From IMG/VR virus record IMGVR_UViG_2929074307_000005: a stretch of 64,000 bases of DNA; one strand, given 5' to 3'. Positions 1-64,000 of this stretch are shown here, piece by piece. How positions within the stretch are numbered: the stretch's first letter is position 1; the number at the start of each line of letters is the position of its first letter. Below the pieces are notes generated by a model. It saw only the letters and a program-made list of their open reading frames with translations, ran no database searches and was not told where the DNA came from. Source of the DNA: a virus. Both the position numbers and the translations under genes were made by a program.

Positions 1-1254
1 GTGCCGATCGAAGTTTCGAATCACGACAAACGAACTTTTGTAAAAATAAGCCTCAAGACCAAGAATCATAAAGAGGCGCTTGAAAAGGCTCAGGGCGTTC
101 ATGACGCGACCGAGCGGCTTTGGGCTGCAATGTCATCAGGAAATGACAATCGCCCGGAATGGGAGCGCTACGAGGCTGCTGTGCGAACCGCACAGTCGCT
201 GGGCTTTGCGTATAAGACGGCTCCGGATTGGGCGCCATTGGTGGACCATGCCGAGTTTCATTCGCGCATGACTACAATTGAAGAGAATTATTCGACACGA
301 CCGACCGTTGTCGTTTCGGTGGCGGGTTTAGCGAAGTATCCGAATCCTCGCATCAGTGATATTTGGCAAATGTACGAAGACTTCAACCAGGCTGCTTTTG
401 TAGGGATGTCACCGAAGCAGCTTGAAAAACACAAAGTATCTCGACAGAGGGCTGTGAAATATCTCGGAGACCTTCTCAAAGATGTTCACTTGAAAGATGT
501 TTCTCGCGCTGAAGTGCTGAGCTACCGCCAATGGTGGACAGACAAGATTACAAAAGAGAGTCTTAAGGCCTACAGCGCGAACCGAAGCTTCAGCGATATC
601 AAAGGAATGCTGTCGGTAATAGATGATGCCATGCAGGCAAACTTTCGAGCTGCCTGGAGCGATATACGCATTAAAGAGACAAACGCCACAAAGCTCGAAA
701 AGCGCGTTCCGTTCTCAACATCATGGGTTCAGGATGAAATCCTGAAAGAAGGAATTCTTGATGGCATGAACGATGATGCGCGGTTCATCGTCTACACAAT
801 GGTGGAAACTGGCATGAGGCTAGGGGAGGTGTGCAATCTCCGCCCTGAAGATATCCGTGTAAACGATGAAGTGCCGCATGTTGAAGTTGCTGACCGAGCC
901 GACCGTCGTCAAAAAACAGAATATTCCATTCGGAGGATTCCACTGGTCGGAGTTGCTCTTTGGGCAATGAAGCAAGCGCAAGGCGGGTTTCCACGTTATG
1001 CGGATAATGCAGATTCAGCATCTGCGGCAATCAATAAGTATTTACGTTCCAAAAAACTATGCCCGACCACTCGGCATACTATTTATTCTCTACGACATAC
1101 GTTTCAGGATCGCATTGAGAATGCGGACTGTTCTGATCGCATGCAAGCTGACCTCATGGGGCACGAATTTGGACGTCCCACATATGGCGATGGCGCCGAG
1201 ATGAAGCGGCGCCAAGCATTTCTGGAATCCATTAAGTTCGTCTGGAAGGATTAA
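1..1254 (+). CDS. int: Tyrosine recombinase / phage integrase (N-terminus may be cut by the window edge)
   Basis: C-terminal catalytic region LRHTFQDRI...MGHEFGRPTYGDG (R..HxxR..Y); SAM-like N-terminal domain; position at the prophage edge. Confidence 0.85.
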   Translation: MPIEVSNHDKRTFVKISLKTKNHKEALEKAQGVHDATERLWAAMSSGNDNRPEWERYEAAVRTAQSLGFAYKTAPDWAPLVDHAEFHSRMTTIEENYSTRPTVVVSVAGLAKYPNPRISDIWQMYEDFNQAAFVGMSPKQLEKHKVSRQRAVKYLGDLLKDVHLKDVSRAEVLSYRQWWTDKITKESLKAYSANRSFSDIKGMLSVIDDAMQANFRAAWSDIRIKETNATKLEKRVPFSTSWVQDEILKEGILDGMNDDARFIVYTMVETGMRLGEVCNLRPEDIRVNDEVPHVEVADRADRRQKTEYSIRRIPLVGVALWAMKQAQGGFPRYADNADSASAAINKYLRSKKLCPTTRHTIYSLRHTFQDRIENADCSDRMQADLMGHEFGRPTYGDGAEMKRRQAFLESIKFVWKD

Positions 1255-1421
1255 GCGGCGCCACGAAGGATTGCCTGCGCACGGCTAACTGCGTCGTTCT
1301 GGGATTTTGCTATTTCGATTTCTTTTTCGACGCGCTCCAAAATCGGTATTGCATCGGTCCCGTAATCAACGACAAGGCGAGCCGCAGTTTTTAGGTGCCG
1401 TTCCAGTTGTACGAGCGACAT
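1251..1421 (-). CDS. Small helical hypothetical protein (~56 aa), convergent with int; possible excisionase or regulator
   Basis: Open frame MSLVQLERHLKTAARLVVDYG... read by hand; below the ORF-track size cutoff. Confidence 0.3.
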   Translation of the reverse strand: MSLVQLERHLKTAARLVVDYGTDAIPILERVEKEIEIAKSQNDAVSRAQAILRGAA

Positions 1422-1423
1422 TT

Positions 1424-1633
1424 TCAACCTGAACCGCCTTTCAGGGCTTGGCGACCGGCAGGGGTTATCTCGAAGAATACCACGCTGCGCCTTGATCCGC
1501 TTTTGACAATTGCCTGTTTTCGGATGAGACGCTTAACCGGCCCCCATGAAACAGCCTCGACACTAAGGCCGCAACCGCTGTGGCAGTTTCCTATCATCGA
1601 TAGAATTTTGCGCTGTCGCTCTGTCAGCTTCAT
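1424..1633 (-). CDS. Hypothetical protein (MKLTERQRKIL..., winged-helix-like)
   Basis: ATGA overlap (1630-1633) with the upstream gene indicates translational coupling. Confidence 0.4.
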   Translation of the reverse strand: MKLTERQRKILSMIGNCHSGCGLSVEAVSWGPVKRLIRKQAIVKSGSRRSVVFFEITPAGRQALKGGSG

Positions 1634-1878
1634 TCGCTCTGCTCCCCTAGTGCGGACGCGGCGAGCATGGCGCGCCAAACGTAGATCGGCCTATCGAGGT
1701 ACATGGCTTCTGCCAGCATATGCTCCGACGGCTCCTGTAGAGCGGCGAGGATGATGGAGAGAAGTTCTTCTGCCTTCTCCTTGCATTCGTATTCATCATA
1801 GGAACCGCCATTGTCCGACGAAACCGATATGTTTCGGAGAAAGGTTGAAACCTCGTTCGTGAGCTCCTTACTCGGCAT
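1630..1878 (-). CDS. Hypothetical protein
   Basis: Member of the coupled minus-strand chain. Confidence 0.45.
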   Translation of the reverse strand: MPSKELTNEVSTFLRNISVSSDNGGSYDEYECKEKAEELLSIILAALQEPSEHMLAEAMYLDRPIYVWRAMLAASALGEQSE

Positions 1879-2125
1879 TGCTGGCCTCTTTCTTTCGCAA
1901 ATCTCTCGGCTTGAATTCGTCGGTGATGTAACCGTCGTGCAGAAGGGTTATGCATGGCTCTAGGCGATCAGACCCGTAAACCCGTCGCAATTCGATCCCG
2001 ATAATAACGCCTTCAAAGCGGTCAAAATCATCCGTTGCATCACAGATGACTTCATCACCAATGTCGAAGCTAAGAAGCTCAGGAATGTCGATAAGCTTGT
2101 TCTCATTCGTCAGAGAAAGTTTCAT
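1868..2125 (-). CDS. Hypothetical protein (MKLSLTNENKL...)
   Basis: ATGA overlap with the upstream gene at 2122-2125. Confidence 0.45.
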   Translation of the reverse strand: MKLSLTNENKLIDIPELLSFDIGDEVICDATDDFDRFEGVIIGIELRRVYGSDRLEPCITLLHDGYITDEFKPRDLRKKEASNAE

Positions 2126-2376
2126 GTGCTGGCCTCCTTTGCGCGCAAGATGGCGGCACACTTCGGGCATGTCGCTGTTCCGTCACGGTGAAAAATCCAT
2201 CCTATTGAGCGCAATTGCGTCAGCGCTTCACCTCGCGTCTGGACGCTTATAGGCTCGTGGGGAAACTCGTTGAAGTGATGATCCGGGTTGTCGTATCGGC
2301 AGTAGGCGTGAAAAGAATATGATCCCGGGCAAATCTCAGGGCCGTCCAGCTTGGATAGTCTGTCAATGAGGGTCAT
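2122..2376 (-). CDS. Hypothetical Cys-containing protein (CPGS...CPKC, possible zinc ribbon)
   Basis: ATGA overlap at 2373-2376. Confidence 0.5.
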   Translation of the reverse strand: MTLIDRLSKLDGPEICPGSYSFHAYCRYDNPDHHFNEFPHEPISVQTRGEALTQLRSIGWIFHRDGTATCPKCAAILRAKEAST

Positions 2377-3122
2377 GGCTTGTCCTCCAAGGCGGCGCGG
2401 GCATCACGAAGATCGCCAAGTGTGATTTCGTAATTGGTGACACTGCCGATCACCAATGTTCCCGGCGTAAAATCGCCTTCGTTCTCTGGATCATAATCAT
2501 TAAGCACGGCAGCAAACGGTTCTAACGCCTTCCTTGCCGCCGCGAGTTGGGTTTCGAGGGCTTTGCGCTGTCTCCAGACCTTTACGAGTAATGAAGGATG
2601 GTCGCCCATATCGACGGAGAATTGCCAAAGAGTTGCATCGCTATGCGTTTCGTTGGCTAGACTGCGGTCCCGCAAGGCCTGCTTTTCGAGAGCGGTATTC
2701 TCCGCCTCCAACTCCTTAACCCGCGCAGTCAGCGCCGCGTTGTCGGCTTCTAACCGCGCCAGATCGGCGATTGTCATGTTACGTTGGTCAAGGGCGGTTT
2801 CGGTGTTCGCCCGTTCCGCCGCAATGATGGCCTCGGCCTGCGTGCGGGTGACGAGTTCGCGGACCAGATTGTCATTATCTCGGTAATAATTCGGGATGGT
2901 TGTTTTCGTCCATTCGCGAGTAGGCGCGTAGAACACTTCATAAGACACGACCTCCAACCCATCTACCGGCGCGGCGGGGCGGGTGACGGCATAGTTATGA
3001 GCATCCATGAGCGCAAGACGGTCATCCACCGTCACAGGACGGCTGAAATGTATTTGCAAGGTGTGCCCGTCTGCCCCGGTGGACATGGAAAGCATATCTT
3101 CAAGAAACGGTTTCAATGTCAT
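2373..3122 (-). CDS. Hypothetical coiled-coil protein
   Basis: Internal ATG at 3122 overlaps the upstream stop (TCAT 3119-3122); long heptad-like region LARLEADNAALTARVKELEAENTALEKQ. Confidence 0.5.
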   Translation of the reverse strand: MTLKPFLEDMLSMSTGADGHTLQIHFSRPVTVDDRLALMDAHNYAVTRPAAPVDGLEVVSYEVFYAPTREWTKTTIPNYYRDNDNLVRELVTRTQAEAIIAAERANTETALDQRNMTIADLARLEADNAALTARVKELEAENTALEKQALRDRSLANETHSDATLWQFSVDMGDHPSLLVKVWRQRKALETQLAAARKALEPFAAVLNDYDPENEGDFTPGTLVIGSVTNYEITLGDLRDARAALEDKP

Positions 3123-3454
3123 TTCAGCACCCACACTGCAAGCACGGTCCACCACGCCTTACAGGCGATGTGCAGGGCTTGATCCTGATTGAATGAAATT
3201 TTCCCGGAGCATTTGTAGTCATCAATCCGGCAGTGCAGAATGAATTCGCAGATTGCGAGAAGCAGACTGCCGGTGATAATACCGACGAAACCGGCGTGAA
3301 TGGCCGAATGTGCACCAAGTGCTTGATACCAAGGCGTTCCAGCAAGTGGCGAGAAACGGTTCTTTGCTTTAGCAATGAAGTCACCTTGCAAGGGGTAATC
3401 CGCCAACACATGACCAAAGACTAGAAGGCCGAACAGTTCCAATTCATTCGCCAT
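3119..3454 (-). CDS. Hypothetical membrane protein (MANELELFGLLVFGH...)
   Basis: Hydrophobic segments; start chosen at the internal ATG. Confidence 0.45.
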   Translation of the reverse strand: MANELELFGLLVFGHVLADYPLQGDFIAKAKNRFSPLAGTPWYQALGAHSAIHAGFVGIITGSLLLAICEFILHCRIDDYKCSGKISFNQDQALHIACKAWWTVLAVWVLK

Positions 3455-3683
3455 GGTTGCTGCCTCCTGTCGGGCGGGTGGCTTTAATGACTGCCTTGGA
3501 CATTTCCTTGACAAGTTTCTTAGTGATGGCGTTGCGCTGGCTGTCTGTGACATATCCACGGATACGAAGTCTCAGCATTGCTTCGCTGTCCTTTTGGAAG
3601 TGATCCGCAATATCATCGGGCAATTCTGGAAACTGTTCTTTGAAGGTTGGCGCACCCCAACCTAATGTGATTTGATCTCTCAT
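3444..3683 (-). CDS. Hypothetical protein
   Basis: Member of the coupled minus-strand chain. Confidence 0.4.
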   Translation of the reverse strand: MRDQITLGWGAPTFKEQFPELPDDIADHFQKDSEAMLRLRIRGYVTDSQRNAITKKLVKEMSKAVIKATRPTGGSNHGE

Positions 3684-4588
3684 CCCGAAACCTCCGGTGA
3701 GGCTGGGAGGGGACGCCAGTGGGTTATGTCATCGAAAGTTTGGGTGTTCTGCGCGCTGTCGATCCAAGCATCAGGCTCGCTGTGCCAGTCGCTATCGCAA
3801 TACTGACCGGCTTCGCCACAGTGATGCTCACGCTTTCCCCAGAAACAATCCGGCTGTCTGCCGAACTCACTCGACCAAAGGTCAATAACCGTCCCATCCT
3901 TCGGCGCTGTCTCAATCGGCAACCAGCCATCCGCTACAGGCTGAGACGAGAGTGCGCGGATACGCTTTGCATGTAAACGATGCCAACCAGCAACGATTGG
4001 GAATGGCACACCGTCTTTATCTCCGTGATGGGCCTCGTAGTATTCGGCCTCGCTTTCGTGCCATTTTGCAGCGACTTCAAGGCCATGGCTTTGACCTGAT
4101 TTGCAGCCAGCCATGGCGCGTATTTCGGCTGCAATCTCTTTGGGCGCTGTCAGCGTGTTGGTTTGATCGTACTGTTCTGCAATCTTAGCCGCTTCCTCCA
4201 ACGCCTGCGCACGCGGGGATGGGGTCGAAACTGTAGTAACGGGGTCGATGAATACCGAATTGATCGCTTCTGCGATTTTTGTGTACTGCTCATCAGTGAT
4301 TTCGTGTGCAACTTCATTCGCGATGCCAAAAACGATTTCCCACAGTTCTGGGCCGTCCAGCTTCACGTATGGCACGACACCCTTGCCGTCGCAGATTTCA
4401 CACAACAGAGATGGATAGCCGACAGGGCAAGCCTCATCCTGCTGGACTTTGGTGCAGGTGCAGTCAACATATGGCTTCTCGCCCACCTTCGCCCCCGTAA
4501 GGAAAGGCAGGGCGGCTAATTCCCGATTCGAGCCGGGTTGGTTCTCTTTTCGATCTTGCGCGTTTCCGGCCTGTGGATAATTATTCAT
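3680..4588 (-). CDS. Hypothetical protein (302 aa)
   Basis: Long ORF with ATGA overlaps at both ends. Confidence 0.5.
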   Translation of the reverse strand: MNNYPQAGNAQDRKENQPGSNRELAALPFLTGAKVGEKPYVDCTCTKVQQDEACPVGYPSLLCEICDGKGVVPYVKLDGPELWEIVFGIANEVAHEITDEQYTKIAEAINSVFIDPVTTVSTPSPRAQALEEAAKIAEQYDQTNTLTAPKEIAAEIRAMAGCKSGQSHGLEVAAKWHESEAEYYEAHHGDKDGVPFPIVAGWHRLHAKRIRALSSQPVADGWLPIETAPKDGTVIDLWSSEFGRQPDCFWGKREHHCGEAGQYCDSDWHSEPDAWIDSAQNTQTFDDITHWRPLPASPEVSG

Positions 4589-4776
4589 CGCAGGACCTCA
4601 CCAACATAACGCACCTCATCACCAACGACGATGGCCCGACCTGTTGCCGCCAGACGGCGAGCAACGGGCAGGGGAATGCCAGTGCTTCCAAGGGATATGC
4701 GCTGCGGGCCTAGCCGCAACGCGTTGAGGAAGGCAGTGTCGATACCGTTGCCGCGGCTGTCAGTGGTACGCATCAC
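4585..4776 (-). CDS. Hypothetical small protein
   Basis: Coupled ORF. Confidence 0.4.
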   Translation of the reverse strand: MMRTTDSRGNGIDTAFLNALRLGPQRISLGSTGIPLPVARRLAATGRAIVVGDEVRYVGEVLR

Positions 4777-5006
4777 GCCGCCCTCCGCTTGAAAGGACGG
4801 CGATTGTCGTTGGCCGGGCGCACACGGCGCATACGGATCTTCTCGCCCGTTTTGCGCGATACATCATATGCAATGTCTTTGATTGTTGCGGCAGTCGTCG
4901 GGTCGCTCACGCGGTACCAACGTGCGATCGAAAGGATTGCTGCTGCTGTGGTGCCCTGAGCAATGAACTCGTCGACGGTAAGGATGTGCGTCTGTCTGTT
5001 AGACAT
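4773..5006 (-). CDS. Hypothetical protein with a C-terminal RPANDNRRPF motif
   Basis: Coupled ORF; carries the recurrent ANDN motif. Confidence 0.45.
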   Translation of the reverse strand: MSNRQTHILTVDEFIAQGTTAAAILSIARWYRVSDPTTAATIKDIAYDVSRKTGEKIRMRRVRPANDNRRPFKRRAA

Positions 5007-5058
5007 GAATAAGTGCTCCTCGTGTGGTGGTGGTGCCGGTTGCGGTCAACCGGGGTGG

Positions 5059-7158
5059 TTAGGCGGCCTGCTTGGTTGGCAGGCTGTTATTGTTAGCGGT
5101 AGGCCATGCCTCCGGTGGGATTTTCATGTTTGTATTTTCGCGAATCCATTCTAGTCCGCGCTGGATGTGAGGTCGTCCATACTTGTCGGATGGCATACCT
5201 CTGTCTCTGTAGTCCTTTACGAACCCTTGGTCTTTCTTCCGGAGACGATTGGCGAATGCTCTAGCCGTTTCATGAACGACACAGTCTGGTGGAGCTACGT
5301 TAACTCTCACCCACTCGGCGCCTTCTTTTACTTTTGGGTAGCCATCAACGTGAGGCAGGCCACGCTGTATCCAGTGATAGATACTAGTAAGATGTTTGCC
5401 ATGGATTTTCGCAAATTCGGTTTTACTAATACATCCCTTTGGGACGCGTAATTTAGAACGCAGTGGGATATATGTGCTCATCCATTTAGTCGCGTCCTCC
5501 ACTGGGACGCCTTTAATTTTATCATACGGCATGCCGGCCCGGATAGGACCTTTCAGTTTATCTGGGTGGATGCCAATTCGTCTGGCAAAGTCAGACATAA
5601 TCTCATATCCTTCTGGAGGAAGCCCCCTCACATTTATGGCTACCCAATCCAATCCGTGCTGGATTACCACCGCCCGGTGTTTATCAATGGGCAGGCCTCG
5701 CCTTATCCAATCGGTAATTGTTCCGGAAGCCACCCCCACGCGTTTAGAGAACGCATGCTGAGATTCACTTCCTTGTTCAATTACCCTGACGTTACTAGCC
5801 ACCCACTCCAAGCCTTCTTTTTTTATTGGGTATTTATTAATGTTCGGCAGGCCATTTATTAACCACCTGTGAACATTTCCTGCACCGACCGCCTCCTTTG
5901 CCATTCTATTAAACTCGGCTGGCGTCACGCACCCCTCTGGCACCACCACCCTTAATTCTCGCAATTGCCCATCAAACTCGCCTATCTCTAGACCAGTTGG
6001 AAACTCATACCCGCACTTGCAGACTTTAGCCCGCTCGGCGCGAACTTCTTTACACTCCGGGCACCGACGCAAACGCCCGTCGCCCATCGATTGCAATCTT
6101 CTCTTGCGAGCGTCGCCATCGAGAGACCACTCAATAGGCGCATCGAACCAGCCGTGATCCATCCAGAGTCCAGCATGGTCGATCACTATCGCCATGTCTT
6201 TGCCTTCTGCTTTACGCAGCACGCGACCGATCATCTGCAAAAACAGTGCAAGTGATTTCGTGGGGCGCATGAGGATGACGGCGTCAATCGCCGGCAAATC
6301 GAAGCCTTCGGTAAAGACTTCGACGTTCGACAAGACCTTAATTGCTCCTGACGCCAGCGCGTTAACAGCACTGTCGCGTTCATCTGAATTTGTCGTGCCG
6401 TCTATGTGACGAGCTGGCACGCCGCTTTCATTGAACCGATCCACCAATGCCTTGCTCATATCTACGCTTGCTGCAAAGATCAGGGCGCGCTTGCCGCTAG
6501 CCTTTTCATTGTACTCTCGCACGGCATCGCCAATCAAAACTGGCGTGTTCATAACGCCTGCCAAATCCTTTTTGGCGTAATCGCCAGCTTGCATTCGTGC
6601 GGCAGACAAATCTGGATCAGACGGCGCGAAATACCTAAACTCTGAAAGATAACCTTCGTCGATCAGTTCGCGTGTCGATGGGCCAACCGTTAGCTCGTCA
6701 AACCAATTCGACAGGCCCTTACCGTCAAGGCGCTCCGGCGTAGCGGTGAGACCAATGTGCTTTGCATCGGAAAGTTGCTCACGGATCGCCGACCAAGACT
6801 TAGCTGCAAGGTGGTGGCACTCATCCCAAAAAACGGTCGAAGGGCGAGGCAAGTCATTTATACGACGAGCTAATGTGCCATGCGAAACGATCTGGACAGG
6901 CTTGCTGTAATCTGGTTCTGCGCGAGGCGACACTACGCCAAAATCAATGCCGGCTTTAGCAAATGAAGACGCAGCTTGGCGCTCGATTTCCTGACGGTGA
7001 CAAATAAACCAGACTGGGCCTTCCTGATCTGCGATCATAGAAGTCGCTACTTTGGTTTTACCGGCACCTGTTGGCATTTGAATTACAACGCTGCTTGATC
7101 TTTCCAACGCTTTGCGCGCGCTATCAATCACGTCAGCCTGATATGGGCGAAGTGTCAT
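5059..7158 (-). CDS. SF2 (DEAD/DEAH-type) helicase with a C4 zinc ribbon and five C-terminal ~45-aa tandem HTH-like repeats
   Basis: Walker A PTGAGKT and DECHH box. Zinc ribbon CPECK...CKCGYEFP. Repeats carry the consensus xFAxxxG....WIxRGLP..K.G...E.LEWV. Confidence 0.85.
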   Translation of the reverse strand: MTLRPYQADVIDSARKALERSSSVVIQMPTGAGKTKVATSMIADQEGPVWFICHRQEIERQAASSFAKAGIDFGVVSPRAEPDYSKPVQIVSHGTLARRINDLPRPSTVFWDECHHLAAKSWSAIREQLSDAKHIGLTATPERLDGKGLSNWFDELTVGPSTRELIDEGYLSEFRYFAPSDPDLSAARMQAGDYAKKDLAGVMNTPVLIGDAVREYNEKASGKRALIFAASVDMSKALVDRFNESGVPARHIDGTTNSDERDSAVNALASGAIKVLSNVEVFTEGFDLPAIDAVILMRPTKSLALFLQMIGRVLRKAEGKDMAIVIDHAGLWMDHGWFDAPIEWSLDGDARKRRLQSMGDGRLRRCPECKEVRAERAKVCKCGYEFPTGLEIGEFDGQLRELRVVVPEGCVTPAEFNRMAKEAVGAGNVHRWLINGLPNINKYPIKKEGLEWVASNVRVIEQGSESQHAFSKRVGVASGTITDWIRRGLPIDKHRAVVIQHGLDWVAINVRGLPPEGYEIMSDFARRIGIHPDKLKGPIRAGMPYDKIKGVPVEDATKWMSTYIPLRSKLRVPKGCISKTEFAKIHGKHLTSIYHWIQRGLPHVDGYPKVKEGAEWVRVNVAPPDCVVHETARAFANRLRKKDQGFVKDYRDRGMPSDKYGRPHIQRGLEWIRENTNMKIPPEAWPTANNNSLPTKQAA

Positions 7159-7227
7159 AATCGATTCCTCGAACAGTGTTTTTGGAGGGAGGGGGCGCTA
7201 CGCCCCGTCGCTATCTTTCGTGGTAAA

Positions 7228-7455
7228 TCATGTGACGCCGAGCCCAACAGCGCCAATGGTCACAAAGAAACCAATGACAACCGTCATCTCGACAGCTTCG
7301 CGCGCTGCGTATCGTATCCAAGGCATGGGGCGAGCGTGCTTCTTTGCGCGGTAATCAGGGCGCCGCATCGGCTCGTCACTGCCTGCACGCGCAGCGTCGG
7401 TGTGCAGGTCGGGCTCCATGTCGGCGAGCATTTCCAGCAGGGCGCGGTCCATCAC
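7228..7455 (-). CDS. Hypothetical protein
   Basis: ATGA overlap with the upstream gene. Confidence 0.4.
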   Translation of the reverse strand: MMDRALLEMLADMEPDLHTDAARAGSDEPMRRPDYRAKKHARPMPWIRYAAREAVEMTVVIGFFVTIGAVGLGVT

Positions 7456-7763
7456 GCAGCCTCCGCCATGGCTTCGTCGGCAGGCTCTGCGCTGGCGGGC
7501 AGTGCGTCAAACAAGGCCTCATTGCTGGTAGCGATCGCGCCGCTTGTCTGGAAAACTTCGTATGTTTCGCCCGGGTAGAGCTTGGCGAGGCGTGTTGCCT
7601 CAGCCAGTGCTTGCTCAAACGACCCGTGTTCATACGGTAGGGTAGTGGCTACGCTGACGCGGCCGGTTTGTTTGCCGCGGCGGAATACAAAGAATCCGCC
7701 GCCGATTACTTCGTTCATGCGAGGTGCTGGCGATCTTCTTCTCGGGGTTTTTGCGTTCGTCAT
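7452..7763 (-). CDS. Hypothetical protein; first gene of the leftward early operon
   Basis: Preceded on the minus strand by ccaacctaACACGAGGAGtgacccaATG, the phage-typical initiation element. Confidence 0.5.
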   Translation of the reverse strand: MTNAKTPRRRSPAPRMNEVIGGGFFVFRRGKQTGRVSVATTLPYEHGSFEQALAEATRLAKLYPGETYEVFQTSGAIATSNEALFDALPASAEPADEAMAEAA

Positions 7764-7869
7764 TGGGTCACTCCTCGTGTTAGGTTGGTTCAGCAGATCA
7801 AGCTGGTGAGGCTGTCTTCGTGCTGTTCTGTCACCTTTATATGCGTATCAGTCATCCTATGTCAACATA

Positions 7870-7892
7870 GATGATGACAAAAACACATCATC
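7870..7892. promoter_or_regulatory. Palindromic operator-like site GATGATGacaaaaacaCATCATC in the leftward-operon promoter region
   Basis: Perfect 7-bp inverted arms in an AT-rich intergenic region; a second palindrome TTATGAT/ATCATAA lies at ~7940-7960. Confidence 0.35.
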
Positions 7893-7985
7893 AGAATTCA
7901 CAGGGTTAACCAGGCGTAAAGAATGTTCTTGAATTGTTCCGATTATGATGGAATCATAATTCAAGAGTTAAGCGTGTGAGGTGCC

Positions 7986-8213
7986 ATGTATCCGCTGTTT
8001 GTTGTCCAAGGATTTACTGCGTGCAGATGGGGCGTGATTCCTGATGCTCCGATCCAGGTAGATACAGAGGATCATGCGCTGAGATTGGCTCATCGCTTGG
8101 CATGCGAAAAGCCTGCCGTCCTTGCTTTGTATAGATGGAACAATGAAACGCAGATCATCGCCGCTATCGGGCGTGTCCCGGATAGCGCACTTGAAGCAGT
8201 AGCTATTGGCTAG
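7986..8213 (+). CDS. Hypothetical small protein
   Basis: GAGGTG Shine-Dalgarno sequence before ATG 7986. Confidence 0.4.
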   Translation: MYPLFVVQGFTACRWGVIPDAPIQVDTEDHALRLAHRLACEKPAVLALYRWNNETQIIAAIGRVPDSALEAVAIG

Positions 8214-8216
8214 CTT

Positions 8217-8894
8217 TTAGCGGGTGTTGTACTTGCCAACGACGCGGTGACAGACTGGCCAATCCGCGCGAAATTCCTTGAATTCCTTATGCGGGTTGTA
8301 CTGTTCCAGCATCCATTCGCGGTCATTGAAGCCGACGAGTCGCTTGATGATAGCTTCGTTCTCGTCCATTGCGCTTGTGTGATAAAGAATTACATCTTCA
8401 TCGCGAACCGGCGGCAAATTCGGGTTCACGAGTGCGGTTTCACCCGGACGATAGGCAGGAACCATTGATTCCCCGGACAATAGAAGGCCGTATCCACCTT
8501 TAACGCCCTGCAGTACTGCAGGCATTTTCATATAGCTGATTGGATCAAAGGTGATGATAACGTGTCCATCGCCGCCCTTCGCTGCAGCGTAAACGGGCAG
8601 GCCGCGCTCTTGGCTTACAAGCTGGTCGCCCGGGATTGGTGCAGGTGTAAAAGTATCAGCAATCGGCTTAGCTGATGACGCGGTCATTTCGCCATTGCCG
8701 AAGGCAAGCCAATCCTCATTAAGATCCAGCGCACGAGCAAGGCGGGCTACAAATTCAACACTGGCCCCGCGCTTCCCGCTTTCCAAAAGACTGATCGACG
8801 ACTTGTCTCGCCCAATAAGAGCGGCAAGGTCAGCCTGGCTCATTTCTTTAAGGTCACGCGCCAAACGAAGGCGCTGCGCGAAATCTTTGTCCAT
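8217..8894 (-). CDS. cI: CI-like prophage repressor (HTH_XRE N-domain plus S24 LexA-like peptidase C-domain)
   Basis: HTH MSQADLAALIGRDKSSISLLESGKR. S24 motifs GESMVP (catalytic Ser) and IIKRLVG (Lys). Start taken at MDKDF (8894). Confidence 0.85.
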   Translation of the reverse strand: MDKDFAQRLRLARDLKEMSQADLAALIGRDKSSISLLESGKRGASVEFVARLARALDLNEDWLAFGNGEMTASSAKPIADTFTPAPIPGDQLVSQERGLPVYAAAKGGDGHVIITFDPISYMKMPAVLQGVKGGYGLLLSGESMVPAYRPGETALVNPNLPPVRDEDVILYHTSAMDENEAIIKRLVGFNDREWMLEQYNPHKEFKEFRADWPVCHRVVGKYNTR

Positions 8895-8937
8895 GTTGCG
8901 CTTTTCGCATATTGTTGTGAAAATGTAACGTGCGAAA

Positions 8938-8957
8938 ATGTCACCACATGTTGACAT
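8938..8957. promoter_or_regulatory. Operator palindrome ATGTCAccacatgtTGACAT; TGTCA half-sites recur at ~8968 and ~8980
   Basis: Imperfect 20-bp palindrome overlapping the -35 of the rightward promoter, in the cI-cro intergenic region. Confidence 0.45.
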
Positions 8958-8979
8958 GGATGCGAATCTGTCATATATA
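8951..8979 (+). promoter_or_regulatory. Sigma70-type promoter TTGACA-17 bp-TATATA (PR-like, rightward)
   Basis: Consensus -35 and -10 hexamers with 17-bp spacing. Confidence 0.55.
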
Positions 8980-9428
8980 GGTGTCATCAACCGGCGCAAA
9001 AGACGCTGGACAGTTCGAAGGAGGGCCTACCTCATGATGCCAGAGAACATCCACCCAAGGATATCGGCACTCAATAGATAGAAGCCGCGCTAACGCGCAA
9101 TTGAAACTGAGGAGAGAGCAAATGACCAATTCCGCCGAAAGAAGCGAACCGGCTCTCGTTGAGGCGCCGCCGTAGGATCAATAGGGACGCTGCTGACCTT
9201 AATAGGGTCAGTGGTGCTTTCGGCGTTCCTGAATGTCGAGAGATTTATAGGACGGCGTTGTGAGCCGGCACCACCCGCTGCTCCGCCGTCCTCGTAATAC
9301 CCCGGCTTACACGAGGAGGGCTTGCGCCACTTCTACACCGGGGGTTCCTTCGCGAGTACCACCCCGCGCAGGACAACAGATGGCTTCACCAAAGTCATTT
9401 GTCAACCAACACCACACACGAGGAGATC

Positions 9429-9710
9429 ATGAAAGATTATGAAACCATAGAAGAAGTGCATCGCATGCACGAGGTGGGCGCCAACCCGACAGAGATCGGA
9501 AATGCGCTTAGCTTGCCCAGATCGACGGTAGCTTCAATTCTGCGTCGTCCTATTCCAAAACCTACAGCCGACCGCATTGTCGTGCGGTGCGTTTCGAACG
9601 GTGGATGGTCCACGGCCAATCACTGCGTCAGTTATATCGCAATGCCACGCATCCGTGCGCTGGAAGCCGCGAACGACAATTACGAACAGCCGGGCGCAAT
9701 CGCAGCCTGA
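9429..9710 (+). CDS. HTH DNA-binding early regulator (Cro/CII-like position)
   Basis: HTH EVGANPTEIGNALSLPRSTVASIL; preceded by caccacACACGAGGAGatcATG; C-terminal AANDN. Confidence 0.6.
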   Translation: MKDYETIEEVHRMHEVGANPTEIGNALSLPRSTVASILRRPIPKPTADRIVVRCVSNGGWSTANHCVSYIAMPRIRALEAANDNYEQPGAIAA

Positions 9711-9767
9711 GCCACGTTGGCCCGCATGTGCAGGCCACAGATCAACCTCCTGACTGGAGGAATATCA

Positions 9768-9971
9768 ATGAAATCTCATAACTTGCGTGAGCCACACAAG
9801 GCTTACCAAACCAAATTCACGCGGACTGGTGAGCGGGACACGACGAACCGCAAGCCTTATCGAACAGCCGCGCAGAAGCTGCATGCCCGAGACACTGCCG
9901 TCCTTAAAGACGGTCGGTATGTTTCTAACGTCCCTGTGTCGTTCAGCAGAACGAAGCGGGGTGCGGCGTGA
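9768..9971 (+). CDS. Hypothetical basic protein
   Basis: GGAGG Shine-Dalgarno sequence before ATG 9768. Confidence 0.45.
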   Translation: MKSHNLREPHKAYQTKFTRTGERDTTNRKPYRTAAQKLHARDTAVLKDGRYVSNVPVSFSRTKRGAA

Positions 9972-10273
9972 CTTGCGAATGCGGTGACTGCTGGGATCTG
10001 CCCGGCTCAATTGTGACCCACAAGCTGACAGGCTGGAAGGGCATCATCATCGGCGACCGAGATGGCTGCATGTTCCTCACGGTGCGGTTCTGGATACCAG
10101 GCACCGGCCTTGGGACGATCGAAGTTTCGCGCTTCGAAGTCGAACCACCTGCCAGTGATGGCGGCGGCGGTGGCGGCTCTGAGGTCGGAACAGAAGAAGA
10201 CAACGTCATTCCGGTCGATTTCACCAAGGGCGTGAAGCTCACTAAAAACACCAAAACACGAGGAGTAGCTTGA
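9968..10273 (+). CDS. Hypothetical protein (Cys-rich N-terminus, Gly run)
   Basis: GTG start overlapping the upstream stop. Confidence 0.45.
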   Translation: MTCECGDCWDLPGSIVTHKLTGWKGIIIGDRDGCMFLTVRFWIPGTGLGTIEVSRFEVEPPASDGGGGGGSEVGTEEDNVIPVDFTKGVKLTKNTKTRGVA

Positions 10274-11073
10274 TGGGTAAACTTAAAGTTGGAGATAAGG
10301 TTAGAAGCCTTGTGACGCAGATCGACGTTCGTGCGGGCAAACTTTACGAGGCCGCTCGCAGTGATGCTGATAGTGGCGTTTGGGTTATCGATGATGTTGG
10401 TGACCAGTTCTACTTGACGAATGAAGAGTTCGAAATTCTGCCGGTTGCGATACCGACATTTGAGGTCGGGGATCGGGTACAAACTATTGCTGACTCACTT
10501 CCTTGGTACAGAGCGGGTGAAGTCGCGGAAGTCGTTATAGCAGATGGCGGAGATGACGATTGCTTTGTTCGATTTAACTCGGATCGAATGGCGAGCGACA
10601 GCTGGTATGTGAAGTGGAAGCATATCCAACTCGCTCCCCTCAAAATCGAAGCAGGCAAATACTACCGCACGCGTGACGGCCGTAAGGTTGGGCCTATGAA
10701 TGCTGCGGAAAGCGAGGGGTATGCTTTTTCTGGTGCATTGGTTGGCGTCGGTTATATTAAGATTTTTCAGTCAACTGGAGTACATGGTTCCATCTACATC
10801 CAGAATGAGCCAGATTTTGACCTCATCGCCGAATGGATTGAGGAGCCTGTCAAGGCATCTGCACCGGTTGCCGTGCAACAGGACTCACCAGAACTAACGC
10901 TCAAGCTCTCATTCGATGCCGTTGATGTAACCAATGCGATCAAAACCACCCTCCTGAAAACAAATCAGGGGTACGGCTTCGAGATTGCACGTCACGGTGA
11001 TTACGTCTGGGTTGATACGGGCAAGAAAGCGCCGATCGTGCTCAAGGCCAACGACGTGCAAGCCGCCGCCTAA
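10273..11073 (+). CDS. Hypothetical protein (267 aa)
   Basis: Conserved aacACGAGGAG element upstream; C-terminal KANDVQAAA. Confidence 0.55.
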   Translation: MGKLKVGDKVRSLVTQIDVRAGKLYEAARSDADSGVWVIDDVGDQFYLTNEEFEILPVAIPTFEVGDRVQTIADSLPWYRAGEVAEVVIADGGDDDCFVRFNSDRMASDSWYVKWKHIQLAPLKIEAGKYYRTRDGRKVGPMNAAESEGYAFSGALVGVGYIKIFQSTGVHGSIYIQNEPDFDLIAEWIEEPVKASAPVAVQQDSPELTLKLSFDAVDVTNAIKTTLLKTNQGYGFEIARHGDYVWVDTGKKAPIVLKANDVQAAA

Positions 11074-11138
11074 CCAGTAAATCCCACCGATAAACCAACC
11101 AGCCCCGCTGCAATCGCGGCGGGGAATGAGGAGGTATT

Positions 11139-11429
11139 ATGCAAAATAGACCGAATGCATTCCAGCGAGTCTTGAGCCGTGAATATGGTGAAGACCGACT
11201 TCTAGGAATGCCAGCACGTGATCATATGCACCACGATCGTCGTATGAATGAGATGGCGCAGATGACTGGCGGCCGTGGGTTTCGCACCCCTTCGAAGGCA
11301 GTTCGACGCTTCGCTGATGGCACCAGTCGTGGCGAACGTAAGCGCCAGCGCCGCGAAACAGCTAACGCAGTTGTTCGTTCAGTGCATGAAGCGGCATGGG
11401 CTCGCACAGCTTATGAGGCCAGCCTTTGA
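11139..11429 (+). CDS. Hypothetical protein
   Basis: GAGGAGG Shine-Dalgarno sequence upstream. Confidence 0.5.
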   Translation: MQNRPNAFQRVLSREYGEDRLLGMPARDHMHHDRRMNEMAQMTGGRGFRTPSKAVRRFADGTSRGERKRQRRETANAVVRSVHEAAWARTAYEASL

Positions 11430-11527
11430 CCGCGCCGTCAAGCAACCGGCCCTTCAAAGACTACGTCGTCGAAGACGACCGCATCTTGTCTAGCGAAACT
11501 ACGCTGGGCTTTGGTGATCGTTTTGTC

Positions 11528-11593
11528 ATGGGGCTGGCAGTTGTCGCAGCGCTTGCGCTGGCAATCGGCTTTTACTCATGGGTGCTGTTGTGA
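11528..11593 (+). CDS. Tiny hydrophobic peptide (21 aa, MGLAVVAALALAIGFYSWVLL)
   Basis: First of four chained small transmembrane ORFs; GTGA overlap with the next. Confidence 0.3.
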   Translation: MGLAVVAALALAIGFYSWVLL

Positions 11594-11751
11594 ACGTCGT
11601 CACGCCAGCCGACAATGGCACCGGTAAGATAGCGCGTTCGCTGGCTTTGACCGGCTTCACCCTTGGGTTCTTGCTGATCGTGGCAGGATTGATTTTTTGG
11701 AACGCAGTGTTGCCGTTCTACGGCCTGCTTTATTTGTGGGGTGCGTCATGA
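11590..11751 (+). CDS. Small membrane peptide (53 aa)
   Basis: GTG start; hydrophobic LTGFTLGFLLIVAGLIFW; ATGA overlap with the next. Confidence 0.3.
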   Translation: MNVVTPADNGTGKIARSLALTGFTLGFLLIVAGLIFWNAVLPFYGLLYLWGAS

Positions 11752-11849
11752 CCTACCCACGGTTCCCCACAATGACGACGGAAGCTCCAGTCTGGCTGAT
11801 CGGCTCGCTCATCCTGCTGGCCATGATGGTCGGTCTGAAAATCCTATGA
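11748..11849 (+). CDS. Small membrane peptide (33 aa)
   Basis: PVWLIGSLILLAMMVGL; ATGA overlaps at both ends. Confidence 0.3.
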   Translation: MTYPRFPTMTTEAPVWLIGSLILLAMMVGLKIL

Positions 11850-11956
11850 ACGCCTTAGCTCTAATAGGCGGGATCGTCGTTTGCGCAATCATCGCCTACG
11901 GGGTCGCGCAGATCGTTGCAAACACCACACCACCAAAAAACACGAGGAGAAAATAA
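11846..11956 (+). CDS. Small membrane peptide (36 aa)
   Basis: LALIGGIVVCAIIAYGV; its 3' end encodes the ACACGAGGAG element of the next gene. Confidence 0.3.
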   Translation: MNALALIGGIVVCAIIAYGVAQIVANTTPPKNTRRK

Positions 11957-12807
11957 TGCGAGGCATCGCGGCACTATTTGCGGGCTTTGTGGCCCTTCTA
12001 GTCACTATCACCGTCGTATTCGGCTCTTGGTACACCATCGACCAAGGCGAAAGAGGCGTGCTGTTGCGCAACGGGGCGGTTGTTGGCTCTGCACAGCCCG
12101 GTCTTGGCTTTAAAACGCCTTGGATTGAGGAGGTTGTGAAGGTGTCTGTGCAGTCACGCGCTCAGATTTACAAGGAAGTGCCCGCTTATTCGAAAGATCA
12201 GCAGTCAGCCATCCTTGCGCTTTCTGTCAATTATCGCATTCCCGCAGATCAGGTGACTGAAGTCTATGGCACGTATGGAGGTGAGGATGGCTTGCTTGCT
12301 CGTCTTGTTGATCGGCGCGTCAATGAAGATCTGAAGACCGTTTTTGGCAGGTTTACCGCTGTGCAGGCCATTCAGGAACGAGGGCGGTTAAATATGGAGG
12401 TTGCGACAGCCGTTCAAAATTCGGTCAAAGGTCCGGTGATTATCGACAGCGTGCAGATCGAAAACATCGACTTTTCCGATGTCTATGAAGCCAGCATTGA
12501 GCAGCGAATGCTTGCGGAAGTCGAAGTGCAGAAACTTCGCCAAAACGCCGAGCGCGAAAAGGTTCAAGCCGAAATCACTGTGACACAGGCAAAGGCCAAT
12601 GCGGACGCTGTGCGTGCTCAATCCAATGCTGAAGCCGAAGCAATCCGTATCAAAGGCGACGCCGAAGCGGCTTCTATCAAGGCACGTGGCGATGCGCTGC
12701 GCGAAAATCCCGGTCTTGTGGCTCTGACGCAAGCCGAGAAGTGGAATGGCCAGTTGCCAACCACGATGTTACCGGGCGGCTCGGTGCCGATGCTGCAGCT
12801 GCGATAA
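11956..12807 (+). CDS. SPFH / band-7 (prohibitin/HflC-like) membrane protein
   Basis: N-terminal transmembrane helix, SPFH core, and C-terminal Ala/Glu-rich coiled coil (AEVEVQKLRQNAEREKVQAEI...). Confidence 0.8.
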   Translation: MRGIAALFAGFVALLVTITVVFGSWYTIDQGERGVLLRNGAVVGSAQPGLGFKTPWIEEVVKVSVQSRAQIYKEVPAYSKDQQSAILALSVNYRIPADQVTEVYGTYGGEDGLLARLVDRRVNEDLKTVFGRFTAVQAIQERGRLNMEVATAVQNSVKGPVIIDSVQIENIDFSDVYEASIEQRMLAEVEVQKLRQNAEREKVQAEITVTQAKANADAVRAQSNAEAEAIRIKGDAEAASIKARGDALRENPGLVALTQAEKWNGQLPTTMLPGGSVPMLQLR

Positions 12808-12871
12808 GCAAACTCGGCGGGGTTCGCTCCGCCACACCACCACCCCACCAAACACACACGAGGAGTTAATT

Positions 12872-13645
12872 ATGGCTATCAGCCTATCAAGCCTCAAATC
12901 GACGAAGAGAAACGACCGGCCAGTCATGCTTTTGTATGGCGTCGACGGTATCGGCAAGACCAGCCTTGCTGCTGAGTTTCCAGATCCGATCTATCTGGCC
13001 ACAGAAGGCGAGCGTCCGCCGTCTGATATTGAAATGGCAACGCCAGGCACGATTGAAAGCTTCGAAGACCTGCTCAACATCATCGGCGAACTGCTGACCG
13101 TTGAACATGATCGGCGCACCGTCATTATCGACAGCGTCGACGGATTAGAACCGCTTGTCTGGGCGGCAACCTGTGCCCGCTTAGGAGTAAGCAGTATTGA
13201 AGAGCCTGGGTTCGGGCGTGGTTACGTCGAGGCTGATAGCGAGTGGCACGAGCTGATGTCTGCAGTCTCAGCGCTCTCGCGTACTGGAATCCACGTCGTG
13301 ATGCTGGCCCACCCTGAGATTATTCGGTTCGACAGTCCAGTCACCGATCCATACTCACGCTACACGATAAAGTTGCATAAACGAGCCAATTCTCTCGTCC
13401 GGGAAAAAGTCGATATCGTGGCCTTCATGAATTATCGCGTGTCCATCAAGGAGAAAGAGGTCGCTCGCCAAACGAAGGTGGCGCACGCGGAAGGTGGCAA
13501 GGAGCGTAATATTCATCTGAACGAAGGTGCGGGCTATGTGGCGAAAAATCGCTTCTCTATGCCGGACTCGATCGTTTACCGAAAAGGTCAGGGCTACGCT
13601 GAGTTAGCAAAGTTCTGGGCTGAAGAAAAAGCTGAAGCTGCATAG
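12872..13645 (+). CDS. P-loop ATPase, Sak4/AAA_24-like (RecA-fold recombination-associated)
   Basis: Walker A GVDGIGKTSLA near the N-terminus; size and context (next to an SSB-like gene). Confidence 0.65.
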   Translation: MAISLSSLKSTKRNDRPVMLLYGVDGIGKTSLAAEFPDPIYLATEGERPPSDIEMATPGTIESFEDLLNIIGELLTVEHDRRTVIIDSVDGLEPLVWAATCARLGVSSIEEPGFGRGYVEADSEWHELMSAVSALSRTGIHVVMLAHPEIIRFDSPVTDPYSRYTIKLHKRANSLVREKVDIVAFMNYRVSIKEKEVARQTKVAHAEGGKERNIHLNEGAGYVAKNRFSMPDSIVYRKGQGYAELAKFWAEEKAEAA

Positions 13646-13647
13646 GC

Positions 13648-14283
13648 TTGCTGTTCGAGTTGAAAAGCCTGCCTAAATCCAAAGCGGAAGCAATGGCGCT
13701 AGGTGTAAGGCACTTCTTCACTGGAATTCCGTGCACTCGTGGACACGTTGCGAAAAGGTACGCTAGCACGGGTCAGTGTACTGAATGCCAGTACCTCCAT
13801 AGGCTCAACTGGAAAAGCAATAATCCCGAAAAAGAAGCCGAGAGCAGACTTCAAGGCGTACGAGCATGGGCGCTACGAAATCCAGATCGGAAACGAGATT
13901 TGGCGCGTAAGTCAAATGCAAAGCCAGATGTCTCGGCGAACAACGTAGCAAGAGCGAAGCGATGGAGAGACAAAAACCCTGAGCAGGCCAGAAACTCTCG
14001 GCTGGTATCTAATCGGAATAGGCGCTCAAGAAAGAGGGGGGCTGAAGGTACTCATATCGCCGAAGACATAGCAAACATACTGAAGCGCCAAAAATACAGA
14101 TGCGCTGAATGTGGAGTTTCGGTCCGAAAGATTGAGCAGCGGCATGTTGATCACATCGTACCCTTAGCTTTGGGTGGATCTAATTGGCCATCTAACCTGC
14201 AAGTACTCTGTCCTGCTTGCAATCTGCATAAAGCGGCGAAAGATCCGCTAGTTTTCGCTCGGCAAAAAGGGCGACTTATTTAA
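13648..14283 (+). CDS. HNH endonuclease
   Basis: CAECGVS...HVDHIVPLALGGSNWPSNLQVLCPACNLHK. Confidence 0.7.
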   Translation: MLFELKSLPKSKAEAMALGVRHFFTGIPCTRGHVAKRYASTGQCTECQYLHRLNWKSNNPEKEAESRLQGVRAWALRNPDRKRDLARKSNAKPDVSANNVARAKRWRDKNPEQARNSRLVSNRNRRSRKRGAEGTHIAEDIANILKRQKYRCAECGVSVRKIEQRHVDHIVPLALGGSNWPSNLQVLCPACNLHKAAKDPLVFARQKGRLI

Positions 14284-14311
14284 CCACATCACCAACACGA
14301 GGAACTAACAC

Positions 14312-14881
14312 ATGGCATCACTAGGTAAGACCTACGTCGCAGGTGACGTAGATACCACGCAGAAAGACTTTGAAGACCTGCCTGCGGGTATCATGCAGTT
14401 CGAGATCGAAGCTACAGACGTTGTTGAAACCGGGCCCGAAGGCGCAAGAACCGGCGTCGGCCTCAAGTACACGGCGAACGTGCTCGCTCCTGAAGAAGTC
14501 TCAGGACGCAAGTTTTTTGGCTTCATCAATCTCGAGAACAAGAACCCTACGGCGCAAGAAATTGGTCAGCGCGAGTTTGCTTCGCTCCGCCGTGCCTGTG
14601 GGATTGACCAAATCGACGACACTGAAGAACTGCATTTCCGAACCTACACCGTGAAGCTTGGATTGGGTCGACCTTCCAAGGATGGGAAATATCCAGCGCG
14701 CATGGAAGTAAAGCGTTACTTCTTCCCCGATGAAGGCAACGTGCCAGAGCCGAGCATTGACGCTCAGCAGCCTGCGGCGGCAGCGCAGCGGCCTGCCAAC
14801 GACAACCGTCTTGCAGCGGCAAACAATAACAAGCCTGCGCAGCCTGCAAAAGCTGCGGGCAGCCGTCCCTGGTCTAAGTAA
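14312..14881 (+). CDS. SSB-like protein (DUF669-like), tentative
   Basis: Size, acidic/Pro/Ala-rich C-terminal tail with ANDN, and position after a Sak4-like ATPase. Confidence 0.45.
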   Translation: MASLGKTYVAGDVDTTQKDFEDLPAGIMQFEIEATDVVETGPEGARTGVGLKYTANVLAPEEVSGRKFFGFINLENKNPTAQEIGQREFASLRRACGIDQIDDTEELHFRTYTVKLGLGRPSKDGKYPARMEVKRYFFPDEGNVPEPSIDAQQPAAAAQRPANDNRLAAANNNKPAQPAKAAGSRPWSK

Positions 14882-14937
14882 GCGCCAACAAGCTGCCGGT
14901 GCTTTCGCGCCGGTGGCTCCGCAAGAGTGAGGGAAGA

Positions 14938-15126
14938 ATGAATTACGAATACAACGTTGAAGAAGCTACAGAATACCTTTCGACCGGAGGTCTCGGCGAA
15001 GTGATCGGGCTGACTAATATTGCGAGGCAGAACCTACAACCCAAGGTTCAAGTCGATACCGATATGGCAATGGCGCTTTGTTTGCTTGCTGATGAAGCAT
15101 TGAAGGCGCGGAAGGTTGAAGTATGA
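14938..15126 (+). CDS. Hypothetical small protein
   Basis: Shine-Dalgarno sequence before ATG 14938. Confidence 0.4.
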   Translation: MNYEYNVEEATEYLSTGGLGEVIGLTNIARQNLQPKVQVDTDMAMALCLLADEALKARKVEV

Positions 15127-15395
15127 ATCTAGCAGAGTTTAAAGCATGGCTTGAAGGCTATAGCGCGTCTTTTAAGGAAGGCGCCCCCAGCCAAGAACAG
15201 TGGGCTATTATCAGCAAGAAACTGGGCGGTGTGATTGCGCCATTTGCAACACAGCCTGCAATTTCAAAACTGCCACCTATTGGTGAGCCTTGGCTGGATC
15301 GTCAAACCGTGCCGAAAGTTTGGTACGAAACCAAGATTATCAGTGACGACCGACCAATGATGCAGTCATGGAATAGCGCCGTCCTTCACGGATAA
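15123..15395 (+). CDS. Hypothetical protein
   Basis: ATGA overlap with the upstream gene. Confidence 0.45.
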   Translation: MNLAEFKAWLEGYSASFKEGAPSQEQWAIISKKLGGVIAPFATQPAISKLPPIGEPWLDRQTVPKVWYETKIISDDRPMMQSWNSAVLHG

Positions 15396-15456
15396 CGCAC
15401 CAACCATGGCGCGGTCACCAGCCGCGCCTGACACCACCAACACGAGGAGAAAACCC

Positions 15457-16515
15457 ATGCGGGTAACGCTTGACCGAGCGCAGCTTGCGCACGCCTTGTC
15501 GACCGTGACAAAGGCAGTTGAGGCCAGAACGACAATTCCGATTCTTGGCAACGTGCTTTTGTCCGCGGACAAAGGACAGCTGAGCATCACTGGCACCAAT
15601 CTCGATCTGGAAATCAGCACCAGTTTGCCGGTTCTGGATAGCCAAGAAGGCACTGTCACAGTTGCGGGTAAGTTGCTTCTGGATATTGCCAAGCGCGCCA
15701 CGAGTGACGTTAATTTGGAAGCCGACGGCAATCATCTGGTCGTTAAATCTGGCAAGAGCCGTTTCAAACTCGACACGCTTCCAGCTGCGGACTTCCCGTC
15801 CTTCAATCGCGGAAGCTTCGACACGACGATCGACATCGATCTAGCCGCGCTTGTTGGTGCGGTTAACTTCGCTGTCAGTAACGAAGACACCCGCTATTAC
15901 CTGAACGGCGTATTTTTGGAAGCGAAGGACGGCCAGATTGTTGCCACGGCAACAGACGGACATCGCCTTGCATCGACACGCATTGAGCAGGAAGCCACGT
16001 TTGCACCCGTTATTCTGCCGAACAAGCTGCTGTCATTGCTGCCCACCGGAGTCGTGTCGGTTTCGCTGTCATCAAACAAGGTGATGGTCGAGGTCGGTTC
16101 GACTGTCATCGTGTCGAAACTCGTCGACGGCACTTATCCAGATTACGAGCGCGTTATTCCAAAGCCCTCGGAGCGTGTCGCTACTCTGTCGGCTAAAGCA
16201 CTGCGCGAAGCAGTCGGCCGCACATCAGTTATCGCCAGCGAGCGTGGGCGCGCTGTGCGCTTATCATTCGCTTCGGATGCTCTGACGTTGAACGTTGCTA
16301 ATCCAGATCGCGGCGATGCGACTGAGGAGATGGAAGTCAACTTCAGTAGCGAGCCGCTGACGATCGGTTTTAACGGCCAATATGTCACCGACCTCATGGC
16401 AGCGTTTGGCGCGGATGAAGTTACGATGTCGATGGCCGATTCCGGTTCGCCTGCGCTGATCACGTCGGCAAGTAGGCCGGGATACAGGTGCGTACTTATG
16501 CCGATGCGGGTTTAG
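15457..16515 (+). CDS. dnaN: DNA polymerase III beta subunit (sliding clamp), phage-encoded
   Basis: N-terminus MRVTLDRAQLAHALSTVTKAVEARTTIPILGNVLL; three-domain length; conserved initiation element upstream. Confidence 0.85.
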   Translation: MRVTLDRAQLAHALSTVTKAVEARTTIPILGNVLLSADKGQLSITGTNLDLEISTSLPVLDSQEGTVTVAGKLLLDIAKRATSDVNLEADGNHLVVKSGKSRFKLDTLPAADFPSFNRGSFDTTIDIDLAALVGAVNFAVSNEDTRYYLNGVFLEAKDGQIVATATDGHRLASTRIEQEATFAPVILPNKLLSLLPTGVVSVSLSSNKVMVEVGSTVIVSKLVDGTYPDYERVIPKPSERVATLSAKALREAVGRTSVIASERGRAVRLSFASDALTLNVANPDRGDATEEMEVNFSSEPLTIGFNGQYVTDLMAAFGADEVTMSMADSGSPALITSASRPGYRCVLMPMRV

Positions 16516-16523
16516 GTGGTGAA

Positions 16524-16748
16524 ATGAAGTTTAATTGCGGGCTAACACCAGAAGAGCTACGGGAAGAGAAACGCAAGAAATGGTGCGTGTGGCATAAATG
16601 GTTTGCTTGGCATCCTGTGCGCGTTGGTAGATCGGATTGCCGCTGGCTTGAAACAGTTGAGCGTAAAGCTCAGTATGTTTCTGTCGGTATAATTCTGGAA
16701 GCCAGACCCTATGAGTGCGAATACCGCGCTGTTGAGAAGCCATCGTAA
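16524..16748 (+). CDS. Hypothetical Trp/Cys-rich small protein
   Basis: Shine-Dalgarno sequence upstream; TAATG overlap with the next gene. Confidence 0.4.
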   Translation: MKFNCGLTPEELREEKRKKWCVWHKWFAWHPVRVGRSDCRWLETVERKAQYVSVGIILEARPYECEYRAVEKPS

Positions 16749-17674
16749 TGGCTCCACTCCCCAAACCACAATCGACAACCGTCGGCGCGATCTACGCTGC
16801 TTACGAGGCCCAGGCGAAATCCTGGGACTCGTGGGGCATCAGCGTGGGCGAGGCGGGCACCGAATGCGACAGGGCGCTTTGGTATGGTTTCCGATGGGCG
16901 TCAGCCCACGAAGTCCACAGCGGCCGACAGCTACGCTTGTTTGCAACGGGTAACATCGAAGAGGATCGGCTTGTCGCTGATCTCGAGCGCATCGGCGTCG
17001 ACGTGCACGGGCAGCAAGACAAGATCCGGCTTGTGTCAGGGTTCGTGCGCGGCAAATGCGATGGGAAGGCAATGAATGTGCCTGAAGCGTCGAAGACTGA
17101 GCATCTGCTAGAGTTTAAATCGAGCAATGCCAATGGCTTCGCGCTGATTGTTAAGGATGGTTGTCAGAAAGCAAAGCCGCTTCATTATGCGCAGTGCCAG
17201 CTTGGAATGCACGCCTTCGGTCTGACACGATGCCTTTATCTCGTCTCGTGCAAGGACAGCGACAGCCTTTATTCCGAGCGCATCGAATACGATCTGGAAT
17301 TCTGCCTGCGACTTGTGGCGCGCTGCGAACGCATCGTGTTTTCGGACATGCCTCCAAGCAGAATTAGCGAAAACCCGGAGTTCTTCGGATGCATGTTTTG
17401 CAAGCACAAAGCGGTCTGTCACCACGACGCACAGCCACGAGTGAACTGCCGAACCTGCCTTCATGCTCAGCCTGAAAGCGGCGGTGATTGCCATATCTCA
17501 TGCGCACGATGGGCAAAGCCTTTGTCGATCGACGAACAGCGTGACGGCTGCCCGGCGCACTTGTATCTGCCGGGCATGGTGAATGGCGAACAGATCGACG
17601 TCGATGAGGATGCCGAGACGATCACTTACAGGATGAAGTCGGGTGAGGTGTGGGTGGATGGGGCTAAGGGTTAG
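16748..17674 (+). CDS. Cas4-like PD-(D/E)XK exonuclease with an Fe-S cysteine cluster
   Basis: EFK (ExK) motif and QxxxY-like HYAQCQ; N-terminal Cys plus C-terminal CMFCKHKAVC (C-x2-C-x5-C). Confidence 0.7.
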   Translation: MAPLPKPQSTTVGAIYAAYEAQAKSWDSWGISVGEAGTECDRALWYGFRWASAHEVHSGRQLRLFATGNIEEDRLVADLERIGVDVHGQQDKIRLVSGFVRGKCDGKAMNVPEASKTEHLLEFKSSNANGFALIVKDGCQKAKPLHYAQCQLGMHAFGLTRCLYLVSCKDSDSLYSERIEYDLEFCLRLVARCERIVFSDMPPSRISENPEFFGCMFCKHKAVCHHDAQPRVNCRTCLHAQPESGGDCHISCARWAKPLSIDEQRDGCPAHLYLPGMVNGEQIDVDEDAETITYRMKSGEVWVDGAKG

Positions 17675-18285
17675 GACCAGTATTGGGAAAGCTCACGAAA
17701 CTCATGGTCTAACCGGTCTCTCAGTGACTGTGCTTGAAGTTGAAGTATTCGATATCGATTACGTAAATCTAACTCGTCGTCGTGCCCAAAATAGTGCTTG
17801 TGAAACGACTGGATTGTTCCATTTAACGATTGAAAAGAATAAACAAACCCGGGGGCTAGTACCTTGGTGGCCCTGTCAATGTAAGTATCGTCAAATGGGC
17901 CAATATTAAACCCGTCGACGTCAGGATCGCGGTTGGCTAGTTGTTCATCGAATGTCATGCATAGCATTGAGCTGCACCAATCAGAGGCCGCTATCATAAC
18001 GTCAAGCTGCTCTTTGAACGACCGTCTAATGCTGGCCGCATGCTGCCGACGATTAGCGTCCAACTGTTGCTTTGCAACGACCACAGCAACGAGAACTGGG
18101 ATTCCAGCAAGGATCGTTCCGTAATTCTTCATAAGATCCAAGAATGCTTCGCCGAAGGTCGGCATCTTTGAATAGAGGGCGCCAAATACCATCGCGCATA
18201 CGCCGACATATACAACCGTTGCGACGTACAAAATCGATGAAGAAAACTGCTCGTTTTCTTTTTCAGCTTTCTCTTTATCAGACAA
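17671..18285 (-). CDS. Two-transmembrane membrane protein on the opposite strand in a low-GC island (moron; candidate exclusion or abortive-infection gene)
   Basis: Two N-terminal transmembrane helices plus a ~120-aa soluble domain; AT-rich relative to its flanks; antisense to the early operon. Confidence 0.55.
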   Translation of the reverse strand: MSDKEKAEKENEQFSSSILYVATVVYVGVCAMVFGALYSKMPTFGEAFLDLMKNYGTILAGIPVLVAVVVAKQQLDANRRQHAASIRRSFKEQLDVMIAASDWCSSMLCMTFDEQLANRDPDVDGFNIGPFDDTYIDRATKVLAPGFVYSFQSLNGTIQSFHKHYFGHDDELDLRNRYRILQLQAQSLRDRLDHEFRELSQYWS

Positions 18286-18300
18286 GGTAACGCCCCCAAC

Positions 18301-20052
18301 ATGCTAACCTTACGAAACTACCAGTCAGAAGCAATAGACGCCGTATTCGACTATTGGCAAGAGGAGGCAGGCAATCCGCTTGTTGATCTTGCGACGGGCT
18401 GCGGCAAGTCGTTGGTTATGGCGTCTTTGATCCAGCGCCTCGTTGAAGGCTGGCCTGATATGCGCGTGATGGTCGTCACCCACGTCGCGGAGCTGATCGA
18501 GCAGAATTATCTGGAATTGCTTGGCGTCTGGCCGTTTGCGCCTGCAGGCATCTATTCGGCTGGTTTGGGTCGTCGTGATGCGCGCAGTCAGATCGTTTTT
18601 GCCGGCATTCAGACTGTTCATAACAAGGCGCAGAAAATCGGTCACGTCGACGTCCTTATGGTCGACGAGTGCCACCTGATTCCGATCAACAGCAACACGA
18701 TGTATCGCAAGTTCATTGATGCGCTGCTCGAGATCAACCCGGACATGAAGATCCTCGGACTGACTGCCACACCTTATCGGCTCGACAGCGGTCGCTTGGA
18801 TGAGGGCGCGGATCGTCTGTTTGATCAGATCGTCTACACCTACGGAGTTGCTGACGGTATCCGCGACGGCTTCCTTGCTCCACTGACGAGCAAGCCGACA
18901 GCAACAGAATACGACGTTAAAGGCGTCGGGCGGCTTGGCGGCGACTACAAACAGCGCGCGCTGGAAGAGGCAATCAATCGAACAGACCTCAATGATGCTG
19001 TGGTTTCTGAGATCATAGCAAAGGGCGCTGATCGTCGCTCCTGGCTTTGTTTCTGCGCCGGTGTAAAGGCTGCGCTGGACGTGCGCGACGTCTTCAGATC
19101 TCGCGGCATTACATGCGAGGCCGTCACGGGGGATACTCCTAAGGAAGAACGCCGCCGCATCCTTGAGGACTTCAAAGCATACCGCATTCAATGTGTGACG
19201 AACAATTCAGTTCTTACGACAGGTTTCAATCATAAGGGTGTTGATTTAATTGCATTTATGCGCCCGACGCTGTCTTTGAGTTTGTACGTCCAAATGGCTG
19301 GGCGTGGCACTCGTCCGCTCTACAAGGCTGGTGCGCCACTGGATACGGTTGAGGAGCGGCTTACTGCTATCTCGGCAGGCCCTAAACGTAATTGCCTCGT
19401 CCTGGATTTCGCGAAGCTTGTCGATCGGCACGGCCCTGTCGACATGGTCGAGCCTAAAGCGCCAAGCGCTGGCAATGGGGAGCCGCCAATCAAGATCTGC
19501 CCGACAGTGCCAGACGACAATGGGGCGATTGGCTGCGGTGAGAAGGTGCACATCTCGCTGATGAAATGCCCATGTTGCGGATATGACTTCCCTCCTAACG
19601 AGGACGAGAAGCTAACCCGCCAAGCCGCTGACGTTCCGATTGTCAGCACCGCCGAAGCAGAATGGCGCAAGGTAACAGGCCGGACGTTTCACTTTCACGA
19701 AGGCAAGGGCGACAAGCCGCCTTCGGTCAAGTGCAGCTACATCGCAGGATATACGCAGATCAATGAATGGCTCTGCCCACAGCATAGCGGGTTTGCGCAA
19801 ACTAAGGCGCATCGATGGTGGACGCAGCATGGAGGCCAGCGGCCGTTTCCAAAGACGGTCATGGAGTGGCTTGAGCGCCAGCGCGAGTTGCTCACCACCG
19901 ACGAAATCAGCGTCGTGCCGAACGGCAAATACTGGAATGTGAAAGACGTGCGGGCTGGAGACGTAGCAGATAACGACAACGTTCCGGAGCCTGCGAATGA
20001 CAATGTGTCTGTTGGCCTTTCGGAGCTTCTAGACGACGAAATTCCATTTTGA
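18301..20052 (+). CDS. SF2 helicase with a zinc ribbon and a C-terminal SSB-tail-like DDEIPF
   Basis: GCGKS Walker A and DECH box. Zinc ribbon CPTVPDDNGAIGCGEK...CPCCGYDFP. C-terminus ...LLDDEIPF. Confidence 0.85.
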   Translation: MLTLRNYQSEAIDAVFDYWQEEAGNPLVDLATGCGKSLVMASLIQRLVEGWPDMRVMVVTHVAELIEQNYLELLGVWPFAPAGIYSAGLGRRDARSQIVFAGIQTVHNKAQKIGHVDVLMVDECHLIPINSNTMYRKFIDALLEINPDMKILGLTATPYRLDSGRLDEGADRLFDQIVYTYGVADGIRDGFLAPLTSKPTATEYDVKGVGRLGGDYKQRALEEAINRTDLNDAVVSEIIAKGADRRSWLCFCAGVKAALDVRDVFRSRGITCEAVTGDTPKEERRRILEDFKAYRIQCVTNNSVLTTGFNHKGVDLIAFMRPTLSLSLYVQMAGRGTRPLYKAGAPLDTVEERLTAISAGPKRNCLVLDFAKLVDRHGPVDMVEPKAPSAGNGEPPIKICPTVPDDNGAIGCGEKVHISLMKCPCCGYDFPPNEDEKLTRQAADVPIVSTAEAEWRKVTGRTFHFHEGKGDKPPSVKCSYIAGYTQINEWLCPQHSGFAQTKAHRWWTQHGGQRPFPKTVMEWLERQRELLTTDEISVVPNGKYWNVKDVRAGDVADNDNVPEPANDNVSVGLSELLDDEIPF

Positions 20053-20126
20053 GGCTTGCGCCGACTGACGACCCCACCACAATGAGCATTACCCGGCCTC
20101 ACCAGCCAACCACACGAGGAGAAAAC

Positions 20127-20882
20127 ATGAAGAATATCTACGCTGATAACTACGATCCTTACACCGCCAGAGGCATGGGGGACAACAACCCGCCGACCTC
20201 CGCATATGAAGAGATCAAACAGGAAATCGAAGACCTGTACGGAGAAGCTAAACTGTTTGCGGACGGCGAAGCCATCGACAATCAGGCACTCGCCGACGCC
20301 GTGACCGAACTGCACGACAAGTTGCATGAGGCTGGAAAGCGCGCCGACGAGGTTCGTAAGGACGAGGCAAAACCGCACGACGATGCCAAGGCCGAAATCC
20401 AGACGCGCTACAACAAGCTGATCGGCAACACGAAGACTTCAGGCAAGGGCAAGGTCGTGCTTGGCAAGGAAGTGCTGCAAGGACTTCTTACCCCGTGGCG
20501 CAATAAGGTCGCAGCAGAAAAGGAAGCTGCGGCACGTGCAGCGCGTGAGGAAGCCGATCGCGTAATTCGCGAGGCGCAGGAAGCCATACAGGCGAGTAAT
20601 GGCAATCTGGAAGCGCGCGAGCAGGCCGAGGAACTGGTCAAGGAAGCGAAACAGGCTGACCGCTGGGCGAAGCGCGAAGACAAGGCGGCAACGACTGGCA
20701 CTGGCCTTCGCTCGGTATGGCACTGCGATCTGGTTGATGAAGGTGTCGCGCTTGATTGGGCGTATGGCCGCGCGCCGGAGCGTTTCAAAGCTGTTGTGCA
20801 GGCCATGGCCGAGGAGACGGTACGCGCCGGTATGCGTCAGGTGCCGGGATTCAATGTGCGCGAGGAAAGGGTGGCTAGGTGA
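20127..20882 (+). CDS. Hypothetical coiled-coil protein
   Basis: caaccACACGAGGAGaaaacATG upstream. Confidence 0.5.
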   Translation: MKNIYADNYDPYTARGMGDNNPPTSAYEEIKQEIEDLYGEAKLFADGEAIDNQALADAVTELHDKLHEAGKRADEVRKDEAKPHDDAKAEIQTRYNKLIGNTKTSGKGKVVLGKEVLQGLLTPWRNKVAAEKEAAARAAREEADRVIREAQEAIQASNGNLEAREQAEELVKEAKQADRWAKREDKAATTGTGLRSVWHCDLVDEGVALDWAYGRAPERFKAVVQAMAEETVRAGMRQVPGFNVREERVAR

Positions 20883-21064
20883 TGGGTAAGCTAGATCCTG
20901 CGGATTATGTGCCAAGCATCAAACGCTTGCGAGAGCAAGGGATGGGGCTGGATGAGGCAAGGAAACAAGTGGATCGCCTATATCTGTTGAACGGCATAGA
21001 TAACGCGTCCAACTTCTTTGAGCTTCGGCAAGTCGTGCGAGCCTGCATGGAGAAGGTGTTGTGA
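20879..21064 (+). CDS. Hypothetical small protein
   Basis: Start overlaps the upstream stop. Confidence 0.4.
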   Translation: MMGKLDPADYVPSIKRLREQGMGLDEARKQVDRLYLLNGIDNASNFFELRQVVRACMEKVL

Positions 21065-21306
21065 GCTACGCTTGGCTGATGGCTCCGCACGAGTATGAGC
21101 CAAATTATGACGCGTACATCAATGAAATGTATTCGTTGGAAGAGGCAATGATTGACGTCGTCGCCTATGACGACTGGTTCCCCGAGCTCATTCGCCCGAT
21201 TGCAGCCGTGCAGCAAGGCGGTGCAGGGTTGCGTTGCAGTGAATGTGGAGAGCCGCAGTTCATGACCCCGCATGGCATATGCTGTGCAGCAAGGCAGCAC
21301 AGCTAG
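21061..21306 (+). CDS. Hypothetical protein with C-terminal CSECGEP...CC
   Basis: Coupled ORF. Confidence 0.4.
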   Translation: MSYAWLMAPHEYEPNYDAYINEMYSLEEAMIDVVAYDDWFPELIRPIAAVQQGGAGLRCSECGEPQFMTPHGICCAARQHS

Positions 21307-21366
21307 CCTTTAACCAACACCCGCCAGCCACCAACTGGCGGGTTACCACACACGAGGAGAGAATGA

Positions 21367-21939
21367 ATGCATGCACCGCTACCCAGCGGGCCTTTCGGCT
21401 GCGTCCTTGCGGACCCGCCATGGTCTTTCAGAACATACGGTAAAAAAGACGTCGCACCGGCACGAGGCCGTCAGCCTTACGGCGTGATGTCACTTGACGA
21501 TATCAAAGCACTGCCTGTCGAACAGGTATGTGCTCGCGACTGTTTGTTGTTCATGTGGACGGTTTCACATCTACAGGCTGCTGCGATCGAGGTGGCTGCC
21601 GCATGGGGCTTTAAGCCTGTTAGTGTTGCTTTTGTCTGGGACAAAGGCCGCATGGGCATGGGTTATTGGACACGGCAGGAAGTCGAAATCTGTCATCTGT
21701 TCAAGCGCGGTAAGCCTCGCCGTCTATCGAAAGGCGTGCGCTCCCTGATCAAGGCCCCGCGCCGCGAGCATTCCCGCAAGCCAGATGAGCAATACGGACG
21801 CATCGAGAGGCTGGTTGACGGTCCTTATCTCGAGCTCTTCGCTCGTCAGGCGTGGCCGGGCTGGTCTTCATGGGGCAACGAGTCTGATAAGTATGTTGCC
21901 GCAAACGATAATCAGGATTTGCTGGGGAGGGTGGCTTAA
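21367..21939 (+). CDS. N6-adenine DNA methyltransferase, MT-A70 family
   Basis: DPPW motif (CVLADPPWSF); conserved initiation element upstream. Confidence 0.8.
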   Translation: MHAPLPSGPFGCVLADPPWSFRTYGKKDVAPARGRQPYGVMSLDDIKALPVEQVCARDCLLFMWTVSHLQAAAIEVAAAWGFKPVSVAFVWDKGRMGMGYWTRQEVEICHLFKRGKPRRLSKGVRSLIKAPRREHSRKPDEQYGRIERLVDGPYLELFARQAWPGWSSWGNESDKYVAANDNQDLLGRVA

Positions 21940-22751
21940 TGGCGAAGCTCTCCAAGGCGCAGGCGAAAACACACACTCAAGCAGTTGCTATCCTTCAGCA
22001 AGAACAGTTGTCGGAAGATGATAAGGAATTCGTATATCGCAACTGGAACGAGGGCGCGAACCACGTAAACGGCGCAGCTGGTGCATTCTTCACCCCATTC
22101 GATATGGCGTTTGATTTTGCGATAGATGCTGGCGGCGGTCGCATTATTGACCTGTGTGCTGGGATTGGAATGCTCTCTTACGCCATTTGGCAGCGTAGCC
22201 GTTTCAACGACAATAGGCCGCAAATTACCTGCGTCGAGCGTAATGCCGATTATCTTGAGGTCGGGAAAAAGTTGCTGCCAGAAGCAGAATGGATTCACGC
22301 TGACGTATTTGATGTTCTCGATATGGGACTGGGGCACTTCGATACTGCGATTAGCAACCCTCCGTTCGGAAATATCAAGCGGACCAGAAACTCTCCGAGA
22401 TACAGCGGCAAGGATTTCGAATTCCATGTAATTGATATTGCGTCACATTTAGCGGACTACGGCACGTTCATCGTTCCCCAAATGTCGGCAGGCTTCAATT
22501 ATTCCGGGCGGAATAGCTATGAGCGTCAGACCAGTGGCAAAGCCGTTAAGTTTCAGGAGTTGACCGGTCTGCATTTCGATGCAGGCTGCGGCGTCGATAC
22601 TGCCTATTTCATCGATCAGTGGAAAGGCGTCTCTCCAATGTGCGAGATCGTTTGCGTTGAATTTACAGATGCGCCCGTCGTTGCCGCGAAAGCGCAACCG
22701 GCGAACGACAATGTGTCAGCTCAGCCCAGCCTCTTCGGTGACGCAGCATGA
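21939..22751 (+). CDS. N6-adenine DNA methyltransferase (NPPF class)
   Basis: SAM-binding IDLCAGIGMLS and catalytic ISNPPFG; C-terminus ...PANDNVSAQPSLFGDAA. Confidence 0.75.
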   Translation: MAKLSKAQAKTHTQAVAILQQEQLSEDDKEFVYRNWNEGANHVNGAAGAFFTPFDMAFDFAIDAGGGRIIDLCAGIGMLSYAIWQRSRFNDNRPQITCVERNADYLEVGKKLLPEAEWIHADVFDVLDMGLGHFDTAISNPPFGNIKRTRNSPRYSGKDFEFHVIDIASHLADYGTFIVPQMSAGFNYSGRNSYERQTSGKAVKFQELTGLHFDAGCGVDTAYFIDQWKGVSPMCEIVCVEFTDAPVVAAKAQPANDNVSAQPSLFGDAA

Positions 22752-23065
22752 GCCATCCAGATCAATGTCACGTCTGCTTCCGTCACGCCGTGGGACTCGG
22801 GGTGCAGGAGGGCAAGGAACCGATCCGCTGGCTATGCAAGGAGTGCGCAGACATTGCCGAGCATATCCGTTCCCGACGCAGGATGGACCCTTACGAACTG
22901 CGGGCCCTTGATACCGGCGTTGAGGCGGTTGGGGAGTTTTTGCAGTCCATACAGAAAACCGACCTCGCCGACTGCGATGAGCTTGAAGCGCGCATTCTGG
23001 TGAAAACAGCGTGGGAGGCTTGCGGGCGAGGGATGAGGGAAGCACTGAAGGAGGCGCCGTTTTGA
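22748..23065 (+). CDS. Hypothetical Cys-rich protein (CHVC...CKEC)
   Basis: ATGA overlap with the upstream gene. Confidence 0.45.
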   Translation: MSHPDQCHVCFRHAVGLGVQEGKEPIRWLCKECADIAEHIRSRRRMDPYELRALDTGVEAVGEFLQSIQKTDLADCDELEARILVKTAWEACGRGMREALKEAPF

Positions 23066-24093
23066 CCGCCTACTACAACGAATTCGATCCTAAAGCTGCC
23101 GCTTGGCTGCGCGAGCTGATCAAAGCAGGACACATAGCCCCGGGAGATGTTGATGAGCGTTCAATTGTCGATATTCGACCTGCCGACCTCGTCGGATACA
23201 CACAATGTCACTTCTTTGCCGGTATCGGCGTCTGGTCCTACGCATTGCGTCGAGCAGGATGGCACGACGACCGTCCTGTCTGGACAGGTTCATGTCCCTG
23301 CCAACCTTTCAGCGCGGCAGGCAAAGGAGATGGGTTTGCTGACGAGCGGCACCTATGGCCGCACTTCCACTGGCTTATTCAAAACTGCCGACCTGCAGTC
23401 GTCTTTGGCGAGCAAGTTGCGAGCAAGGACGGACTCGGCTGGCTCGACCTTGTACAAGCTGACCTGGAAGGATCGGGCTACGCCAGCGGGGCGGTCGATA
23501 CCTGCGCTGCGGGCTTCGGTGCGCCGCACATCAGACAGCGCCTCTATTGGGTGGCCCACGCCGACGACACGCGATCACAAGGACGGAGGGGAGTGTCAGA
23601 ACGTTCCGCTGAACGCATTGTTGGGGCGAGTGGCGTGGCTGACTGGATGGCCGACGGCGAGATGTGGGGGCAATCCGGAGGGGTACGGGAACGCCGATCG
23701 TCAGAATGGACCGAGAGGAAGGTTGGAGGACACCGTGCCACTGGCAGGTTGGCCGACAACGACAACGACGGACGCATTGCGCCACCCATCACCGAACTTC
23801 AAAACAAAGAACGTCACACTGAACCACGCAGCAGCAATGGCAGGCCCGGCCCGACTAACGGCCACTGGTCAGATGCTGACTGGCTCTTTTGCCGGGATGG
23901 AAAGTGGCGGCCAGTTGAACCCGGCACATTCCCGCTGGCTCATGGGTCTGCCGCCAGAGTGGGACGATTGCGCGGTTACGGCAATGCAATCAATGCCGAG
24001 CAAGCGCAAGCGTTCATCGAAGCGTATCGCGAAACCGAATTAGTTGCAGCCAACGACAATCACTGCAGCAATACGCTGTGGCCCTCCGCATAG
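23062..24093 (+). CDS. DNA cytosine-5 methyltransferase
   Basis: Motif I FFAGIGV, motif [11 protein letters not shown], and a QxRxR-like HIRQRLY. Start uncertain (TTG 23062). Confidence 0.7.
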
Positions 24094-24248
24094 AGATGGT
24101 TGACTAGGCCAGCGGTATAGTTGGCCTGCCACTGCTCAAACCCGGTTTGAACGTTACCGCCGAGCTCGGCTACTTGTTCCGTCACTTTATCAATAACGGC
24201 CCAGGTTCCGTCTGGCATTTCTCGAATGCTGTATCTGGCTTCGTTCAT
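24060..24248 (-). CDS. Small hypothetical protein antisense between the C5-methyltransferase and the primase
   Basis: ggagaaaacgaATG on the minus strand; overlaps the methyltransferase 3' end by ~34 nt. Confidence 0.4.
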   Translation of the reverse strand: MNEARYSIREMPDGTWAVIDKVTEQVAELGGNVQTGFEQWQANYTAGLVNHLYAEGHSVLLQ

Positions 24249-24271
24249 TCGTTTTCTCCAAGGAAACAAAC

Positions 24272-26452
24272 ATGCATACTAACATCACGTCCGTTGTCGA
24301 AGAAGACCCAATGCTCGATGTTGCGTTGTCGTATCAGGCACAAAACTGGCCCGTTTTCCCATGCCGCCACCGCGACGAGGAGATTATCGACCCGCAAACC
24401 GGCGAAATTGAAATCCTTGCCACCAAGACCCCGCTGACCAGCAACGGGTTCCGTGGCGCGACGCTGAATGAGCGCATCGTCCGTGAATACTGGCGCCGCA
24501 ACCCTTACGCAATGATTGGCGTGCCAACAGGTGCGCCTATAGGTGCATGGGTTCTAGATATCGACCCGAAACACGGCGGCGACGAAACGCTTGCCGCGCT
24601 TGAGGCCGCACACGGCGCGCTACCTGCTACGCTAACCGCAGAAACCACGAGCGGCGGACGGCACTATTTCTTTCGTCATCGGCAGGGCGTTCGCAACCGT
24701 GGCGCGCTTGGCTCCGGCGTCGACGTGCGCGGTGACGGTGGTTATGTCATTGCGGCCGGCAGCGTGCCCGAGGTTGGCCTGCCTTACCGTTGGATATCTG
24801 AGCAAGAGCCGATCGACGCGCCAGACTGGTTGCTGGAACTGGTGCTGCCGCGCTCATATGAGAGCACATACACCGCAGCACCGTCTGTTAGCGGCAAGAT
24901 CAATGACCGCTATGTCGAGCGTGCAGTTCAATCTGAGCTGGACGATCTTGCGCTTGAACCGATGGGTAATCGCAACAACCGGCTGAACGACGCCGCGTTT
25001 CGTTTGGGCACGTTCGTTGGAGCCGGAGCTCTGGCTGAATCCGAAGCACGCGCTCTGCTACAAGACGTGGCACGAGGTTGGGGCCGGGACTGGCCGCGCT
25101 GTGTAAAGACGATCGACAACGGACTTGCTGCCGGTGCCCGCAGCCCGCGTAGTGTGCCACAGAACGACAACGATAACACGCGTCTGGTCGATATCAGCCG
25201 TATGATTGCCAATGGACTGGCGAAAGCGGAGGCGCGCACCGACGTGGTCGCAGAGCCAGTTTCGGATTTCGATTCATCTATAAACCAACAGGAACAAACT
25301 ACTGAAAATAAACGCGCAATCATTGCTACGCCATTCGTATGGAAAGACCCGGCGACGCTTCCACGGCGCGAGTTTGCATTCGGTAAGCACTTCATTCGCA
25401 AGTATGTGTCGGTGACGGTCGCGCCGGGCGGTCTCGGCAAAACTGCGAACAGCATCGTCGAAGCATTGGCCATGGCGTCGGGTAAAGCGCTCAATGGCAC
25501 GAAGCCGCCGAAGCGTCTTAAGGTCTGGTTGTTCAATGCCGAAGATCCGCGCGACGAGCTTGAGCGCCGCATTATGGCCGCTTGTATTCATTTCAATCTG
25601 AAGCCAGCAGATATCGACGGGCATCTGTTTCTAGACACAGGCCGCGAGCAGGAATTGGTCATTGCGATCGATGACAAGAAAGGCGTGCGGATTCAGGAAC
25701 CCGTCGTTGAAGCTGTTGTTGAAACGATCTCGGAGCTTGGCATTGACGTGATGATTGTTGACCCGTTCGTGTCGACGCACCAAGTCAATGAAAACGACAA
25801 CGGCGCAATCGACAAGGTGGCCAAGCTTTGGGCGCAGGTAGCGGATCGAACAAACTGCTCAATCGATATCGTGCATCATCTGCGAAAGGTGAGCGATCGT
25901 GAAGCAACTGTTGAAGACGCTCGCGGTGCGGTTTCGCTGATCGGTGCGGCACGTTCGGTGCGCGTGCTTAACCGTATGTCGGAAGCGCAAGCCAGTGAAG
26001 CTGGCCTTACACATGAAGCGCGGTTTTCATATTTCAGCGTGGTCTATGGCAAGTCGAACTTGTCAGCACTGTCGCACAAGGCTGACTGGCGCAAGCTGGA
26101 AAGTGTCGCGCTGGGGAACGGGCAGGGCCTGACCAAGCCTCAAGACCATGCGCCGGTCGTGACGTCATGGGCATGGCCGACAAGTGAGGAAGTTGCTGAG
26201 ACATTGACCGAGGACGAACGCGACGCAATCCGGGGTGTTGTGAACGGCGGCATGTATAAGCCGGCACCGCAGGCCAAGGATTGGGTAGGGCGCGCCGTTG
26301 CGTATGCACTGCAGCTGGACGTCGACGAAGAGACGGAAAAGAAGCGGGTGGGCATGATCACCAAAGCGCTGTTTGCAGAGGGCTTCCTAATGAAGGTGGA
26401 AGACCGGGACCCTGTTCAACGCAGGGCCACGACGTTTGTTCGAGCGATGTGA
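24272..26452 (+). CDS. Bifunctional primase-polymerase (PrimPol N-domain) fused to a RecA-like/AAA_25 ATPase domain
   Basis: PrimPol motifs DIDPKHGG and GYVIAAGS; P-loop APGGLGKT; phage P4-alpha-like organisation. Confidence 0.8.
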   Translation: MHTNITSVVEEDPMLDVALSYQAQNWPVFPCRHRDEEIIDPQTGEIEILATKTPLTSNGFRGATLNERIVREYWRRNPYAMIGVPTGAPIGAWVLDIDPKHGGDETLAALEAAHGALPATLTAETTSGGRHYFFRHRQGVRNRGALGSGVDVRGDGGYVIAAGSVPEVGLPYRWISEQEPIDAPDWLLELVLPRSYESTYTAAPSVSGKINDRYVERAVQSELDDLALEPMGNRNNRLNDAAFRLGTFVGAGALAESEARALLQDVARGWGRDWPRCVKTIDNGLAAGARSPRSVPQNDNDNTRLVDISRMIANGLAKAEARTDVVAEPVSDFDSSINQQEQTTENKRAIIATPFVWKDPATLPRREFAFGKHFIRKYVSVTVAPGGLGKTANSIVEALAMASGKALNGTKPPKRLKVWLFNAEDPRDELERRIMAACIHFNLKPADIDGHLFLDTGREQELVIAIDDKKGVRIQEPVVEAVVETISELGIDVMIVDPFVSTHQVNENDNGAIDKVAKLWAQVADRTNCSIDIVHHLRKVSDREATVEDARGAVSLIGAARSVRVLNRMSEAQASEAGLTHEARFSYFSVVYGKSNLSALSHKADWRKLESVALGNGQGLTKPQDHAPVVTSWAWPTSEEVAETLTEDERDAIRGVVNGGMYKPAPQAKDWVGRAVAYALQLDVDEETEKKRVGMITKALFAEGFLMKVEDRDPVQRRATTFVRAM

Positions 26453-26455
26453 AAA

Positions 26456-26481
26456 GAGCGCCCTACGGGGCGCTTTTTTTG
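26456..26481 (+). terminator. Rho-independent terminator after the primase
   Basis: GAGCGCCC-tacg-GGGCGCTC stem followed by T7. Confidence 0.7.
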
Positions 26482-26600
26482 TTAGATCGACGCACGGTTT
26501 ATCCAAAAGTATTCTGAAATGGCTTGCTTGCTCCCACTAATCTGGTTGATCGGTCGAAAACAAAGATCTATTGAAAGAAGGGGATAACAGGCGGGGTAAA

Positions 26601-26930
26601 ATGACTAGGTTTTTTCTGTTCTTCTTGATTTCTTGCACTTTGATCTCTGGAGTAAACGCTGCTGTTTATGAGACTTTGAACAAACTGCCGGATAAAATGA
26701 GGATGCTATACATCACTGGGATGGGCGAAGGGTTCATGTGGTCCAGTGCAGCAGTTAAAAACAATTACGATAAGATATACTGCCCACCGCAACACATCGG
26801 GTTGAATGGGGATCAATACGTGGCAGTGCTTGACGGATTTGTTAAAAGGCATCCAGAAATGGAGGCAGATAAAATGGAGATAGGCCACCTCATGTATACG
26901 GCTCTTCAAGAGAGCTTTCCGTGCAAATAA
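26601..26930 (+). CDS. Small secreted protein (signal peptide) in a low-GC island
   Basis: MTRFFLFFLISCTLISGVNA signal-like N-terminus; AT-rich. Confidence 0.5.
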   Translation: MTRFFLFFLISCTLISGVNAAVYETLNKLPDKMRMLYITGMGEGFMWSSAAVKNNYDKIYCPPQHIGLNGDQYVAVLDGFVKRHPEMEADKMEIGHLMYTALQESFPCK

Positions 26931-26987
26931 TACTGTTTAAGTGGCTGGGTACAACCCGCTGTCACAATCAAAATACAACCATAGGTA

Positions 26988-27135
26988 ACGCGTAAGTCTT
27001 GTTGCGTAAGTCTCAAAAAACCTAAAAAGACTTGCGCAAAAGCACGCTGCTTTTAGTGCGTAAGAGTTCTTATATAGAAACTTACGCACAAAGCGCGCAG
27101 CGCGTAGTTCTATGCGTTTGAGAACTACGCACTTT
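26988..27135. repeat. Iteron-like array: GCGTAAG(T/A) repeats in both orientations, plus a 10-bp inverted repeat GCGTAGTTCT...AGAACTACGC
   Basis: At least five copies of GCGTAAG or its reverse complement within 150 bp; perfect inverted arms at 27102-27131. Confidence 0.5.
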
Positions 27136-27311
27136 TTAGAAAATTTCCTGATTGAAAAATACAACCTGATTTGAGGTTGGTTGAAATTATGCCGGTTGAC
27201 GCTTGACCGACCTGTCACTCCCGCCATGATGTGAATTGTTCCGCTACCAACGGGACAACCGCAACGGAAGCCCACCAAGCTGACGCACCATGAAAACGAG
27301 GAGAGACACGG

Positions 27312-27821
27312 ATGCGAAACATCTGGTTTATGAGCGATACCCATTTTGGGCACGCGAACATCATCAAATACAGCCGAACGCAGTTCGATAGCGTTGATGA
27401 GATGGAAAGCGCCATCATCGAGCGCTGGAATGAAAAGGTGAGTAAGCAAGACCTGGTTTATCATCTCGGAGATTTTGCATGGTCGGCAAAAGACGCAAAG
27501 CGCGTCAGACCTAAACTCAATGGCTCCATTCGCCTGATTGTTGGCAATCATGATGACATTCCTGCGCTGGCATCTGCTGGACTATTCCAAAGAATTCAGA
27601 TGTGGCGTCAGTTTTCCGAAATCGGAGTAACTGCATCGCACTTACCAATGAGGCGAGAACAAATCCGCCACGGCAGTATGAACGTCCATGGCCACGTACA
27701 CGGCAATACCAGTGGGTTGGAAAACTTTCATTTCGATGTATCTGCGGAAAGCGTGAATTATTCGCCAGTCCATTTCGACGAGATTGCAGACTGGGCTAAT
27801 TCGAACAGGGCATCATCATGA
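27312..27821 (+). CDS. Calcineurin-like metallophosphoesterase
   Basis: DTHFGH, GDF and GNHD motifs; aaaACGAGGAGagacacggATG upstream. Confidence 0.8.
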   Translation: MRNIWFMSDTHFGHANIIKYSRTQFDSVDEMESAIIERWNEKVSKQDLVYHLGDFAWSAKDAKRVRPKLNGSIRLIVGNHDDIPALASAGLFQRIQMWRQFSEIGVTASHLPMRREQIRHGSMNVHGHVHGNTSGLENFHFDVSAESVNYSPVHFDEIADWANSNRASS

Positions 27822-28339
27822 AGGCCCGCAAACCAAAGGTTGGCACTTCGGTGTCAACCCAGACTGTCCGCATTAATGGCATCAGAACAATCATTACGAC
27901 ACGCGACGGCAAGGTGACAACAAAAGCAGCCCTGCCTCTGGAATGGGAACTGCAAGCAGCACAAGTTCGCAGCCTGCGTAAACTGCCAGAATACGTGCAC
28001 ACAGCGCGAGACGTGCAGCTGGGAACATTCACACTGGCTGGAGATCAGAACGCAGCCAAGCGTGGCCCCAAGGCGAGAGCGGAAGCGTTAGCGGCAGGAC
28101 TGACGCCGGGAGAAGCAGACGTCCGGATATATCTCTACGGTGGCGTGCTGCGGCAGATTGAAAACAAGGTCGGCAAGGCGAAGCTCGAACCAAGCCAGAT
28201 AACCCGTCACCAGCTGCTTGATGCTCTTGGCTTTCCCGTCGTGGTCGTCAGGGCAGTTACCGAGGATGATGCAGCGGAACAGGCGGTAAGGCTGGTTAAA
28301 GGCTGGCTGAGTGAAAGCGCGACAAACCAAGCCGCGTAA
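27818..28339 (+). CDS. Hypothetical protein
   Basis: ATGA overlap with the upstream gene. Confidence 0.5.
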   Translation: MKARKPKVGTSVSTQTVRINGIRTIITTRDGKVTTKAALPLEWELQAAQVRSLRKLPEYVHTARDVQLGTFTLAGDQNAAKRGPKARAEALAAGLTPGEADVRIYLYGGVLRQIENKVGKAKLEPSQITRHQLLDALGFPVVVVRAVTEDDAAEQAVRLVKGWLSESATNQAA

Positions 28340-28367
28340 GTGATGAACCAAACACGAGGAGAATTTT

Positions 28368-28733
28368 ATGAGCAAAGCAGTAACAAACAAAATCATCCCT
28401 GAAGGCTTCTATTGGTCGAAGTTGTGCGGAATGGCTTTAAGAAAGAGACAGCTAGGATCACCTGTATCTGTAGAACGGCACACCATGGCCCCAAGTTCTT
28501 TGTTGAGGCGGGCGCTTGCAGAAATATCGTCTGTCGAGAACGACGCGAATGAAGCCAAAAAGCTGACATCAGAAGACGCTTCCCGTTACGGTTCTGCATT
28601 GTGGTCTGGCAAACTGAAAGAATATTTCTCGTGGAGGGCGGGGCAGGGCTTGTCGTGGTGGCATGAACAAGAGCGCCTTTATCCTTCCGCAGCCAATGAC
28701 AATTCGGCAGCAGCAGTCAGGAAGGCAGCATGA
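28368..28733 (+). CDS. Hypothetical protein (C-terminal AANDNSAAAV)
   Basis: ccaaACACGAGGAGaattttATG upstream. Confidence 0.45.
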   Translation: MSKAVTNKIIPEGFYWSKLCGMALRKRQLGSPVSVERHTMAPSSLLRRALAEISSVENDANEAKKLTSEDASRYGSALWSGKLKEYFSWRAGQGLSWWHEQERLYPSAANDNSAAAVRKAA

Positions 28734-29638
28734 GCAGGCACAAGTCCCTTGCCGGAGCCATGACTGCTTTGATGGCTTACAAAAATCGGCCTGAAAGCGA
28801 AATCATACCCGTTTCAACAAACTGGAATGTGGTGCCTGAGAATAGCAACGAACCTGAAGTGATATCGCAGATGCATACTGAGCGGCGCATTCAGATACTT
28901 CCGACCGTTGAGGAAATCATGCGGAATGTCGGCAGTGAGGACATCGAGCGCAATGATCTAGGCCAGATAGTTCGTATAGGTCGCCTCAAATTCAGCGATG
29001 GCACGCAAGTTGAGGCAGGAAATAAATATGGACCCGGTGGCGAGGTAATCGCCACCAAACACCGAATGCCAGCGGGTGCAATGCTTGGATGCCGTGAACA
29101 GGAAAGCAGAGCGCTAGGAGGAGATGAAAATCCATCCGAAGTTGCAGCAAGTAATAACTACTTTCTAGCTGCGTTCGAATTGAAGCGCCGAGAGCGTATT
29201 CCATCAGGGAAAAAGACAAAACGAACTTATCAAACGCATGACCAAGCGAAAGAAGACCTCGCAAAAGCATACGCAAACACGCCAGCGCTGCCGCCAGTAA
29301 CAAGATGCCGGCCTGGCCTACCCAATGCAGGCAACCGCATTGGAGACAGCTTTCTTGGGATGAAGAAAACGACAACTGGTGAATCGGGATCAATGGGGTG
29401 GCAAGACGTTTCTAGTGCCCTGGTAGATCGCGAGATATGGGCCCAAGCCATTGAGGCGCTATCGGAGAGGGATAGAACGGCAATGGATACGGCGGCACAT
29501 GGGAAGGTGAGGAACTACGAAGGGTTAGGGATATCTTTGGGCTTCAAGACAGAATATTCGAGACGCAAGGGCGGACGGAAGGCCTTAACGGCGGCCAATG
29601 ATAATCTTCAAGAAAACATAAAAAGATTTTCTGCCTAG
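28730..29638 (+). CDS. Hypothetical protein (C-terminal AANDNLQENI)
   Basis: ATGA overlap with the upstream gene. Confidence 0.5.
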   Translation: MSRHKSLAGAMTALMAYKNRPESEIIPVSTNWNVVPENSNEPEVISQMHTERRIQILPTVEEIMRNVGSEDIERNDLGQIVRIGRLKFSDGTQVEAGNKYGPGGEVIATKHRMPAGAMLGCREQESRALGGDENPSEVAASNNYFLAAFELKRRERIPSGKKTKRTYQTHDQAKEDLAKAYANTPALPPVTRCRPGLPNAGNRIGDSFLGMKKTTTGESGSMGWQDVSSALVDREIWAQAIEALSERDRTAMDTAAHGKVRNYEGLGISLGFKTEYSRRKGGRKALTAANDNLQENIKRFSA

Positions 29639-29970
29639 GTCCATATTTCGCATAGTTATGGTTCTTAGATGTGAAGGGGTCGAGATGGAGACATTACGAC
29701 CTCTAACAGTTCCGACCACGGACCCTGCGCTATGCTGCATCAAGTGCAGCCTCTGAGTGTGGGGTAACTACCCGACGACGGTATTCAGTCGTCAATCGGA
29801 AAAGCAAGCGCAATCCCCTGCAGTCATTGGCTCGCAGACATAGGCAGTGCACGCCTGCATTGCGCTTGCCACTCTATTCAAATCCCCGGCGCCGTTTCTC
29901 CTCCGGCAGACGGGATACGGCGGGTTGAGGTTGGCAACGATAAAGCCAGTGCCTCCCCGCCAAACAATTC

Positions 29971-30046
29971 GCCCTTGTAGCTCAGTTGGGAGAGCGGCTG
30001 CCTTGTAAGCAGATGGTCCGGGGTTCTATTCCTCGCGAGGGCACCA
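29971..30046 (+). tRNA. tRNA-Thr (anticodon UGU), 76 nt with encoded CCA
   Basis: Cloverleaf folded by hand: acceptor GCCCTTG/CGAGGGC, D-arm GCTC..GAGC, anticodon loop cTTGTaa, T-arm CGGGG/CCTCG; one G-A mismatch in the anticodon stem. Confidence 0.65.
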
Positions 30047-30053
30047 ATTCAAT

Positions 30054-30129
30054 GCGGAGTGGAGAAGTGGTCATCTCGTCTGGTTCATACCCAGAAGACC
30101 GTCGGTTCGAATCCGACCTACCGCAACCA
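30054..30129 (+). tRNA. tRNA-Met-like (anticodon CAU) with an imperfect acceptor stem; possible degenerate phage tRNA
   Basis: Perfect T-arm GTCGG-TTCGAAT-CCGAC and anticodon arm TCTGG-ttCATac-CCAGA. Initiator-like 3' end CCGCAACCA. Acceptor stem has two mismatches. Confidence 0.45.
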
Positions 30130-30243
30130 AACAAGACCAATGGCATCTGTAATTCTTGACCTCTTGCAGATGCTTATCAGCGGGTGAGCGAAAGCTCCCC
30201 GCTGTTCTTGATAGAGGTCATTATCAGCCAATGGAGTCAAGCC

Positions 30244-30900
30244 ATGGGTTCTTTCAGGGATTTATCAGGCCAGATATTTGGTCGACTGACCGTAATTGAT
30301 CGAGCACCCAATAAGGGTGGGCGTACAATGTGGAATTATTTGTGTGAATGCGGGAACGCAGGAAGTACTGCGTCATACTACCTTACAACGGGCGGAACCA
30401 CGAGTTGTGGCTGTTTCCATCGAGAAATGGTTGGAAAAATGGGCCGCGATCAAATCATCCATGGTGCCACGAAGGGCGGCAAGCTGACAGCGACTTACTC
30501 ATCGTGGAGCGCAATGCGTGAAAGGGTGCTGAGTAAAACGCATCACGCATACGCTAGGTATGGCGGACGAGGTATTAAGATTTGTGATCGCTGGCTTGTG
30601 GGTGAAGGTTTGCTTTCCGGCTACGAGTGCTTCCTAGAAGATATGGGCGAGCGACCTGACGGGCATTCAATAGACCGCATTGACACCAACGGTAACTATG
30701 AGCCCGGTAATTGCCGTTGGGCTACACCTGCAACGCAGGCGAGAAACGCAGTCGACAATAAGATGTCAGGCATGGATGTTGGCATCCTTCACGCCATGGT
30801 GGCTAATGATAACTCACCTCTGTCAACGATGGCTGATAGGTTCGGTATATCCAAGCAGCATGCTTGGAGGATCAAGACAGGGCAGAGATGGGCGGCATAG
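30244..30900 (+). CDS. HNH_3-type endonuclease-like protein
   Basis: HSIDRIDTNGNYEPGNCRWATPATQARN; C-terminal VANDNSPLS. Confidence 0.55.
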   Translation: MGSFRDLSGQIFGRLTVIDRAPNKGGRTMWNYLCECGNAGSTASYYLTTGGTTSCGCFHREMVGKMGRDQIIHGATKGGKLTATYSSWSAMRERVLSKTHHAYARYGGRGIKICDRWLVGEGLLSGYECFLEDMGERPDGHSIDRIDTNGNYEPGNCRWATPATQARNAVDNKMSGMDVGILHAMVANDNSPLSTMADRFGISKQHAWRIKTGQRWAA

Positions 30901-31193
30901 GCCAACGAAGCGTTGAGGCTCGTCAGTATCACAAGCTTTATCGTACAGCGCGTTGGCAGCGTCTAAGGCAACATCAACTCGCACAGCAACCGCTTTGTGA
31001 GTGGTGCCTGCAAATGGAAATCATTGAACCTGCAACTGAGGTCCACCACCACGGGCCGCATCGAGGCGACTTGGATAAATTCTGGTCTGGGCCGTTCATA
31101 TCCACATGCAAGTCATGCCACGCCTCACGCGGTCAACGTGAAGACCTCGGGCAAACCATCGTGACTTTCGGGGCCGATGGGTGGCCGGTTTAA
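30888..31193 (+). CDS. Small HNH endonuclease of the terminase-associated type
   Basis: YRTARWQRLRQHQLAQQPLCEWC...EVHH; located immediately upstream of TerS. Confidence 0.75.
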   Translation: MGGIGQRSVEARQYHKLYRTARWQRLRQHQLAQQPLCEWCLQMEIIEPATEVHHHGPHRGDLDKFWSGPFISTCKSCHASRGQREDLGQTIVTFGADGWPV

Positions 31194-31298
31194 CCCCCGG
31201 GCATAACAAAAAGTCCAACGCTTTCGATTCCAACGGAACGGCGAGGGACTGTCGAACGCGATCCCGCAAGTTTTCAAAGTTTTTTTTACAGGTGAATA

Positions 31299-31769
31299 AT
31301 GGGCGCAAGAGGGCCAAGGCCTGAAACGCCTGAAATTCAGGCGCTAAAGGGTAATCCGGGCAAGCGAAAGAAGCGTGCGCCGTCGATACGCCCGAACGGC
31401 GATGTTTATATTCCAAACTATTTAGATGACGATGCCCGCGAGTGCTTCGAGATGATCGTCTCGGCTATGCCGCCAAGCACTTACTCGGCGACAGACGCGG
31501 GCGGTATTGCCGTTTACGCAGCCGCATGGGCTGACCACAAACGCGCGACAGAAGCATTAAAGACATTACCGGCATTGGTGCCGGGGTCGACCGGGAATCT
31601 GTCAGTAAACCCATGGTTCAAGATCAAGAATGAAGCCGCACGCATTATGATGGCAATGGGCGACCGCTTAGGGTTGGACCCAAAATCGCGCGCTGGTCTT
31701 GTTGCGCCAGAGGAGAAGCCAAAATCGAAGTTCGCAGGCCTGATTGGGCAAAGCGCGGTGAAGGCGTAA
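31299..31769 (+). CDS. terS: Terminase small subunit (P27 family)
   Basis: N-terminus MGARGPRP...LKGNPGKR; size; position. Confidence 0.8.
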   Translation: MGARGPRPETPEIQALKGNPGKRKKRAPSIRPNGDVYIPNYLDDDARECFEMIVSAMPPSTYSATDAGGIAVYAAAWADHKRATEALKTLPALVPGSTGNLSVNPWFKIKNEAARIMMAMGDRLGLDPKSRAGLVAPEEKPKSKFAGLIGQSAVKA

Positions 31770-31819
31770 CCCAACAGGGGCTGGACCGTGCAGAACGTGT
31801 AATCCAGTTCATTGAGCTG

Positions 31820-33346
31820 TTGCGCGTACCGAGCGGTGAAGGGCAAGGCGGTCAACTACTGCTTAGACCTTGGCAAAAGCAGTTCATATCCGACTTGTAT
31901 GCGCCGCATGATGCGAAAGGCCTTCGAAGAGTGAGGCGGGCTTTGCTGTCAGTTGCGCGTAAAAACGGCAAGACGGCGATTATCGCTGCCATTGCACTGG
32001 CTCATCTTATCGGCCCCGAGGCTATACAGAACGGCGAAATCTATTCAGCTGCTAATGATCGAGAGCAGGCGGCACAGGTTTTCAAATTCATTCGCCAGTT
32101 GGTGGATGCTGACGAAGAGTTAAGCCAGGCGCTTGACGTCGTACCGTCGACCAAAACGGTTGTGTGTAAGAGCAACGGTTCCTTTTACAGGGCACTGAGC
32201 GCCGAAGCGGGCACAAAGCATGGCTTGAACCCGTCAGTTTGGATCTACGACGAGCTGGCTCAGTCTAAAAACCAAGAACTCTATGAGGTAATGAACACCT
32301 CTCAGGGCGCTCGGCAAGAGCCGCTGGGGATCGTCATTTCTACACAGTCGCCAGATCCTGAGCACCCGCTTTCAAAGTTGATCGATGATGGCCTAGTAGC
32401 TGATGATCAAACCGTTCTAGTTCACCTGTATTGCGCAGATGATGAAGCCGATATCATGGATGTAGATGCGTGGAACGCGGCAAATCCAGCCTTAGGAGAC
32501 TTTAGATCTATTGAAGATCTCAAGGCGCTTGCTGTGCAGGCGTCCCGCATGAAGACAATGGAATCGAGTTTTCGGAACCTATATCTCAACCAGCGTGTAG
32601 ATCAGACATCCCCGCTCATTCCTCGTTCCGAATGGAAGGCGTGCCAGACAGGCGGAACACTTACTGCGGGAGAGCGAGCCTTTTTTGCGCTCGATCTTTC
32701 GGGCGTACATGATCTTACGTCACTTGTTGGTGTGAGCGCCGATGCAAGTGAAGATAGATTAAAGGCATGGAACTGGAAGCCGCAGGAGTTCTTGCTTGAC
32801 CACACAAAGCGAGATCGCGCTCCATATGACGTTTGGGCCGCCGAGGGCTGGTTAGATACTCCTCCCGGTCGCGCTATCGATTATGCGTATGTTGCTCAGC
32901 GAATAGCTGAAATTCGTGAAGAATATGATGTCGTCGGGCTGGCTTATGATCGCTGGCGCATTGAACAACTACTCGTCGAATTTCAGCGCATTGGTGTCGA
33001 TGTCTTTATCGACGGCAAGGACAAGCCATATGATGGCGCGTTGCGCCTTGTTCCGTGGGGGCAAGGATATCGCGATATGTCGCCAGCAGTTGAAGCGCTG
33101 GAAGCTTCGGTCATTCATCGCCGATTAAAGCACGACGGCAATCCGGTGCTGACTTTCTGCTTTGCGAACGCGATCGTGGCAACTGACGCATCCGGTAATC
33201 GCAAACTCGATAAGAGCAAAACTAGATTTCGTATCGACGGCGCCGTCGCATCAGCGATGGCAATCGGCCTAAAGGCTCGCGAAGTTACACCCGAAGAGCC
33301 AGAAAACCTAGATGACTTCATCAATAACATGGTCGTCATCGCCTAA
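31820..33346 (+). CDS. terL: Terminase large subunit
   Basis: Terminase_1-like ATPase (SVARKNGKTAIIAAIAL) and nuclease domains; only a TTG start is available, with no clear Shine-Dalgarno sequence. Confidence 0.8.
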   Translation: MRVPSGEGQGGQLLLRPWQKQFISDLYAPHDAKGLRRVRRALLSVARKNGKTAIIAAIALAHLIGPEAIQNGEIYSAANDREQAAQVFKFIRQLVDADEELSQALDVVPSTKTVVCKSNGSFYRALSAEAGTKHGLNPSVWIYDELAQSKNQELYEVMNTSQGARQEPLGIVISTQSPDPEHPLSKLIDDGLVADDQTVLVHLYCADDEADIMDVDAWNAANPALGDFRSIEDLKALAVQASRMKTMESSFRNLYLNQRVDQTSPLIPRSEWKACQTGGTLTAGERAFFALDLSGVHDLTSLVGVSADASEDRLKAWNWKPQEFLLDHTKRDRAPYDVWAAEGWLDTPPGRAIDYAYVAQRIAEIREEYDVVGLAYDRWRIEQLLVEFQRIGVDVFIDGKDKPYDGALRLVPWGQGYRDMSPAVEALEASVIHRRLKHDGNPVLTFCFANAIVATDASGNRKLDKSKTRFRIDGAVASAMAIGLKAREVTPEEPENLDDFINNMVVIA

Positions 33347-33363
33347 CTCACGACGGAGCGAAT

Positions 33364-34608
33364 ATGGGCTTCATTGATCGATGGGTCGGAAAACCCATCA
33401 AGCTCACCGACGGCGAGTTCTGGCGAGGTTTCTTCGGCCTTGGAACAACGTCGGGTGAAACAGTCACTTACGAAAAGGCTCTTGAGCTTGATGCTGTTTG
33501 GGCCTGCGTAAATCTCGTAGCTAACTCTGTGAAAACGCTGCCATGCAACGTGTTCAAAGACGACGGCGTTACAATCGATCGTGAAAACGTTCTTTATGAG
33601 CTGCTTCACGATATGCCCAATCTTGACGACACAGCGTCTGATTTTTGGGCCATGGTTGCGATGTGCCTTTGTCTGGATGGCAACTTCTTTGCTGAAAAGA
33701 AGATGAACGGCGGTCGGCTTACGGCTTTGAATCCGTTTCATCCTCTTGCTGTTAAGGTCTGCCGAGACGATCGAAACAATCGCTATTACGAAGTGACTGA
33801 AACCGCCAAGGGAAAGTCAGGCACGACCCGACGTATCAGCGAAGACAAGATGTTTCACGTTCGCGGGATGGTTATTCCCGGCTGTGATCGTGGTCTTTCG
33901 CCAATTGGTGTGGTCAGAAACACTGTCGGTAACGCGCTTGCGGGTGAAAAGACGGCTGGCAAAATGTTTGCCAACGGCATGCAGGTTGCAGGCGTTCTTT
34001 CATCGGACCAGATCCTAAAATCAGAGCAGCGCAAACAGCTCGGCGAGGTGCTTGGCCAGTTTGCCGGGTCTGATAAGGCCGGTAAAATTGCTGTTCTTGA
34101 AGCTGGACTTCAATACAAGCAGCTAACAATCAATCCACAAGACGCACAGATGCTCGAAACGCGTCAGTTCAGCGTTGAGCAGATCTGCCGCATCTTCGGT
34201 GTTCCGCCTGTCATGATTGGCCATGCCTCGAATGGCACGACAACGTGGGGCAGTGGGATCGAGCAGTTAATCCTGCAGTTTACCAAGACCTGCCTCACTC
34301 CGTTGCTGCGAAGCATTGAATCGGCAGTCTATCGCGATTTGCTTGATGCAAAGACGCGCAAAACGACTGTCGTGAAGTTCAATATGGAAGGCTTGCTGAG
34401 AGGCGATAGCCAAGCTCGCGCCGAATTCCTTCAACGGATGGTTCAGAACGGCATTTATACGCCGAATGAGGCCAGAAGTTACGAAAACAAAGCGTCGAAG
34501 CCGGGCGGTGACGAGCTCATCGTCAACGGAACAATGCAACCTTTGCACGGCATCGGCCACAACGGCGGACCATCGCTTGATGGCGCGCCCGACACGCGCG
34601 CTGCTTAA
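33364..34608 (+). CDS. Portal protein, HK97 family
   Basis: Size, order and sequence character. Confidence 0.8.
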   Translation: MGFIDRWVGKPIKLTDGEFWRGFFGLGTTSGETVTYEKALELDAVWACVNLVANSVKTLPCNVFKDDGVTIDRENVLYELLHDMPNLDDTASDFWAMVAMCLCLDGNFFAEKKMNGGRLTALNPFHPLAVKVCRDDRNNRYYEVTETAKGKSGTTRRISEDKMFHVRGMVIPGCDRGLSPIGVVRNTVGNALAGEKTAGKMFANGMQVAGVLSSDQILKSEQRKQLGEVLGQFAGSDKAGKIAVLEAGLQYKQLTINPQDAQMLETRQFSVEQICRIFGVPPVMIGHASNGTTTWGSGIEQLILQFTKTCLTPLLRSIESAVYRDLLDAKTRKTTVVKFNMEGLLRGDSQARAEFLQRMVQNGIYTPNEARSYENKASKPGGDELIVNGTMQPLHGIGHNGGPSLDGAPDTRAA

Positions 34609-34617
34609 GGGATTTCA

Positions 34618-35733
34618 ATGAAGTATCAGAATATCCTCTCGGCATTCGCTGCCGAGCCTTGGGCAATTGCGCCTGAAAAACTCGAAGCTATGACCGCCTT
34701 CCTGCTGTTTAAGGCAGAAGGCGGCAGCTTTTCGCCTGATGAGGTCGCCGCCCGTATCAGCAACAAGCGAGCTAATGAACTCGCAAAGACGGAAGGCGCA
34801 ACCGCTGTCATCCCTGTTTATGGCGTACTTGCGCAGCGCATGGACCTCATGTCTGAGATCAGCGGTGGTGTTTCATACCAGTCTCTGAAGCGAAGCATCC
34901 ACGAGGCGCTAGCCAATGATGACGTGAAGGCTGTTGTTCTGGACATTGATAGTCCGGGTGGGGCTGTTCCGGGCACTGATGAGCTTGCTTCTGAAATCCG
35001 CGCCCTTCGTGGCGGTGACAAGCCAATTATTGCACAGGTCAACAGTTTGGCCGCTAGCGCAGCCTATTGGATAGCATCTGCTGCCGACGAGATTGTTGTC
35101 ACCCCATCTGGCCGTGCGGGCTCTATTGGAGTTTACACATCGCACGATGACGTGTCTGCGTATCTCGAAAAGAATGGCGTTAAGCGCACGTATATTTCAG
35201 CGGGCAAATACAAGGTCGAAGGCAACGAAGTTGAGCCTTTGGGTGAAGATGCTCGCCAGTTTATTCAGGATCGCGTTGATTATTCTTATCGCCGTTTTGT
35301 TGAGGCAGTGGCGGAAGGCCGCGGCGTCACGAAGTCCAAAGTAGAGGACGGATTCGGTCAGGGTCGCGTGTTTTTCGCACAAGAACTTCTCGATCGTGGA
35401 ATGGCCGACCGGATCGCCACGCTAGACGAGACATTGGCTCGATATGGCTCCGACAGCACACCTCAGCCAATTAGGCGCATCAAAGCCGCAAACACGGCGC
35501 GCGCGCAGGATGCCGACACGCTGATCGCGAAGATCCGTGCTGGTGATGAAGTTTCAAAACGTGAATTCGAGAACGGCCTCAAGGGTCTTGTGGGCTGTTC
35601 GAATTCAGAGGCAGAGCGGGCCGCTCGGCTCTACCTCAAGTCTGATCAGGGGGAACCTGATGTCGATGCGGATGCTGCTGTTTCGGCGGCGCTAGATCAG
35701 CTCATCGCTGAAACAAAATCGTTCAAAATTTAA
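34618..35733 (+). CDS. Prohead protease, S49 (SppA/ClpP-like) family
   Basis: VLDIDSPGG motif; position between portal and capsid. Confidence 0.8.
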   Translation: MKYQNILSAFAAEPWAIAPEKLEAMTAFLLFKAEGGSFSPDEVAARISNKRANELAKTEGATAVIPVYGVLAQRMDLMSEISGGVSYQSLKRSIHEALANDDVKAVVLDIDSPGGAVPGTDELASEIRALRGGDKPIIAQVNSLAASAAYWIASAADEIVVTPSGRAGSIGVYTSHDDVSAYLEKNGVKRTYISAGKYKVEGNEVEPLGEDARQFIQDRVDYSYRRFVEAVAEGRGVTKSKVEDGFGQGRVFFAQELLDRGMADRIATLDETLARYGSDSTPQPIRRIKAANTARAQDADTLIAKIRAGDEVSKREFENGLKGLVGCSNSEAERAARLYLKSDQGEPDVDADAAVSAALDQLIAETKSFKI

Positions 35734-35747
35734 CATCAGGAGGACTT

Positions 35748-36953
35748 ATGTCCGATATTAATCTAGCCGATAAGATCGGCGAGCTTGGCCAGTCGATTGC
35801 TGCCATCAAAGAACACGTCGGCAATCTGGGTGCTGAATACACTGCAAAGCTTGAACAGGCGGGCACTGTATCTACTGAGCTGAAGGACAAGACCGACAAG
35901 GCTCTGTCGCAGCTTGGTGAAGCTACCACTCGTATCAGTGAGCTTGAAAAGCGCGCGGCTCGCGAAAAAGAAGTCCAAACTGCTGGCTTTAAGGGCCTCG
36001 GTGACTATCTCGTCGAATCTGAAAAGTTCCTTGCCATGGACAAGGGCGGTCGCGGCTCCGTTCGCGTAAAGGCCGAGCGCGCAGATATTACTTCTGCCAA
36101 CACAACTGTCGGTGCCGGTCGCTCGGATACAACGTCGCTTGTGTCGGGTCATCGCGTGCCAGGCATTATTGCTCCGCCTAACCGCACCTTCACGATCCGT
36201 GATCTGCTTGCACAGGGTGAAACCTCGAGCAACAGCATCGAGTACGTAAAGGAAACGGGCTTTACCAACAACGCCGCTCCGGTTGCCGAAGCGCCGACCA
36301 CGCCGAAGCCGAAGTCGGATATCACTTTCGACCTTGAAACGACGCCGGTTCGCACGATCGCACATATCTTCAAGGCTTCTCGCCAGATCATGGACGACGC
36401 GCCAGCACTTGCTTCGTACATCAATGCGCGCGGCACGTACGGACTGAAGTTCGTTGAAGAAAATCAGCTCCTCAACGGTGATGGCACCGGCCAGAACCTG
36501 AACGGCCTTCTGCCGCAGGCTACTGCCTTTGCTCCAGCGTTTACGCCGGCATCCGCAAACGGCATCGATCGTCTGCGCCTCGCAGTGCTGCAGGTCATTC
36601 TTGCTGAATACCCAGCAACTGGCTTCGTCCTCAATCCAACTGATTGGGCCAAGCTGGAACTGACGAAGGACGGCGAAGGTCGGTACATCATCGGTAACGC
36701 TCAGGGTGCTACCGCTCCGACCCTCTGGAACCTTCCAGTGGTTCAGACGCAGGCCATGGCCGTCAATGAGTTCCTGACCGGTGCGTTCAATCTTGCCGCT
36801 CAGATCTTTGACCGTCAGGATGTTGAAGTTCTGCTCTCGAGCGAGAACGAAGACGACTTCGTCAAGAACATGCTGACGATCCGCGTGGAAGAGCGTCTTG
36901 CACTGGCCGTATATCGTCCTGAAGCATTCGTTACCGGCGACGTCGAGGAATAA
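35748..36953 (+). CDS. Major capsid protein, HK97 fold with an N-terminal delta/scaffold region
   Basis: N-terminal coiled coil then capsid domain; order. Confidence 0.85.
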   Translation: MSDINLADKIGELGQSIAAIKEHVGNLGAEYTAKLEQAGTVSTELKDKTDKALSQLGEATTRISELEKRAAREKEVQTAGFKGLGDYLVESEKFLAMDKGGRGSVRVKAERADITSANTTVGAGRSDTTSLVSGHRVPGIIAPPNRTFTIRDLLAQGETSSNSIEYVKETGFTNNAAPVAEAPTTPKPKSDITFDLETTPVRTIAHIFKASRQIMDDAPALASYINARGTYGLKFVEENQLLNGDGTGQNLNGLLPQATAFAPAFTPASANGIDRLRLAVLQVILAEYPATGFVLNPTDWAKLELTKDGEGRYIIGNAQGATAPTLWNLPVVQTQAMAVNEFLTGAFNLAAQIFDRQDVEVLLSSENEDDFVKNMLTIRVEERLALAVYRPEAFVTGDVEE

Positions 36954-36998
36954 TAGCGGCTGGGAGGCTCCGGCCTCCCTCCCTTTTGGGAGGGTCAT

Positions 36999-37331
36999 AT
37001 GGCGCTATTAGAACTTGATACTGTCAAACGCCACCTACGCGTCTTTCATGATGATGAAGGCAGCCAAATAGAAATCTATACGGCTGCTGCGGAATCTATC
37101 GTTACGGAATATCTCGACCGAGAAGTTGTCGCGACCGGCGAAACTCCAACGATGCCTGACGGCATTGCTGTTGGTCCCGCTATTGTTGCGGCAATTTTGT
37201 TGGTTACAGCTGATCTGTACGAAAACAGAGAGCCTGACATGAGCGTACAGGGCGAGGTGGTTTTACCTCGACACGTTCGTGCTCTATTGGCTCCGTGGCG
37301 TGTTTGGCGTTCTATTCCTGAAGTGGATTAA
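36999..37331 (+). CDS. Head-tail connector (gp6-like)
   Basis: MALLELDTVKRHLRV...; size. Confidence 0.65.
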   Translation: MALLELDTVKRHLRVFHDDEGSQIEIYTAAAESIVTEYLDREVVATGETPTMPDGIAVGPAIVAAILLVTADLYENREPDMSVQGEVVLPRHVRALLAPWRVWRSIPEVD

Positions 37332-37334
37332 TGA

Positions 37335-37757
37335 ATGCAACCAAAGAATTACAAAACCGACGGCGGTGATACGCTCGTCATCGGCGGCACACTGAAGGTT
37401 GAAGCCGGTGCAACGGTTGAAGGCCTTGAAGGTGGCGGCGGTGCTACTGCCTGGGCCGACATTACGGACAAGCCTGCCGTTATTGCTGCCGGTGCGGATC
37501 AAGCCGCTGCGCGAACTGCAATTGGAGCAGGAACGTCGAGTTTGGCTGTAGCCACCACCGCTCCTGCCGCTTTGGCTGCCGCTGCTGCTGTCGGCACTGG
37601 CACTACCGCTGCTCGTGCAGATCATGTGCATGCTCTTCCTGCAGCTACTGCGCTTCAGGTTGTTGCCGGAACTGGTGGTCTCGCCGCTGGTAATCTGCAG
37701 GTTACACTACAGGCACTTGCGACTCGCATCGCAGCTCTTGAGGCCGCCGCAGGTTAA
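37335..37757 (+). CDS. Ala/Gly-rich hypothetical structural protein
   Basis: Low-complexity A/G/T-rich sequence. Confidence 0.4.
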   Translation: MQPKNYKTDGGDTLVIGGTLKVEAGATVEGLEGGGGATAWADITDKPAVIAAGADQAAARTAIGAGTSSLAVATTAPAALAAAAAVGTGTTAARADHVHALPAATALQVVAGTGGLAAGNLQVTLQALATRIAALEAAAG

Positions 37758-37824
37758 TGCCTTGGGTTCGCTTCTCCGAAGACTTCGACTGGAAGCCACT
37801 CCCGCAAGTCACGATTGCTTATAA

Positions 37825-37862
37825 GGGGTCGGAACAAGAGCAGTCCAAAATCGTACGCTAAG
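37825..37862. repeat. Tn3-family left terminal inverted repeat
   Basis: GGGGTCGGAACAAGAGCAGTCCAAAATCGTACGCTAAG, matching the reverse complement of the right end. Confidence 0.8.
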
Positions 37863-37992
37863 CCCGAACGAACGATGAAGTTACGGTCAGTTCGGTTCGG
37901 ATTGAAACTACATCGTAAGGCTACTTCCGCTACCCGATTTACCATCTTGGATTGCTTTGCAGATATGCCAATCAAGCTCGCTATGATGGATA

Positions 37993-38343
37993 TTAAAGGT
38001 CTATAGAGAGCTCATAAATGCCTAGCGCAGCGAGCACCGGCTTTGAATAAGTAATCTGCCGTATGTTCGTAAGTTCCCACGCCAACCACCCCTCTTCAAA
38101 ATAGTTTGCGCAAGCTGCCACCATATCCGTATGCTGAAACGGCCTGACCGATGCGATCCTCACAATGGCTACAGCTCTGCCGTCTGGATCCTCTTCGCCA
38201 TCGGCTCGCAGGAAACGGTTATTCTCAACGATCAGTAGATCTTCGTCGGGCCGCAGGCTTGGAGACCACCGCCTCACCTCAAGCGTTTTAAGACCATTCG
38301 CGATTCTCAATCCGCTTGGCGCGACAATGGATAAAGCCTTCAT
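37993..38343 (-). CDS. ASCH/PUA-like domain protein (transposon cargo), tentative
   Basis: Size and weak ASCH-like pattern; lies inside the transposon. Confidence 0.4.
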   Translation of the reverse strand: MKALSIVAPSGLRIANGLKTLEVRRWSPSLRPDEDLLIVENNRFLRADGEEDPDGRAVAIVRIASVRPFQHTDMVAACANYFEEGWLAWELTNIRQITYSKPVLAALGIYELSIDL

Positions 38344-38474
38344 GCTGTGCTCCTTCCTGTAAAGAGCGGTTTGAACACTTCTTGCTGCCTGCCCGATACG
38401 ACGACGACATTCGCACTGGCACGACCATGAACACTTATGTTGTCAGTTCGCTCCGGTCGGAACTAACTCCAAAC

Positions 38475-41450
38475 TCATGCAGCACGCAACAATCGACTGG
38501 TGCGGCGCAACGGCCTGAAGCCGTCTGTCATTTGCTGCTCTGCATCCCAGGAATAGATCCCGGTGAGGTTTATGTGTTCCCAACTGAGTGGCGAGACATG
38601 TTTCAATAACTCGTCTGGAATATTCCGGCCTTGTTGTCGCAAATGTGCGGCAGCACGACTGAGATAGACCGTATTCCAGTAAACAATTGCGCTCACTACC
38701 AGATTGAGGCCGGATGCTCGAAATGCCTGGCTGTCGTAGGATCGATCACGAATTTCTCCGCGCTCATGGAAAAAGACAGCGCGTTTCAGCTTGTGGGCGG
38801 CTTCGCCCTTGTTGAGACCAGCCTGACAACGCCGGCGCAGCGCCGGATTTGAATACCACTCGATCATGAACAGCGTGCGCTCAATGCGACCTAGCTCACG
38901 CAAAGCTTTTGCAAGTTCGCTGGATTTCGGAGAAGCAGAGAACCTTTTCAGGATCGTTGACGGCGCGACTGTGCGTGTTGTGATCGACGCTGCCAAACGT
39001 AACAGGTCATCCCAATGTTCGAGAATGAGGGCGCTGTTGATCGGTGCGCCGATATGACTTTCCAGCGCCGGATAGGCATCGGCCTTCTCGAATGTGTGGA
39101 ATTTTCGGTCCTTGATGTTTCGAAGCCTCGGCGCAAAACGCTTGCCGATCAGGGCGAAGATCGCAAAAACATGATCGCTCGCGCCGCCGGTATCGGTAAA
39201 ATGCTCCTCGATTTCCAGAACCGTGTCGTGATCAAACAGGCCGTCGAGGACATAGACGGCCTCGCTTTCAGTCGGGCTGATTGGCAATATGCCAAAATAT
39301 CCGTACTGGTCAGAGAGATGGCTGTAGAATTTCGAACCCGGTTCACTGCCATAGTGCAGATTGATATCACCGCGCTTGGCGGCTCGGTCGCTGGCACGGA
39401 AGAATTGCCCATCGGATGATGCGGTTGTTCCATCGCCCCAGAGCAGCGAATGCGGATGGCGCATATGAGCGTCTGTTATACAAGCCTGCGCCGCCCTGTA
39501 GGTTTCAGATCTGGCGTGAAAGGTGCGCATCCACCCGATCTGGTGCGCGCTGATCCCTTTCGACGCTCCTGCCATGCGTTTGGGTCCGAGGTTCGTGCCG
39601 TCCGCCAGAACGCCGGCGAGCATTGCGGAGATATTTTGCGGCGTATCTCCCGTCCGGACATGCGTGAACTGGTCGGCGAACCCGGTCCAGTCATGTACTT
39701 CCCTGAGAAGGTCGGGTACTTCGATCAACGGGTACATGTCGCTGATTTCGATGTTCAGTTCATCGGCGGCGGCGGGAATATCGCTCGTACGCGGCGTCAC
39801 GATCAAGGTTCCGGCTTTCAGCCTGACGTGATCAAGCTTTCTATTGCGAGCGCGATAAGCCAGGCGCTTGAGATTAAAGTCCATCATCTGCCGGACTTCC
39901 GTGAGCCAGGCTGCGCCGTCCCCTTGAACACCGAGACCGAGTTTGCCTTCATCTTTCATGGCGACGAAAGCAGGCTTAGGCATGAGATGTTCATCAATCG
40001 GCCGAAATGATCGGCTCCCGTCAACCCAGACATCCCCCGAGCGTAGCCGATCGCGCAAATGGGCCAGAGTTGCAATCTCGTAAAGCCGCCGATCCGGCTT
40101 TCCGTCCACGAATATCAGCCTTTTCTCAGATGACCCAAGATGGCCGACCGGCACGCGATCCGGTAGAACACGCCTCCCTTCCGTATAAAGCCCTTTCAGG
40201 GTTGAAAGCGCTGCCAGAAGCGGATCATACGTTCGGTGTGAGTGAAACGTGAACGTCTGAAGGAACACGCCTGCGAACTTTCGAACATTCGCGTATTGTT
40301 CTGCCGCCGTCGCCAAAGGCGATGTGTCAGCGTTCTCCACCATGGCTTCAAGGTTAGGCTTGATCTGGAGCAGCTTATGCCAGCCAACCTCCCTGTTTAT
40401 CACTCTGATTGCATCTTCATCAGCATCGTTGGCGTTCTGCAAGGCGACAATTGTGTCGAGGAATAATTTGAGCGCTCTGGATGTTTCCATCCGAGCATTC
40501 ATATGCCGCTGCTTTTTCCTGTTATTGGCTTTTGAGAATAGCCGACCGATCAGCTTGATGAACATCGTTACCGCATCGTCGGTGAGCTTCTGGCCGAGCT
40601 TGATAAGCTGAGTCACAATTGTAGCGCGCCGACGACTGGAACTGAAGTCACTGGCAAGCCATGCCGGAGTGGCATCGCCCTCGCGGATCATCTGATCCCA
40701 CCGACCGGCGGGAATGCGAAGTTGCAGCCGGGGATCAATCTCAAGATGGCGTAGGAACGCTATACGCTCCGTCATTCCGATCAGATTTCCTGCTCCCGGG
40801 GCGTCAGGAGCGGACCGCAACCAATGAAACCGCGTCTGACGGATCGCCGGGTCAACGTCCAATAGGATATCAAGAGCTTCCAGCTTTTCATCACTCAGAT
40901 CAGCAATGAGCGCACTCTCAGCGCGCCGACGAGCAATAGCACGGGCTGCGAGCCCCATTCGCTCGATCATATTCAATGCCGGTAGGAGAACGCATTGTTC
41001 GCGGAATGTGGCGATAATCGCTTTTGCTATCGACAACCCTTTATCTGTTTGGGAGGCTGCTTCAATACCCGCACGCAAAGCGGCGCGACGGTCTTCAGCG
41101 GTTGCACTCCGCAGATCGAGATAGCGCTGCAAATGTGCGATATGTTCGCGTCGGGTTTCCTCACGCGTTGCGTATAAACTAAATAACCGTGGATCCACGT
41201 TGATTTGCTCGGCGATATAGTTGAGTAGCATCGGTGGGGGAACTTCATTCGGCAGGAGCGCTCTTCCAGGGTAGCGCATCAGGCAAAGTTGCACAGCAAA
41301 GCCAAGCTGATTTTGCTTGCGCCGACGAAGCTCTATTTCCAGGCGATCCGCCGGAGAAAGCGAATAATGTCTGATCAAACTATCTTCGTCGGTAGGGATG
41401 TTGAAAAGCTCATGTCGGTCCTGAATTTTTAGAAGCGTCCGCTTGGCCAT
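38475..41450 (-). CDS. tnpA: Tn3-family transposase
   Basis: 991 aa; N-terminus [37 protein letters not shown] is typical of TnpA. Confidence 0.9.
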
Positions 41451-41602
41451 TCTTTACTCTCGCAACTCTGTACTACCGGTCTACCCCCTGTACGGAATCG
41501 TCCGATTGCGTACAGGGGCAAAACACCCTGTCCACAAATTATCTTGACATGGTTTCGAACAGTGGAGATATTTCGGACATCCTATTCGGACGAAATGAGC
41601 CC
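41451..41602. promoter_or_regulatory. Res site and divergent promoters between tnpA and tnpR
   Basis: Inverted repeats CTGTACGG...CGTACAGG in the divergent intergenic region. Confidence 0.5.
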
Positions 41603-42208
41603 ATGCCACGTACCTTTGCCTATGTTCGCGTATCCACGACCGGACAGACCACCGAAAACCAGATCCAGGAAATTAAAGCTGCCGGTTTCCATGTCGAACC
41701 GCGCCGGATCGTCACCGAGACGGTTTCCGGCAGCACGGCCATTGCGCAGCGCCGTGGTTTCTCCCGATTATTGGATAAGATGGAGGCCGGTGACATTCTG
41801 ATCGTCACCAAGCTCGACCGCCTTGGTCGTGATGCTATCGATGTAAGTAGTACCGTCAAAGCCCTCGCAGAAATGGGCGTCAGGGTTTACTGCCTCGCAT
41901 TAGGTGGTGCTGATCTAACCAGTTCAGCCGGCACAATGACCATGAATGTGCTGAACGCCGTGGCGCAGTTCGAGCGCGACCTTCTGATCGAACGGACGCA
42001 ATCAGGCCTCAAGCGCGCCAAGTCGGAAGGGAAATCTTTGGGTCGTCCATCCACACTTGACGATAAACAAAAGCAGGACGTCCTTGCCGATCTGGTGGAA
42101 GGAATAAGTATTTCAGGCATTGCTCGAAAATTTTCCACGAGCAGACAAACAATCATGCGCATCCGGAATCAGGCTGCTGAAAACGTTGGGAAAATGAATG
42201 GCAAATGA
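41603..42208 (+). CDS. tnpR: Serine recombinase / resolvase
   Basis: YVRVSTTGQ catalytic Ser motif; C-terminal HTH. Confidence 0.85.
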   Translation: MPRTFAYVRVSTTGQTTENQIQEIKAAGFHVEPRRIVTETVSGSTAIAQRRGFSRLLDKMEAGDILIVTKLDRLGRDAIDVSSTVKALAEMGVRVYCLALGGADLTSSAGTMTMNVLNAVAQFERDLLIERTQSGLKRAKSEGKSLGRPSTLDDKQKQDVLADLVEGISISGIARKFSTSRQTIMRIRNQAAENVGKMNGK

Positions 42209-42752
42209 ATCCTGGCAATCGTTTAAGATGCTTACTGAGCGCTTGGAACTGCGTCTGGTCATGGTATCAGATAGCGTTGCACTGCAAAAGCTAATGACAC
42301 CTGCGATCAGTCAATGGGTGGCAGTTTGGCCATACCCTCTTACGCAAGAAGCGGCAGAGAGGATAATTGATAAAGCGCTTATTGGGCATTCAGTGCAACG
42401 CACGCTTCCACTGGTAATCGTGAACCAAGCTGAAAATCAGGTTATTGGTTGGATCAAGGTCGATATTGAAGAATGTGATGGAAAGCGAATTGGCGAAATC
42501 GGCTACTGGCTTTCTGAGGAAGTTCACGGCATGGGATTTGGGTATGAAGCTGCCCAAGGACTGATTGCTGCGTGTTTTGAAGAATTGGAAATTCACTCTA
42601 TGCGAGCAGGCGCGCAGACCGCAAATGCCGTTTCTCATAATCTCCTGATGAAACTTGGAATGCACAGGACTGGCGAGCAACTTGTCTTTGCGCCCGCTCG
42701 TGGCCGAGATGAATTGTGCACCTATTTCGAACTGGAAAGGTCAAGAACCTAA
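42198..42752 (+). CDS. GNAT N-acetyltransferase (RimJ/RimL-like)
   Basis: GYWLSEEVHGMGFGYEA acetyl-CoA binding region. Confidence 0.7.
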   Translation: MANESWQSFKMLTERLELRLVMVSDSVALQKLMTPAISQWVAVWPYPLTQEAAERIIDKALIGHSVQRTLPLVIVNQAENQVIGWIKVDIEECDGKRIGEIGYWLSEEVHGMGFGYEAAQGLIAACFEELEIHSMRAGAQTANAVSHNLLMKLGMHRTGEQLVFAPARGRDELCTYFELERSRT

Positions 42753-42803
42753 TTTTTGGGCCATCTCGCCGATCATTGATTTATCTTCCACAAAAATCAG
42801 AGT

Positions 42804-43748
42804 TTGCAGCAAATGGATCACTTCTCGCTAAGCGCACAAAAGCTCTCGGAAAACCTGGAAACCGATATCGAGTTTGTTCTAAGCCACAGCGCGCCCGTCC
42901 AGTTTGCCGATCTGACTTCCGGAGCAAAGAATTCCAAGGCAATTCGCCTGGTAGATGAATCCCGACAACATGCAGGATCCTTCAAATATAGGGGAGCCAT
43001 ACTCGGAGTTAGCAAACATCCGAAAGGCGTTGTTGCTTGCGGTTCCGGAAACTTCCCCATAGCCGTCGGGTTGGCTGCATCAAAGCTTGGCATTCCAGCG
43101 ACAGTCGTTATGCCTGACGATGCACCTGCTGCAAAACGAGAAATGGCCCTGAATTCTGGTTCGGAAGTCCTTCTCGTACCACGATCGGACTTTGTTAATG
43201 ATGCGGAACTGGAAGCGAAAGCGCGGGGATTGCCATTGTTGCATCCGTTCAGGGACGCATCCATGCTGGTCGGGAGCTGTTCCCTTGGTGTGGAACTGGC
43301 TCATGCAATGAAGGATGATGCTTCTCCTGACGATGCCATTGTCGTAGCTTGCGGTGGCGGTGGATTGGCAGCAGGAACCTCATTGGGGCTCAGGATCAGC
43401 GGGATCGAGAACGATATTTATGTAGCTGAGCCTGAGCATTATCCACGCCTGTATGCTGCTTTTAACGTGTCGCATCCTGTGGAGATCGTCGCTCAAGAGC
43501 AGACAATCTGTGATGCTCTGAGAGTTACCGAAATAGGCTCGCTTGCTTTTAGCATTCTCCAGAAAATTGGGGTCCGTACACTAGCAGCATCAGACGCAGG
43601 CGTCATCGAAGCGCAAGCGCATATGGCCCGTGAAACAGGCATACAAGCGGAGCCCAGCGGAGCGTTGGCTTTGGCAGCGATTTCCGAGCAAGAACTTCCA
43701 AGGCGCTATCACAGGCTTTGGGTGATCGTATGTGGCAGCAACGTTTGA
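42804..43748 (+). CDS. PLP-dependent Ser/Thr dehydratase-family enzyme
   Basis: PLP-lysine motif SFKYRGA; Gly-rich CGGGGLAAG. Confidence 0.7.
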   Translation: MQQMDHFSLSAQKLSENLETDIEFVLSHSAPVQFADLTSGAKNSKAIRLVDESRQHAGSFKYRGAILGVSKHPKGVVACGSGNFPIAVGLAASKLGIPATVVMPDDAPAAKREMALNSGSEVLLVPRSDFVNDAELEAKARGLPLLHPFRDASMLVGSCSLGVELAHAMKDDASPDDAIVVACGGGGLAAGTSLGLRISGIENDIYVAEPEHYPRLYAAFNVSHPVEIVAQEQTICDALRVTEIGSLAFSILQKIGVRTLAASDAGVIEAQAHMARETGIQAEPSGALALAAISEQELPRRYHRLWVIVCGSNV

Positions 43749-43783
43749 AGTTAGCATAACTGCACGTTCCTCTTTCGTTCGAC

Positions 43784-43821
43784 CTAAGCGTGCGATTTTG
43801 AACTAATCTTGTTCTGACCCC
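43784..43821. repeat. Tn3-family right terminal inverted repeat
   Basis: Reverse complement GGGGTCAGAACAAGATTAGTTCAAAATCGCACGCTTAG. Confidence 0.8.
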
Positions 43822-43924
43822 TATAAGGCTGGCTGGTCCGGCCTTATGACAACGCCTTGCGCAACTGCTGCAATAGAACGCAACAAGGCTGTGCGGCTGA
43901 AAACCCCCAAGAAAGGCGAGAAGG

Positions 43925-44275
43925 ATGGCGACACGTAAAGGCGCAGGTGCGCTCAACAACATCGTCGTCTTTCAGCAGCGTGAAGCGGTGAGAGACGAGG
44001 GCGGCGGCACAAGCCAAGAGTGGGTCGACAAGTTCGAAACTGCGGCTCGTTTGCAGCCCCGACTTGGTTCTGAAACCGACATCGCCGCTCGTACGCAAGG
44101 TATCCAGCCTTATACGCTTGTTGTTCGCAGCGAACCGCGAACACGAGGCGTTACGCCGTCATGGCGCGCGAGAAACAAGCGAACTGGCGTTCTTTATGAA
44201 ATCCAGTCTTGTGCTAACCCCGACGAAGTTAATCAGTACATTGAAATGCGCGCTGTCGTGCAGGGCGGTGGCTGA
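43925..44275 (+). CDS. Head-tail joining / head closure protein
   Basis: Size, order and sequence character. Confidence 0.6.
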   Translation: MATRKGAGALNNIVVFQQREAVRDEGGGTSQEWVDKFETAARLQPRLGSETDIAARTQGIQPYTLVVRSEPRTRGVTPSWRARNKRTGVLYEIQSCANPDEVNQYIEMRAVVQGGG

Positions 44276-44748
44276 TGGCTATCGGTGCTCGCATTCTAGG
44301 GTTGGCTAAACTCGAACAGAAGTTCAAACGCTTGCCGAAAGTCGCTCGCGACATGGTTCGCGGTGCAATGGAGCAGGGCGCCGACGATATCGTCGACATG
44401 ATGAAACGTCGTGTTGCTGAAGATGACGGCGCACTAAGGGAAAGTATCGGCTGGACTTGGGGCAAAGCGCCAAAGGGCAGCATGGTTATCGCAACCGTCG
44501 AAGCCAGCCTTGCAGCTGATTGGACGATCACGATCTATGCAGGCGACAAAGAAGCTTACTACGCGCGCTGGATTGAATTCGGCACTGTAGGCTTTGCCAA
44601 CAAAGGCATGTTTCCCGGTACAAAGAACCCCGGTCAGGGCAAACAACCATTCTTCTACGTGACGTGGCGCGCAAAAGACAAAGAAACAAAACGCCGTATT
44701 CGTCGAGCCATCACCAAAGCAGCGAAAACAGTAGCCGCAGGAGGCTGA
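44275..44748 (+). CDS. HK97 gp10-like tail-attachment protein
   Basis: ATGA overlap with the upstream gene; order. Confidence 0.6.
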   Translation: MAIGARILGLAKLEQKFKRLPKVARDMVRGAMEQGADDIVDMMKRRVAEDDGALRESIGWTWGKAPKGSMVIATVEASLAADWTITIYAGDKEAYYARWIEFGTVGFANKGMFPGTKNPGQGKQPFFYVTWRAKDKETKRRIRRAITKAAKTVAAGG

Positions 44749-44751
44749 TGG

Positions 44752-45171
44752 ATGGACCCAGTATGGGAACTTCAAACCGCGATCTATGCGCGGTTATCGC
44801 AGAATGCTGCGCTGACAACGCTAATCGGTGTCGACAAAGTCTATGACAATCCTCCCGCCGATCCCAATGGCAATATACCGGCCGCAACCTATCCGTATGT
44901 TTCATTTGGCAGCGCCTCATCTTCTGATGACAGTGCCGATTGCGTTGATGCGGTAGACGTTACTTTTCAAATTAATTGCTGGTCGTCTTTGCCAAGTCAG
45001 AAACAGGTTCGGCAAATCGCTGATGCTGTCACCAAGGCGCTTAGACGATGGGAGCCGCCGCTCGCGGTGAACGCTCTCGTCACCTTCGATTATTGGCGGA
45101 CTGACTACATCCGCGCTCCCGGCATCAATCAGGCTTCTATCCAATACACGGCAGTCATAGAGACGCCGTAG
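44752..45171 (+). CDS. DUF3168-like tail completion protein
   Basis: MDPVWELQTAIYARLSQ...VYDNPP. Confidence 0.55.
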   Translation: MDPVWELQTAIYARLSQNAALTTLIGVDKVYDNPPADPNGNIPAATYPYVSFGSASSSDDSADCVDAVDVTFQINCWSSLPSQKQVRQIADAVTKALRRWEPPLAVNALVTFDYWRTDYIRAPGINQASIQYTAVIETP

Positions 45172-45208
45172 CTCACGCAGCCGGATTTCACCACTCAATC
45201 TTTTTCAA

Positions 45209-45232
45209 GGTCGCCATGGGCGGCCTTTTTTG
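45209..45232 (+). terminator. Rho-independent terminator-like hairpin
   Basis: GGTCGCC-atg-GGCGGCC followed by TTTTTTG. Confidence 0.5.
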
Positions 45233-45244
45233 TTGGAGGCCGCA

Positions 45245-45694
45245 TTGGCTCAAGCAACGACTATCAAGGGCGGCAAATTCCGCGTCCTTATCGGCGACGA
45301 TGCCGACCCAATTGTCTACGAAAACCCATGCGGCTTCACGCAGCGGTCGATCACAATCAACAAGGGCCTCGAAGAGGTCAATGTTCCTGACTGTACCGAT
45401 CCCGATAAGGTGGATTGGGTCGGTCGCGATGCAACCAGCCTTTCGATGAGTATCAGTGGTGAAGGCGTACTTGCCGCTGAAAGCGTCGATGTTTGGCTAG
45501 ATGCGGTCGACAGTCTCGAATCCATTCCAGTGAAGGTTGAGTGGGAGTTTCCAGCAAAAACCATTACTTGGACCGGCTTCATGCATGTTGAAAGCATTGA
45601 GGCAGGCGCAACGAATGGCCAGCGCGCAACGCTCAACGTCAGTCTGCAGTCTGACGGTGTCATGGTTCGTACGTCTACCCCGGCTACTCCATAA
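45245..45694 (+). CDS. Major tail protein
   Basis: GGAGG Shine-Dalgarno sequence with a TTG start; size; position before the chaperone and tape-measure genes. Confidence 0.6.
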   Translation: MAQATTIKGGKFRVLIGDDADPIVYENPCGFTQRSITINKGLEEVNVPDCTDPDKVDWVGRDATSLSMSISGEGVLAAESVDVWLDAVDSLESIPVKVEWEFPAKTITWTGFMHVESIEAGATNGQRATLNVSLQSDGVMVRTSTPATP

Positions 45695-46110
45695 TGCGCG
45701 ACGCATCGATTGAACTAACCTGGGCGGATGATGATTACACCTTCCGCCTTGGATGGAGCGAGCTCGAAGCACTTCAGGAGGCCTGCGATGCGGGCCCCTG
45801 GGTTATTCTTGAGCGGCTGATATCGAAGCAGTGTTTCGTCGGTGATATTGCAAACGTCATTCGGCAGGGCCTGATTGGCGGGGAGATGAAACCCACTGAC
45901 GCGACGAAGCTTGTGCAGCGTTATGTCGAAAAGCGTCCACCGGCCGAAAGTTTGCTTCATGCAATTGCGATATTGCAGGCTGGAATTCAGGGCGTGCCGG
46001 AGGAGCCAGTGGGGGAGCCGGGGGCGGCAAGTCAGACGGAGAGCGTATCGACAGCCTTCCCAACGGAAAAATCAGATTTGCCGCGATCTATGGAAACGGT
46101 GCAGTTCTAG
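45694..46110 (+). CDS. Tail assembly chaperone (gpG-like, GTA g10-like)
   Basis: Position immediately upstream of a frameshift extension and the tape measure. Confidence 0.6.
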   Translation: MRDASIELTWADDDYTFRLGWSELEALQEACDAGPWVILERLISKQCFVGDIANVIRQGLIGGEMKPTDATKLVQRYVEKRPPAESLLHAIAILQAGIQGVPEEPVGEPGAASQTESVSTAFPTEKSDLPRSMETVQF

Positions 46111-46259
46111 GATTTACGCCGCAAGACGTTGGGAAAATGTCGATGTGGCAATACATGGCTGCGCTTGATGGTTACATCAAAGCGAATACGCCAGATGAGC
46201 CCGGCAAGCTGTCAGAGTCCGAGAAAGATGATCTTTGGGATTGGATTAAGGCTGGGTGA
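46062..46259 (+). CDS. -1 frame extension (gpT-like, ...FTPQDVGKMSMWQYMAALDGYIK...) probably expressed by a programmed frameshift from the chaperone
   Basis: The -1 frame is open from at least 46062 to TGA 46259; candidate slippery site GGAAAAA at 46065-46071. Confidence 0.45.
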   Translation, partial: NGKIRFAAIYGNGAVLGFTPQDVGKMSMWQYMAALDGYIKANTPDEPGKLSESEKDDLWDWIKAG

Positions 46260-46267
46260 TGCTGGCC

Positions 46268-46582
46268 TTACCAATACTTTACGCCGATGTTCTTGTCATG
46301 CCAAGGCCGTCCGACTGTGTAGTTCAGACACCGGTCAACTTCGCCTCGGGCTTTGGCAAAGCTATCAGCGCGACCGTCGGGGCTGCCTTTCTTCCAAGAA
46401 TTCAGGGCTTTTACCCAAACATCGCAATCAGCCTCGTAGTCCCTAAGCGCTTGCTCTGCGCTAGCTGAACGCGCTGCGGCAACATACTGCGCAGCACGAT
46501 ACTCATTCCAAAAATAGTATCCGACAAACGCGATTACCGCGATGCAGGCCGCGCTGATCAATACTTTCATCCACATCCTCAA
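46268..46582 (-). CDS. Small membrane protein on the opposite strand between the chaperone and the tape measure (moron)
   Basis: N-terminal transmembrane helix ISAACIAVIAFVGYYFW; TTG or ATG start. Confidence 0.45.
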   Translation of the reverse strand: MRMWMKVLISAACIAVIAFVGYYFWNEYRAAQYVAAARSASAEQALRDYEADCDVWVKALNSWKKGSPDGRADSFAKARGEVDRCLNYTVGRPWHDKNIGVKYW

Positions 46583-46606
46583 GCTCGCGTTACTGCGAGC
46601 TTTTTT
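46583..46606 (+). terminator. Terminator-like hairpin GCTCGC-gttact-GCGAGC followed by TTTTTT, just upstream of the tape measure
   Basis: Perfect 6-bp stem plus T6. Confidence 0.5.
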
Positions 46607-46621
46607 CTTATCAGGACATCG

Positions 46622-49396
46622 TTGAGTATGGCAAGAACTGACCTCGAAAGTCTGGTTGTTCAGCTTTCTGCTGACTTCAAGTCATTTGAAAAGAGCCTGG
46701 CCCGCGCCAACGATGTTTCTAATCGCCAGTTCAACGCGATTGAACGTCGCGCGCGCCAGATGAACAAGAATCTGGATGGCATCTTTACACGTTCATTTAG
46801 CGGACTCACAGCGCCGCTCGCAGGTATAGGTGCAGCGCTTGGCGTCGACCAATTGCGCAAGATGACAGACACGTGGACGGACATGACATCCCGCGTCAAT
46901 CTTGCCGCAGGTTCGATTGATAAAGGCACGGAGGTCATGGGTCGCCTAGGAGAAATGGCGCGCCGTACCTATTCCGACCTTTCGCAAACTGCTGAAAGTT
47001 ATCTTTCGAACGCTACAGCCCTTCGCGAACTTGGCTATAATGCCGATGAATCCCTCAACTACACCGAGGCGTTAAATAACGCACTCGTTGTGTCCGGTGC
47101 CAAGGGTGATCGAGCAGCACGAGTAATTGACGCTCTCGCCAAGGCGATGGCAACAGGCAAGCTGCAGGGCGACAACCTGAACACCGTGATTGAATCGGGC
47201 GGTCGTGTTGCTGAAGCGCTGGCTGCGGGCCTTGATACGACAGTTGGCGGACTGCGCAAGCTTGGTTCACAGGGTAAGATCACTGGTAACGACATTGTTC
47301 GCGGTCTATCGAGCCAGATGGAAACGCTTCGCCAAGAAGCAGCCGACATGCCCGCCACGATTGGCGACGGCTTCACTCTTCTGAACAATGCTCTGCTGCA
47401 ATACGTCGGTAATGCTGACAGCGCAGCCGGTGTGTCTGCGAAGATTTCCGAAGCACTAGTCATGATTGCCGACAACTTCGACAAGGTCGCAGATGGCGCT
47501 TTGCAGGTTGCTGCGGTGATTGCGGGTGCCTTGGTTGGTCGATCGCTCCTCGGGATGATCCGCACGCTCGGTCTTGGTGTGACGGCTTTGGGCCAATTCA
47601 GAAAGGCTCTAGCTGCCGCAAGCACAATGGGTGGCTTGGCTACAGCTTTTGGCGGGCTTGGTGCCGCAGCTGGGCCTGTAGGCATGGTCATCGGTGGCGC
47701 GGTTGTATCGTCGCTCATTCTCTACAACTCAACTGTTGGTGAATCGAGTCAGGGAGCTACGCTCTTTGCAGAGCGGCTAAAGAAGGTTGAGGAGGCTGCT
47801 AAATCGTCCGGCAACGCTGTTGAGCAGGCCGGCCGACAGAATGATGCCTACACCCAGAACTCACTGAGCAAGGAAGTTGAGGCTTCGGTCGTCGCACTTG
47901 ATGATGCCCGCGAAGCCGCAGTCAACATGCTGGCCTCGTTCGCTCAAGTCTCGTCGATGAGCCTCATAACTCCGCAGCAATATGATGAGCTTGCTCGTCT
48001 GCGTGATGGGGTTAATGAAGGCACTGTATCTGCAGAAGACGCTAAGCAATCTCTGTTCGCTATGGCGAATGCTGATTACAATTTTCAGGAAGTTGCGGAC
48101 GCAATTGGCCCGATCCTCGATCGTCTAGCCATGGTTTCTACAGCTGCACGAGGTGCTGCCGCGGATCTTGCTGCGGTCACTGGCGCTCGGGCATTGGTCG
48201 AAGACCGTTCGACCCGTTCAGCTAAAGATCCATACATCATGCAGCGTGAAGCTGCGAATGAGTATGAACGCGATCAGATGCGCCTTGCTGCACTCAGCAA
48301 GAAAGAGCACGCGCTCGAAATGGAGCGCAAGAAAGTCCGGGACGCTGCAACTAAAGACGGCATTGCTCTTACAGAGAAACAAATCGACGCTATTGCACGC
48401 GCGAATGTTGCCGCTCAGGAAAGTCGAACCGCCGAAGGAAAGAAGCCGAAGAAAGAGAAAAAGACTCCGGCGGATAAATTCGACATGACCGTTCAGGACG
48501 CTAACGACCGCACAGCTGCATTGGTCGCCGAGACTGAGGCGCTTCGTCAGATCAACCCGCTGATCGACGATTACGGCTTTGCTGCTGAAAAGGCACGCAC
48601 GGAGCAGGAATTGCTCAATGCAGCTCAAAAGGCTGGTATTGCCATCACTCCTGAACTGCGATCGCAGATTGCTCAAACTGCCGATCAGTGGGCACTCGCA
48701 ACAGCTGAAGCGAACAAGCTCAACGAAGCTCAAGGAGAGCTAAGGCAGAAGTCATCGGAATGGCGAAGCACAGAGCTTGATGCGTTCAAGGGGCTTGTTA
48801 CTGACCTGTCATCTGGCAAGGATGCGGTTGAAGCCCTTACAGACGCAGTACAAAAGCTGATCGATAAGCTGCTGGACATGACATTGAACAACCTTTTCGA
48901 AGGTCTGTTCGGCAAGTCAGGCAGTCTTTTCGGCGGTTTTCTCGGCTTCAAAGATGGTGGACTGCCTAAGTTTGCCAACGGAACGCCTTCGCGTCCCGGT
49001 CCCGGTCTCATTCGTGGGCCTGGAACTGGTCGCAGTGACAGCATCCTCGCGAGAGTGTCGAATAAAGAGTTCATCACGAACGCTCGTTCGACAGCGAAAT
49101 ATCGCGGGCTGCTGGAAGCAATCAATGAGGATCGCTTGCCTGCCTTTGCGACCGGCACGCCGAGTTTGCGCGCGCCCTCGATGCCGATACTCGGGGCTCC
49201 GCAAAGACCAAGCGCTGCTGGCCCGATGCGTGTTGATGTTGTGACGCGGTTCGAGAATGACGGCAACTTCCATTCGTATGTTGAGAACGTGTCTCAGAGC
49301 GCCAGCACAAGAACCGTCAAAGCATACGATAAATCCGGTCCGATGCGCTTTGCGCGGGACAGCAAACAGGCCTCAAGGCGGGGGTTAGTGCGATGA
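46622..49396 (+). CDS. Tail tape measure protein
   Basis: 924 aa, helical and Ala-rich, with a C-terminal Gly-rich region. Confidence 0.85.
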   Translation: MSMARTDLESLVVQLSADFKSFEKSLARANDVSNRQFNAIERRARQMNKNLDGIFTRSFSGLTAPLAGIGAALGVDQLRKMTDTWTDMTSRVNLAAGSIDKGTEVMGRLGEMARRTYSDLSQTAESYLSNATALRELGYNADESLNYTEALNNALVVSGAKGDRAARVIDALAKAMATGKLQGDNLNTVIESGGRVAEALAAGLDTTVGGLRKLGSQGKITGNDIVRGLSSQMETLRQEAADMPATIGDGFTLLNNALLQYVGNADSAAGVSAKISEALVMIADNFDKVADGALQVAAVIAGALVGRSLLGMIRTLGLGVTALGQFRKALAAASTMGGLATAFGGLGAAAGPVGMVIGGAVVSSLILYNSTVGESSQGATLFAERLKKVEEAAKSSGNAVEQAGRQNDAYTQNSLSKEVEASVVALDDAREAAVNMLASFAQVSSMSLITPQQYDELARLRDGVNEGTVSAEDAKQSLFAMANADYNFQEVADAIGPILDRLAMVSTAARGAAADLAAVTGARALVEDRSTRSAKDPYIMQREAANEYERDQMRLAALSKKEHALEMERKKVRDAATKDGIALTEKQIDAIARANVAAQESRTAEGKKPKKEKKTPADKFDMTVQDANDRTAALVAETEALRQINPLIDDYGFAAEKARTEQELLNAAQKAGIAITPELRSQIAQTADQWALATAEANKLNEAQGELRQKSSEWRSTELDAFKGLVTDLSSGKDAVEALTDAVQKLIDKLLDMTLNNLFEGLFGKSGSLFGGFLGFKDGGLPKFANGTPSRPGPGLIRGPGTGRSDSILARVSNKEFITNARSTAKYRGLLEAINEDRLPAFATGTPSLRAPSMPILGAPQRPSAAGPMRVDVVTRFENDGNFHSYVENVSQSASTRTVKAYDKSGPMRFARDSKQASRRGLVR

Positions 49397-50010
49397 TCGA
49401 TCTTCTCTCAACCGTCCGCTTTGTACCGTCGTATCCCATGCTTAATAATCCGACCAGCCAGACGAAGTTTGGCGGTCGGGTTATTTCGACGGTCGAATTT
49501 GTTGACCCGTATCGAACCGTTGATATGGAAACTTTGCCGATGAAGGCCAGTGAGGCGGTTCAGCTTCAGGCCTTCATTGCGGCTGCAAAGGGCGGCATGG
49601 AAACGATTGTCTATCGTCCTAAACATATATGCATTCCACGCGCTTATTGGGGTGATCCGAACAACACACACATCACCGGCACAGCATCGCGCGGGACGGT
49701 GACTGGCGGATACTCTGTTCAGTTAACAGGTGTTGTTCCCGGCCTGCAATTGATGGACGGCGATATGTTTTCGCTAAAGAGTGGTGACTATCGGCAGTTC
49801 TTGCAGGTCGCTTATGGCGGCGGCGCTACCGCTGTCAGCACTCAGATGGTTGTTAAGGTCGATCAGCCGATTGCGTCTTATATCGCAACTGGCGCAACAG
49901 CTCGATTCAAGCAGCCGGAGATGAATACACGGCTGGTCAAGGACAGCTTTCAGATGTCGAAGGGTCCGCGACCGACGGCAAGTTTCCAGCTGATTGAGGT
50001 GCCGCGATAA
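49393..50010 (+). CDS. Distal tail protein (DUF2460 / GTA g12-like)
   Basis: ATGA overlap with the upstream gene; order. Confidence 0.55.
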   Translation: MIDLLSTVRFVPSYPMLNNPTSQTKFGGRVISTVEFVDPYRTVDMETLPMKASEAVQLQAFIAAAKGGMETIVYRPKHICIPRAYWGDPNNTHITGTASRGTVTGGYSVQLTGVVPGLQLMDGDMFSLKSGDYRQFLQVAYGGGATAVSTQMVVKVDQPIASYIATGATARFKQPEMNTRLVKDSFQMSKGPRPTASFQLIEVPR

Positions 50011-50579
50011 TGGCTTTCCCAACTCGTCTACAGCAATTGCTGGAAGAGGGGCGCATTGTTGTGCGCTCTCTCGGAGAATTTCAGTTTGGCACCGGCTTTT
50101 GGTATATGTGGAACGGGTCGTCCGAATTCACTTGGAACGGCAACACCTACATCCCCAACCAGCTTATTGCGATTGAAGAGCCACCGTATCAGTTGGGTGC
50201 TGAAGCGCTGCCGATCACGATCACAATGCCGACGGCAGCGGATTACGGTGTAACTCCTGACAAGCTCGCTCAGATCGAAAGCGTGGATTATAAGGGCCGC
50301 ACGGTCATCCTATCCGATGCTTATTTCGATCCGGACACGCGAGAGCTGCTCCATGTCGAGCCAATGTATCGCGGCTATATCGACACCATCGATCACGTCA
50401 TTGACGGTGGCGAAATGGTTCTGAAAGCCAACGTAGAAACGTCAGCGCTAGAAAACCACCGTGATGGCTATCGCACTGCATCGCACGAAGATCAGCAGCT
50501 TATCTCTCCGGGTGACAAGTTCTTTGAATACGCATCAACCGTGAAGCGCGAGAATTTTTACATCACGCCGTACCAATAA
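50010..50579 (+). CDS. DUF2163 / GTA g13-like tail protein
   Basis: Order; sequence character. Confidence 0.55.
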   Translation: MAFPTRLQQLLEEGRIVVRSLGEFQFGTGFWYMWNGSSEFTWNGNTYIPNQLIAIEEPPYQLGAEALPITITMPTAADYGVTPDKLAQIESVDYKGRTVILSDAYFDPDTRELLHVEPMYRGYIDTIDHVIDGGEMVLKANVETSALENHRDGYRTASHEDQQLISPGDKFFEYASTVKRENFYITPYQ

Positions 50580-50581
50580 GC

Positions 50582-50881
50582 CTATTCATCAGGAAACAAG
50601 ATTGATGACAAGTCGTCTGACGAAATCCGAAGTTCGTGCGCTGTCTTGCCTTCGCACTTGGAAAGAACGGCGCGTAATTGATCGGTCGCTTTATTCAGCA
50701 GAAGTTCTTCAAGCTGCGCGATCGTTAAATCGTCGTGGCTTTCTATCCGAAGGTCAAATGATACAGATTGAGCTACTGCAGTTGAACCGACCTCGTCAGA
50801 TAGGCGGAATTCAACCTTAGCAGCCAAGAGGCTGGTCCCGGCGTCATACTTTGTAATGTCTTTGATGATGAATTCCATCAT
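50582..50881 (-). CDS. Hypothetical protein on the opposite strand inside the tail module (moron)
   Basis: MMEFIIKDITKYD...; its neighbours run in the opposite direction. Confidence 0.4.
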   Translation of the reverse strand: MMEFIIKDITKYDAGTSLLAAKVEFRLSDEVGSTAVAQSVSFDLRIESHDDLTIAQLEELLLNKATDQLRAVLSKCEGKTAHELRISSDDLSSILFPDE

Positions 50882-50947
50882 AGCAGTTCCCCTTCGCCCT
50901 AAGTGTGACGGCAGATAAGCACACGCTCTCCAACTAAGGCAACAGAT

Positions 50948-51337
50948 ATGCACCAGCAATGGGAAAAACGCCTCGTGGCTGTCACAGAGGCGCACTTAGT
51001 CACGCCTCTGGTTTGGGGCAAGTCGGATTGCCTTCTGACTACCTGTGACGCAATAGAAGCCATGACCGGCGTTGATCCGGCTGCGGATATTCGCGGAAAG
51101 TACAAGAGCAAGGCCGGTGCTTATCGCCTGATTAAACAGCGTGGCTACGACAGCCTTGGTGCGGTTCTGGCAGACCGTTTTGAAGAAATTGGAACAGCCA
51201 TGGCGCAGCGCGGTGACGTTGGCATCTTCGAGAAAACCGTCGGCTACTTCTGTGAATACGGCTTCGCTGTGAAAGGCGAGGACGGTTTGCGCTTTCTACC
51301 GCGCACAATGGCCGAGAGGGCCTTCAAGGTTTCCTGA
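50948..51337 (+). CDS. NlpC/P60-like cell-wall peptidase (GTA g14-like)
   Basis: GKSDC catalytic Cys context; size. Confidence 0.6.
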   Translation: MHQQWEKRLVAVTEAHLVTPLVWGKSDCLLTTCDAIEAMTGVDPAADIRGKYKSKAGAYRLIKQRGYDSLGAVLADRFEEIGTAMAQRGDVGIFEKTVGYFCEYGFAVKGEDGLRFLPRTMAERAFKVS

Positions 51338-53973
51338 TGTTTTACATTCTGGCGATTTTATTCGCGCTGCTGGCAACGCCTGCGGCGGCGGACCCTGTTT
51401 CACTTGTGACAGGCATTGTCGGCCTTGGATCATGGCTGTTCGGCGGTACGGTTCTTGCAAACATCGTGCTTGGCGGACTTCTTGTTGCTGCGAAGTACGC
51501 GCTGACGTCGATCTTCCAGCAAACGCCGAAGTCTTCCGCCTCTGCTACAGAAACCAAGTATGGCGAAAACCTCGTGCGCGAGGTCGGCCTTGGCGTCTTT
51601 GGCACGATGGGCCATCACATCTACCGAAACGCGTTCGACAAGGGCAATCACATTGTCCAGGACGTGTTCAAGCTGTCGGATTTCCGATGCCTTGAGCTTC
51701 TTCGCGTGCAGATGGATGGCGAATGGAAGTCACTTTCTCCCGATCAGCAAGGCGATGAGGGCCGCATCTATGGCCAGCGCATTCTCGGTGTGAAGGATGG
51801 TGGCCAATGCTTTGTGCGCTTTTATCAGGGTACGCTTGACCAGACTGCCGACCCGGCACTGATCGCCTATGCCAATCCGGCCGGTCGCTGGACATCAGCG
51901 CATCGTGGCGCTGGGCTTTGTTATGCAATCGTCACGACCATAACTGACGTGGACAACCTCACGTCGGTCCCGAACCTCATGTTCGAAGTACGCGGCGCTC
52001 CACTGTATGATCCGCGCAAGGATAGCTCTGTCGGTGGTTTCGGCGCACATCGCTGGAATGACCAGAGCACTTGGGAATTCAGCAACAACAACGCCGTAAT
52101 GATGTATAACCTCGAACGAGGCCTCTACATCGGAACTGAAAAGATCGTCGGACGTGGAGTGGCTGCAAGCCGCCTGCCTTTGTCTGATTGGTTCACAGCA
52201 ATGAATATCTGCGATGAAATCATGTCGGATGGCAGCAAGCGTTATAGTGCGGCTCTAATTGCATCGTCCGGCGATGGCGTTACCCACGAAACCAACATGA
52301 CGCCATTGCGCGAAGGTTGCGCAGGCTCTTGGATTGAAGCTGTTACGGGCGAGTATCCTATTGTTGGTGCAAATCAGGCTGTCGTTGCGACAATCACCGA
52401 TGATGACATTGCGTGGGAAAAATCTTTCCAGCTATCGCTGACGCGCACGCGAACCGAGCTCGTTAATACGGTCGCTGCATCGTACGTCAGTCCGGACCTA
52501 TTCTATGAAACCACGTCACTGACCACCCGCATCGATGCACTTGCTTTGGCGCAGGATCGTGAGCGCTTGGCTTCCAAGGTCGATTACACGGCAGTTACCG
52601 ATCATCGAGTTGGTGACCGGCTGGCAGATATTGCAATCCGTGCATCGCGCTATCAGGCCAACGGCAGCTTTACTGTTCATCCAAAGTTCCTTGCGCTTCA
52701 GGTAGGCCAGTGGGTGCAATGGCAGTCTGACCGATACAATCGCACGGTTAAGTTCCAGATCCATAGCAAGTCTCTCGGTGCGATGGGCAGTGACAGCGTT
52801 CGCGATGTTTCAATTTCTTGGCAGGAGGTAGGCGAGGGCATCTTTGATCCAACCGCCTATGAAACCAATCCACCTGTTTTGATCCCCAACCAGCCACCGG
52901 ATTATCAGGCGCAGCTTGCCAACTTCAACGCCATCCCGAACAAGGTCATTGGTGATGATGGTCAGGAATACCCAGGAATTCGCCTATTCTGGGATGAAAT
53001 CACAGACACGACGGTCGAAGGCGTCGAAATTCAGTATTGGCCTGAGAATGATCCGTCGCAGGTATTCACGGCTTACGTGCCGCGTGACGTGACGGTGTTC
53101 CAGATCGTCAACGGACTGACCAGCAAATCAGAATGGAACGTGCGATATCGCTTCAGAGTGGCGGCAGGAACGCGCCCTGTGGTTTGGTCTGCTCCAGTGC
53201 TGGTTCTGACGCAGGAGGTGTCAGGCGATGACAGCCCGGTCGATTACGGCCGTCTTGATGACGACTTGTCGGGTCTGATTAACTGGATAACTGACGATAT
53301 GCGCGAGCTTAAAAGGCAAGCGCAGGAACTGGCAACCAGCACTGCCGACAATCACAACACCAACTACGCTGACTTGCAGACCATTCGCCGCCAGCTGACC
53401 AGCACGTACGGAACGGCAAAAGCATCGTGGCAAGAGGATATCCTTGTCGCAACGGGTCCAAATAGCGCCATTGGGCAACAGCTGACGCAGATCAATGTCA
53501 GCCTTGGCACCAAGGCAGATGCCAGCACAGTCGTGCTTTTGCAAAGCCGCGTGGATGGCGTCGAAGGCGATATGACTGCCATTTCGAATGCGCTGACTGA
53601 GGTCAATGCATCGGTAGATGGAACTGTCTCGAATGCCGCTTGGCGCATGACGGCAACACAGGGAAGTGGCGGACAGTCGGTCAAGATTTCAGCGTTTGGC
53701 CGCATTGGGTCTGGCGATAGTTGGAAACAAGCCGGGTGGTTTGTGAATGTCACTCCGACAGGCAGCCAGTTTGTCATCGTTTCCAACCAGTTCGCGATAG
53801 CTGACCCGAACGATGACGGCAGCTTTACGTATCCGTTTGTCGCTCAGAATGGTGAGATTTACATGCAAAGCGTTCGCCTCGGAACGTTGAGGTTTGATCG
53901 TCTCCTGTCAAACAATAGCAAGTTTGATGCACGTGGCGATGGCGGCAACGCATATCTGAGGATTATCGTCTAA
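51337..53973 (+). CDS. Host specificity / central tail protein (gpJ-like, GTA g15-like)
   Basis: 878 aa; ATGA overlap with the upstream gene; order. Confidence 0.75.
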   Translation: MFYILAILFALLATPAAADPVSLVTGIVGLGSWLFGGTVLANIVLGGLLVAAKYALTSIFQQTPKSSASATETKYGENLVREVGLGVFGTMGHHIYRNAFDKGNHIVQDVFKLSDFRCLELLRVQMDGEWKSLSPDQQGDEGRIYGQRILGVKDGGQCFVRFYQGTLDQTADPALIAYANPAGRWTSAHRGAGLCYAIVTTITDVDNLTSVPNLMFEVRGAPLYDPRKDSSVGGFGAHRWNDQSTWEFSNNNAVMMYNLERGLYIGTEKIVGRGVAASRLPLSDWFTAMNICDEIMSDGSKRYSAALIASSGDGVTHETNMTPLREGCAGSWIEAVTGEYPIVGANQAVVATITDDDIAWEKSFQLSLTRTRTELVNTVAASYVSPDLFYETTSLTTRIDALALAQDRERLASKVDYTAVTDHRVGDRLADIAIRASRYQANGSFTVHPKFLALQVGQWVQWQSDRYNRTVKFQIHSKSLGAMGSDSVRDVSISWQEVGEGIFDPTAYETNPPVLIPNQPPDYQAQLANFNAIPNKVIGDDGQEYPGIRLFWDEITDTTVEGVEIQYWPENDPSQVFTAYVPRDVTVFQIVNGLTSKSEWNVRYRFRVAAGTRPVVWSAPVLVLTQEVSGDDSPVDYGRLDDDLSGLINWITDDMRELKRQAQELATSTADNHNTNYADLQTIRRQLTSTYGTAKASWQEDILVATGPNSAIGQQLTQINVSLGTKADASTVVLLQSRVDGVEGDMTAISNALTEVNASVDGTVSNAAWRMTATQGSGGQSVKISAFGRIGSGDSWKQAGWFVNVTPTGSQFVIVSNQFAIADPNDDGSFTYPFVAQNGEIYMQSVRLGTLRFDRLLSNNSKFDARGDGGNAYLRIIV

Positions 53974-55526
53974 TGGTCAGTTGGTTTGTGGGCTGGAAAC
54001 CGGGCGTCGGCGCGGTGATGAAGGTCAATAAATATGACAGCGATTGGCCGCTGGATGTACCGAACGATGCGCATAATCGCTTTTATTTCAATTCGGAGGC
54101 AAGCAATCTTTCCTATGTGTTTGGAAACTTTCAGACACCGCAGCCCCTGAACAAATCGAACTATCCCGGGGGATATCTCCCGGGGGGCATGTATGGCCTG
54201 CAAACTGGATCACTGAGCGATCAGTGGGTTATGAAAAGCACCTACACGACATCTAATGAGACTGGCACTCGTTATGATATCTATGGGCTGATTGGTCGAA
54301 TGCCCGACCTCGCAGGCACAATCCCATTTGCAGAGGTGAAGTTCATCTCTGCGGATGGAACATCTCGCATTCTTTGGAACAATAAGCCGGGGAGTTCGAG
54401 CGCCTATTATTTCAGCGTCACCAATTACGGCGTGACTTGCTACTCCACGGAGACTGGCGAGACTGGCCTCGGCTATCGACGTATCCCCTCAAACTTCGGC
54501 TATACCGGATGGTGCATAAGGCCATCGGACACGTCCGCGAGTTTTGACACCTACCTCGGCGGCGACAAAGAATACGTGAATACGATGATCTGGGATTTGC
54601 CGTGTAACAACGTGCCAATCCCTAAGCCTGTCGGAACGCCTATCGCAGGACAGATAGCTTTTGAGGCGTCCAACACCCGCATCAAGATGGCAAGGCCGGG
54701 GTTTTCCATTGATACAGCGACAGGTCGTCAGCTCATCATGGATAGTGACAGAACGCCTATCAAGTGTGTGATGATGGGCGAAACGCCTGCCATCGCGCCG
54801 GGAACATCATACTTTGTCGCAAAGCCTACATCGATTGACTTCGACCTGTCTCCTTCAATGGTCTGCGATACGATTTGCAGCCTGAATGGTTGGGGATTTG
54901 CCGTTCCTCCAGTCAACCTGAATACTGGCTTTGATGAAGAACAGACTTGGGCATATTACCGCGTCGAGCATGGCGGAATAAGGTTCTCGGTCGTCGGTAC
55001 GCACTCAGTTGCTATTCGTTTCATGCTCTACGCAACTGGCATTCAAGGCCATACGACGGGCGGAAGCGCTGTAATCCGGAAGGTTGAAGGCCAGTACCTT
55101 CAGATCAAAAGGCCGGGTTCCAGTGATGTAGCACCGGGGTACAACGATATCCTTCTGGACACTCGTTTCGCAGCTGTGACGGTATTGGCAGAAGGGTATA
55201 TCCCCGCCTCAAGTTTCAGCGCAGCCAATCAGGTCCACTGGCGTTACGGGAATATCGCGGCCCGGATTAATTTCGACAGCCAAGGCTTGTTCGTGTTTCC
55301 CAAGGTCATCGTCGATTTTGGCGACATGTTCCGGCAGGGCAATCACACAATGTATCTGTCACCGGGCGGTGGTGTTGAAGTGCTGCGGCATTCAATGGCG
55401 ACGGTCGTCAATAGCGATCATTGCATTGTTCATATCTCGCCTGGCAACAGTGCTGGCCCCAATGTGACGGGTTTTCCCGACCCTGTTGGCGTCCGCTATT
55501 ACATCCTCGGAGCCACCACGCTCTAA
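53973..55526 (+). CDS. Tail fibre or hypothetical tail protein
   Basis: Order; ATGA overlap with the upstream gene. Confidence 0.5.
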   Translation: MVSWFVGWKPGVGAVMKVNKYDSDWPLDVPNDAHNRFYFNSEASNLSYVFGNFQTPQPLNKSNYPGGYLPGGMYGLQTGSLSDQWVMKSTYTTSNETGTRYDIYGLIGRMPDLAGTIPFAEVKFISADGTSRILWNNKPGSSSAYYFSVTNYGVTCYSTETGETGLGYRRIPSNFGYTGWCIRPSDTSASFDTYLGGDKEYVNTMIWDLPCNNVPIPKPVGTPIAGQIAFEASNTRIKMARPGFSIDTATGRQLIMDSDRTPIKCVMMGETPAIAPGTSYFVAKPTSIDFDLSPSMVCDTICSLNGWGFAVPPVNLNTGFDEEQTWAYYRVEHGGIRFSVVGTHSVAIRFMLYATGIQGHTTGGSAVIRKVEGQYLQIKRPGSSDVAPGYNDILLDTRFAAVTVLAEGYIPASSFSAANQVHWRYGNIAARINFDSQGLFVFPKVIVDFGDMFRQGNHTMYLSPGGGVEVLRHSMATVVNSDHCIVHISPGNSAGPNVTGFPDPVGVRYYILGATTL

Positions 55527-55548
55527 CAATCCGAAATCGGAGAATATT

Positions 55549-56937
55549 ATGGCTGTTTTGTCAGATTACACCTCTGGCACGATCACGCTCGCCAATGGCT
55601 CAACGGCTGTGACCGGAACCGGCACACTGTTCGACGTGGCGAAGTTTCGCGAAGGTGATACGCTTCAAATTGAGAACCTGACGGCTGTTATTGCCAGTGT
55701 CGATAGCAATACCCAATTGACGCTGACTGCGCCGTGGACCGGCACTTCGCTGACGGATGCGCCCTATAGAGCGCGATATTTGCCAGACGGCGCGCGCGTA
55801 ACTGCACAGGCGACAACGCTGATCGAATTGCTCGGCAACGGCGTTCTGTCCAACCTTGCTGAACTTGGCGTCGAGGATGGCAAGGTGCCTGTCGGTAATG
55901 CTGCTGGTGAGTATGAGCTGCACGACTATTTAGATGACCCGAACGGCACATTGGCGAAGTTTGCAGCGCTGACAGTAACTGCCCGTCAAATCTTTCAGAC
56001 GGATGAAAACGGCGCGCTGAAGGCTTTGGCTCTTCTGGCGAATAAATTCATCTATACGGATGCAAATAAAGACTTAGCACAGGGCGATATCACGCCTTGG
56101 GCAATCACAATGCTGGGTCTGACGGGTACGGCTGATCGCTTGCCCTATCTAAATGCAACCAACACATCAGCGTTGACGCCCCTGACTCCTTTTGCTCGGT
56201 CAATTTTGGATGATGCGAATGCGGCAGCGGTTCGCACAACTCTTGGGCTTGGTACAGCTGCAACGCGTGATGTTGGAACGAGCGGTTCGGTAATTCCAGT
56301 TCTGAACGCTGTAAATACTTGGAGTGGGCTCCAACGATTACAACTCGACGGTAATGCCCCTTTGGGCATTAATATGCGTTCGACTGCAAACACAGGAACA
56401 ACAGGGTCTTTTAACATATCTCCTGTACTTCGATTACAAATACCCAGAGGTGGGTTTGGTGTTTCAGATGGGGCGTATGGTCAGATACAATATGAAGAGA
56501 ATGTCGGAACATCAAACCAATTAACGATCAATATCAATGGGTTCAGTTCTAATAGATACTGGCAATTTCGCGATGACGGCAGCGCCTACGCGCTTGCGGG
56601 TTCTTGGGTCAACTCTTCTGACGGACGATTAAAAACCGAGGTTAAAAATATCCACGATCCGCTCGAAGCCTTGAAAAAGCTAAACGGCTGCACTTGGACC
56701 CGCATTGACACTGGTGCAAACGGTATAGGCCTAATTGCTCAGGACGCAGAAGAGGCGGTTCCAGGATGCTCACAGGTCAGCGAAAAAGAGAAGACGTTGC
56801 CAGACGGCACGACAATCACCGATGTGCTGGCGCTTGATACTGGTGGTGTGGCTGCGGCTGTGCTCGTGGAGGCGTGTAAGATGATGCTAGAACGCATTGA
56901 ACAGCTCGAAAGCCGCATTACGGAGCTGACCGCTTGA
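55549..56937 (+). CDS. Tail fibre with a C-terminal S74 intramolecular-chaperone auto-processing domain
   Basis: DGRLKTEV...LNGCTWTRIDTG...IAQDAEEAVP, typical of Peptidase_S74. Confidence 0.7.
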   Translation: MAVLSDYTSGTITLANGSTAVTGTGTLFDVAKFREGDTLQIENLTAVIASVDSNTQLTLTAPWTGTSLTDAPYRARYLPDGARVTAQATTLIELLGNGVLSNLAELGVEDGKVPVGNAAGEYELHDYLDDPNGTLAKFAALTVTARQIFQTDENGALKALALLANKFIYTDANKDLAQGDITPWAITMLGLTGTADRLPYLNATNTSALTPLTPFARSILDDANAAAVRTTLGLGTAATRDVGTSGSVIPVLNAVNTWSGLQRLQLDGNAPLGINMRSTANTGTTGSFNISPVLRLQIPRGGFGVSDGAYGQIQYEENVGTSNQLTININGFSSNRYWQFRDDGSAYALAGSWVNSSDGRLKTEVKNIHDPLEALKKLNGCTWTRIDTGANGIGLIAQDAEEAVPGCSQVSEKEKTLPDGTTITDVLALDTGGVAAAVLVEACKMMLERIEQLESRITELTA

Positions 56938-57054
56938 GCGAAGCGCTAGCAGCCTAGCGTAGAAGCCTTCTTGGCTGAACTATCTGCTTTCACGTGGAAT
57001 GGATCAGTGCGACGTTGCTATGATGAGCGACGCCGCACAACTCCAAGGATTTTC

Positions 57055-58446
57055 TTAATAGGTTGGAGATGAAATTCGTGCTGATTTATCCATCCTTTTG
57101 CGGTACTCGTCACGCAAGTCTTCTCGTAGAAAGCTTAAAGCCCAGTTGTGAGTTGCACTCTCAATCTCTGGAAGATATTCTCCAATTGATCCGTCAAACT
57201 TGTCATTTATCACGCCGCGCAAGTAGTCAAATATCTCAAAGTGGATAAACAAACGCTCGTCGCTAAAGCTAACGTCTTGGCCAGGCCGACCAAGTCGATA
57301 AAAATAGTGAGCTTCCGGTATCACAACTACAGATGTAGCTAGAGAAAGCGCAAGATAGTTGAATGGCAAATCGTCAAAGCGCTTCAAATTTTCGTTGAAA
57401 TCAATTTCGTACTTTTCTAGAAAATTTCTACGATAAATACGACGCCAGATTTGAGGTGCGTTATTGATGTAGTCTGGTTTATGGCTCGTCTCGTATGGAA
57501 AAGAGATCGCCCCAAATGGAGGTTCGGACACAATTTCGGCCTCTCCACCTTCCTCGTAAGCTTTGACGAAACCGCATTGACCGACATCCTTCATTCCAGG
57601 CAAGACAGACGTAATTAAGTCTTCAAACATATTTGGTGAAACCCAATCATCCCCGTCCACGAACCCTACATAAAGCCCCGACGCTACTTGCAGTCCTGCA
57701 TTCCGGGCTGATGCGCAGCCTCCATTAGCTTTATGGATGACTTTTAGCTTTCCTGGGTAGCTTGCTGCCCATTGATCAGCAATTTCTCCGGATCTGTCTT
57801 TAGTTCCATCATCAACAACAATAATCTCGATCTCCTCAAGTGTTTGATTACATAAAGTTTCCAGACATTGAGGAAGATATTTTTCAACTCCATAAGCTGG
57901 CACTATTACAGATACGTAAATTTTGGATTCATGATTTGAACTACTTAAAGTACCGCTCTCTAAAATTAGGTGCACATGGAATTTTTCAGCAATCAACGAA
58001 AGATCGCGATGCAATTGATAAGCACTCCGAAGAAAACCTTGAGCGGCTCCCGCAAGGTAGCGGATTTTTATGCAGGATTTGAGTAGTGAATCTAGCAGTT
58101 CATCGGTCAACCAAGTTTCGTCTACACGACAAAAATCAATAGATTCATCACCAATATGATCCCGGAGTGCCGCTAAACTATCTATATATATTACTCCGGT
58201 CGACCTTTGAGATCGAACTGGATCCAAAACGAATATCCTAGCAAGAGGGTAGTTCTCTTTTATAAAAGCCGTTTCCAATCCTGACCGATCACCCACAATA
58301 AGACACCGAGGTTGCGGCGTTGATGGCGAAGTTATTGGTCCATAGAAGGAGTCCGCAATGCGGCGAAGGTCGCTGCCCAGTAATGATTTCTCAATCCCGT
58401 GCTTCTCTAAAGTTTGTGCAACTTTTTTCCAATGATAAGGGATCAT
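57055..58446 (-). CDS. Family 2 glycosyltransferase with an extra N-terminal ~165-aa domain (low GC)
   Basis: VSVIVPAYGVEKYL...IIVVDDGTKD GT2 signature. Confidence 0.75.
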   Translation of the reverse strand: MIPYHWKKVAQTLEKHGIEKSLLGSDLRRIADSFYGPITSPSTPQPRCLIVGDRSGLETAFIKENYPLARIFVLDPVRSQRSTGVIYIDSLAALRDHIGDESIDFCRVDETWLTDELLDSLLKSCIKIRYLAGAAQGFLRSAYQLHRDLSLIAEKFHVHLILESGTLSSSNHESKIYVSVIVPAYGVEKYLPQCLETLCNQTLEEIEIIVVDDGTKDRSGEIADQWAASYPGKLKVIHKANGGCASARNAGLQVASGLYVGFVDGDDWVSPNMFEDLITSVLPGMKDVGQCGFVKAYEEGGEAEIVSEPPFGAISFPYETSHKPDYINNAPQIWRRIYRRNFLEKYEIDFNENLKRFDDLPFNYLALSLATSVVVIPEAHYFYRLGRPGQDVSFSDERLFIHFEIFDYLRGVINDKFDGSIGEYLPEIESATHNWALSFLREDLRDEYRKRMDKSARISSPTY

Positions 58447-59603
58447 TGCTTACCTCGGTATTTGATCATTCGAACGGGGGCCATCATTCGAGATACTAAC
58501 TCGTTCTTGATCACCGTTTTTTGTTGCATATTTTTTACCAAAGGCGCTTCAATAGCAGAACTATCCAGTGGTCTGCCGCCAATTAATCTAAGTAAACCCA
58601 ACTCGTCTTTTTTACCAGAAAGTGAGCTGAAATTGCGCTCTCTTTCATTCTCACTGTAGCGCATTGCATACAGCTCCCACCAATCAGCAGGTAATCCGTC
58701 AATCAAGCTTAAGAATTGTCGGATATAGCTATGTTTCAGTAGTGATGGACAATACTCACCACACCAATGCACTAGTCTGGAAAGCTGACCGCACAGGTTG
58801 GCGCCCGCATCGGAAGAAAGCGTCATCACGTATTTAGAATCAACAATTTCTTTGACTCCAGTTAGGATATCAAACCTACTTTTTCCTTTTGATGCGGTAA
58901 TTTGGCCTGCTCTATCGATTCTATAGAGCAACAAGTAATCGTTCAAAATTCCTATTCGTCCTGCGCGCGCTATCGCGCGAGAATGCGGAGCCACGTCTTC
59001 AAAAATGACGCCCTCTGGAAATTGAGTAATTTCGCGATCATAGAAATCTTTTCTAAAAACACGAATTGAAGAGTTGGGTTCAATACGAAATAACCGCGGC
59101 TCGCGGTAAATGTTTGTTACAAGAAAGTCTCGGTTATTGAGAATCTTATCTAAGATGAAATGATCGCCAAATAATTGGCTTCTCAGTGTCAGATTGCTGA
59201 AACTTTTTGCTCGTGCTAAAACAAGATCGAGATTATTTGCTTCCGCTAAGTCAACCATCGTACGATATACGAAAGACTGTACAAGATCATCGCTGTCAAG
59301 AAAGGCAATATACTTGCCGCGAGCAAATTGAGCGCCGGTATTACGGGCGGCTCCAAGGCCGCCATTCTCTTTTTGTACGAAACGTACGTTGATTGAGTTA
59401 CTATTGATCCATTGAAGAATTTTTTCTGCAGATGAATCAGGGCTGCCGTCATCAACAATTACAATTTCAAAATCATCACCTGCCGAAGTCGCGATCGACT
59501 GTAGGGTCTCTAATACGTATCGTTCTGTATTATAGACAGGAACAATTACAGATAGGAGCTTTTCGCCATCACTAGTACGCTCCATGACAATTCTGTGTAC
59601 CAT
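58443..59603 (-). CDS. Family 2 glycosyltransferase (low GC)
   Basis: LSVIVPVYNTERYV...IVIVDDGSPD; ATGA overlap with the downstream glycosyltransferase. Confidence 0.75.
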   Translation of the reverse strand: MVHRIVMERTSDGEKLLSVIVPVYNTERYVLETLQSIATSAGDDFEIVIVDDGSPDSSAEKILQWINSNSINVRFVQKENGGLGAARNTGAQFARGKYIAFLDSDDLVQSFVYRTMVDLAEANNLDLVLARAKSFSNLTLRSQLFGDHFILDKILNNRDFLVTNIYREPRLFRIEPNSSIRVFRKDFYDREITQFPEGVIFEDVAPHSRAIARAGRIGILNDYLLLYRIDRAGQITASKGKSRFDILTGVKEIVDSKYVMTLSSDAGANLCGQLSRLVHWCGEYCPSLLKHSYIRQFLSLIDGLPADWWELYAMRYSENERERNFSSLSGKKDELGLLRLIGGRPLDSSAIEAPLVKNMQQKTVIKNELVSRMMAPVRMIKYRGKQ

Positions 59604-59620
59604 TTTTTACCCTAGATCGC

Positions 59621-59800
59621 TTAGGCAGAATGCCAGATTCGGATTAAGATAGCTGTAGTTACGCTCGCTAAGCCGAAAGAGAATAACAAGACAGAGATTG
59701 AGACAAGAATGTCTGTGCCGTAAGGAACGAATCCCAATTTGCAAAACAGGTACAACAATGCTCCAAACATTGTAATCACTAATCCGTTTCTACCACCCAT
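59621..59800 (-). CDS. Small two-transmembrane peptide (~59 aa) upstream of the glycosyltransferases; coordinates approximate
   Basis: Open frame MGGRNGLVITMFGALLYLFCKLGF... read by hand. Confidence 0.3.
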   Translation of the reverse strand: MGGRNGLVITMFGALLYLFCKLGFVPYGTDILVSISVLLFSFGLASVTTAILIRIWHSA

Positions 59801-59972
59801 AGTTGCACTCTCTTCTAAATGAATAACATTCGCGTGCGTATACCTAGAAGAGAGATTGATTAAAAGGGTTGCTCGTAGAAAATGTGAATTTAAAAATACT
59901 GTGTGAATTTTGCGACAGTTTTTAATGGTTGATCGGCAGCCAAGAACAGTTTGAATATGCCCCCTATGTAGA

Positions 59973-60242
59973 TCACTTAGGGCGCTGGGATTTTATTTTT
60001 TTGAATTCCAGCTGGTAGCCTAGGCGATGAAGAACTAATGCGGTGTAACGCATAGATGGGTTAGTGTTGCGACCGAGAAGTTGACTAGCGCGAGCCCTTG
60101 TTACACCTAAAGCCGCGCCTAAATCAGCATGTGTCATCTTCTTTTCCGCTAGCATTACATTCAAAACTTCGTGGAATTTATCAACCGTATCCTGAGCAAT
60201 CTTTTCCTCTGTCTCGCTCCACTCTCTCATTATTCTGGTCAT
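59973..60242 (-). CDS. XRE-family HTH transcriptional regulator
   Basis: MTHADLGAALGVTRARASQLLGRN. Confidence 0.7.
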   Translation of the reverse strand: MTRIMREWSETEEKIAQDTVDKFHEVLNVMLAEKKMTHADLGAALGVTRARASQLLGRNTNPSMRYTALVLHRLGYQLEFKKIKSQRPK

Positions 60243-60667
60243 TCTACCCTACTCAATGTTCGATCTGGTTATTCTTGCTGCAAACGCCGTAGATCATTGG
60301 CCTGTAAAAGTGGCTAACTACCATGATTACGGTTTGAGGCAATCAAATTGAACAACGAATAAGTGCGTGGCGCTGCCATTGATGCGGTTTTTTTCATGCC
60401 GAAAGAAAACCCCGACCGGTTGTGTGCGGTCAGGGCTACGCAGGTCTCCAGTCGCGTCTCGAAGATGAACTGCGCTCGCCAAGCTTACACCCACCCTGGA
60501 ATGAAGAAAACCCCGGCGACCGCAAAGCCCACCGGGGTAATGCGCCTTGCTCTGATGTGGGTCAGGACAGCTTGCAAGGTCATCATCTCACAATAATAGG
60601 AAAACACAATGGCACGACGCATAAACGCGGTGGCGCTTTCGCTCATTTAATCTCCAAGGACAATCAA

Positions 60668-61531
60668 ATGAACAAAACAACGTTCTTCGCGTATGCGAGG
60701 CGCGCGCCTTTTGGCGGCCGTCTTTCGCAGGCGCAAGTCAGCGGCACCGAGGCAATTCTTGCCGAAGCCGCTAAAAGGAATCTGCCCGACGAACAGATCG
60801 CATACATCCTCGCGACCGTCTTCCACGAGACTGGCGGCAAGATGCAACCGGTTGTCGAGAAACTGAATTACTCGTCGGCTGCGCGCATTAGGCAGGTTTG
60901 GCCTAAGCGCTTTTCTTCGGTCGCTGCTGCCCAGCCTTATGTGAATAATCCGCAGGCGCTTGCAAATAAGGTCTACGGCGGTCGCATGGGTAACGACAGC
61001 GTTAACGACGGCTGGACTTATCGCGGACGTGGCCTGCCTCAGATCACTGGCGAGGACAATTACAAGAAGTTCGGCATTGCCGATACACCGGAGAAGGCGC
61101 TGGAGTTAGCCACTGCAATCCGCATCCTGTTTGAAGGAATGGTGCTGGGCAAGTTTACGGGCCGCAAGCTCGCGGATTATTTCGGCAAGGGCAAAGCCGA
61201 TCCAGAAGGCGCGCGAGTCATCGTCAACGGAACCGATAAGGCCACGCTGATCGCCGGCTATTACCGCAACTTCCTCGACAGCCTTATCGCTGCGCGCGAA
61301 ATGAAGGCGGCAGCTGTCGAAGATGCCAAGCCTGACGATGTGCCGTTGCTTAAGGATAAGACGGTGCAGACCATTGTCGCCGCTGGCGGCGGTACGTTCG
61401 TAACCGGACTTATAGGTGCTGTTTCGAACCCGTGGGCCTTCCTGACAGTTGCCTTGATCGTGGTTGCCTTGGGTGGCGGCTTCTGGCTTTGGCATACAGG
61501 TAGGCTGGAACTGAAAAGGGCGGCGGCGTGA
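60668..61531 (+). CDS. Endolysin, GH19/lysozyme-like, with a C-terminal hydrophobic anchor
   Basis: HETGG...YRGRGLPQITGEDNYKKFG motifs; C-terminal transmembrane-like FLTVALIVVALGGGFWLW. Confidence 0.65.
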   Translation: MNKTTFFAYARRAPFGGRLSQAQVSGTEAILAEAAKRNLPDEQIAYILATVFHETGGKMQPVVEKLNYSSAARIRQVWPKRFSSVAAAQPYVNNPQALANKVYGGRMGNDSVNDGWTYRGRGLPQITGEDNYKKFGIADTPEKALELATAIRILFEGMVLGKFTGRKLADYFGKGKADPEGARVIVNGTDKATLIAGYYRNFLDSLIAAREMKAAAVEDAKPDDVPLLKDKTVQTIVAAGGGTFVTGLIGAVSNPWAFLTVALIVVALGGGFWLWHTGRLELKRAAA

Positions 61532-61716
61532 GGATCGTGATTGACTACGATGTTTATGCTCAGACTGCTGCAGTTACGATCGACGGCACGGTCCAGCATT
61601 GGACTGATGTGCGCTTAACTCTCGCGCGAGGCGTCACTGAAACACGCGACGGGTATCTGATCCGCCGCGAACGCGACGGTTCGAAGTCTTTGCTTCTTAC
61701 GGGGGAGCAGACGTGA
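61528..61716 (+). CDS. Hypothetical small protein in the lysis cassette
   Basis: GTGA overlap with the endolysin stop. Confidence 0.35.
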   Translation: MRIVIDYDVYAQTAAVTIDGTVQHWTDVRLTLARGVTETRDGYLIRRERDGSKSLLLTGEQT

Positions 61717-61949
61717 CCTTCCTCTTAGCCCTACGCTCCAAGCTGACAGGCTACGCCGTGGCAATCGCTGCGGCGCTGGCGGTCCTTGTCAGCGCGTACC
61801 TCAAAGGCCGGTCTGATAGCAAAACAGCTCAGACGGCACGAGACGCACAATCCGCAACCAAAGCACGGAAGATAGAAAATGAAGTCAGCCGTCTTGATGA
61901 CAGCGCTGTTGACGCTCGGCTTGCTAAGTGGATGCGCGACAAGCGGTAA
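61713..61949 (+). CDS. Rz-like inner-membrane spanin
   Basis: N-terminal transmembrane helix then a charged coiled coil. Confidence 0.5.
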   Translation: MTFLLALRSKLTGYAVAIAAALAVLVSAYLKGRSDSKTAQTARDAQSATKARKIENEVSRLDDSAVDARLAKWMRDKR

Positions 61950-62064
61950 CTATTGCGACGTGGCGCGGGCGATCTATGCCAGCCATGACGACACATCAGA
62001 AACCAAGCGCCAGATCCTGGCCGAGAATGAGAAAATGGAAAAGCTGTGCGGGGTACGGCCTTGA
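61879..62064 (+). CDS. Rz1-like outer-membrane lipoprotein spanin, overlapping the Rz 3' end in another frame
   Basis: Lipobox LLSGC after a signal peptide; overlapped Rz/Rz1 architecture. Confidence 0.55.
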   Translation: MKSAVLMTALLTLGLLSGCATSGNYCDVARAIYASHDDTSETKRQILAENEKMEKLCGVRP

Positions 62065-62101
62065 GGAATCCTGCAATGAACGAATTGATGGGTAACGTGA
62101 A

Positions 62102-62437
62102 ATGACTGGCACTGAAATCATGGGCGTTGTCGGCTTCATCGTGATGCTGTTTGGCTTTTTGTTTGGCCTTTGGAAGTACGTCGACAGCAAGATCAACGCC
62201 GCGAGAAACGAAACGGCCGCCAAAGCCGAAGCAGCCACAGCGCTTGCCGCTCTGACGCGGCAGGAGCTTTCAGACTACAAGCTGCGTGCGGCTGAAACCT
62301 TCGCCACAAAGGCCGGGATGCAGGAACAGACCTCACAGATCATGCGCGCCATCGAAAGCGTTGCAAACCGCATCGATGGGCTTACCGAGCGCATGGATCG
62401 GGTGTTCGAGCAGAAGACGACGCGGGCGCGATCATGA
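62102..62437 (+). CDS. Single-transmembrane membrane protein (holin-like candidate)
   Basis: N-terminal transmembrane helix IMGVVGFIVMLFGFLFGLW then a coiled coil. Confidence 0.4.
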   Translation: MTGTEIMGVVGFIVMLFGFLFGLWKYVDSKINAARNETAAKAEAATALAALTRQELSDYKLRAAETFATKAGMQEQTSQIMRAIESVANRIDGLTERMDRVFEQKTTRARS

Positions 62438-62554
62438 TGTTGAAAGAAAGCGGTCTCTGGGCCCCTCTTTTTTTGTTTGACGCCCCTTTCACTTCCACCA
62501 CAATGACAAATTGCGGGCTACCAACCCGCAAACCAACCAACACGAGGAGACTGT

Positions 62555-62830
62555 ATGTCTGAACAGGCACAGGGCGCGGGAGCGCGCGTAAATACGGGCG
62601 GCAACGCCTTTCCTTCACCAGACTGGAATGGTGACTGGAAAGGCCCGGACGCTAGCCATGGCATGACGTTGCGTGATCATTTTGCTGGGCAAGCGCTGAA
62701 TGGCCTCATTGGCGGATCGCACCATGAGATGGCGACCGTCGCAGAGGCGAACAATACAACAATCCTCAAGGTGGCTGCCTCGCTAGCTTACGCTTACGCC
62801 GACGCCATGATTGCTGCCAGAGGACACTAA
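62555..62830 (+). CDS. Hypothetical protein
   Basis: ccaaccaACACGAGGAGactgtATG upstream. Confidence 0.45.
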   Translation: MSEQAQGAGARVNTGGNAFPSPDWNGDWKGPDASHGMTLRDHFAGQALNGLIGGSHHEMATVAEANNTTILKVAASLAYAYADAMIAARGH

Positions 62831-64000
62831 ATGCTCTCAAACCAAGAACTAGCACGCCGTGTAGCTGCGTATCAGCAGCACGGCACGATAACGAAGGCCG
62901 CGCACGCATGCGGCGTCAAGAAGTCTGCGTTTCATGAAAGCATCAAGCGCGCGGCTGAGCTTGGGCTGATGGGCCCGAAAGAAACGCTGCCAGGCTATGC
63001 AATCAAAAGCCTGACTGAGACGCCTAACGGCACTTACATGCGCCAGACTAAAGAGGCTGGCCCTGTCTATGAAGCAACTGCTGGCCTTGCCGTTAAGGGC
63101 AAGACGACCCTCGTTAACAGCGAAGGCCGCATCGTCACGCAACACATCATGGAGCGTGCGGACGCCGATCAACAGCGGGCTGCTATCATAGCCATGGTTG
63201 AAGCGCTGAAAGAAGACCTGCCGCGCGTATCTATCATGCCTGCGCCGAAGGGCTGTCGCGAGGATCTGTTAAATCAGTTCACGATCACTGACAACCATTT
63301 CGGCATGATGTCGTGGCGCGAAGAAACTGGCAGCGATTACGATCTGCGGATTGCTGAGCAGTTGCTGCTTGATTGGTTCTCTGCGGCTGTAGCGCAAGCG
63401 CCTGACGCTCACACAGCCATTCTGGCGCAACTCGGCGACCTGATGCACCACGATGCGCTTGAAAGCGTCACGCCTGCCCACAAGCATGTTCTTGATGCCG
63501 ACAGCCGCCTGCAAAAAGTCATTCGCATTGTGATCCGCACGATCCGCCGCATCATCGATATGCTGTTGCAGAAGCATGAGCGCGTTCATGTCGTGATGGC
63601 TTCGGGGAATCACGACCCGGCCTCATCTGCATGGCTGCGTGAAATGCTGGCCGTTATGTACGAGAACGAGCCGCGTATCACTGTCGATAATTCGCCGTCG
63701 CTCTATTACGCCTTCGAGTGGGGTAGCACGATGCTTGCCTATCACCACGGGCATAAGCGTGGTGTCGCAAATATTGAGGGCACGATTGCAGGGATGTTCC
63801 GTGGGATGTTCGGCCGCTCGTTGCAGGCCTACGTGCATATCGGACACAGACACAGCGATGACGCCAGAAAAGGCACTCTGATGTATGTCGAGCAGCATGA
63901 AACGCTCGCAGCACCAGATGCTTATGCAGCTGGCGGCGGCTGGCTGTCAGGCCGATCAGCTAAGCGGATAACCTATAGCAAGCAGTTCGGCGAAGTCGGT
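62831..64000 (+). CDS. HTH plus calcineurin-like metallophosphoesterase (NinI/SbcD-like motifs); 3' end beyond the window
   Basis: Not in the ORF track because it has no stop within the window. Motifs DNHFG, GDLMHHD, GNHD, HHGH and GHRH. N-terminal HTH ARRVAAYQQHGTITKAAHACGV. Confidence 0.6.
   Translation, partial: MLSNQELARRVAAYQQHGTITKAAHACGVKKSAFHESIKRAAELGLMGPKETLPGYAIKSLTETPNGTYMRQTKEAGPVYEATAGLAVKGKTTLVNSEGRIVTQHIMERADADQQRAAIIAMVEALKEDLPRVSIMPAPKGCREDLLNQFTITDNHFGMMSWREETGSDYDLRIAEQLLLDWFSAAVAQAPDAHTAILAQLGDLMHHDALESVTPAHKHVLDADSRLQKVIRIVIRTIRRIIDMLLQKHERVHVVMASGNHDPASSAWLREMLAVMYENEPRITVDNSPSLYYAFEWGSTMLAYHHGHKRGVANIEGTIAGMFRGMFGRSLQAYVHIGHRHSDDARKGTLMYVEQHETLAAPDAYAAGGGWLSGRSAKRITYSKQFGEVG

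What the first reader, a model, noticed from the sequence alone, without database searches (positions are those of the whole stretch)
17671..18300. Low-GC antisense moron encoding a two-transmembrane protein between the exonuclease and helicase genes
A ~630-bp AT-rich island interrupts the high-GC rightward operon. It encodes, on the opposite strand, a 204-aa protein with two N-terminal transmembrane helices and a ~120-aa cytoplasmic domain that I cannot assign. Composition and orientation indicate independent acquisition. Such morons in prophages often encode superinfection-exclusion, abortive-infection or other lysogenic-conversion functions.
Basis: partly seen in the sequence, partly recalled or inferred. 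Interest (0 to 1): 0.65.

Follow-up and report, generated by a model that had tools for sequence, protein, structure and literature searches.

The report
Hypervariable prophage membrane protein gene
A small opposite-strand gene inserted into a prophage's DNA-replication operon encodes a membrane-anchored protein whose membrane part is conserved while the surface of its cytoplasmic helical bundle is completely different in otherwise near-identical phages; this pattern fits a phage-versus-phage exclusion factor, but the function is untested.

Summary
Window 17671-18285 (-) is a real 204-aa gene (TTG start, GC 0.46 against 0.55-0.57 for its neighbours) between a Cas4-type exonuclease and an SF2 helicase, in a Rhizobium-phage-16-3-like prophage of a Brucella/Ochrobactrum host.

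The exonuclease-helicase junction is a cargo hotspot. Of 79 close relatives, 13 have it empty (exonuclease and helicase translationally coupled), 24 carry this gene, and the rest carry unrelated cargo, mostly opposite-strand membrane proteins.

The protein belongs to a small unannotated family: 80 hits among 1.84 billion representatives, and no Pfam, PHROG, PADLOC, NCBIfam or fold relative. It has two TM helices, an invariant GIPVL..A..VAKQQLD..R.QH motif, a predicted cytoplasmic four-helix bundle and an LSQYWS tip.

- **Conserved half:** the N-terminal half is under strong purifying selection (dN/dS 0.04-0.09).
- **Variable half:** bundle sequences are at random-level identity (17%) between more than 30 types, yet keep length, helix boundaries and heptad core.
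- **Exchange:** the variable part moves by recombination with sharp breakpoints at 17691 and about 18035.

Best reading (confidence about 0.45): a prophage moron acting in superinfection exclusion or abortive infection. It is analogous to P22 SieB in architecture and placement but is not homologous to it. Expression and phenotype are untested.

The parts
17671..18285 (-). Coding sequence of the 204-aa two-TM protein (called tm2 here), TTG start, TAA stop
   Evidence: ORF listing. 66 homologues by word search and 80 by exhaustive HMM search. Purifying selection. The TTG start is conserved in all main-group loci.
18172..18234 (-). TM helix 1 (about residues 18-38)
   Evidence: Hydropathy; AlphaFold2 helix 3-40.
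18073..18132 (-). TM helix 2 (about residues 52-71) with the invariant G61-I-P-V-L..A-V..V-A
   Evidence: Invariant columns in alignments A1 and A2. Hydropathy. The AlphaFold2 helix 44-89 runs without a break from the membrane into the bundle.
18040..18072 (-). Juxtamembrane motif K72-Q-Q-L-D-x-x-R-x-Q-H82, invariant or nearly so even in the most distant members; right-hand recombination breakpoint
   Evidence: DNA homology to relatives resumes at 18035-18040.
17692..18036 (-). Variable cassette (about residues 84-198): body of the cytoplasmic four-helix bundle, conserved heptad core with hypervariable surface
   Evidence: Breakpoints. Pairwise identity 17.0%, equal to the shuffled expectation, with 32-37 types among 52 proteins. 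Same helix boundaries in a second type. Conserved a/d hydrophobic pattern, period 3.5. 97-100% DNA identity to L028 in an 88-90% background. dS 0.046 against 0.65 in the N-terminal half.
17674..17691 (-). Conserved C-terminal tip L-S-Q-Y-W-S; left-hand recombination breakpoint
   Evidence: Alignment. Y and W are 95% conserved. DNA homology to relatives stops at 17688-17695 in most loci, usually 17691.
17671..17674 (.). Tail-to-tail overlap of the tm2 stop (TAA, minus strand) with the exonuclease stop (TAG, plus strand); no room for a terminator between the convergent genes
   Evidence: Sequence. Same arrangement in the L001, L054 and L053 gene calls.
18286..18300 (.). 15-bp spacer between the divergent start codons. 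On the minus strand the GGGGG Shine-Dalgarno (18293-18297) lies 7 nt before the TTG. On the plus strand the AAGG of the helicase ribosome site overlaps the tm2 start codon.
   Evidence: Sequence. Conserved across both helicase backgrounds.
18301..18314 (-). Junction box CGTAAGGTTAG-CAT (plus strand ATGCTAACCTTACG, the first five helicase codons) that travels with opposite-strand cargo. Candidate -10 element TAAGGT at 18307-18312.
   Evidence: Present in 41 of 44 loci with opposite-strand cargo (four unrelated cargo families, two helicase types). Absent from 0 of 15 forward-cargo, 0 of 13 empty and 0 of 4 unclear loci. The promoter role is inference.
18286..18425 (-). Most conserved DNA of the neighbourhood, comprising the spacer and the first roughly 125 nt of the helicase gene; candidate promoter and 5' region of tm2 embedded antisense in the helicase coding sequence
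   Evidence: Nucleotide diversity is 0.007-0.05 at 18275-18425, against 0.10-0.15 in the rest of the helicase gene and 0.12-0.29 in the tm2 N-terminal part. Synonymous diversity is 0.04-0.12 against a mean of 0.27. The consensus scan found no promoter.

Best explanation
tm2 is an accessory cargo gene (a moron) inserted, on the opposite strand, at the exonuclease-helicase junction of a 16-3-like temperate siphovirus. In the ancestral state those two genes are translationally coupled.

It encodes an inner-membrane helical hairpin, predicted N-in/C-in. Its second TM helix continues as one helix into a cytoplasmic four-helix bundle.

**Most likely function.** The protein works in the lysogen as a single-polypeptide superinfection-exclusion or abortive-infection determinant of the SieB type:
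- The hypervariable bundle surface is the specificity module. It binds a protein of an incoming or competing phage.
- The invariant TM2 and juxtamembrane motif, together with the aromatic C-terminal tip, is the executing module. It would oligomerise, permeabilise the membrane or engage a host membrane protein.
- The opposite-strand placement inside the early operon would let early lytic transcription of the resident phage silence the gene.

**Shown:**
- The gene is real and accessory.
- The junction is a cargo hotspot.
- The N-terminal half is under strong purifying selection.
- The C-terminal domain keeps its fold while its surface is randomised.
- The C-terminal part is exchanged by recombination at fixed breakpoints.

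**Inferred:** topology, expression in the lysogen, target binding, the effector role of the hairpin, and self-silencing by convergent transcription.
For: **Accessory gene in a hotspot.**
- Of 79 relatives fetched through the exonuclease, 24 have tm2 and 13 have an empty junction with the exonuclease stop overlapping the helicase start.
- The others carry unrelated cargo. Four families lie on the opposite strand, and three of those four are membrane proteins.
- tm2 is absent from phages 16-3, RHph_TM3_3_14B and AP-16-3.
- It coexists with the ancestral sigma-factor gene in L053.
- Distant members lie beside an integrase or a resolvase, as lone opposite-strand genes.

**Own transcription unit is plausible.**
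- GC is low in every variant.
- The TTG start and GGGGG ribosome site are conserved.
- The roughly 150 bp upstream is the most conserved DNA locally, at synonymous sites of the helicase gene.
- The junction box is found only with opposite-strand cargo (41/44 against 0/32).

**Conserved executing part.**
- N-terminal half: dN/dS 0.04-0.09 with dS 0.65 to above 2.
- TM2 and the KQQLD..R.QH motif are invariant.

**Specificity part.**
- C-domain pairwise identity is 17.0%, equal to shuffled sequences. There are 32-37 types among 52 proteins.
- 509 of 547 pairs with at least 85% identical N-terminal halves have C-terminal halves below 25%.
- Flanking exonuclease and helicase are 95-98% identical in the same loci.
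- Domain length, helix boundaries and heptad core are kept.
- dN/dS is 0.18 within a type, so the domain is functional.
- Cassette transfer is visible between the window and L028 and between different phage backgrounds, L012 and L017.

**Analogy with P22 sieB.**
- sieB is also an opposite-strand gene inside an early operon. It is 192 aa, with two N-terminal TM helices and a C-terminal domain of about 115 aa.
- SieB stops macromolecular synthesis midway through infection by P22-like phages (PMC10883804).
Against: - No sequence or fold similarity to SieB, SieA, Imm, SLATT or any PADLOC, Pfam, PHROG or NCBIfam model. Fold searches return only generic four-helix bundles.
- No consensus sigma-70 promoter or terminator. 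The -35 region is not conserved between the two helicase backgrounds. The low diversity upstream of tm2 could instead serve helicase translation, or be a relic of a single ancestral insertion.
- No co-varying partner or target was found within +/-10 kb. Cassette type does not follow repressor type.
- The bulk of the protein is predicted cytoplasmic, unlike most injection-blocking Sie proteins.
- The closest copy (L028/L029) is frameshifted, so the gene can be lost without obvious cost.
- Loci are phylogenetically related, so the counts are not independent events.
- No expression or phenotype data exist.
Confidence: 0.45

Rival explanations
1. Injection-blocking superinfection exclusion, as with P22 SieA, T4 Imm or HK97 gp15. 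The membrane hairpin sits at the DNA-entry site. The variable domain binds the cytoplasm-reaching end of the incoming phage's tape-measure or ejection proteins, so DNA never enters and the cell survives.
For: - It is a small prophage-encoded inner-membrane protein in a moron position.
- Hypervariability fits an arms race with fast-evolving entry proteins.
Against: - The predicted periplasmic exposure is only a short loop.
- There is no homology to any Sie family.
- The variable domain is on the cytoplasmic side by the positive-inside rule.
Confidence: 0.2
2. Lytic-cycle accessory protein of the phage itself. Examples would be a membrane tether or organiser for the replication and recombination machinery encoded around it, or a host-takeover factor acting on a host membrane protein.
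For: - The gene sits in the replication module between the exonuclease and the helicase.
- TM2 is invariant, which suggests a specific membrane partner.
Against: - It lies on the opposite strand to the early operon.
- It is absent or replaced in most close relatives, including phages with an empty junction.
- It is frameshifted in L028.
- The variable domain does not co-vary with the 95-98% conserved neighbouring replication proteins.
- Distant members are next to an integrase, away from any replication genes.
Confidence: 0.12
3. Lysogenic-conversion or anti-defence factor unrelated to phage exclusion. The variable bundle would bind and inhibit variable host proteins, for example host defence sensors or membrane transporters.
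For: - It is accessory, hypervariable cargo.
- The early region of related phages carries anti-defence genes: Gad2 in L029, and three DNA methyltransferases in the window.
Against: - Anti-defence genes are normally co-oriented with the early operon, so that they are made immediately on infection.
- There is no similarity to known anti-defence proteins.
Confidence: 0.1
4. Selfish addiction or toxin gene. The membrane hairpin is toxic and the gene persists through post-segregational effects, with variability reflecting relaxed constraint on a dispensable tail.
For: - The weak TTG start is conserved.
- The hairpin architecture resembles small membrane toxins.
Against: - The C-terminal domain is under purifying selection within a type (dN/dS 0.18) and keeps its length, fold and heptad core. 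It is therefore not a relaxed tail.
- No antitoxin candidate lies adjacent.
Confidence: 0.05
5. Spurious antisense ORF in a non-coding spacer.
For: Long spurious antisense ORFs are common in this 53% GC window.
Against: - 80 homologues keep the length and architecture.
- dN/dS is 0.04-0.09 in the N-terminal half.
- The structure prediction is confident.
- No alternative ORF exists in the gap.
Confidence: 0.01

Closest known systems
SieB of Salmonella phage P22 and phage lambda (Pfam PF14163), abortive-infection-type superinfection exclusion
   Same: - Size: 192 against 204 aa.
- Two N-terminal TM helices followed by a C-terminal domain of about 115 aa with a basic juxtamembrane stretch.
- The gene lies on the opposite strand inside an early operon of a temperate phage.
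- It is accessory, prophage-expressed cargo.
   Different: - No detectable homology: hhalign probability 0.2%. None of 67 members hits PF14163, whereas P22 SieB scores 4e-29.
- tm2 has an invariant TM2 motif and a hypervariable, recombining bundle, which to my knowledge has not been described for SieB.
- No Esc-like internal start or sas-like antisense RNA has been shown here.
Injection-blocking Sie proteins (P22 SieA, T4 Imm, HK97 gp15, lactococcal Sie2009)
   Same: They are small inner-membrane proteins encoded by phage morons. They occur as several sequence types per phage group; SieA has three (PMC10883804).
   Different: - No sequence similarity.
- Most of tm2 is predicted cytoplasmic.
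- tm2 diversity is far higher, with more than 30 types, and is confined to one domain.
Conserved-variable-conserved specificity subunits such as the target-recognition domains of type I R-M HsdS (comparison from general knowledge, not tested)
   Same: Variable domains of constant size are unalignable between specificities. They are flanked by conserved segments that serve as recombination anchors.
   Different: - Different fold and different target.
- tm2 is a membrane protein with no DNA-binding signature.
- The resemblance is in evolutionary architecture only.
Four-helix-bundle sensor domains continuous with a TM helix (4HB_MCP, NarX/NarQ, TorS); GPCR-BRIL fusions among the fold hits
   Different: - The scores are generic for helical bundles; designed proteins score best.
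- Those sensor bundles are periplasmic and lie between two TM helices, whereas the tm2 bundle is C-terminal and predicted cytoplasmic.
- There is no output domain.

Membership tests
SieB (PF14163) | Significant match to the PF14163 profile | tested here: not met
   No hit at E up to 0.5 for any of 67 members or for nine distant members. The positive control, P22 SieB, scores E 4.3e-29.
SieB (PF14163) | Profile-profile similarity to P22 SieB | tested here: not met
   hhalign probability 0.2%, 7 aligned columns.
SieB (PF14163) | About 190-200 aa, two N-terminal TM helices, C-terminal soluble domain | tested here: met
   SieB sequence; tm2.
SieB (PF14163) | Opposite-strand gene within an early operon, with its own promoter | tested here: inconclusive
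   The orientation is met. A promoter is not demonstrated. There is no consensus match, only a conserved upstream segment and the junction box.
SieB (PF14163) | Aborts lytic growth of superinfecting phages; self-protection by Esc | not testable with these tools
   Needs phage challenge experiments.
Moron (accessory transcription unit in a prophage) | Present in some and absent from other closely related phages at the same junction | tested here: met
   24 of 79 loci have tm2, 13 have an empty junction, and the others carry unrelated cargo.
Moron (accessory transcription unit in a prophage) | Base composition different from the flanking genes | tested here: met
   GC 0.463 against 0.55-0.57; lowest 1.4% of windows in the prophage; the same in 22 relatives.
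Moron (accessory transcription unit in a prophage) | Own promoter and terminator; expressed from the repressed prophage | tested here: inconclusive
   No consensus promoter or terminator. The convergent overlap with the exonuclease stop leaves no room for a terminator. Expression cannot be tested here.
Known anti-phage defence systems (PADLOC-DB 2.0) | Match to any defence-protein model | tested here: not met
   No hit at E up to 1. Alternative cargo proteins of the slot also give none.
SLATT and other two-TM effector domains (Pfam) | Match to the SLATT, DUF4231 or related Pfam profiles | tested here: not met
   These families are not among the listed Pfam matches. The list shows the top 25 of 52 weak families at E up to 0.5, across 67 members.
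Diversity-generating retroelement target | Template repeat matching the variable region, and a reverse transcriptase nearby | tested here: not met
   The cassette has no second copy in the 64-kb window; the best chance hit is 19 nt. Variation is total rather than adenine-specific.

The most novel reading that the evidence does not exclude
tm2 is the first member of a self-contained, single-polypeptide phage-exclusion system with plug-in specificity. A conserved membrane hairpin executes exclusion or cell suicide. A four-helix bundle with a fully randomised surface sets which phage protein is recognised. More than 30 such specificity cassettes circulate by homologous recombination between fixed anchors (R-x-Q-H and LSQYWS). 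This would be a protein-recognition analogue of HsdS target-recognition domains. The exonuclease-helicase junction of 16-3-like phages would then be a dedicated, promoter-equipped docking site for such opposite-strand exclusion genes.
Probability: 0.25. Interest if true: 0.8.

Novelty: new variant of a known kind. Interest (0 to 1): 0.6.

Why it matters
Prophage-encoded exclusion genes shape which phages can coexist in a host, and they are a source of new defence mechanisms. Almost nothing is known for Brucella/Ochrobactrum and their 16-3-like prophages, which are the most prevalent prophage type in Ochrobactrum (PMC5492332).

This locus offers three things:
- An uncharacterised protein family with an unusually clean split between a strictly conserved membrane module and a domain whose surface is randomised between near-identical phages. 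That split is a natural experiment for mapping specificity by cassette swapping.
- A defined cargo hotspot with an empty ancestral state, several alternative opposite-strand membrane-protein cargoes, and a shared junction sequence that may be a portable promoter.
- A possible functional analogue of SieB, whose mechanism has remained unknown for decades.

If the function is not exclusion, the family is still a striking case of domain-level diversifying evolution in a phage membrane protein.

Tried and rejected
- **Family libraries.** Pfam on the window protein, on all 67 members and on nine distant members, plus PADLOC, PHROGs and NCBIfam, gave nothing above noise.
- **tblastn against 50,697 phage genomes.** No match.
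- **SieB homology.** Rejected.
- **DGR-type hypermutation.** Rejected: there is no template repeat.
- **Rfam.** Nothing in the region; the window holds only two tRNAs.
- **Consensus promoter/terminator scan.** No promoter, and one weak terminator-like site at chance level. By-eye hexamers (TTGCCA-N17-CTATTG, TTGCTT-N16-TAAGGT) are not conserved in the second helicase background, so no promoter is claimed.
- **Co-varying partner.** Repressor type does not follow cassette type. Identity profiles of pairs sharing a cassette showed no consistent second shared segment within +/-10 kb.
- **My earlier conclusion that the gene is "always" in this slot.** This was ascertainment bias, because those loci had been fetched through tm2 itself. 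It was corrected by fetching loci through the exonuclease.
- **ORF 26937-27551 (-).** It has the same length (204 aa) in a second low-GC gap, but its translation looks non-coding and it has no family hit.
- **Literature searches.** No description of this family was found.
Full report
**1. The observation**

- It fills the gap between a Cas4-domain exonuclease (16748-17674; phrog_1990, E 4e-96) and an SF2 helicase (18301-20052; ResIII, Helicase_C, phrog_16).
- No other sizeable ORF lies in the gap.
- The two convergent stop codons overlap (17671-17674). The two divergent start codons are only 15 bp apart.
- The GC dip is real but moderate: 0.463 for the gene against 0.569 and 0.554 for the neighbours. 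Only 1.4% of 615-bp windows in the prophage body are as low.

**2. The element**

The window is a prophage related to Rhizobium/Sinorhizobium phage 16-3. This is a prophage type reported as highly prevalent in Ochrobactrum genomes (PMC5492332). Its layout is:
- integrase fragment at 1-1254;
- CI-like repressor at 8217-8999 (-);
- a long rightward early operon: Sak4, HNH, DUF669, DnaN, exonuclease, helicase, three methyltransferases, Prim-Pol primase;
- two tRNAs, the terminase and the tail genes.

The closest protein relatives come from Brucella (Ochrobactrum) pseudogrignonensis, B. intermedia and related Brucellaceae.

**3. A real gene in a small, unannotated family**

- The word-index search found 66 homologues, all "hypothetical".
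- The exhaustive HMM search of 1.84 billion representatives found only 80 at E up to 1e-3.
- No member matches any Pfam, PADLOC, PHROG or NCBIfam model.
- None of 50,697 sequenced phages encodes a homologue.
- Against three relatives of the same cassette type, the N-terminal half has dN/dS 0.04-0.09 at dS 0.65 to above 2. The C-terminal half has dN/dS 0.18 (window against L030).
- Both halves are therefore protein-coding and constrained.

**4. Anatomy of the protein**

- Hydropathy finds exactly two TM segments in 76 of 84 members.
- Basic residues cluster after TM2: 4.5 in 20 residues, against 1.4 in the loop and 1.9 in the acidic N-tail. By the positive-inside rule both termini, and so the C-terminal domain, are cytoplasmic. 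This is inference.
- AlphaFold2 gives a confident all-helical model (pLDDT 85.5). TM2 (helix 44-89) runs without a break into a C-terminal bundle with helices 91-108, 145-166 and 171-200.
- The invariant or near-invariant residues are concentrated in TM2 and just after it (Y55, G61, P63, V64, L65, V70, A71, K72, Q73, Q74, L75, R79, H82). They persist as R-x-Q-H even in the most distant members.
- The last six residues, LSQYWS, are also conserved, with Y and W at 95%.

**5. The striking feature: a hypervariable, exchangeable domain**

- Among 52 full-length homologues the N-terminal part has a median pairwise identity of 81%.
- The C-terminal part has 17.0%, which equals the value for shuffled sequences (17.0 +/- 3.1).
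- There are 32-37 distinct C-terminal types. Of 547 pairs with at least 85% identical N-terminal parts, 509 have C-terminal parts below 25%.
- In the same loci the flanking exonuclease and helicase are 95-98% identical.

The domain is nevertheless the same fold:
- Its length is tightly 118-124 aa.
- A second type (P0005) is predicted with the same helix boundaries at pLDDT 85.3.
- Ungapped anchoring of 61 sequences shows a conserved a/d hydrophobic heptad pattern with period 3.5. Core columns are 78-100% hydrophobic, and the columns between them are free.
- So the core is kept and the surface is randomised.

At the DNA level the breakpoints are sharp:
- Homology to relatives stops at 17688-17695 in most loci, usually 17691 (the end of the LSQYWS codons).
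- It resumes at 18035-18040, just after R-x-Q-H.
- A second class differs over the whole gene except the TM2 motif.

Exchange is directly visible:
- Window against L028 has dS 0.046 in the cassette but 0.65 in the N-terminal half.
- DNA identity is 97-100% at 17650-18099 in an 88-90% background.
- One cassette type occurs in two phage backgrounds whose helicases are only 55% identical (L012 and L017).
- There is no DGR-like template repeat.

**6. The slot is a cargo hotspot**

This section corrects my first impression. Loci fetched through tm2 all had it in this slot, but that was ascertainment. I then fetched 80 loci through the exonuclease, of which 79 had both flanking genes:

| Slot content | Loci |
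|---|---|
| tm2 | 24 |
| Empty junction | 13 |
| Other opposite-strand cargo | 20 |
| Forward-strand cargo | 15 |
| Unclear | 4 |
| Intein inside the helicase gene | 3 |

- In the empty junctions the exonuclease stop overlaps the helicase start (..GTAACATGATG..). The ancestral state is therefore translational coupling.
- The other opposite-strand cargo comprises three unrelated families. Some loci were assigned by slot length and longest ORF.
  - A 181-188-aa one-TM family (12 loci).
  - A 146-168-aa soluble family (4 loci).
  - A 99-104-aa two-TM family (4 loci).
- The forward-strand cargo includes endonuclease VII/HNH, a sigma factor, HTH proteins and others.
- None of the opposite-strand cargoes hits Pfam or PADLOC.
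- In L053 tm2 coexists with the sigma-factor gene that occupies this slot in phage 16-3.
- Distant family members lie elsewhere: next to an integrase at a prophage end (L032), or beside a resolvase (L033). In both they are lone opposite-strand genes.

This is what the moron concept predicts.

**7. Regulation: indirect evidence only**

- The consensus scan finds no promoter or terminator.
- The roughly 150 bp upstream of tm2 on its strand (18275-18425, the spacer plus the first 125 nt of the helicase gene) is the most conserved DNA locally among type-A relatives.
  - Nucleotide diversity is 0.007-0.05 there, against 0.10-0.15 further into the helicase gene and 0.12-0.29 in the tm2 N-terminal coding part.
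  - Synonymous diversity of the first 40 helicase codons is 0.04-0.12, against a mean of 0.27.
  - The 3' end of the exonuclease gene shows no such suppression.
- The first five helicase codons read ATG/TTG-CTAACCTTACG (minus strand CGTAAGGTTAG) in 41 of 44 loci with opposite-strand cargo. These span four cargo families and two helicase types. The sequence is in none of the 32 loci with forward, empty or unclear slots.
- All four opposite-strand cargo ORFs start 2-25 nt from the helicase start codon.
- This is either a shared promoter or leader element for opposite-strand cargo, or a relic of one ancestral insertion that now serves as a recombination anchor. I cannot tell which.
- The -35 region is not conserved between helicase types.

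**8. Mechanism**

The combination of features is most economically explained by a prophage-expressed determinant of phage-phage conflict. The features are:
- accessory cargo on the opposite strand with low GC;
- a strictly conserved membrane module;
- a rigidly attached bundle whose surface is diversified and shuffled between phages within single host species.

In this reading the bundle surface is the recognition module and the hairpin is the executing module.

The nearest described analogue is P22 SieB. It is 192 aa, with two N-terminal TM helices and a C-terminal domain of about 115 aa. It is encoded on the opposite strand inside the early-left operon with its own promoter. It stops macromolecular synthesis midway through infection by P22-like phages (PMC10883804). 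tm2 is not a SieB homologue.

Because the variable domain is predicted cytoplasmic, I favour an abortive-infection or post-entry mode (0.45) over an injection block (0.2). Convergent and overlapping transcription with the early operon would provide a simple way to switch the gene off when the resident phage itself goes lytic. This is inference.

I found no co-varying partner within +/-10 kb, and cassette type is independent of repressor type.

Rivals are listed separately: a lytic-cycle membrane tether, an anti-defence or conversion factor, an addiction toxin, and a spurious ORF. The first is weakened by the empty-slot relatives and by the frameshifted copy in L028/L029. The last is excluded.

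**9. Novelty and verdict**

- The moron interpretation is supported. The functional guess is plausible but untested.
- New here: the family is uncharacterised and narrow; its C-terminal bundle is hypervariable at random-level identity with a conserved fold and fixed recombination anchors; and its home is a multi-cargo hotspot with a shared junction sequence.
- I class it as a new variant of a known kind, namely prophage-encoded membrane exclusion morons.
- Interest is 0.6. It would be higher if cassette-determined specificity is shown.

Noticed in passing
window 38475-43748: A Tn3-family transposon sits inside the prophage structural-gene region. It comprises a transposase (991 aa, minus strand, 38475-41450), a resolvase (41549-42208), a GNAT acetyltransferase (42198-42752) and a PLP-dependent enzyme (42804-43748). 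It may have inactivated the prophage.
   Followed up: partly
window 57055-59603 (-): The strongest low-GC island of the window (0.40-0.44) holds two family-2 glycosyltransferase genes just after the tail-fibre genes. They are candidate lysogenic-conversion (surface polysaccharide) genes at the prophage end.
   Followed up: partly
window 26450-27300: A second low-GC gap (0.43-0.46) lies after the Prim-Pol primase gene. The 204-aa minus-strand ORF 26937-27551 translates to an implausible protein and has no family hit. L028 has a called 165-aa opposite-strand gene at the analogous place.
   Followed up: partly
L079-L082, L086-L088, L091, L106, L112, L119, L124; L056, L090, L116, L123; L103, L108, L111, L118 (slot between exonuclease and helicase): Three further unrelated opposite-strand cargo families occupy the same slot in other relatives. 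They are a 181-188-aa one-TM protein, a 146-168-aa soluble protein and a 99-104-aa two-TM protein. None has a Pfam or PADLOC match.
   Followed up: partly
L102, L110, L113 (helicase gene): The helicase gene is interrupted after about residue 34, in the Walker A region, by an insertion of about 1.1 kb. The sequence reads like an intein with a homing-endonuclease domain (C-HAAGTPIL.. after ..ATGC).
   Followed up: no
L092, L095, L096, L098, L100, L104, L105, L114, L115, L117, L120, L129: In empty-slot relatives the exonuclease stop overlaps or abuts the helicase start (for example GTAACATGATG). The exonuclease has a longer C-terminal tail (..WVDGANDNKPNNKQVT) than in the window (..WVDGAKG). Cargo insertion therefore reshaped the end of the exonuclease gene.
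   Followed up: partly
L028 10001-10516 and L029 (Brucella pseudogrignonensis): The closest copy of the window's cassette is truncated to 171 aa by loss of one T in a TTTT run (window about 17775-17778). This could be decay, a sequencing error or phase variation. That prophage also has an IS21-type insertion near its repressor.
   Followed up: partly
L029 12658-13461: A Gad2-family (PF26128, anti-Gabija) gene lies between DUF669 and DnaN in a close relative. The window has two small unrelated ORFs there (14899-15395). This is another variable slot of the early operon.
   Followed up: no
window 21367-24093: Three consecutive DNA methyltransferase genes (phrog_359, phrog_3820, phrog_363) lie in the early operon, presumably for anti-restriction. 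Their presence varies between relatives.
   Followed up: no
window 5059-7158 (-): A 699-aa SF2 helicase-like protein (ResIII and Helicase_C) is encoded on the minus strand between the integrase and the repressor, in the lysogeny region. It may be another prophage-expressed accessory or defence gene.
   Followed up: no
window 29971-30129: Phage-borne tRNA-Thr(TGT) and tRNA-Met(CAT) lie between the early and late regions.
   Followed up: yes

Follow-up and report, generated by a model that had tools for sequence, protein, structure and literature searches.

A phage RadD-like helicase whose C-terminal tail copies the host SSB tip and resembles the start of the SsrA tag

Bacterial genome maintenance relies on the C-terminal tip of SSB as its central address label, and the locus analyzed here raises the question of what such a label does at the end of a phage helicase. 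The locus lies in a 64,000-nucleotide stretch of viral DNA (IMG/VR record IMGVR_UViG_2929074307_000005), hereafter the window, in which a plus-strand gene (18301..20052, stop codon included) encodes a 583-residue SF2 helicase of the RadD family. A preliminary description, made from the letters of the DNA, had pointed to an SF2 helicase with an SSB-tip-like end at positions 19960-20052, an interval that runs from D554 through the stop codon. The open reading frame, the Pfam and PHROG_16 matches and the read-out of a terminal ...DDEIPF all confirm that observation.

The folded body of the helicase (residues 1-552; 18301..19956, plus strand) comprises two RecA-like domains, a Cys4 zinc ribbon and a RadD-like C-terminal domain. 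Pfam identifies ResIII (1e-23), Helicase_C (1e-13) and a UPF0547 zinc ribbon, the ribbon lying at residues 411-432, and the protein matches PHROG_16 'DNA helicase' at 1.1e-94. Residues C400, C412, C423 and C426 are invariant in the homologue alignment. The closest solved relative is E. coli RadD (6jde; phmmer E=2.9e-51, residues 2-338), and in Foldseek the match to RadD 7r7j spans the whole helicase (E=3.5e-34, TM 0.52, ~610 columns). E. coli RadD (YejH) is the best match in both sequence and fold and has the same domain layout as the phage helicase, in which the SF2 motor core, the zinc ribbon and the RadD-type C-terminal domain after the motor are all present. AlphaFold2 predicts the body with a mean pLDDT of 86.8, up to a final strand at residues 544-552. 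Relatives are found at the protein level only, as megablast of the gene against phage records returned no match. No OB-fold was found in the helicase, whose fold is RadD-like over its full length; because the body is that of a RadD-like SF2 helicase, the protein is a mimic of the SSB tip and not itself an SSB.

The last 31 residues of the helicase, G553 through F583 (GDVADNDNVPEPANDNVSVGLSELLDDEIPF; 19957..20049, plus strand), form an acidic tail that contains 9 acidic and 0 basic residues, carries a net charge of about -9 and is predicted to be disordered. In the AlphaFold2 model, built from 109 sequences, the tail has a pLDDT of about 48-55 and a single short helix at 573-577, and it is not docked onto the helicase body. 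The tail terminates in the heptapeptide L-D-D-E-I-P-F (residues 577-583; 20029..20049, plus strand), which is spanned by the C-terminal peptides VGLSELLDDEIPF and SVGLSELLDDEIPF. A TGA codon at 20050-20052 follows F583 directly, placing the α-carboxylate of Phe at the extreme C-terminus. The match to the bacterial SSB tip that had been claimed holds up against host-type SSBs: while DDEIPF agrees with the E. coli SSB end, DDDIPF, at 5 of 6 positions, the last seven residues are identical (7/7) to LDDEIPF, the SSB C7 motif of 5795 of 18,841 alpha-proteobacterial assemblies (PMC13490951). Among SSB ends read directly, those of S. meliloti (...RDLDDDIPF) and R. leguminosarum (...DMDDDIPF) are near to it, and that of a Mesorhizobium plasmid SSB reads ...ALDDEIPF.

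The end of the helicase tail is a copy of the SSB C-terminal tip. As in SSB, the tip lies at the extreme C-terminus behind a disordered linker and conforms to the SSB-Ct consensus, in which acidic residues precede I-P-F-COOH and position -7 is hydrophobic. The carriers differ, as the SSB tip is borne by an OB-fold ssDNA-binding tetramer whereas the phage tip is borne by a monomer-type RadD-like SF2 helicase. The linkers differ as well: that of the helicase is 24 residues long and contains SsrA-like NDN motifs, whereas SSB linkers are made of Gly/Gln/Pro-rich repeats.

The preliminary description had made its case depend on conservation of the IPF tip in orthologues, and the tip is conserved. 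A tip-like tripeptide ends 115 of the 120 best database homologues (IPF in 88, VPF in 19 and eight single variants, e.g. IPY and IPW), and [LM]-D-D-[DE]-[IV]-P-F is kept in about 105 of 109 aligned homologues that share 60-97% identity. At the C-terminal end of this 109-sequence alignment, F is found in 103 sequences, P in 106, I or V in 106 and D at -5 in 96. The linker in front of the tip, by contrast, is variable and cannot be aligned. The tip is likewise kept in 64 of 80 viral-contig relatives. The 46 distinct DNA sequences that encode the tip draw on every one of the 4 Pro codons, and on 3 codons for Ile, 2 for Phe and 6 for Leu. The retention of the tip despite these synonymous changes and the variable linker indicates selection on the peptide.

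The tail is absent from homologues in Pseudomonas, Stenotrophomonas, Synechococcus and Alteromonas phages and at loci L202-L212 of our set of relatives, so the tip is an accessory feature and not a core requirement of the module. Tip-only tails without any NDN occur at seven further loci (L162, L165, L167, L187, L188, L195 and L198), and the helicase of the E. coli phage CAjan, which belongs to the same module, ends in ...PDYVPF. Given these NDN-less tails, the tip is selected on its own. The helicase is the only open reading frame with an acidic-[IV]PF end in the window, in RHph_TM3_3_14B and in 16-3; in viral contigs, DDEIPF-COOH also ends other phage replication proteins, including AEP primases and AAA_5 ATPases. 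A literature search on phage mimics of SSB-Ct turned up no report of a phage helicase that bears an SSB tip.

The linker carries a second type of motif. Two copies of ANDN had been reported in the tail; two NDN motifs are indeed present, but only one is an exact ANDN. The first motif is A-D-N-D-N (residues 556-560; 19966..19980, plus strand), and the second, P-A-N-D-N (residues 564-568), holds the exact ANDN (19993..20004, plus strand) and equals the start of the Rhizobiales tmRNA tag. Rhizobiales tags begin with ANDN (e.g. ANDNNAKEYALAA), as located by ARAGORN in Rhizobium, Agrobacterium, Neorhizobium and Brucella loci. NDN is reportedly recognized by alpha-proteobacterial SspB, a finding said to go back to Lessner and to Chien and their co-workers in 2007. 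Among the 109 homologues, 154 NDN copies fall in the last 70 residues versus 7 in the bodies, and 60 of the 109 have two or more copies.

The motif extends well beyond the helicase. ANDN occurs 10 times in the window, with 0.18 expected, and NDN 18 times, with 1.7 expected. At least seven other window proteins carry a complete tag look-alike, consisting of ANDN, 8-12 further residues and a terminal alanine (usually AA), and C-terminal ends of the [LV]AA type are found in other window proteins (...ANDNSAAAVRKAA and ...ANDNYEQPGAIAA); some NDN or ANDN motifs of the window lie in N-terminal tails or linkers. The relatives hold 170 distinct ANDN tails that start no more than 20 residues from the stop codon, 126 of which end in A and 100 in AA, and their modal length of 12-13 compares with 13 in the native tag. 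A repeat acting at the level of DNA, such as a promoter, terminator or recombination boundary, was considered and rejected: all six-frame matches are in frame with long open reading frames, and every wobble position of the ANDN codons (GCN AAY GAY AAY) varies synonymously.

Judged by their sequence, the ANDN...AA tails look like genome-encoded SspB/ClpXP degrons. ANDN, to which the preliminary description gave only a brief mention, is a second host-mimicking motif that runs through the whole phage proteome. In the E. coli tag, SspB binds the N-terminal part and ClpX the C-terminal ALAA (PMC8512704). The helicase tail has the adaptor-binding half of the SsrA tag twice (ADNDN and PANDN) without the ...[LV]AA-COOH that ClpX engages, ending instead in ...IPF. 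Genome-encoded ssrA-like tags are known from the integrase and repressor of mycobacteriophages (PMC9635641); those tags concern two regulators, whereas in the present group ten or more proteins per phage are involved. A phage-encoded SspB-like hub gave no Pfam match among the 30 open reading frames scanned, and tblastn with E. coli SspB did not detect the alpha-proteobacterial adaptor. The 25.7-kb stretch with the CAjan replication module contains no ANDE- or NDN-type tails; tag mimicry is therefore specific to the alpha-proteobacterial group, and the PF tip is not.

The genes upstream of the helicase, all on the plus strand, define the setting in which the tip would act. They encode a Sak4-like ssDNA annealing protein (12872..13645; PHROG_124, 7.8e-43) with 76% identity to p077 of phage 16-3, a DUF669 SSB-like protein (14312..14881; PHROG_6015), a DnaN β sliding clamp (15406..16515; Pfam DNA_pol3_beta domains 1-3) and a Cas4-domain exonuclease (16748..17674; PHROG_1990, 4.1e-96). 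The gene order Sak4-SSB-exonuclease-helicase is common to phages 16-3, RHph_TM3_3_14B and CAjan. The DUF669 protein matches Pfam DUF669 at E=8e-4, just under the curated cut-off, and the PHROG 'single strand DNA binding protein' at 1.2e-15; the DUF669 protein of phage HK620 is a proven SSB (PMC5928155). It lacks the acidic IPF tip, its tail holding ANDN and ANNN and ending in ...RPWSK, and its PW tip is kept in every relative recovered. A tblastn search of the window for a canonical SSB, with four SSBs as queries, gave nothing significant, and the best local matches paired the SSB tails with the helicase tail. In the way of polymerase components, the window open reading frames scanned contain only the β clamp and a PrimPol-AAA_25 protein (24272-26452), and no polymerase gene. 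A further exonuclease gene (20127-20882) lies downstream of the helicase. The idea that each module holds exactly one PF tip, with the helicase having taken it over from the DUF669 SSB, was rejected: in phages with tail-less helicases the DUF669 proteins likewise lack a PF tip, so that these phages have neither, and locus L178 has both.

We propose that the tip docks in trans into SSB-tip pockets and that the NDN motifs tie the helicase to SspB/ClpXP, an explanation that, taken as a whole, we regard as evenly balanced between right and wrong. The helicase is the SF2 motor of the Sak4/DUF669-SSB/Cas4-exonuclease/helicase module of a 16-3-like temperate rhizobiophage, and its 31-residue acidic tail, added to the C-terminal domain, presents two short linear motifs, each separable from the other and each a copy of a host sequence. 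LDDEIPF would serve as a portable docking peptide, most likely in trans, with the terminal Phe and its carboxylate inserting into the hydrophobic, basic-rimmed pockets of SSB-interacting proteins. Candidate partners are the clamp-loader χ subunit, PriA, RecQ-type helicases and exonucleases of the host, the phage Sak4 annealase, or both. In this way the helicase would deliver these partners to phage ssDNA, which is expected to be coated by a DUF669-type SSB that has no tip of its own. The two NDN motifs copy the start of the host SsrA tag, the part that SspB reads, and would probably link the helicase to SspB/ClpXP for turnover or remodeling. Because the tail carries short copied peptides of both, the helicase is seemingly connected to two host protein networks.

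Two known phage systems resemble this arrangement in part. The tails of T7 gp4 and T7 gp2.5 both end in Phe. Like the present helicase, T7 gp4 has a flexible, acidic, SSB-like tail with a terminal aromatic residue, and its tail tethers a replisome partner: T7 polymerase is bound by the acidic C-tails of this helicase, and processivity falls threefold when they are removed (PMC8472574). T7 gp4 is, however, a hexameric SF4 helicase whose tail is similar to that of the SSB encoded by T7 and has the T7 polymerase as its partner, whereas the present enzyme is a RadD-like SF2 helicase whose tail copies host SSB. [quoted passage not shown] HK620 shares with the present phage a Sak4 gene beside a DUF669 SSB, and its PF tip resembles the PDYVPF of the CAjan helicase; the HK620 tip, though, is on the SSB, whereas in the present phage group it is on the helicase, the DUF669 SSB ends in ...RPWSK and only L178 combines the two.

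The kinship with RadD suggests a different use of the tail, in cis. The acidic tail would fold against the basic grooves with which the helicase itself binds DNA, or into a tip site inherited from RadD. It would then either hold the enzyme inactive until displaced by ssDNA or a partner, or stimulate the enzyme's own ATPase as the SSB tip does that of RadD. The tails of SSB, T7 gp2.5 and T4 gp32 fold back on their own DNA-binding sites, which speaks for such an arrangement. E. coli RadD is a binding partner of the SSB tip, which stimulates its ATPase about 3-fold (PMC10238739). In another study, DNA binding by RadD was mapped to basic grooves of its zinc-finger and C-terminal domains and SSB-tip binding to the C-terminal domain (PMC9821108), the domain to which the strongly acidic tail is directly attached in the phage helicase. 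Given this mapping, a fold-back onto the helicase body retains some plausibility, but docking into a RadD-type pocket is not supported. RadD Arg21, Arg49 and Arg145 correspond to Q20, E49 and K150 in the phage helicase, and the 109 homologues have S, R, Q or A at position 20 and mostly E or D at position 49. The SSB-tip pocket that these arginines frame in RadD is not conserved in the helicase, two of the three, Arg21 and Arg49, having non-basic equivalents here and in most homologues, and the pocket-equivalent residues are alike in tip-bearing and tip-less relatives and show no co-variation with the tip. In addition, the tail is undocked in the AlphaFold2 model, and a purely electrostatic fold-back needs no exact copy of a host heptapeptide. 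We therefore consider regulation in cis unlikely, if still worth weighing. RadD reads the SSB tip and the phage helicase displays it, so the polarity of the interaction appears inverted. The earlier proposal of self-regulation through an OB-fold is not supported, given the undocked tail, the unconserved arginines without co-variation and the search of the helicase, in which no OB-fold was found.

Docking in trans could also serve competition, as the preliminary description had suggested. The tip would then fill the SSB pockets of host primase, RecQ, PriA and ExoI and withhold them from host SSB, which would impair replication or repair in the host, or the attack of its nucleases on phage DNA. 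A tip identical to that of host SSB should bind the same pockets, and the tail is predicted to be exposed and disordered. The sequence by itself is compatible with recruitment and with competition alike. Host SSB is, however, an abundant tetramer with four tips, and a monomer bearing a single tip could compete with it only weakly unless it were produced at very high levels. Recruitment also fits better with a tip placed on an enzyme that works on DNA in a module whose SSB is tip-less, and the known phage tails of this kind, those of the T7 helicase and the HK620 DUF669-SSB, recruit. The evidence fits recruitment at least as well as competition, and a decoy seems to us rather improbable; the earlier interpretation of the tip is, on the whole, partly supported.

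The NDN motifs invite a reading in which the tail is a proteolysis signal alone, with NDN binding SspB and ...IPF serving as the end that the protease engages, such that the likeness to SSB is irrelevant. Elsewhere in the phage group NDN is nearly always paired with a degron-like C-terminal ...AA, and two helicase relatives have a purely tag-like tail in place of the tip (L184, ...ANDNEGRAAA; L201, ...ANDNQPAEESKAA). We know of no ClpX C-motif of the acidic-IPF type, which weighs against this reading. In E. coli, a tag that has two SspB sites but lacks ALAA still leads to degradation when SspB is present (PMC8512704). A degron role leaves unexplained, however, both the 7/7 identity to the SSB tip and the recurrence of the tip on primases and ATPases, and tip tails without NDN exist at seven loci and in the CAjan helicase; we judge proteolysis as the sole function very unlikely. 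Chance resemblance or functionless neutral sequence, in favor of which stands the shortness of the motif and nothing further, is effectively refuted by retention of the tip in more than 100 homologues of 60-70% identity beside an unalignable linker and through synonymous codon turnover.

A more speculative extension of docking in trans, to which we give only a very small chance, would make the tail a bifunctional adaptor, in which the tip captures host SSB-interacting proteins, NDN holds dimeric SspB, and the helicase hands these proteins, or itself, to ClpXP. If true, the helicase would be a 'degrader' of natural origin, encoded by the phage, that links the SSB interactome to proteolysis by the tmRNA pathway. 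A wider and milder form of this reading would have the phage group use SsrA-tag copies encoded in its own genome to time or limit much of its early proteome. With SsrA look-alikes on at least ten proteins per phage, such a strategy would extend the two-regulator precedent of the mycobacteriophages to a proteome-wide use of host proteolysis.

For the helicase itself, an exact host label on the motor and a phage SSB that lacks the label amount to a concrete, testable route of recruitment, by which a temperate phage without a polymerase could draw either its own annealase or replication or repair factors of the host to its DNA. As the same tip ends other phage replication proteins, primases and AAA ATPases among them, 'portable SSB tips' may be a general viral strategy that annotation pipelines have overlooked.

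The helicase is encoded at 18301-20052 on the plus strand as a protein of 583 residues whose C-terminus reads ...KDVRAG-DVADNDNVPEPANDNVSVGLSELLDDEIPF before a TGA stop, and the stretch singled out in the preliminary description, 19960-20052, runs from D554 through the stop codon. Pfam domains (ResIII, 1e-23; Helicase_C, 1e-13; zinc ribbon at residues 411-432) mark it as an SF2 helicase, it matches PHROG_16 'DNA helicase' at 1.1e-94, and E. coli RadD is its nearest solved structure by sequence (E=2.9e-51) and its fold match over the full length (7r7j, E=3.5e-34). In an AlphaFold2 model built from 109 aligned sequences, the body is predicted with confidence (mean pLDDT 86.8) and closes with strands 533-541 and 544-552; the tail after it (residues 553-583) has a pLDDT of about 48-55 and a sole short helix at 573-577. 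This tail holds nine acidic and no basic residues. Six close relatives of the helicase that retain the ...IPF end (P0003, P0048, P0076, P0096, P0109 and P0119; 929-959 aa) are about 350 residues longer and contain precomputed intein/homing-endonuclease Pfam domains (PF05203, PF05204, PF14528) within the helicase.

The sequence is that of a temperate phage or prophage of the 16-3 type and has a recombination/replication module. By protein it comes closest to Rhizobium phage RHph_TM3_3_14B (72%), Sinorhizobium phages AP-16-3 and NV1.1.1 (55-57%) and Rhizobium phage 16-3 (44%). More distant relatives (about 41%) are found among phages of Pseudomonas, Stenotrophomonas, Synechococcus and Alteromonas and the E. 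coli Seuratvirus phages. The phage collection contains no nucleotide-level match. Rhizobiales genomes and metagenomes, among them those of Aureimonas, Sinorhizobium, Mesorhizobium, Agrobacterium and Rhizobium, supply the 120 best-matching database homologues, several of which JGI names 'RadD'. The window encodes a CI-like repressor (8217-8999), Sak4 (12872-13645), a DUF669 SSB-like protein (14312-14881; PHROG 'single strand DNA binding protein', 1.2e-15), a DnaN beta clamp (15406-16515), a Cas4-domain exonuclease (16748-17674), a second exonuclease downstream of the helicase (20127-20882), a PrimPol-AAA_25 primase/helicase (24272-26452), an HNH endonuclease and three DNA methyltransferases; none of the ORFs scanned was recognised as a DNA polymerase. 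Adjoining genes for tRNA-Thr (TGT; 29971-30046, +) and tRNA-Met (CAT; 30053-30129, +) occupy the interval that separates the replication module from the packaging genes, and the structural-gene region is interrupted by a 991-aa ORF (38475-41450, -) and an adjoining 219-aa ORF (41549-42208, +), which might be an inserted mobile element.

By sequence, the final seven residues of the helicase match a host-type SSB tip residue for residue, because LDDEIPF is the SSB C7 motif reported in 5795 of 18,841 alpha-proteobacterial assemblies (a 2026 paper, PMC13490951) and SSB C-termini read directly end in ...RDLDDDIPF in S. meliloti, ...DMDDDIPF in R. leguminosarum and ...ALDDEIPF on a Mesorhizobium plasmid. 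The C7 motif and the plasmid SSB thus bear out the likeness to the SSB tip first proposed from the helicase sequence, and the tip is conserved among orthologues, whose lack of it would have spoken against that proposal: a tip-like tripeptide ends 115 of the best 120 homologues (IPF in 88, VPF in 19, eight single variants), and 64 of 80 IMG/VR relatives retain the tip. The last seven positions of the 109-sequence alignment read [LM]-D-D-[DE]-[IV]-P-F (F in 103, P in 106, I/V in 106, D at -5 in 96), and the roughly 25 residues before them are not alignable. SSB queries found no OB-fold SSB in the window, the best local matches of SSB tails being the helicase tail itself.

No ORF other than the helicase has an acidic-[IV]PF tip at its end in the window, RHph_TM3_3_14B or 16-3. 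The DUF669 SSB candidate of the window ends in ...RPWSK after a tail that carries ANDN and ANNN (14795-14881), and an ...[RK]PW.. end is conserved in every DUF669 neighbour recovered, comprising all those in L133-L212 and that of E. coli phage CAjan (...PPWQQ). It has the look of a separate kind of C-terminal tip, so far undescribed. The DUF669 tail survey also took in L131 10138-11025. One relative, L178, has the PF tip on its helicase and DUF669 protein alike, the latter ending ...RPWGQRSNTVDDDIPF with both tips in one protein. HK620 DUF669 is a proven SSB whose last six residues, NDYPPF, are needed to load Sak4 on SSB-coated ssDNA and to stimulate annealing (PMC5928155); the PF tip is on the DUF669 SSB in HK620, whereas the window phage carries it on the helicase. 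CAjan has the same Sak4-DUF669-Cas4-helicase module with a helicase ending ...VEDPDYVPF, so helicases with a PF tip are seen again in a distant lineage. The tail is missing from the helicase homologues of Pseudomonas, Stenotrophomonas, Synechococcus and Alteromonas phages and from those of L202-L212, and the DUF669 proteins of these phages likewise lack a PF tip. The tip is thus an accessory module, not a core machine part.

The preliminary description also counted two ANDN copies in the helicase tail; two NDN motifs are indeed present, of which one is an exact ANDN (19993-20004) and the other reads ADNDN (19966-19980). ANDN is the start of alpha-proteobacterial tmRNA tags, as in Caulobacter (AANDNFAEEFAVAA; PMC1233412), in A. 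tumefaciens (ANDNNAKEYALAA; PMC12493166) and in the tags that ARAGORN recovered from Rhizobium, Agrobacterium, Neorhizobium, Ciceribacter, Brucella and Pannonibacter loci (ANDNNAKEYALAA, ANDNNAKGYALAA, ANDNNAQGYALAA, ANDNKAQGYALAA and ANDNYAQDVALAA). In the helicase family, NDN occurs 154 times in the last 70 residues versus 7 times in the bodies, with at least two copies in 60 of 109 homologues; AA or PA usually comes just before the motif. Across the window proteome, ANDN was observed 10 times versus 0.18 expected (maximum of 3 in 2000 shuffles) and NDN 18 times versus 1.7. All ANDN hits are in frame with real ORFs and their wobble positions vary synonymously, which rules out a DNA motif and identifies ANDN as a peptide motif. 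According to Lessner et al. 2007 and Chien et al. 2007, alpha-proteobacterial SspB reportedly reads the NDN part.

Seven further window proteins end in ANDN, 8-12 residues and a terminal alanine, usually AA: those at 4773-5006 (-; ...ANDNRRPFKRRAA), 9399-9710 (+; ...ANDNYEQPGAIAA), 21367-21939 (+; ...ANDNQDLLGRVA), 21939-22751 (+; a methyltransferase, ...ANDNVSAQPSLFGDAA), 23011-24093 (+), 28368-28733 (+; ...ANDNSAAAVRKAA) and 28730-29638 (+; ...ANDNLQENIKRFSA). A second RadD-like SF2 helicase, a 699-aa paralogue (5059-7158, -; ResIII, Helicase_C, zinc ribbon, and a weak Cox/MerR-like HTH match near residues 570-620), ends ...ANNNSLPTKQAA (...TANNNSLPTKQAA), a tag-like ANNN variant without the SSB tip. 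When the window is taken together with two reference phages and 80 viral loci, there are 170 distinct ANDN tails lying within 20 residues of the stop codon; 126 have A as the last residue, 100 close with AA, and 24, which are the helicases, with PF. Their length peaks at 12-13 residues, versus 13 in the native tag, and they keep only its two known functional ends, the adaptor-binding start and the ClpX-binding ...AA, with a variable spacer. The many bearers are unrelated proteins; they include methyltransferases, the second helicase and small unknown proteins, to which the relatives (L001, L002, L133-L212) add a portal protein, an exonuclease and HNH endonucleases. The examined stretch of CAjan has no tag-like tails. 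Genome-encoded ssrA-like tags have been described on a mycobacteriophage integrase and repressor (PMC9635641). Of 86 predicted window proteins, the C-terminus is AA in 13 and A in 22, and some of these, such as Sak4 (...EEKAEAA), have no ANDN; such ends may be C-terminal degrons of the ClpX type or may merely stem from stop/start overlaps of the form GC(N)-ATGA.

The tag-like tail of the methyltransferase at 21939-22751 (...PANDNVSAQPSLFGDAA) encloses QPSLF (22722-22736), the RHph_TM3_3_14B orthologue has QLSLF, the canonical beta-clamp-binding pentapeptide, and many relatives end in ...QADLFG.AA or ...QASLFGDAA, which suggests that the enzyme may be tethered to the phage or host sliding clamp by a motif nested in a degron-like tail.

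E. coli RadD binds the SSB tip, which stimulates its ATPase, and the pocket has been placed at Arg21, Arg49 and Arg145 of RecA-like domain 1 (PMC10238739); a second study has SSB bound by the C-terminal domain, and DNA held in basic grooves of that domain and of the zinc finger (PMC9821108). The phage helicase has Q20, E49 and K150 at the three arginine positions; among homologues, position 20 is S, R, Q or A and position 49 mostly E or D, and these positions look alike in tip-bearing and tip-less relatives. On this basis, the phage helicase seems to have lost the domain-1 reader pocket and to display the peptide in its place: whereas RadD reads the SSB tip through its arginines, the phage helicase lacks them and carries the tip itself.

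We propose that the helicase tail works as a flexible cassette combining two short linear motifs of host origin. Its tip is quite probably a functional SSB-type docking peptide, and would most likely dock in trans into the SSB-tip pockets of host chi, PriA, RecQ/RecG, nucleases or primase, or of phage Sak4, coupling the helicase to its partner on phage ssDNA coated by a tip-less SSB. The NDN pair would probably hold a dimeric SspB adaptor, placing the helicase under ClpXP control. Docking of the tip would be analogous to the T7 case, whose helicase tails bind T7 polymerase and, when removed, leave processivity threefold lower (PMC8472574). We give trans recruitment as a whole an even chance of being correct. 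Autoregulation in cis is unlikely; the 109-sequence AlphaFold2 model has no docking of the tail onto the body and predicts no fold-back onto the C-terminal domain or DNA grooves, yet such contacts may form. That the tip serves as a decoy or competes for SSB partners is rather improbable. A tail acting purely as a degron is more doubtful still. In E. coli the tag halves are modular: an SspB site without ALAA binds SspB with no degradation, and constructs with two such sites, again lacking ALAA, are degraded in the presence of SspB (PMC8512704). Some helicase tails have only the tip (L162, L165, L167, L187, L188, L195, L198) and others NDN plus AA without it (L184, L201), so the two motifs are separable. 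Not every NDN copy can be a C-terminal degron, since some lie in N-terminal tails or linkers in relatives (the N-terminal tails being those of Xis, MazG-like and HD-hydrolase proteins) and, in the window, in apparent interdomain linkers of the PrimPol-AAA_25 protein (25163-25177; residues 298-302, ...VPQNDNDNTRL...) and a C5 methyltransferase (23758-23766; residue 250). Chance is scarcely credible: the tip is encoded by 46 distinct DNA sequences, with four codons used for Pro, three for Ile, two for Phe and six for Leu, so selection acts on the peptide.

Taken singly, the SSB tip, RadD, T7-type tails, ssrA-like tags and the SSB-Sak4 tail of HK620 are already known. The literature accessible to us, which was limited, describes neither a RadD-like phage helicase with an exact host SSB tip and missing RadD pocket arginines, nor a phage group with ten or more SsrA-tag look-alike proteins per genome. 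The SSB-tip copy on the helicase is real and conserved, and easy to test by experiment. A crude BLAST test of a sample of 120 IMG/VR ORFs with an exact DDEIPF end (L213-L332) classed 28 as canonical SSBs, 3 as RadD-like helicases and 2 as DUF669 proteins, leaving 87 unclassified, many of the short ones probably divergent SSBs; the unclassified set includes an AEP primase with PriCT_1 on three contigs (L277, L302, L305) and an AAA_5/CbbQ-like ATPase on three (L238, L281, L310). Portable SSB tips on non-SSB phage proteins may therefore be common.

What the first reader, a model, noticed from the sequence alone, without database searches (positions are those of the whole stretch)
26480..27311. 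Low-GC island after the primase: secreted small protein plus an iteron-like repeat array (candidate ori or regulatory locus)
Downstream of the primase terminator lies a signal-peptide protein (26601..26930). It is followed by at least five GCGTAAG repeats in both orientations and a perfect GCGTAGTTCT/AGAACTACGC inverted repeat, all in AT-rich DNA. In P4-like and similar replicons the origin lies next to the primase. The array could therefore be the replication origin, where the repeat-bearing helicase or primase might bind. It could equally be an operator array for the secreted-protein moron.
Basis: partly seen in the sequence, partly recalled or inferred. Interest (0 to 1): 0.55.

Follow-up and report, generated by a model that had tools for sequence, protein, structure and literature searches.

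The report
Predicted prophage replication origin, plus cargo gene
The repeat-rich stretch after the primase gene of this Ochrobactrum/Brucella prophage is most likely the phage's replication origin, where its own primase-helicase docks, while the small secreted protein beside it is an unrelated, swappable cargo gene.

Summary
A low-GC stretch follows the primase terminator. It holds a signal-peptide ORF (26601..26930) and a dense array of GCGTA(A)G..TCT sites: 4 exact GCGTAAG and 7 related sites in 143 nt, against about 0.05 expected.

Comparison with about 80 related prophages splits the finding in two.
- **Cargo gene.** The ORF is a Rap1a-like periplasmic protein. It sits in a hypervariable slot of 0.5-5 kb that holds kinases, porins, an autotransporter or defence-like NTPases in relatives.
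- **Conserved element.** The array (26950..27180) is a fixed-size non-coding element present in nearly every relative whose sequence reaches that far.

The element has three inverted-repeat pairs, mirror-symmetric about a TATATA centre, and is bracketed by invariant ATACAACC motifs. The same design, with phage-specific repeats, follows the homologous RepA-like helicase gene in Rhizobium phage 16-3, in satellite-like elements and in other contexts.

In one natural swap, only two things changed together: the repeats and the last ~70 residues of the primase-helicase, a predicted winged-helix domain.

Best reading (confidence ~0.65): an iteron-type origin for a self-loading primase-helicase, organised like the SaPI/PICI pri-rep-ori and P4 alpha/ori systems. 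The reading "operator array for the moron" is rejected. This is a new variant of a known kind, of moderate interest.

The parts
24272..26452 (+). Primase-helicase gene (726 aa). It has an N-terminal AEP Prim-Pol domain, an AAA_25 helicase domain related to RSF1010 RepA, and a C-terminal ~90-residue predicted winged-helix domain. It is the proposed initiator.
   Evidence: Pfam gives Prim-Pol E=7.6e-38 and AAA_25 E=8.1e-34. RSF1010 RepA (1g8y) matches at E=7e-6. The AF2 model of the last 190 aa ends in H-H-H-beta-beta with pLDDT about 88. Fold matches are weak and go to winged-helix domains.
26452..26479 (+). Intrinsic-terminator-like hairpin (AAAAGAGCGCCC / GGGCGCTTTTTT plus a T run) ending the primase transcription unit. 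It marks the left edge of the cargo slot.
   Evidence: Inverted repeat I8. The first 25-30 nt after the stop are 96-100% identical in many relatives, whereas the sequence that follows is not.
26601..26930 (+). Cargo ('moron') gene: a 109-aa secreted protein related to the Rap1a family of periplasmic type VI amidase-immunity proteins. It is not part of the conserved element.
   Evidence: Pfam Rap1a scores E=2.2e-5, 25.3 bits, below the 27.7-bit cut-off. The protein belongs to a family of 681 representatives. 17 of 30 members match Rap1a and no other family. No relative is found in viral contigs. Only an identical protein (Ochrobactrum sp. BH3) and one 80% homologue exist, the latter in the same slot.
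26950..26980 (+). Left boundary of the conserved element: TACAACC (26950-26956), CTGTCACAAT, then AAAATACAACC (26970-26980).
   Evidence: Conservation with relatives begins at about 26950. The motif columns are invariant or nearly so in 21 diverse sequences. The boundary is retained in relatives whose primase is only about 60% identical (L051, L054, L066, L068).
26990..27037 (.). Left iteron set: site a GCGTAAGTCT (26990-26999, +), site b GCGTAAGTCT (27004-27013, +), an A-rich 14-nt spacer, and site c AGACTTGCGC (27028-27037, -). Sites b and c form a 12-bp inverted repeat (27002-27013 / 27028-27039).
   Evidence: (D16, I11). The arms co-vary in relatives, for example GCGCACTTCT/AGAAGTTCGC in the K type.
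27056..27089 (.). Central palindrome GTGCGTAAGagTTCTtatatAGAAaCTTACGCAC (sites d and e) with an AT-only centre. It is the dyad axis of the whole array.
   Evidence: I10, I16. The nhmmer model hits its own reverse complement over positions 60-191. Double compensatory changes occur in L023, L040 and L035. An exact copy is present in 11 Brucella/Ochrobactrum genomes.
27100..27132 (.). Right iteron set: site f GCGTAGTTCT (27102-27111, +), a 9-nt spacer, and site g AGAACTACGC (27121-27130, -). It is the mirror image of sites b/c.
   Evidence: (I7). Seven of the 12 pairs show changes on both sides across relatives.
27130..27160 (.). The most AT-rich stretch of the element (23-27% GC): CACTTTTTAGAAAATTTCCTGATTGAAAAA. 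It is a candidate unwinding region.
   Evidence: 30-nt GC scan. That it unwinds is inference only.
27156..27179 (+). Right boundary: AAAATACAACC (27156-27166), overlapping the short inverted repeat CAACCT/AGGTTG (27162-27167 / 27174-27179).
   Evidence: D11; ATACAACCTGA is invariant. The spacing between ATACAACC copies 2 and 3 is 185-187 nt in nearly all W, K and M loci.
27203..27230 (+). Sigma-70-like promoter candidate (TTGACC-16-CATGAT) for the downstream operon. It lies outside the core element.
   Evidence: Consensus scan only; the number of hits is no higher than in shuffled sequence. This stretch is conserved only in close relatives.
27312..27821 (+). Metallophosphoesterase gene. It is a second, variably present gene between the element and the conserved VRR-NUC-like gene (27818..28339).
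   Evidence: Pfam Metallophos_2 and phrog_547. Most relatives lack it and have the 188-aa family directly after the element. The ORF 27818..28339 is 53% identical to phage 16-3 p103.

Best explanation
Window 26950..27180 is the vegetative replication origin of a temperate prophage of Ochrobactrum/Brucella that is related to Rhizobium phage 16-3.

**Proposed mechanism.** All steps are inferred, by analogy with SaPI Rep/PriRep and P4 alpha.
1. The product of 24272..26452 is an AEP primase fused to an RSF1010-RepA-like hexameric helicase, ending in a winged-helix domain.
2. That C-terminal domain recognises the 10-13-bp GCGTA(A)G..TCT sites.
3. The sites point in opposite directions on either side of an AT-centred palindrome, so two helicase rings can load back to back.
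4. The DNA melts at the centre or in the adjacent AT-rich stretch (27130-27160).
5. The Prim-Pol domain primes, and the host polymerase, helped by the phage's own beta clamp, extends.

**Neighbouring gene.** The gene 26601..26930 is independent cargo. It has inserted into a hotspot between the initiator gene and its origin.

**What is shown and what is inferred.**
- Shown: conservation of the element, its dyad architecture, its linkage to the helicase gene across contexts, and the co-variation with the C-terminal domain.
- Inferred: protein binding, DNA melting and origin activity.
For: **1. The array, not the ORF, is conserved.**
- Only 26950-27307 and the primase terminator match related loci, at 77-96% identity. 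The stretch 26483-26949 matches nothing.
- The element keeps a fixed length: 185-187 nt between ATACAACC copies 2 and 3 in nearly all W, K and M loci. Its distance from the primase stop varies from 497 to 5051 nt.

**2. The architecture is typical of an origin.**
- Seven short sites lie in both orientations.
- The whole array has dyad symmetry about a TATATA centre.
- AT-rich spacers are present.
- The arms are complementary in 85.8% of cells, against at most 48% when partners are slid. Twelve pairs carry changes on both sides.

**3. The design recurs with lineage-specific repeats.** Short repeats flanking a central palindrome with a TTTA/TATA centre lie directly 3' of the homologous AAA_25 plus C-terminal-domain gene in:
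- 16-3-like phages L052, L053, L055, L060, L066, L068, L070 and L073;
- phage 16-3 and RHph_X2_25, with at least 15 copies of GCGTGACAA;
- L074, a satellite-like element with an integrase, a Toprim-AAA_25 protein and a capsid gene;
- L075, L095, L096/L097 and L098, whose downstream genes are unrelated.

**4. A natural swap links the repeats to the C-terminal domain.**
- K-type and M-type primases differ by 3.1% in the primase domain and 1.5% in the helicase domain, the same as within the K type.
- They differ by 24.4% in the last 67 residues.
- At the DNA level, divergence is confined to the last ~240 nt of the gene and to the iteron-bearing parts of the array. Identity returns to 90-100% within about 100-300 nt of the array in three of the four K/M pairs compared.
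- The cargo between these two diverged islands is different in every M locus.
- The first conserved downstream gene shows no K/M split.

**5. The C-terminal domain looks like a winged helix.** Its model is H-H-H-beta-beta with pLDDT about 88. The best fold matches are winged-helix domains, but they are weak.

**6. There is precedent.**
- In SaPIs/PICIs the origin lies immediately 3' of rep.
- It has two iteron sets in opposite orientation around an AT-rich centre.
- It is read by a C-terminal winged-helix domain of a self-loading helicase that is sometimes fused to the primase (PMC9371898, PMC6092414).
Against: - No replication, binding or copy-number data exist for this element or for any relative found.
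- The natural swap could be a single replacement of one contiguous block (gene 3' end, cargo and array) rather than functional co-variation. It is essentially one event. The two other domain swaps (L068/L053 and L073/L066) also changed the downstream gene.
- L055 and L075 share the repeat GGTGGAGCA, yet their C-terminal domains are only 30% identical. The domain-to-repeat relationship is therefore not simple.
- Fold matches to winged-helix domains are not statistically significant (E >= 0.07).
- In this lineage the array stays close to the downstream operon while its distance from the primase varies. That is also what a promoter-proximal control region would show.
- GC skew shows no inflection at the site.
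- The invariant ATACAACC boundary motifs are unexplained.
- Two relatives show no obvious array after the gene: RHph_X2_26 (48% identical primase) and L094.
Confidence: 0.65

Rival explanations
1. The array is a transcriptional control region for the operon to its right (VRR-NUC-like gene through to HNH and terminase). The operators would be bound by a phage regulator that evolves with its sites, and the palindromes would be operator dyads.
For: - The array always lies within about 50-250 nt of the first downstream gene, which has a conserved ribosome-binding site. Its distance from the primase varies.
- A promoter-like TTGACC-16-CATGAT follows at 27203-27230.
- Symmetric, co-varying half-sites are also what dimeric repressors produce.
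Against: - The same architecture follows the helicase gene where the downstream genes are unrelated (L074, L075, L095, L098).
- The first conserved downstream gene does not split by array type, whereas the primase C-terminus does.
- Seven to fifteen or more sites spread over 150-370 bp are far more than typical operators.
- No copy of the motif occurs near the CI-like repressor gene or anywhere else in the window.
- The promoter scan finds no more hits than in shuffled sequence.
Confidence: 0.15
2. The hairpins act in RNA. Transcribed rightward, the three stem-loops would form a structured leader or small RNA, for example an antitermination or processing signal between early and late genes. 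In that case f/g plus the T run would be a terminator.
For: - The stems are kept by compensatory changes.
- All flanking genes are on the + strand.
- In the window, f/g is followed by TTTTT.
Against: - Direct repeats cannot be explained by folding. Examples are site a, CTTTACGCA x2 in the M type, seven direct GCGCAAGTG in L052 and nine tandem CCACACC in L096.
- In the K type, site g copies the a/b motif at the cost of a G.G mismatch in the stem.
- The T run is not conserved in the M type or in L040.
- The array is symmetric at the DNA level.
- G.U versus C.A mismatches show no clear strand bias, by my tally of the pair-type table.
- No Rfam family matches at E <= 1.
Confidence: 0.07
3. The array is another kind of cis-acting DNA site. 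Possibilities are a partition or plasmid-maintenance centromere, a recombination or resolution site for the neighbouring VRR-NUC nuclease, or a packaging signal.
For: - Repeats in both orientations around a palindrome also occur in centromere-like and resolution sites.
- The VRR-NUC-like gene is the usual right-hand neighbour.
Against: - No partition genes were found among the window proteins scanned.
- By synteny with phage 16-3, cos lies about 4 kb further right, next to the HNH and terminase genes.
- The array persists where the VRR-NUC gene is absent (L074, L075, L095, L098).
- None of these ideas explains the co-variation with the primase-helicase C-terminus.
Confidence: 0.08
4. This is the first reader's alternative: the array is an operator array that controls the secreted-protein moron at 26601..26930.
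For: Adjacency in this window only.
Against: - The array lies downstream of the ORF, not upstream of it.
- The ORF is missing from all 77 viral relatives, which nonetheless keep the array.
- The slot carries at least 20 unrelated cargo families.
Confidence: 0.02

Closest known systems
SaPI / PICI 'pri-rep-ori' replicons (S. aureus SaPI1, SaPIbov1 and SaPI5 PriRep5; E. coli EcCICFT073)
   Same: - The origin is a non-coding array 3' of the initiator-helicase gene.
- It has 6-12 short iterons in two sets of opposite orientation around an AT-rich centre.
- The initiator is a self-loading helicase, sometimes fused to the primase, whose C-terminal winged-helix domain reads the iterons.
- The match between initiator and origin is allele-specific (PMC9371898, PMC6092414).

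Here, the gene order, the two opposed repeat sets, the AT centre, the fused primase-helicase, the predicted C-terminal winged helix and the allele-specific pairing are all seen.
   Different: - The helicase here is a RecA-fold, RSF1010-RepA-like (AAA_25) protein, not an SF3/SF6 AAA+ Rep. The proteins are not homologous.
- The primase is an AEP Prim-Pol.
- The sites are 10-13 bp long and arranged as three hairpin-capable inverted repeats with a true central palindrome.
- Invariant ATACAACC boundary motifs are present.
- The element belongs to a complete ~60-kb temperate phage of Alphaproteobacteria.
- The origin is separated from its gene by a cargo slot.
- Function is untested.
Satellite phage P4: alpha protein with ori and crr
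   Same: One polypeptide combines primase, helicase and a C-terminal winged-helix origin-binding domain. Its short repeated sites lie in non-coding DNA flanking the gene.
   Different: - P4 alpha is a Toprim primase fused to an SF3 helicase.
- P4 needs two separated cis regions, ori and crr. Only one array is found in this window.
- There is no sequence relationship between the two systems.
Plasmid RSF1010 (IncQ) oriV with RepA, RepB' and RepC
   Same: The helicase domain is a sequence homologue of RSF1010 RepA (1g8y, E=7e-6). From my own knowledge, RSF1010 oriV combines iterons, an AT-rich segment and hairpin-forming single-strand initiation sites (ssiA, ssiB) on opposite strands. That resembles the mirror-image hairpins b/c and g/f here.
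   Different: - In RSF1010 the iterons are read by a separate protein, RepC, and the primase is a separate protein.
- Here all activities appear fused in one protein. No RepC-like protein was identified among the window proteins scanned with Pfam or PHROGs.
- Whether the hairpins serve as priming signals is unknown.
Unannotated repeat array of Rhizobium phage 16-3 (56250-56684) and RHph_X2_25
   Same: - Both arrays occupy the same syntenic position, between the Prim-Pol/AAA_25 gene (p101) and the VRR-NUC gene (p103). The window's counterpart of p103 is 53% identical.
- Each has at least 15 copies of GCGTGACAA in both orientations.
- Each has a palindrome with a TTTA centre flanked by inverted copies.
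   Different: - The repeat sequence is different, and the C-terminal ~165 residues of the primase do not align.
- There are more copies over a longer stretch.
- There is no cargo slot.
- The 16-3 records carry no feature for this region. The known immunity regions immC (35.6-36.5 kb) and immX (18.3-18.9 kb) are elsewhere.
Rap1a (PF18602), periplasmic immunity proteins against type VI amidase effectors: comparison for the ORF 26601..26930 only
   Same: The ORF has a similar size, a signal peptide and a conserved Cys pair (C61, C108). Its family members match only Rap1a.
   Different: The window protein scores below Pfam's cut-off (25.3 against 27.7 bits). No effector gene lies next to it. It is orphan prophage cargo.

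Membership tests
Iteron-type origin of a self-loading primase-helicase (SaPI/PICI pri-rep-ori type) | A non-coding array located 3' of the initiator-helicase gene. | tested here: met
   The array lies directly after the stop codon in L053, L066, L068, L073, L074, L075, L095, L096 and L098. It lies 435 nt of pure array after p101 in phage 16-3. In the window it is 497 nt downstream, because one cargo gene lies in between.
Iteron-type origin of a self-loading primase-helicase (SaPI/PICI pri-rep-ori type) | Two sets of short repeats in opposite orientation flanking an AT-rich centre. | tested here: met
   Sites a, b and d point rightward and c leftward on the left of the centre. Sites e and g point leftward and f rightward on the right. 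The centre is TATATA near 27073. The model matches its own reverse complement.
Iteron-type origin of a self-loading primase-helicase (SaPI/PICI pri-rep-ori type) | The initiator carries a C-terminal winged-helix domain that determines which origin it uses. | tested here: inconclusive
   The predicted fold is H-H-H-beta-beta, with weak winged-helix matches. In the K/M swap the domain changes together with the repeats. However, L055 and L075 share a repeat while their domains are only 30% identical. Binding cannot be tested here.
Iteron-type origin of a self-loading primase-helicase (SaPI/PICI pri-rep-ori type) | The fragment supports replication when the initiator is supplied. | not testable with these tools
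   This needs a plasmid-maintenance or marker-frequency experiment.
Iteron-type origin of a self-loading primase-helicase (SaPI/PICI pri-rep-ori type) | The initiator is homologous to SaPI/PICI Rep (SF3 or MCM-like AAA+). | tested here: not met
   The helicase domain is AAA_25 and related to RSF1010 RepA. The system therefore works like a pri-rep-ori replicon but is not a member by descent.
RSF1010-type oriV | A RepA-family hexameric helicase. | tested here: met
   1g8y matches at E=7e-6 over residues 375-597.
RSF1010-type oriV | A separate iteron-binding initiator (RepC) and a separate primase acting at ssi hairpins. | tested here: inconclusive
   The primase is fused to the helicase. No RepC-like match appears among the window proteins scanned, but not every ORF was scanned. 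The role of the hairpins is unknown.
Operator array of the adjacent moron | The array co-occurs with the gene it would control. | tested here: not met
   The array is present without the gene in more than 60 loci, and the gene is absent from viral contigs.
Known structured RNA family (Rfam) | A match to a curated covariance model. | tested here: not met
   Only two tRNAs were found in 25500-31500 at E <= 1.
Lambda-type late control region (promoter, short leader, terminator) | A conserved terminator (hairpin plus T run) after a conserved promoter. | tested here: not met
   The T run after f/g is absent in the M type and in L040. No promoter-like site lies inside the core.
Rap1a immunity protein (ORF 26601..26930) | A match to PF18602 above the gathering score. 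| tested here: inconclusive
   The window protein scores 25.3 bits against a 27.7-bit cut-off. 17 of 30 homologues match, with a best E of 1.5e-9. The collection's precomputed table lists PF18602 for the identical protein.
Rap1a immunity protein (ORF 26601..26930) | The gene is encoded next to its cognate type VI amidase effector. | tested here: not met
   The neighbours are the primase gene and the array.

The most novel reading that the evidence does not exclude
The array and the helicase's C-terminal domain form a portable, self-contained replicon cassette: a RepA-like SF4 helicase, a winged-helix domain, and an iteron/palindrome origin.

- The cassette is shared by 16-3-like temperate phages, satellite-like elements and other mobile elements, mostly of Alphaproteobacteria.
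- It would be an independent, non-homologous invention of the SaPI/PICI origin design.
- The mirror-image hairpins would act as single-strand priming signals for the fused AEP primase, as ssiA/ssiB do in RSF1010.
- The gap between initiator gene and origin would have become a dedicated landing pad for host-fitness and defence cargo.
Probability: 0.2. Interest if true: 0.6.

Novelty: new variant of a known kind. Interest (0 to 1): 0.4.

Why it matters
If confirmed, the element would do four things.
- It would give the first mapped origin for the 16-3-like temperate phages of Rhizobiales, which include prophages common in Ochrobactrum/Brucella. In the phage 16-3 records the matching array is unannotated.
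- It would show that the design 'initiator gene, then iterons around a central palindrome' is not confined to SaPI/PICI satellites. [quoted passage not shown] Here it would have arisen with a different helicase superfamily.
- It would provide naturally matched and mismatched pairs of origin and C-terminal domain (the W, K and M types) for studying how a helicase recognises its loading site.
- It would identify a cargo hotspot that moves porins, kinases, adhesins, defence-like NTPases and a type VI immunity-like protein between strains.

In practical terms, the ~230-bp fragment plus one gene could serve as a small replicon for Ochrobactrum/Brucella genetics.

Tried and rejected
- **Megablast of 24000-29000 against GenBank phages:** no match. 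Only protein-level relatives exist there.
- **Viral-contig scan with the small protein:** nothing found.
- **Rfam at a permissive threshold:** only tRNAs.
- **ATACAACC as a recurrent promoter element:** rejected. The only other copies lie inside coding sequence (18210, 47701).
- **The equivalent array in phage 16-3 as the immX or immC immunity region:** rejected from the record's annotation, which places immX at 18.3 kb and immC at 35.6 kb. The position of avirT could not be checked because the immX paper is not held.
- **Literature searches:** these covered an origin in 16-3 or Ochrobactrum prophages. They returned nothing that maps one, judging from the hit lists and term searches in two papers.
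- **A protein within ±6 kb whose variants track the K/M array types:** none apart from the primase C-terminus.
- **The 302-aa ORF (28730..29638) as a homologue of the 16-3 sigma-like p107:** not supported.
- **RHph_X2_26:** it has no comparable array after its primase.
- **L094:** no array found.
- **Foldseek against the PDB:** no significant match, so the winged-helix assignment rests on topology and weak hits.
- **GC skew:** no origin-like inflection.
- **f/g plus T run as a conserved terminator:** rejected, because the T run is not conserved.
Full report
**What is in the window**

Bases 24272..26452 encode a 726-aa protein with an N-terminal Prim-Pol (AEP primase) domain and an AAA_25 helicase domain. 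The helicase domain is a sequence relative of the hexameric helicase RepA of plasmid RSF1010 (1g8y, E=7e-6). A hairpin plus T run follows the stop codon at 26452-26479.

GC content then drops from 0.60 to 0.41-0.44 across 26450-27199. The low-GC stretch contains a 109-aa ORF (26601..26930) with a clear signal-peptide-like N-terminus. A 381-nt non-coding region follows, up to a metallophosphoesterase gene at 27312.

The wider window is a temperate phage genome. It includes:
- a CI-like repressor;
- a Sak4-like annealing protein and an SSB-like protein;
- a Pol III beta-clamp homologue;
- a Cas4-like exonuclease and an SF2 helicase;
- three methyltransferase ORFs;
- two tRNAs, and ORFs resembling HNH endonuclease and terminase subunits.

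**Checking the observation**

There are four exact GCGTAAG sites (26990+, 27004+, 27058+, 27081-), not five or more. Window-wide, this 7-mer is not over-represented: 11 copies against 6.7 expected.

The clustering is real. With GCGTAAGTCT at up to 2 mismatches, 7 of the 48 matches in 64 kb lie within 26990-27130, where background predicts about 0.05. The GCGTAGTTCT/AGAACTACGC inverted repeat is perfect.

The seven sites are:

| Site | Sequence | Position | Strand |
|---|---|---|---|
| a | GCGTAAGTCT | 26990-26999 | + |
| b | GCGTAAGTCT | 27004-27013 | + |
| c | GCGCAAGTCT | 27028-27037 | - |
| d | GCGTAAGAGTTCT | 27058-27070 | + |
| e | GCGTAAGTTTCT | 27076-27087 | - |
| f | GCGTAGTTCT | 27102-27111 | + |
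| g | GCGTAGTTCT | 27121-27130 | - |

They form three inverted-repeat pairs: b/c, d/e and f/g. A profile of the element matches its own reverse complement over the b-to-g span. The whole array is therefore mirror-symmetric about the TATATA centre of d/e, near 27073. TACAACC/ATACAACC direct repeats bracket it at 26950, 26973 and 27159.

**Two units, not one island**

A protein-guided scan of viral contigs with the primase returned 77 related loci, 43-98% identical. An exact-match scan with the d/e palindrome found 11 Brucella/Ochrobactrum genomes. This identifies the host group.

Aligning 26453-27311 to these loci gave a clear split:
- Only the first ~30 nt (the terminator) and 26950-27307 have counterparts, at 77-96% identity.
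- The stretch 26483-26949, which holds the ORF, matches nothing.

The conserved element has a constant size: 185-187 nt between the second and third ATACAACC in nearly all W, K and M loci. Its distance from the primase stop ranges from 497 to 5051 nt.

The variable interval carries unrelated genes in different relatives:
- an HWE histidine kinase;
- an Omp25/31-like beta-barrel protein;
- a DUF892 protein;
- an HNH nuclease;
- a PEBP-family protein;
- a formamidase;
- a lipocalin;
- a Schlafen/AAA STAND-like NTPase;
- a 1034-aa autotransporter.

The window's ORF is one such cargo. It has one identical copy, named as from Ochrobactrum sp. BH3, and one 80% homologue in the same slot of a related prophage. 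It belongs to a family of 681 representative proteins. Of 30 members tested, 17 match Pfam Rap1a and no other family. The window protein itself is just below Pfam's cut-off.

The reading "operator array for the moron" therefore fails. The array lies downstream of the ORF and is conserved without it.

**Anatomy of the conserved element across relatives**

Three main sequence types occur, plus singletons:
- W type: 33 loci including the window, with GCGTAAGTCT.
- K type: 26 loci, with GCGCACTTCT.
- M type: 4 loci, with GCGTAGAG and GCGCAATC arms and direct CTTTACGCA repeats.

Complementarity of the arms is maintained. 85.8% of cells form pairs, against at most 48% when partners are slid. Twelve pairs carry changes on both sides, and 0 of 500 shuffles reach the observed covariation.

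Several features favour recognition of a DNA sequence over folding of a transcript:
- The direct copy (site a) changes in step with site b.
- In the K type, site g reproduces the a/b motif exactly even though this puts a G.G mismatch in the f/g stem.
- The M type and more distant relatives have runs of direct repeats.
- There is no consistent G.U versus C.A strand bias, by my tally of the pair-type table.
- The T run after f/g is not conserved.
- Rfam finds nothing.

**The same design elsewhere**

In relatives with 43-65% identical proteins the repeats are entirely different, but the plan is the same. Many short repeats lie in both orientations around a central palindrome with a TTTA/TATA/CTATAG centre, in the non-coding DNA after the gene. 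This holds for L052, L053, L055, L060, L066, L068, L070 and L073.

Rhizobium phage 16-3 is syntenic with the window from the repressor to cos, and its VRR-NUC protein p103 is 53% identical to the product of 27818..28339. Its p101-p103 intergenic region has at least 15 copies of GCGTGACAA plus such a palindrome. The region carries no feature in the records. RHph_X2_25 has the same repeats, with compensatory changes in the palindrome.

The array also follows the helicase gene where the rest of the context is different:
- L074 has an integrase, a Toprim-AAA_25 protein and a capsid gene, like a phage satellite.
- L075 shares only the helicase protein, plus a partial methylase match, with L055.
- L095, L096/L097 and L098 are further unrelated contexts.

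Across all these contexts, the only thing that always accompanies the array is the AAA_25 helicase with its C-terminal domain.

**Co-variation with the C-terminal domain**

K-type and M-type proteins are indistinguishable in the primase domain (3.1% different) and the helicase domain (1.5%). These values match the differences within the K type (3.3% and 1.0%). In the last 67 residues, however, they differ by 24.4%.

At the DNA level, divergence is limited to two places: the last ~240 nt of the gene and the repeat-bearing parts of the array. Identity returns to 90-100% within about 100-300 nt of the array in three of the four K/M pairs compared. The cargo between the two diverged places differs in every M locus. 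The first conserved downstream gene shows no K/M split.

C-terminal sequences sort perfectly by array type in about 58 loci.

An AlphaFold model of the last 190 residues ends in helix-helix-helix-strand-strand, with pLDDT about 88. The nearest solved folds are winged-helix domains (TFE-alpha, PadR, Cdc6/Orc1, MCM), but the scores are weak, at E >= 0.07.

**Caveats**

- The K/M contrast is essentially one event. It could be a single block replacement.
- The other two domain swaps (L068/L053 and L073/L066) also changed the downstream gene.
- L055 and L075 share GGTGGAGCA with only 30% identical C-terminal domains.
- RHph_X2_26 and L094 show no obvious array.
- GC skew has no inflection at the site.
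- The invariant ATACAACC boundary motifs, kept even where the repeats differ, are unexplained. They may bind a conserved host or phage factor.

**Best explanation**

The element is the phage's replication origin.

Its closest known counterpart in design is the SaPI/PICI pri-rep-ori replicon:
- The origin lies immediately 3' of rep.
- Six to twelve iterons form two opposed sets around an AT-rich centre.
- They are read by the C-terminal winged-helix domain of a self-loading helicase that is sometimes fused to its primase (PMC9371898).

P4 alpha/ori/crr is a second analogue (from my own knowledge). RSF1010 supplies the homologous helicase and a precedent for hairpin priming signals on opposite strands (also from my own knowledge).

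The system here is not a member of the SaPI/PICI family by descent, because the helicase belongs to a different superfamily. It is better described as a new variant of a known kind.

The mechanistic steps are inferred, not shown. They are winged-helix binding to the sites, back-to-back loading of two rings, melting at the centre or at 27130-27160 (23-27% GC), and priming by the Prim-Pol domain.

**Verdict**

| Item | Assessment |
|---|---|
| Observation | Partly confirmed |
| Origin interpretation | Supported but unproven (confidence about 0.65) |
| Moron-operator interpretation | Rejected |
| Control region for the downstream operon | About 0.15 |
| Structured RNA | About 0.07 |
| Other cis site | About 0.08 |
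| Interest | Moderate (0.4) |

An origin next to a primase-helicase gene is expected. The family-wide architecture, the natural specificity variants and the cargo hotspot between initiator and origin are useful and experimentally tractable.

Noticed in passing
window 4814(-), 9669, 14795, 19993, 21901, 22701, 24049, 28692, 29594, 30802; also L091/L092 (phage 16-3), L039, L054, L055: The peptide 'ANDN', usually (A/P)ANDN, occurs 10 times in the six-frame translation, against 0.14 expected from shuffles. Every copy is in a long ORF, 12-32 residues before the stop, and the ORFs are unrelated early and replication genes (SSB-like, SF2 helicase, three methyltransferase ORFs, HNH and others). The wobble bases vary, so selection appears to act on the peptide. 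Phage 16-3 has 17 copies, and L074, L075 and L090 have none. It may be a short docking motif for a phage hub protein, for instance the phage's own beta clamp (15406..16515).
   Followed up: partly
window 18301..20052: The SF2 helicase ends in ...SELLDDEIPF, which resembles the acidic DDDIPF tail of bacterial SSB. That resemblance is from my own knowledge and was not tested.
   Followed up: no
slot between the primase terminator and the array; window 26483..26949 and e.g. L013:4788-7418, L038:8246-11350, L024:8203-9354, L028:5667-6407: This is a cargo-integration hotspot 0.5-5 kb long. Across relatives it holds a Schlafen/AAA STAND-like NTPase (possibly a defence gene), a 1034-aa autotransporter, an HWE histidine kinase, an Omp25/31-like porin, a lipocalin, a formamidase, a PEBP protein, DUF892 and HNH. 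Some cargo genes (DUF892, about 95% identical) are shared between lineages whose primases are only 79% identical.
   Followed up: partly
window 26950-26956, 26973-26980, 27159-27166: The ATACAACC boundary motifs are invariant, even in relatives whose internal repeats are completely different (L051, L054, L066, L068). Their binding partner is unknown. They match no motif near the CI-like repressor gene.
   Followed up: partly
L089:6251-6685 (Rhizobium phage 16-3, record 56250-56684); L099:2770-3206 (RHph_X2_25): Each region holds an array of at least 15 GCGTGACAA repeats plus a CCCCCACACTCC-TTTA-GGAGTGGGGG palindrome. The array lies between the primase p101 and the VRR-NUC gene p103 of a classic model phage. 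The GenBank and RefSeq records carry no feature for it.
   Followed up: partly
L087:3973-4070 and 4919-5156 (Brucella cytisi): The left part of the element (boundary plus sites a to c) is duplicated about 850 nt upstream of the complete copy.
   Followed up: no
window 27312..27821: The metallophosphoesterase gene between the array and the VRR-NUC-like gene is present in only some relatives (the window, L009, L031). This suggests a second variable slot on the right side of the array.
   Followed up: partly
L074 (IMGVR_UViG_3300013010_002975): This small element carries an integrase, a Toprim_3-AAA_25 primase-helicase, a palindrome/iteron array and a major capsid gene. The layout resembles a phage satellite that uses the same helicase-plus-array module with a different primase domain.
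   Followed up: partly
window 17671..18285 (-): A low-GC minus-strand ORF (204 aa) is wedged between the Cas4-like exonuclease and the SF2 helicase, in an otherwise rightward operon. It may be another inserted cargo gene.
   Followed up: no
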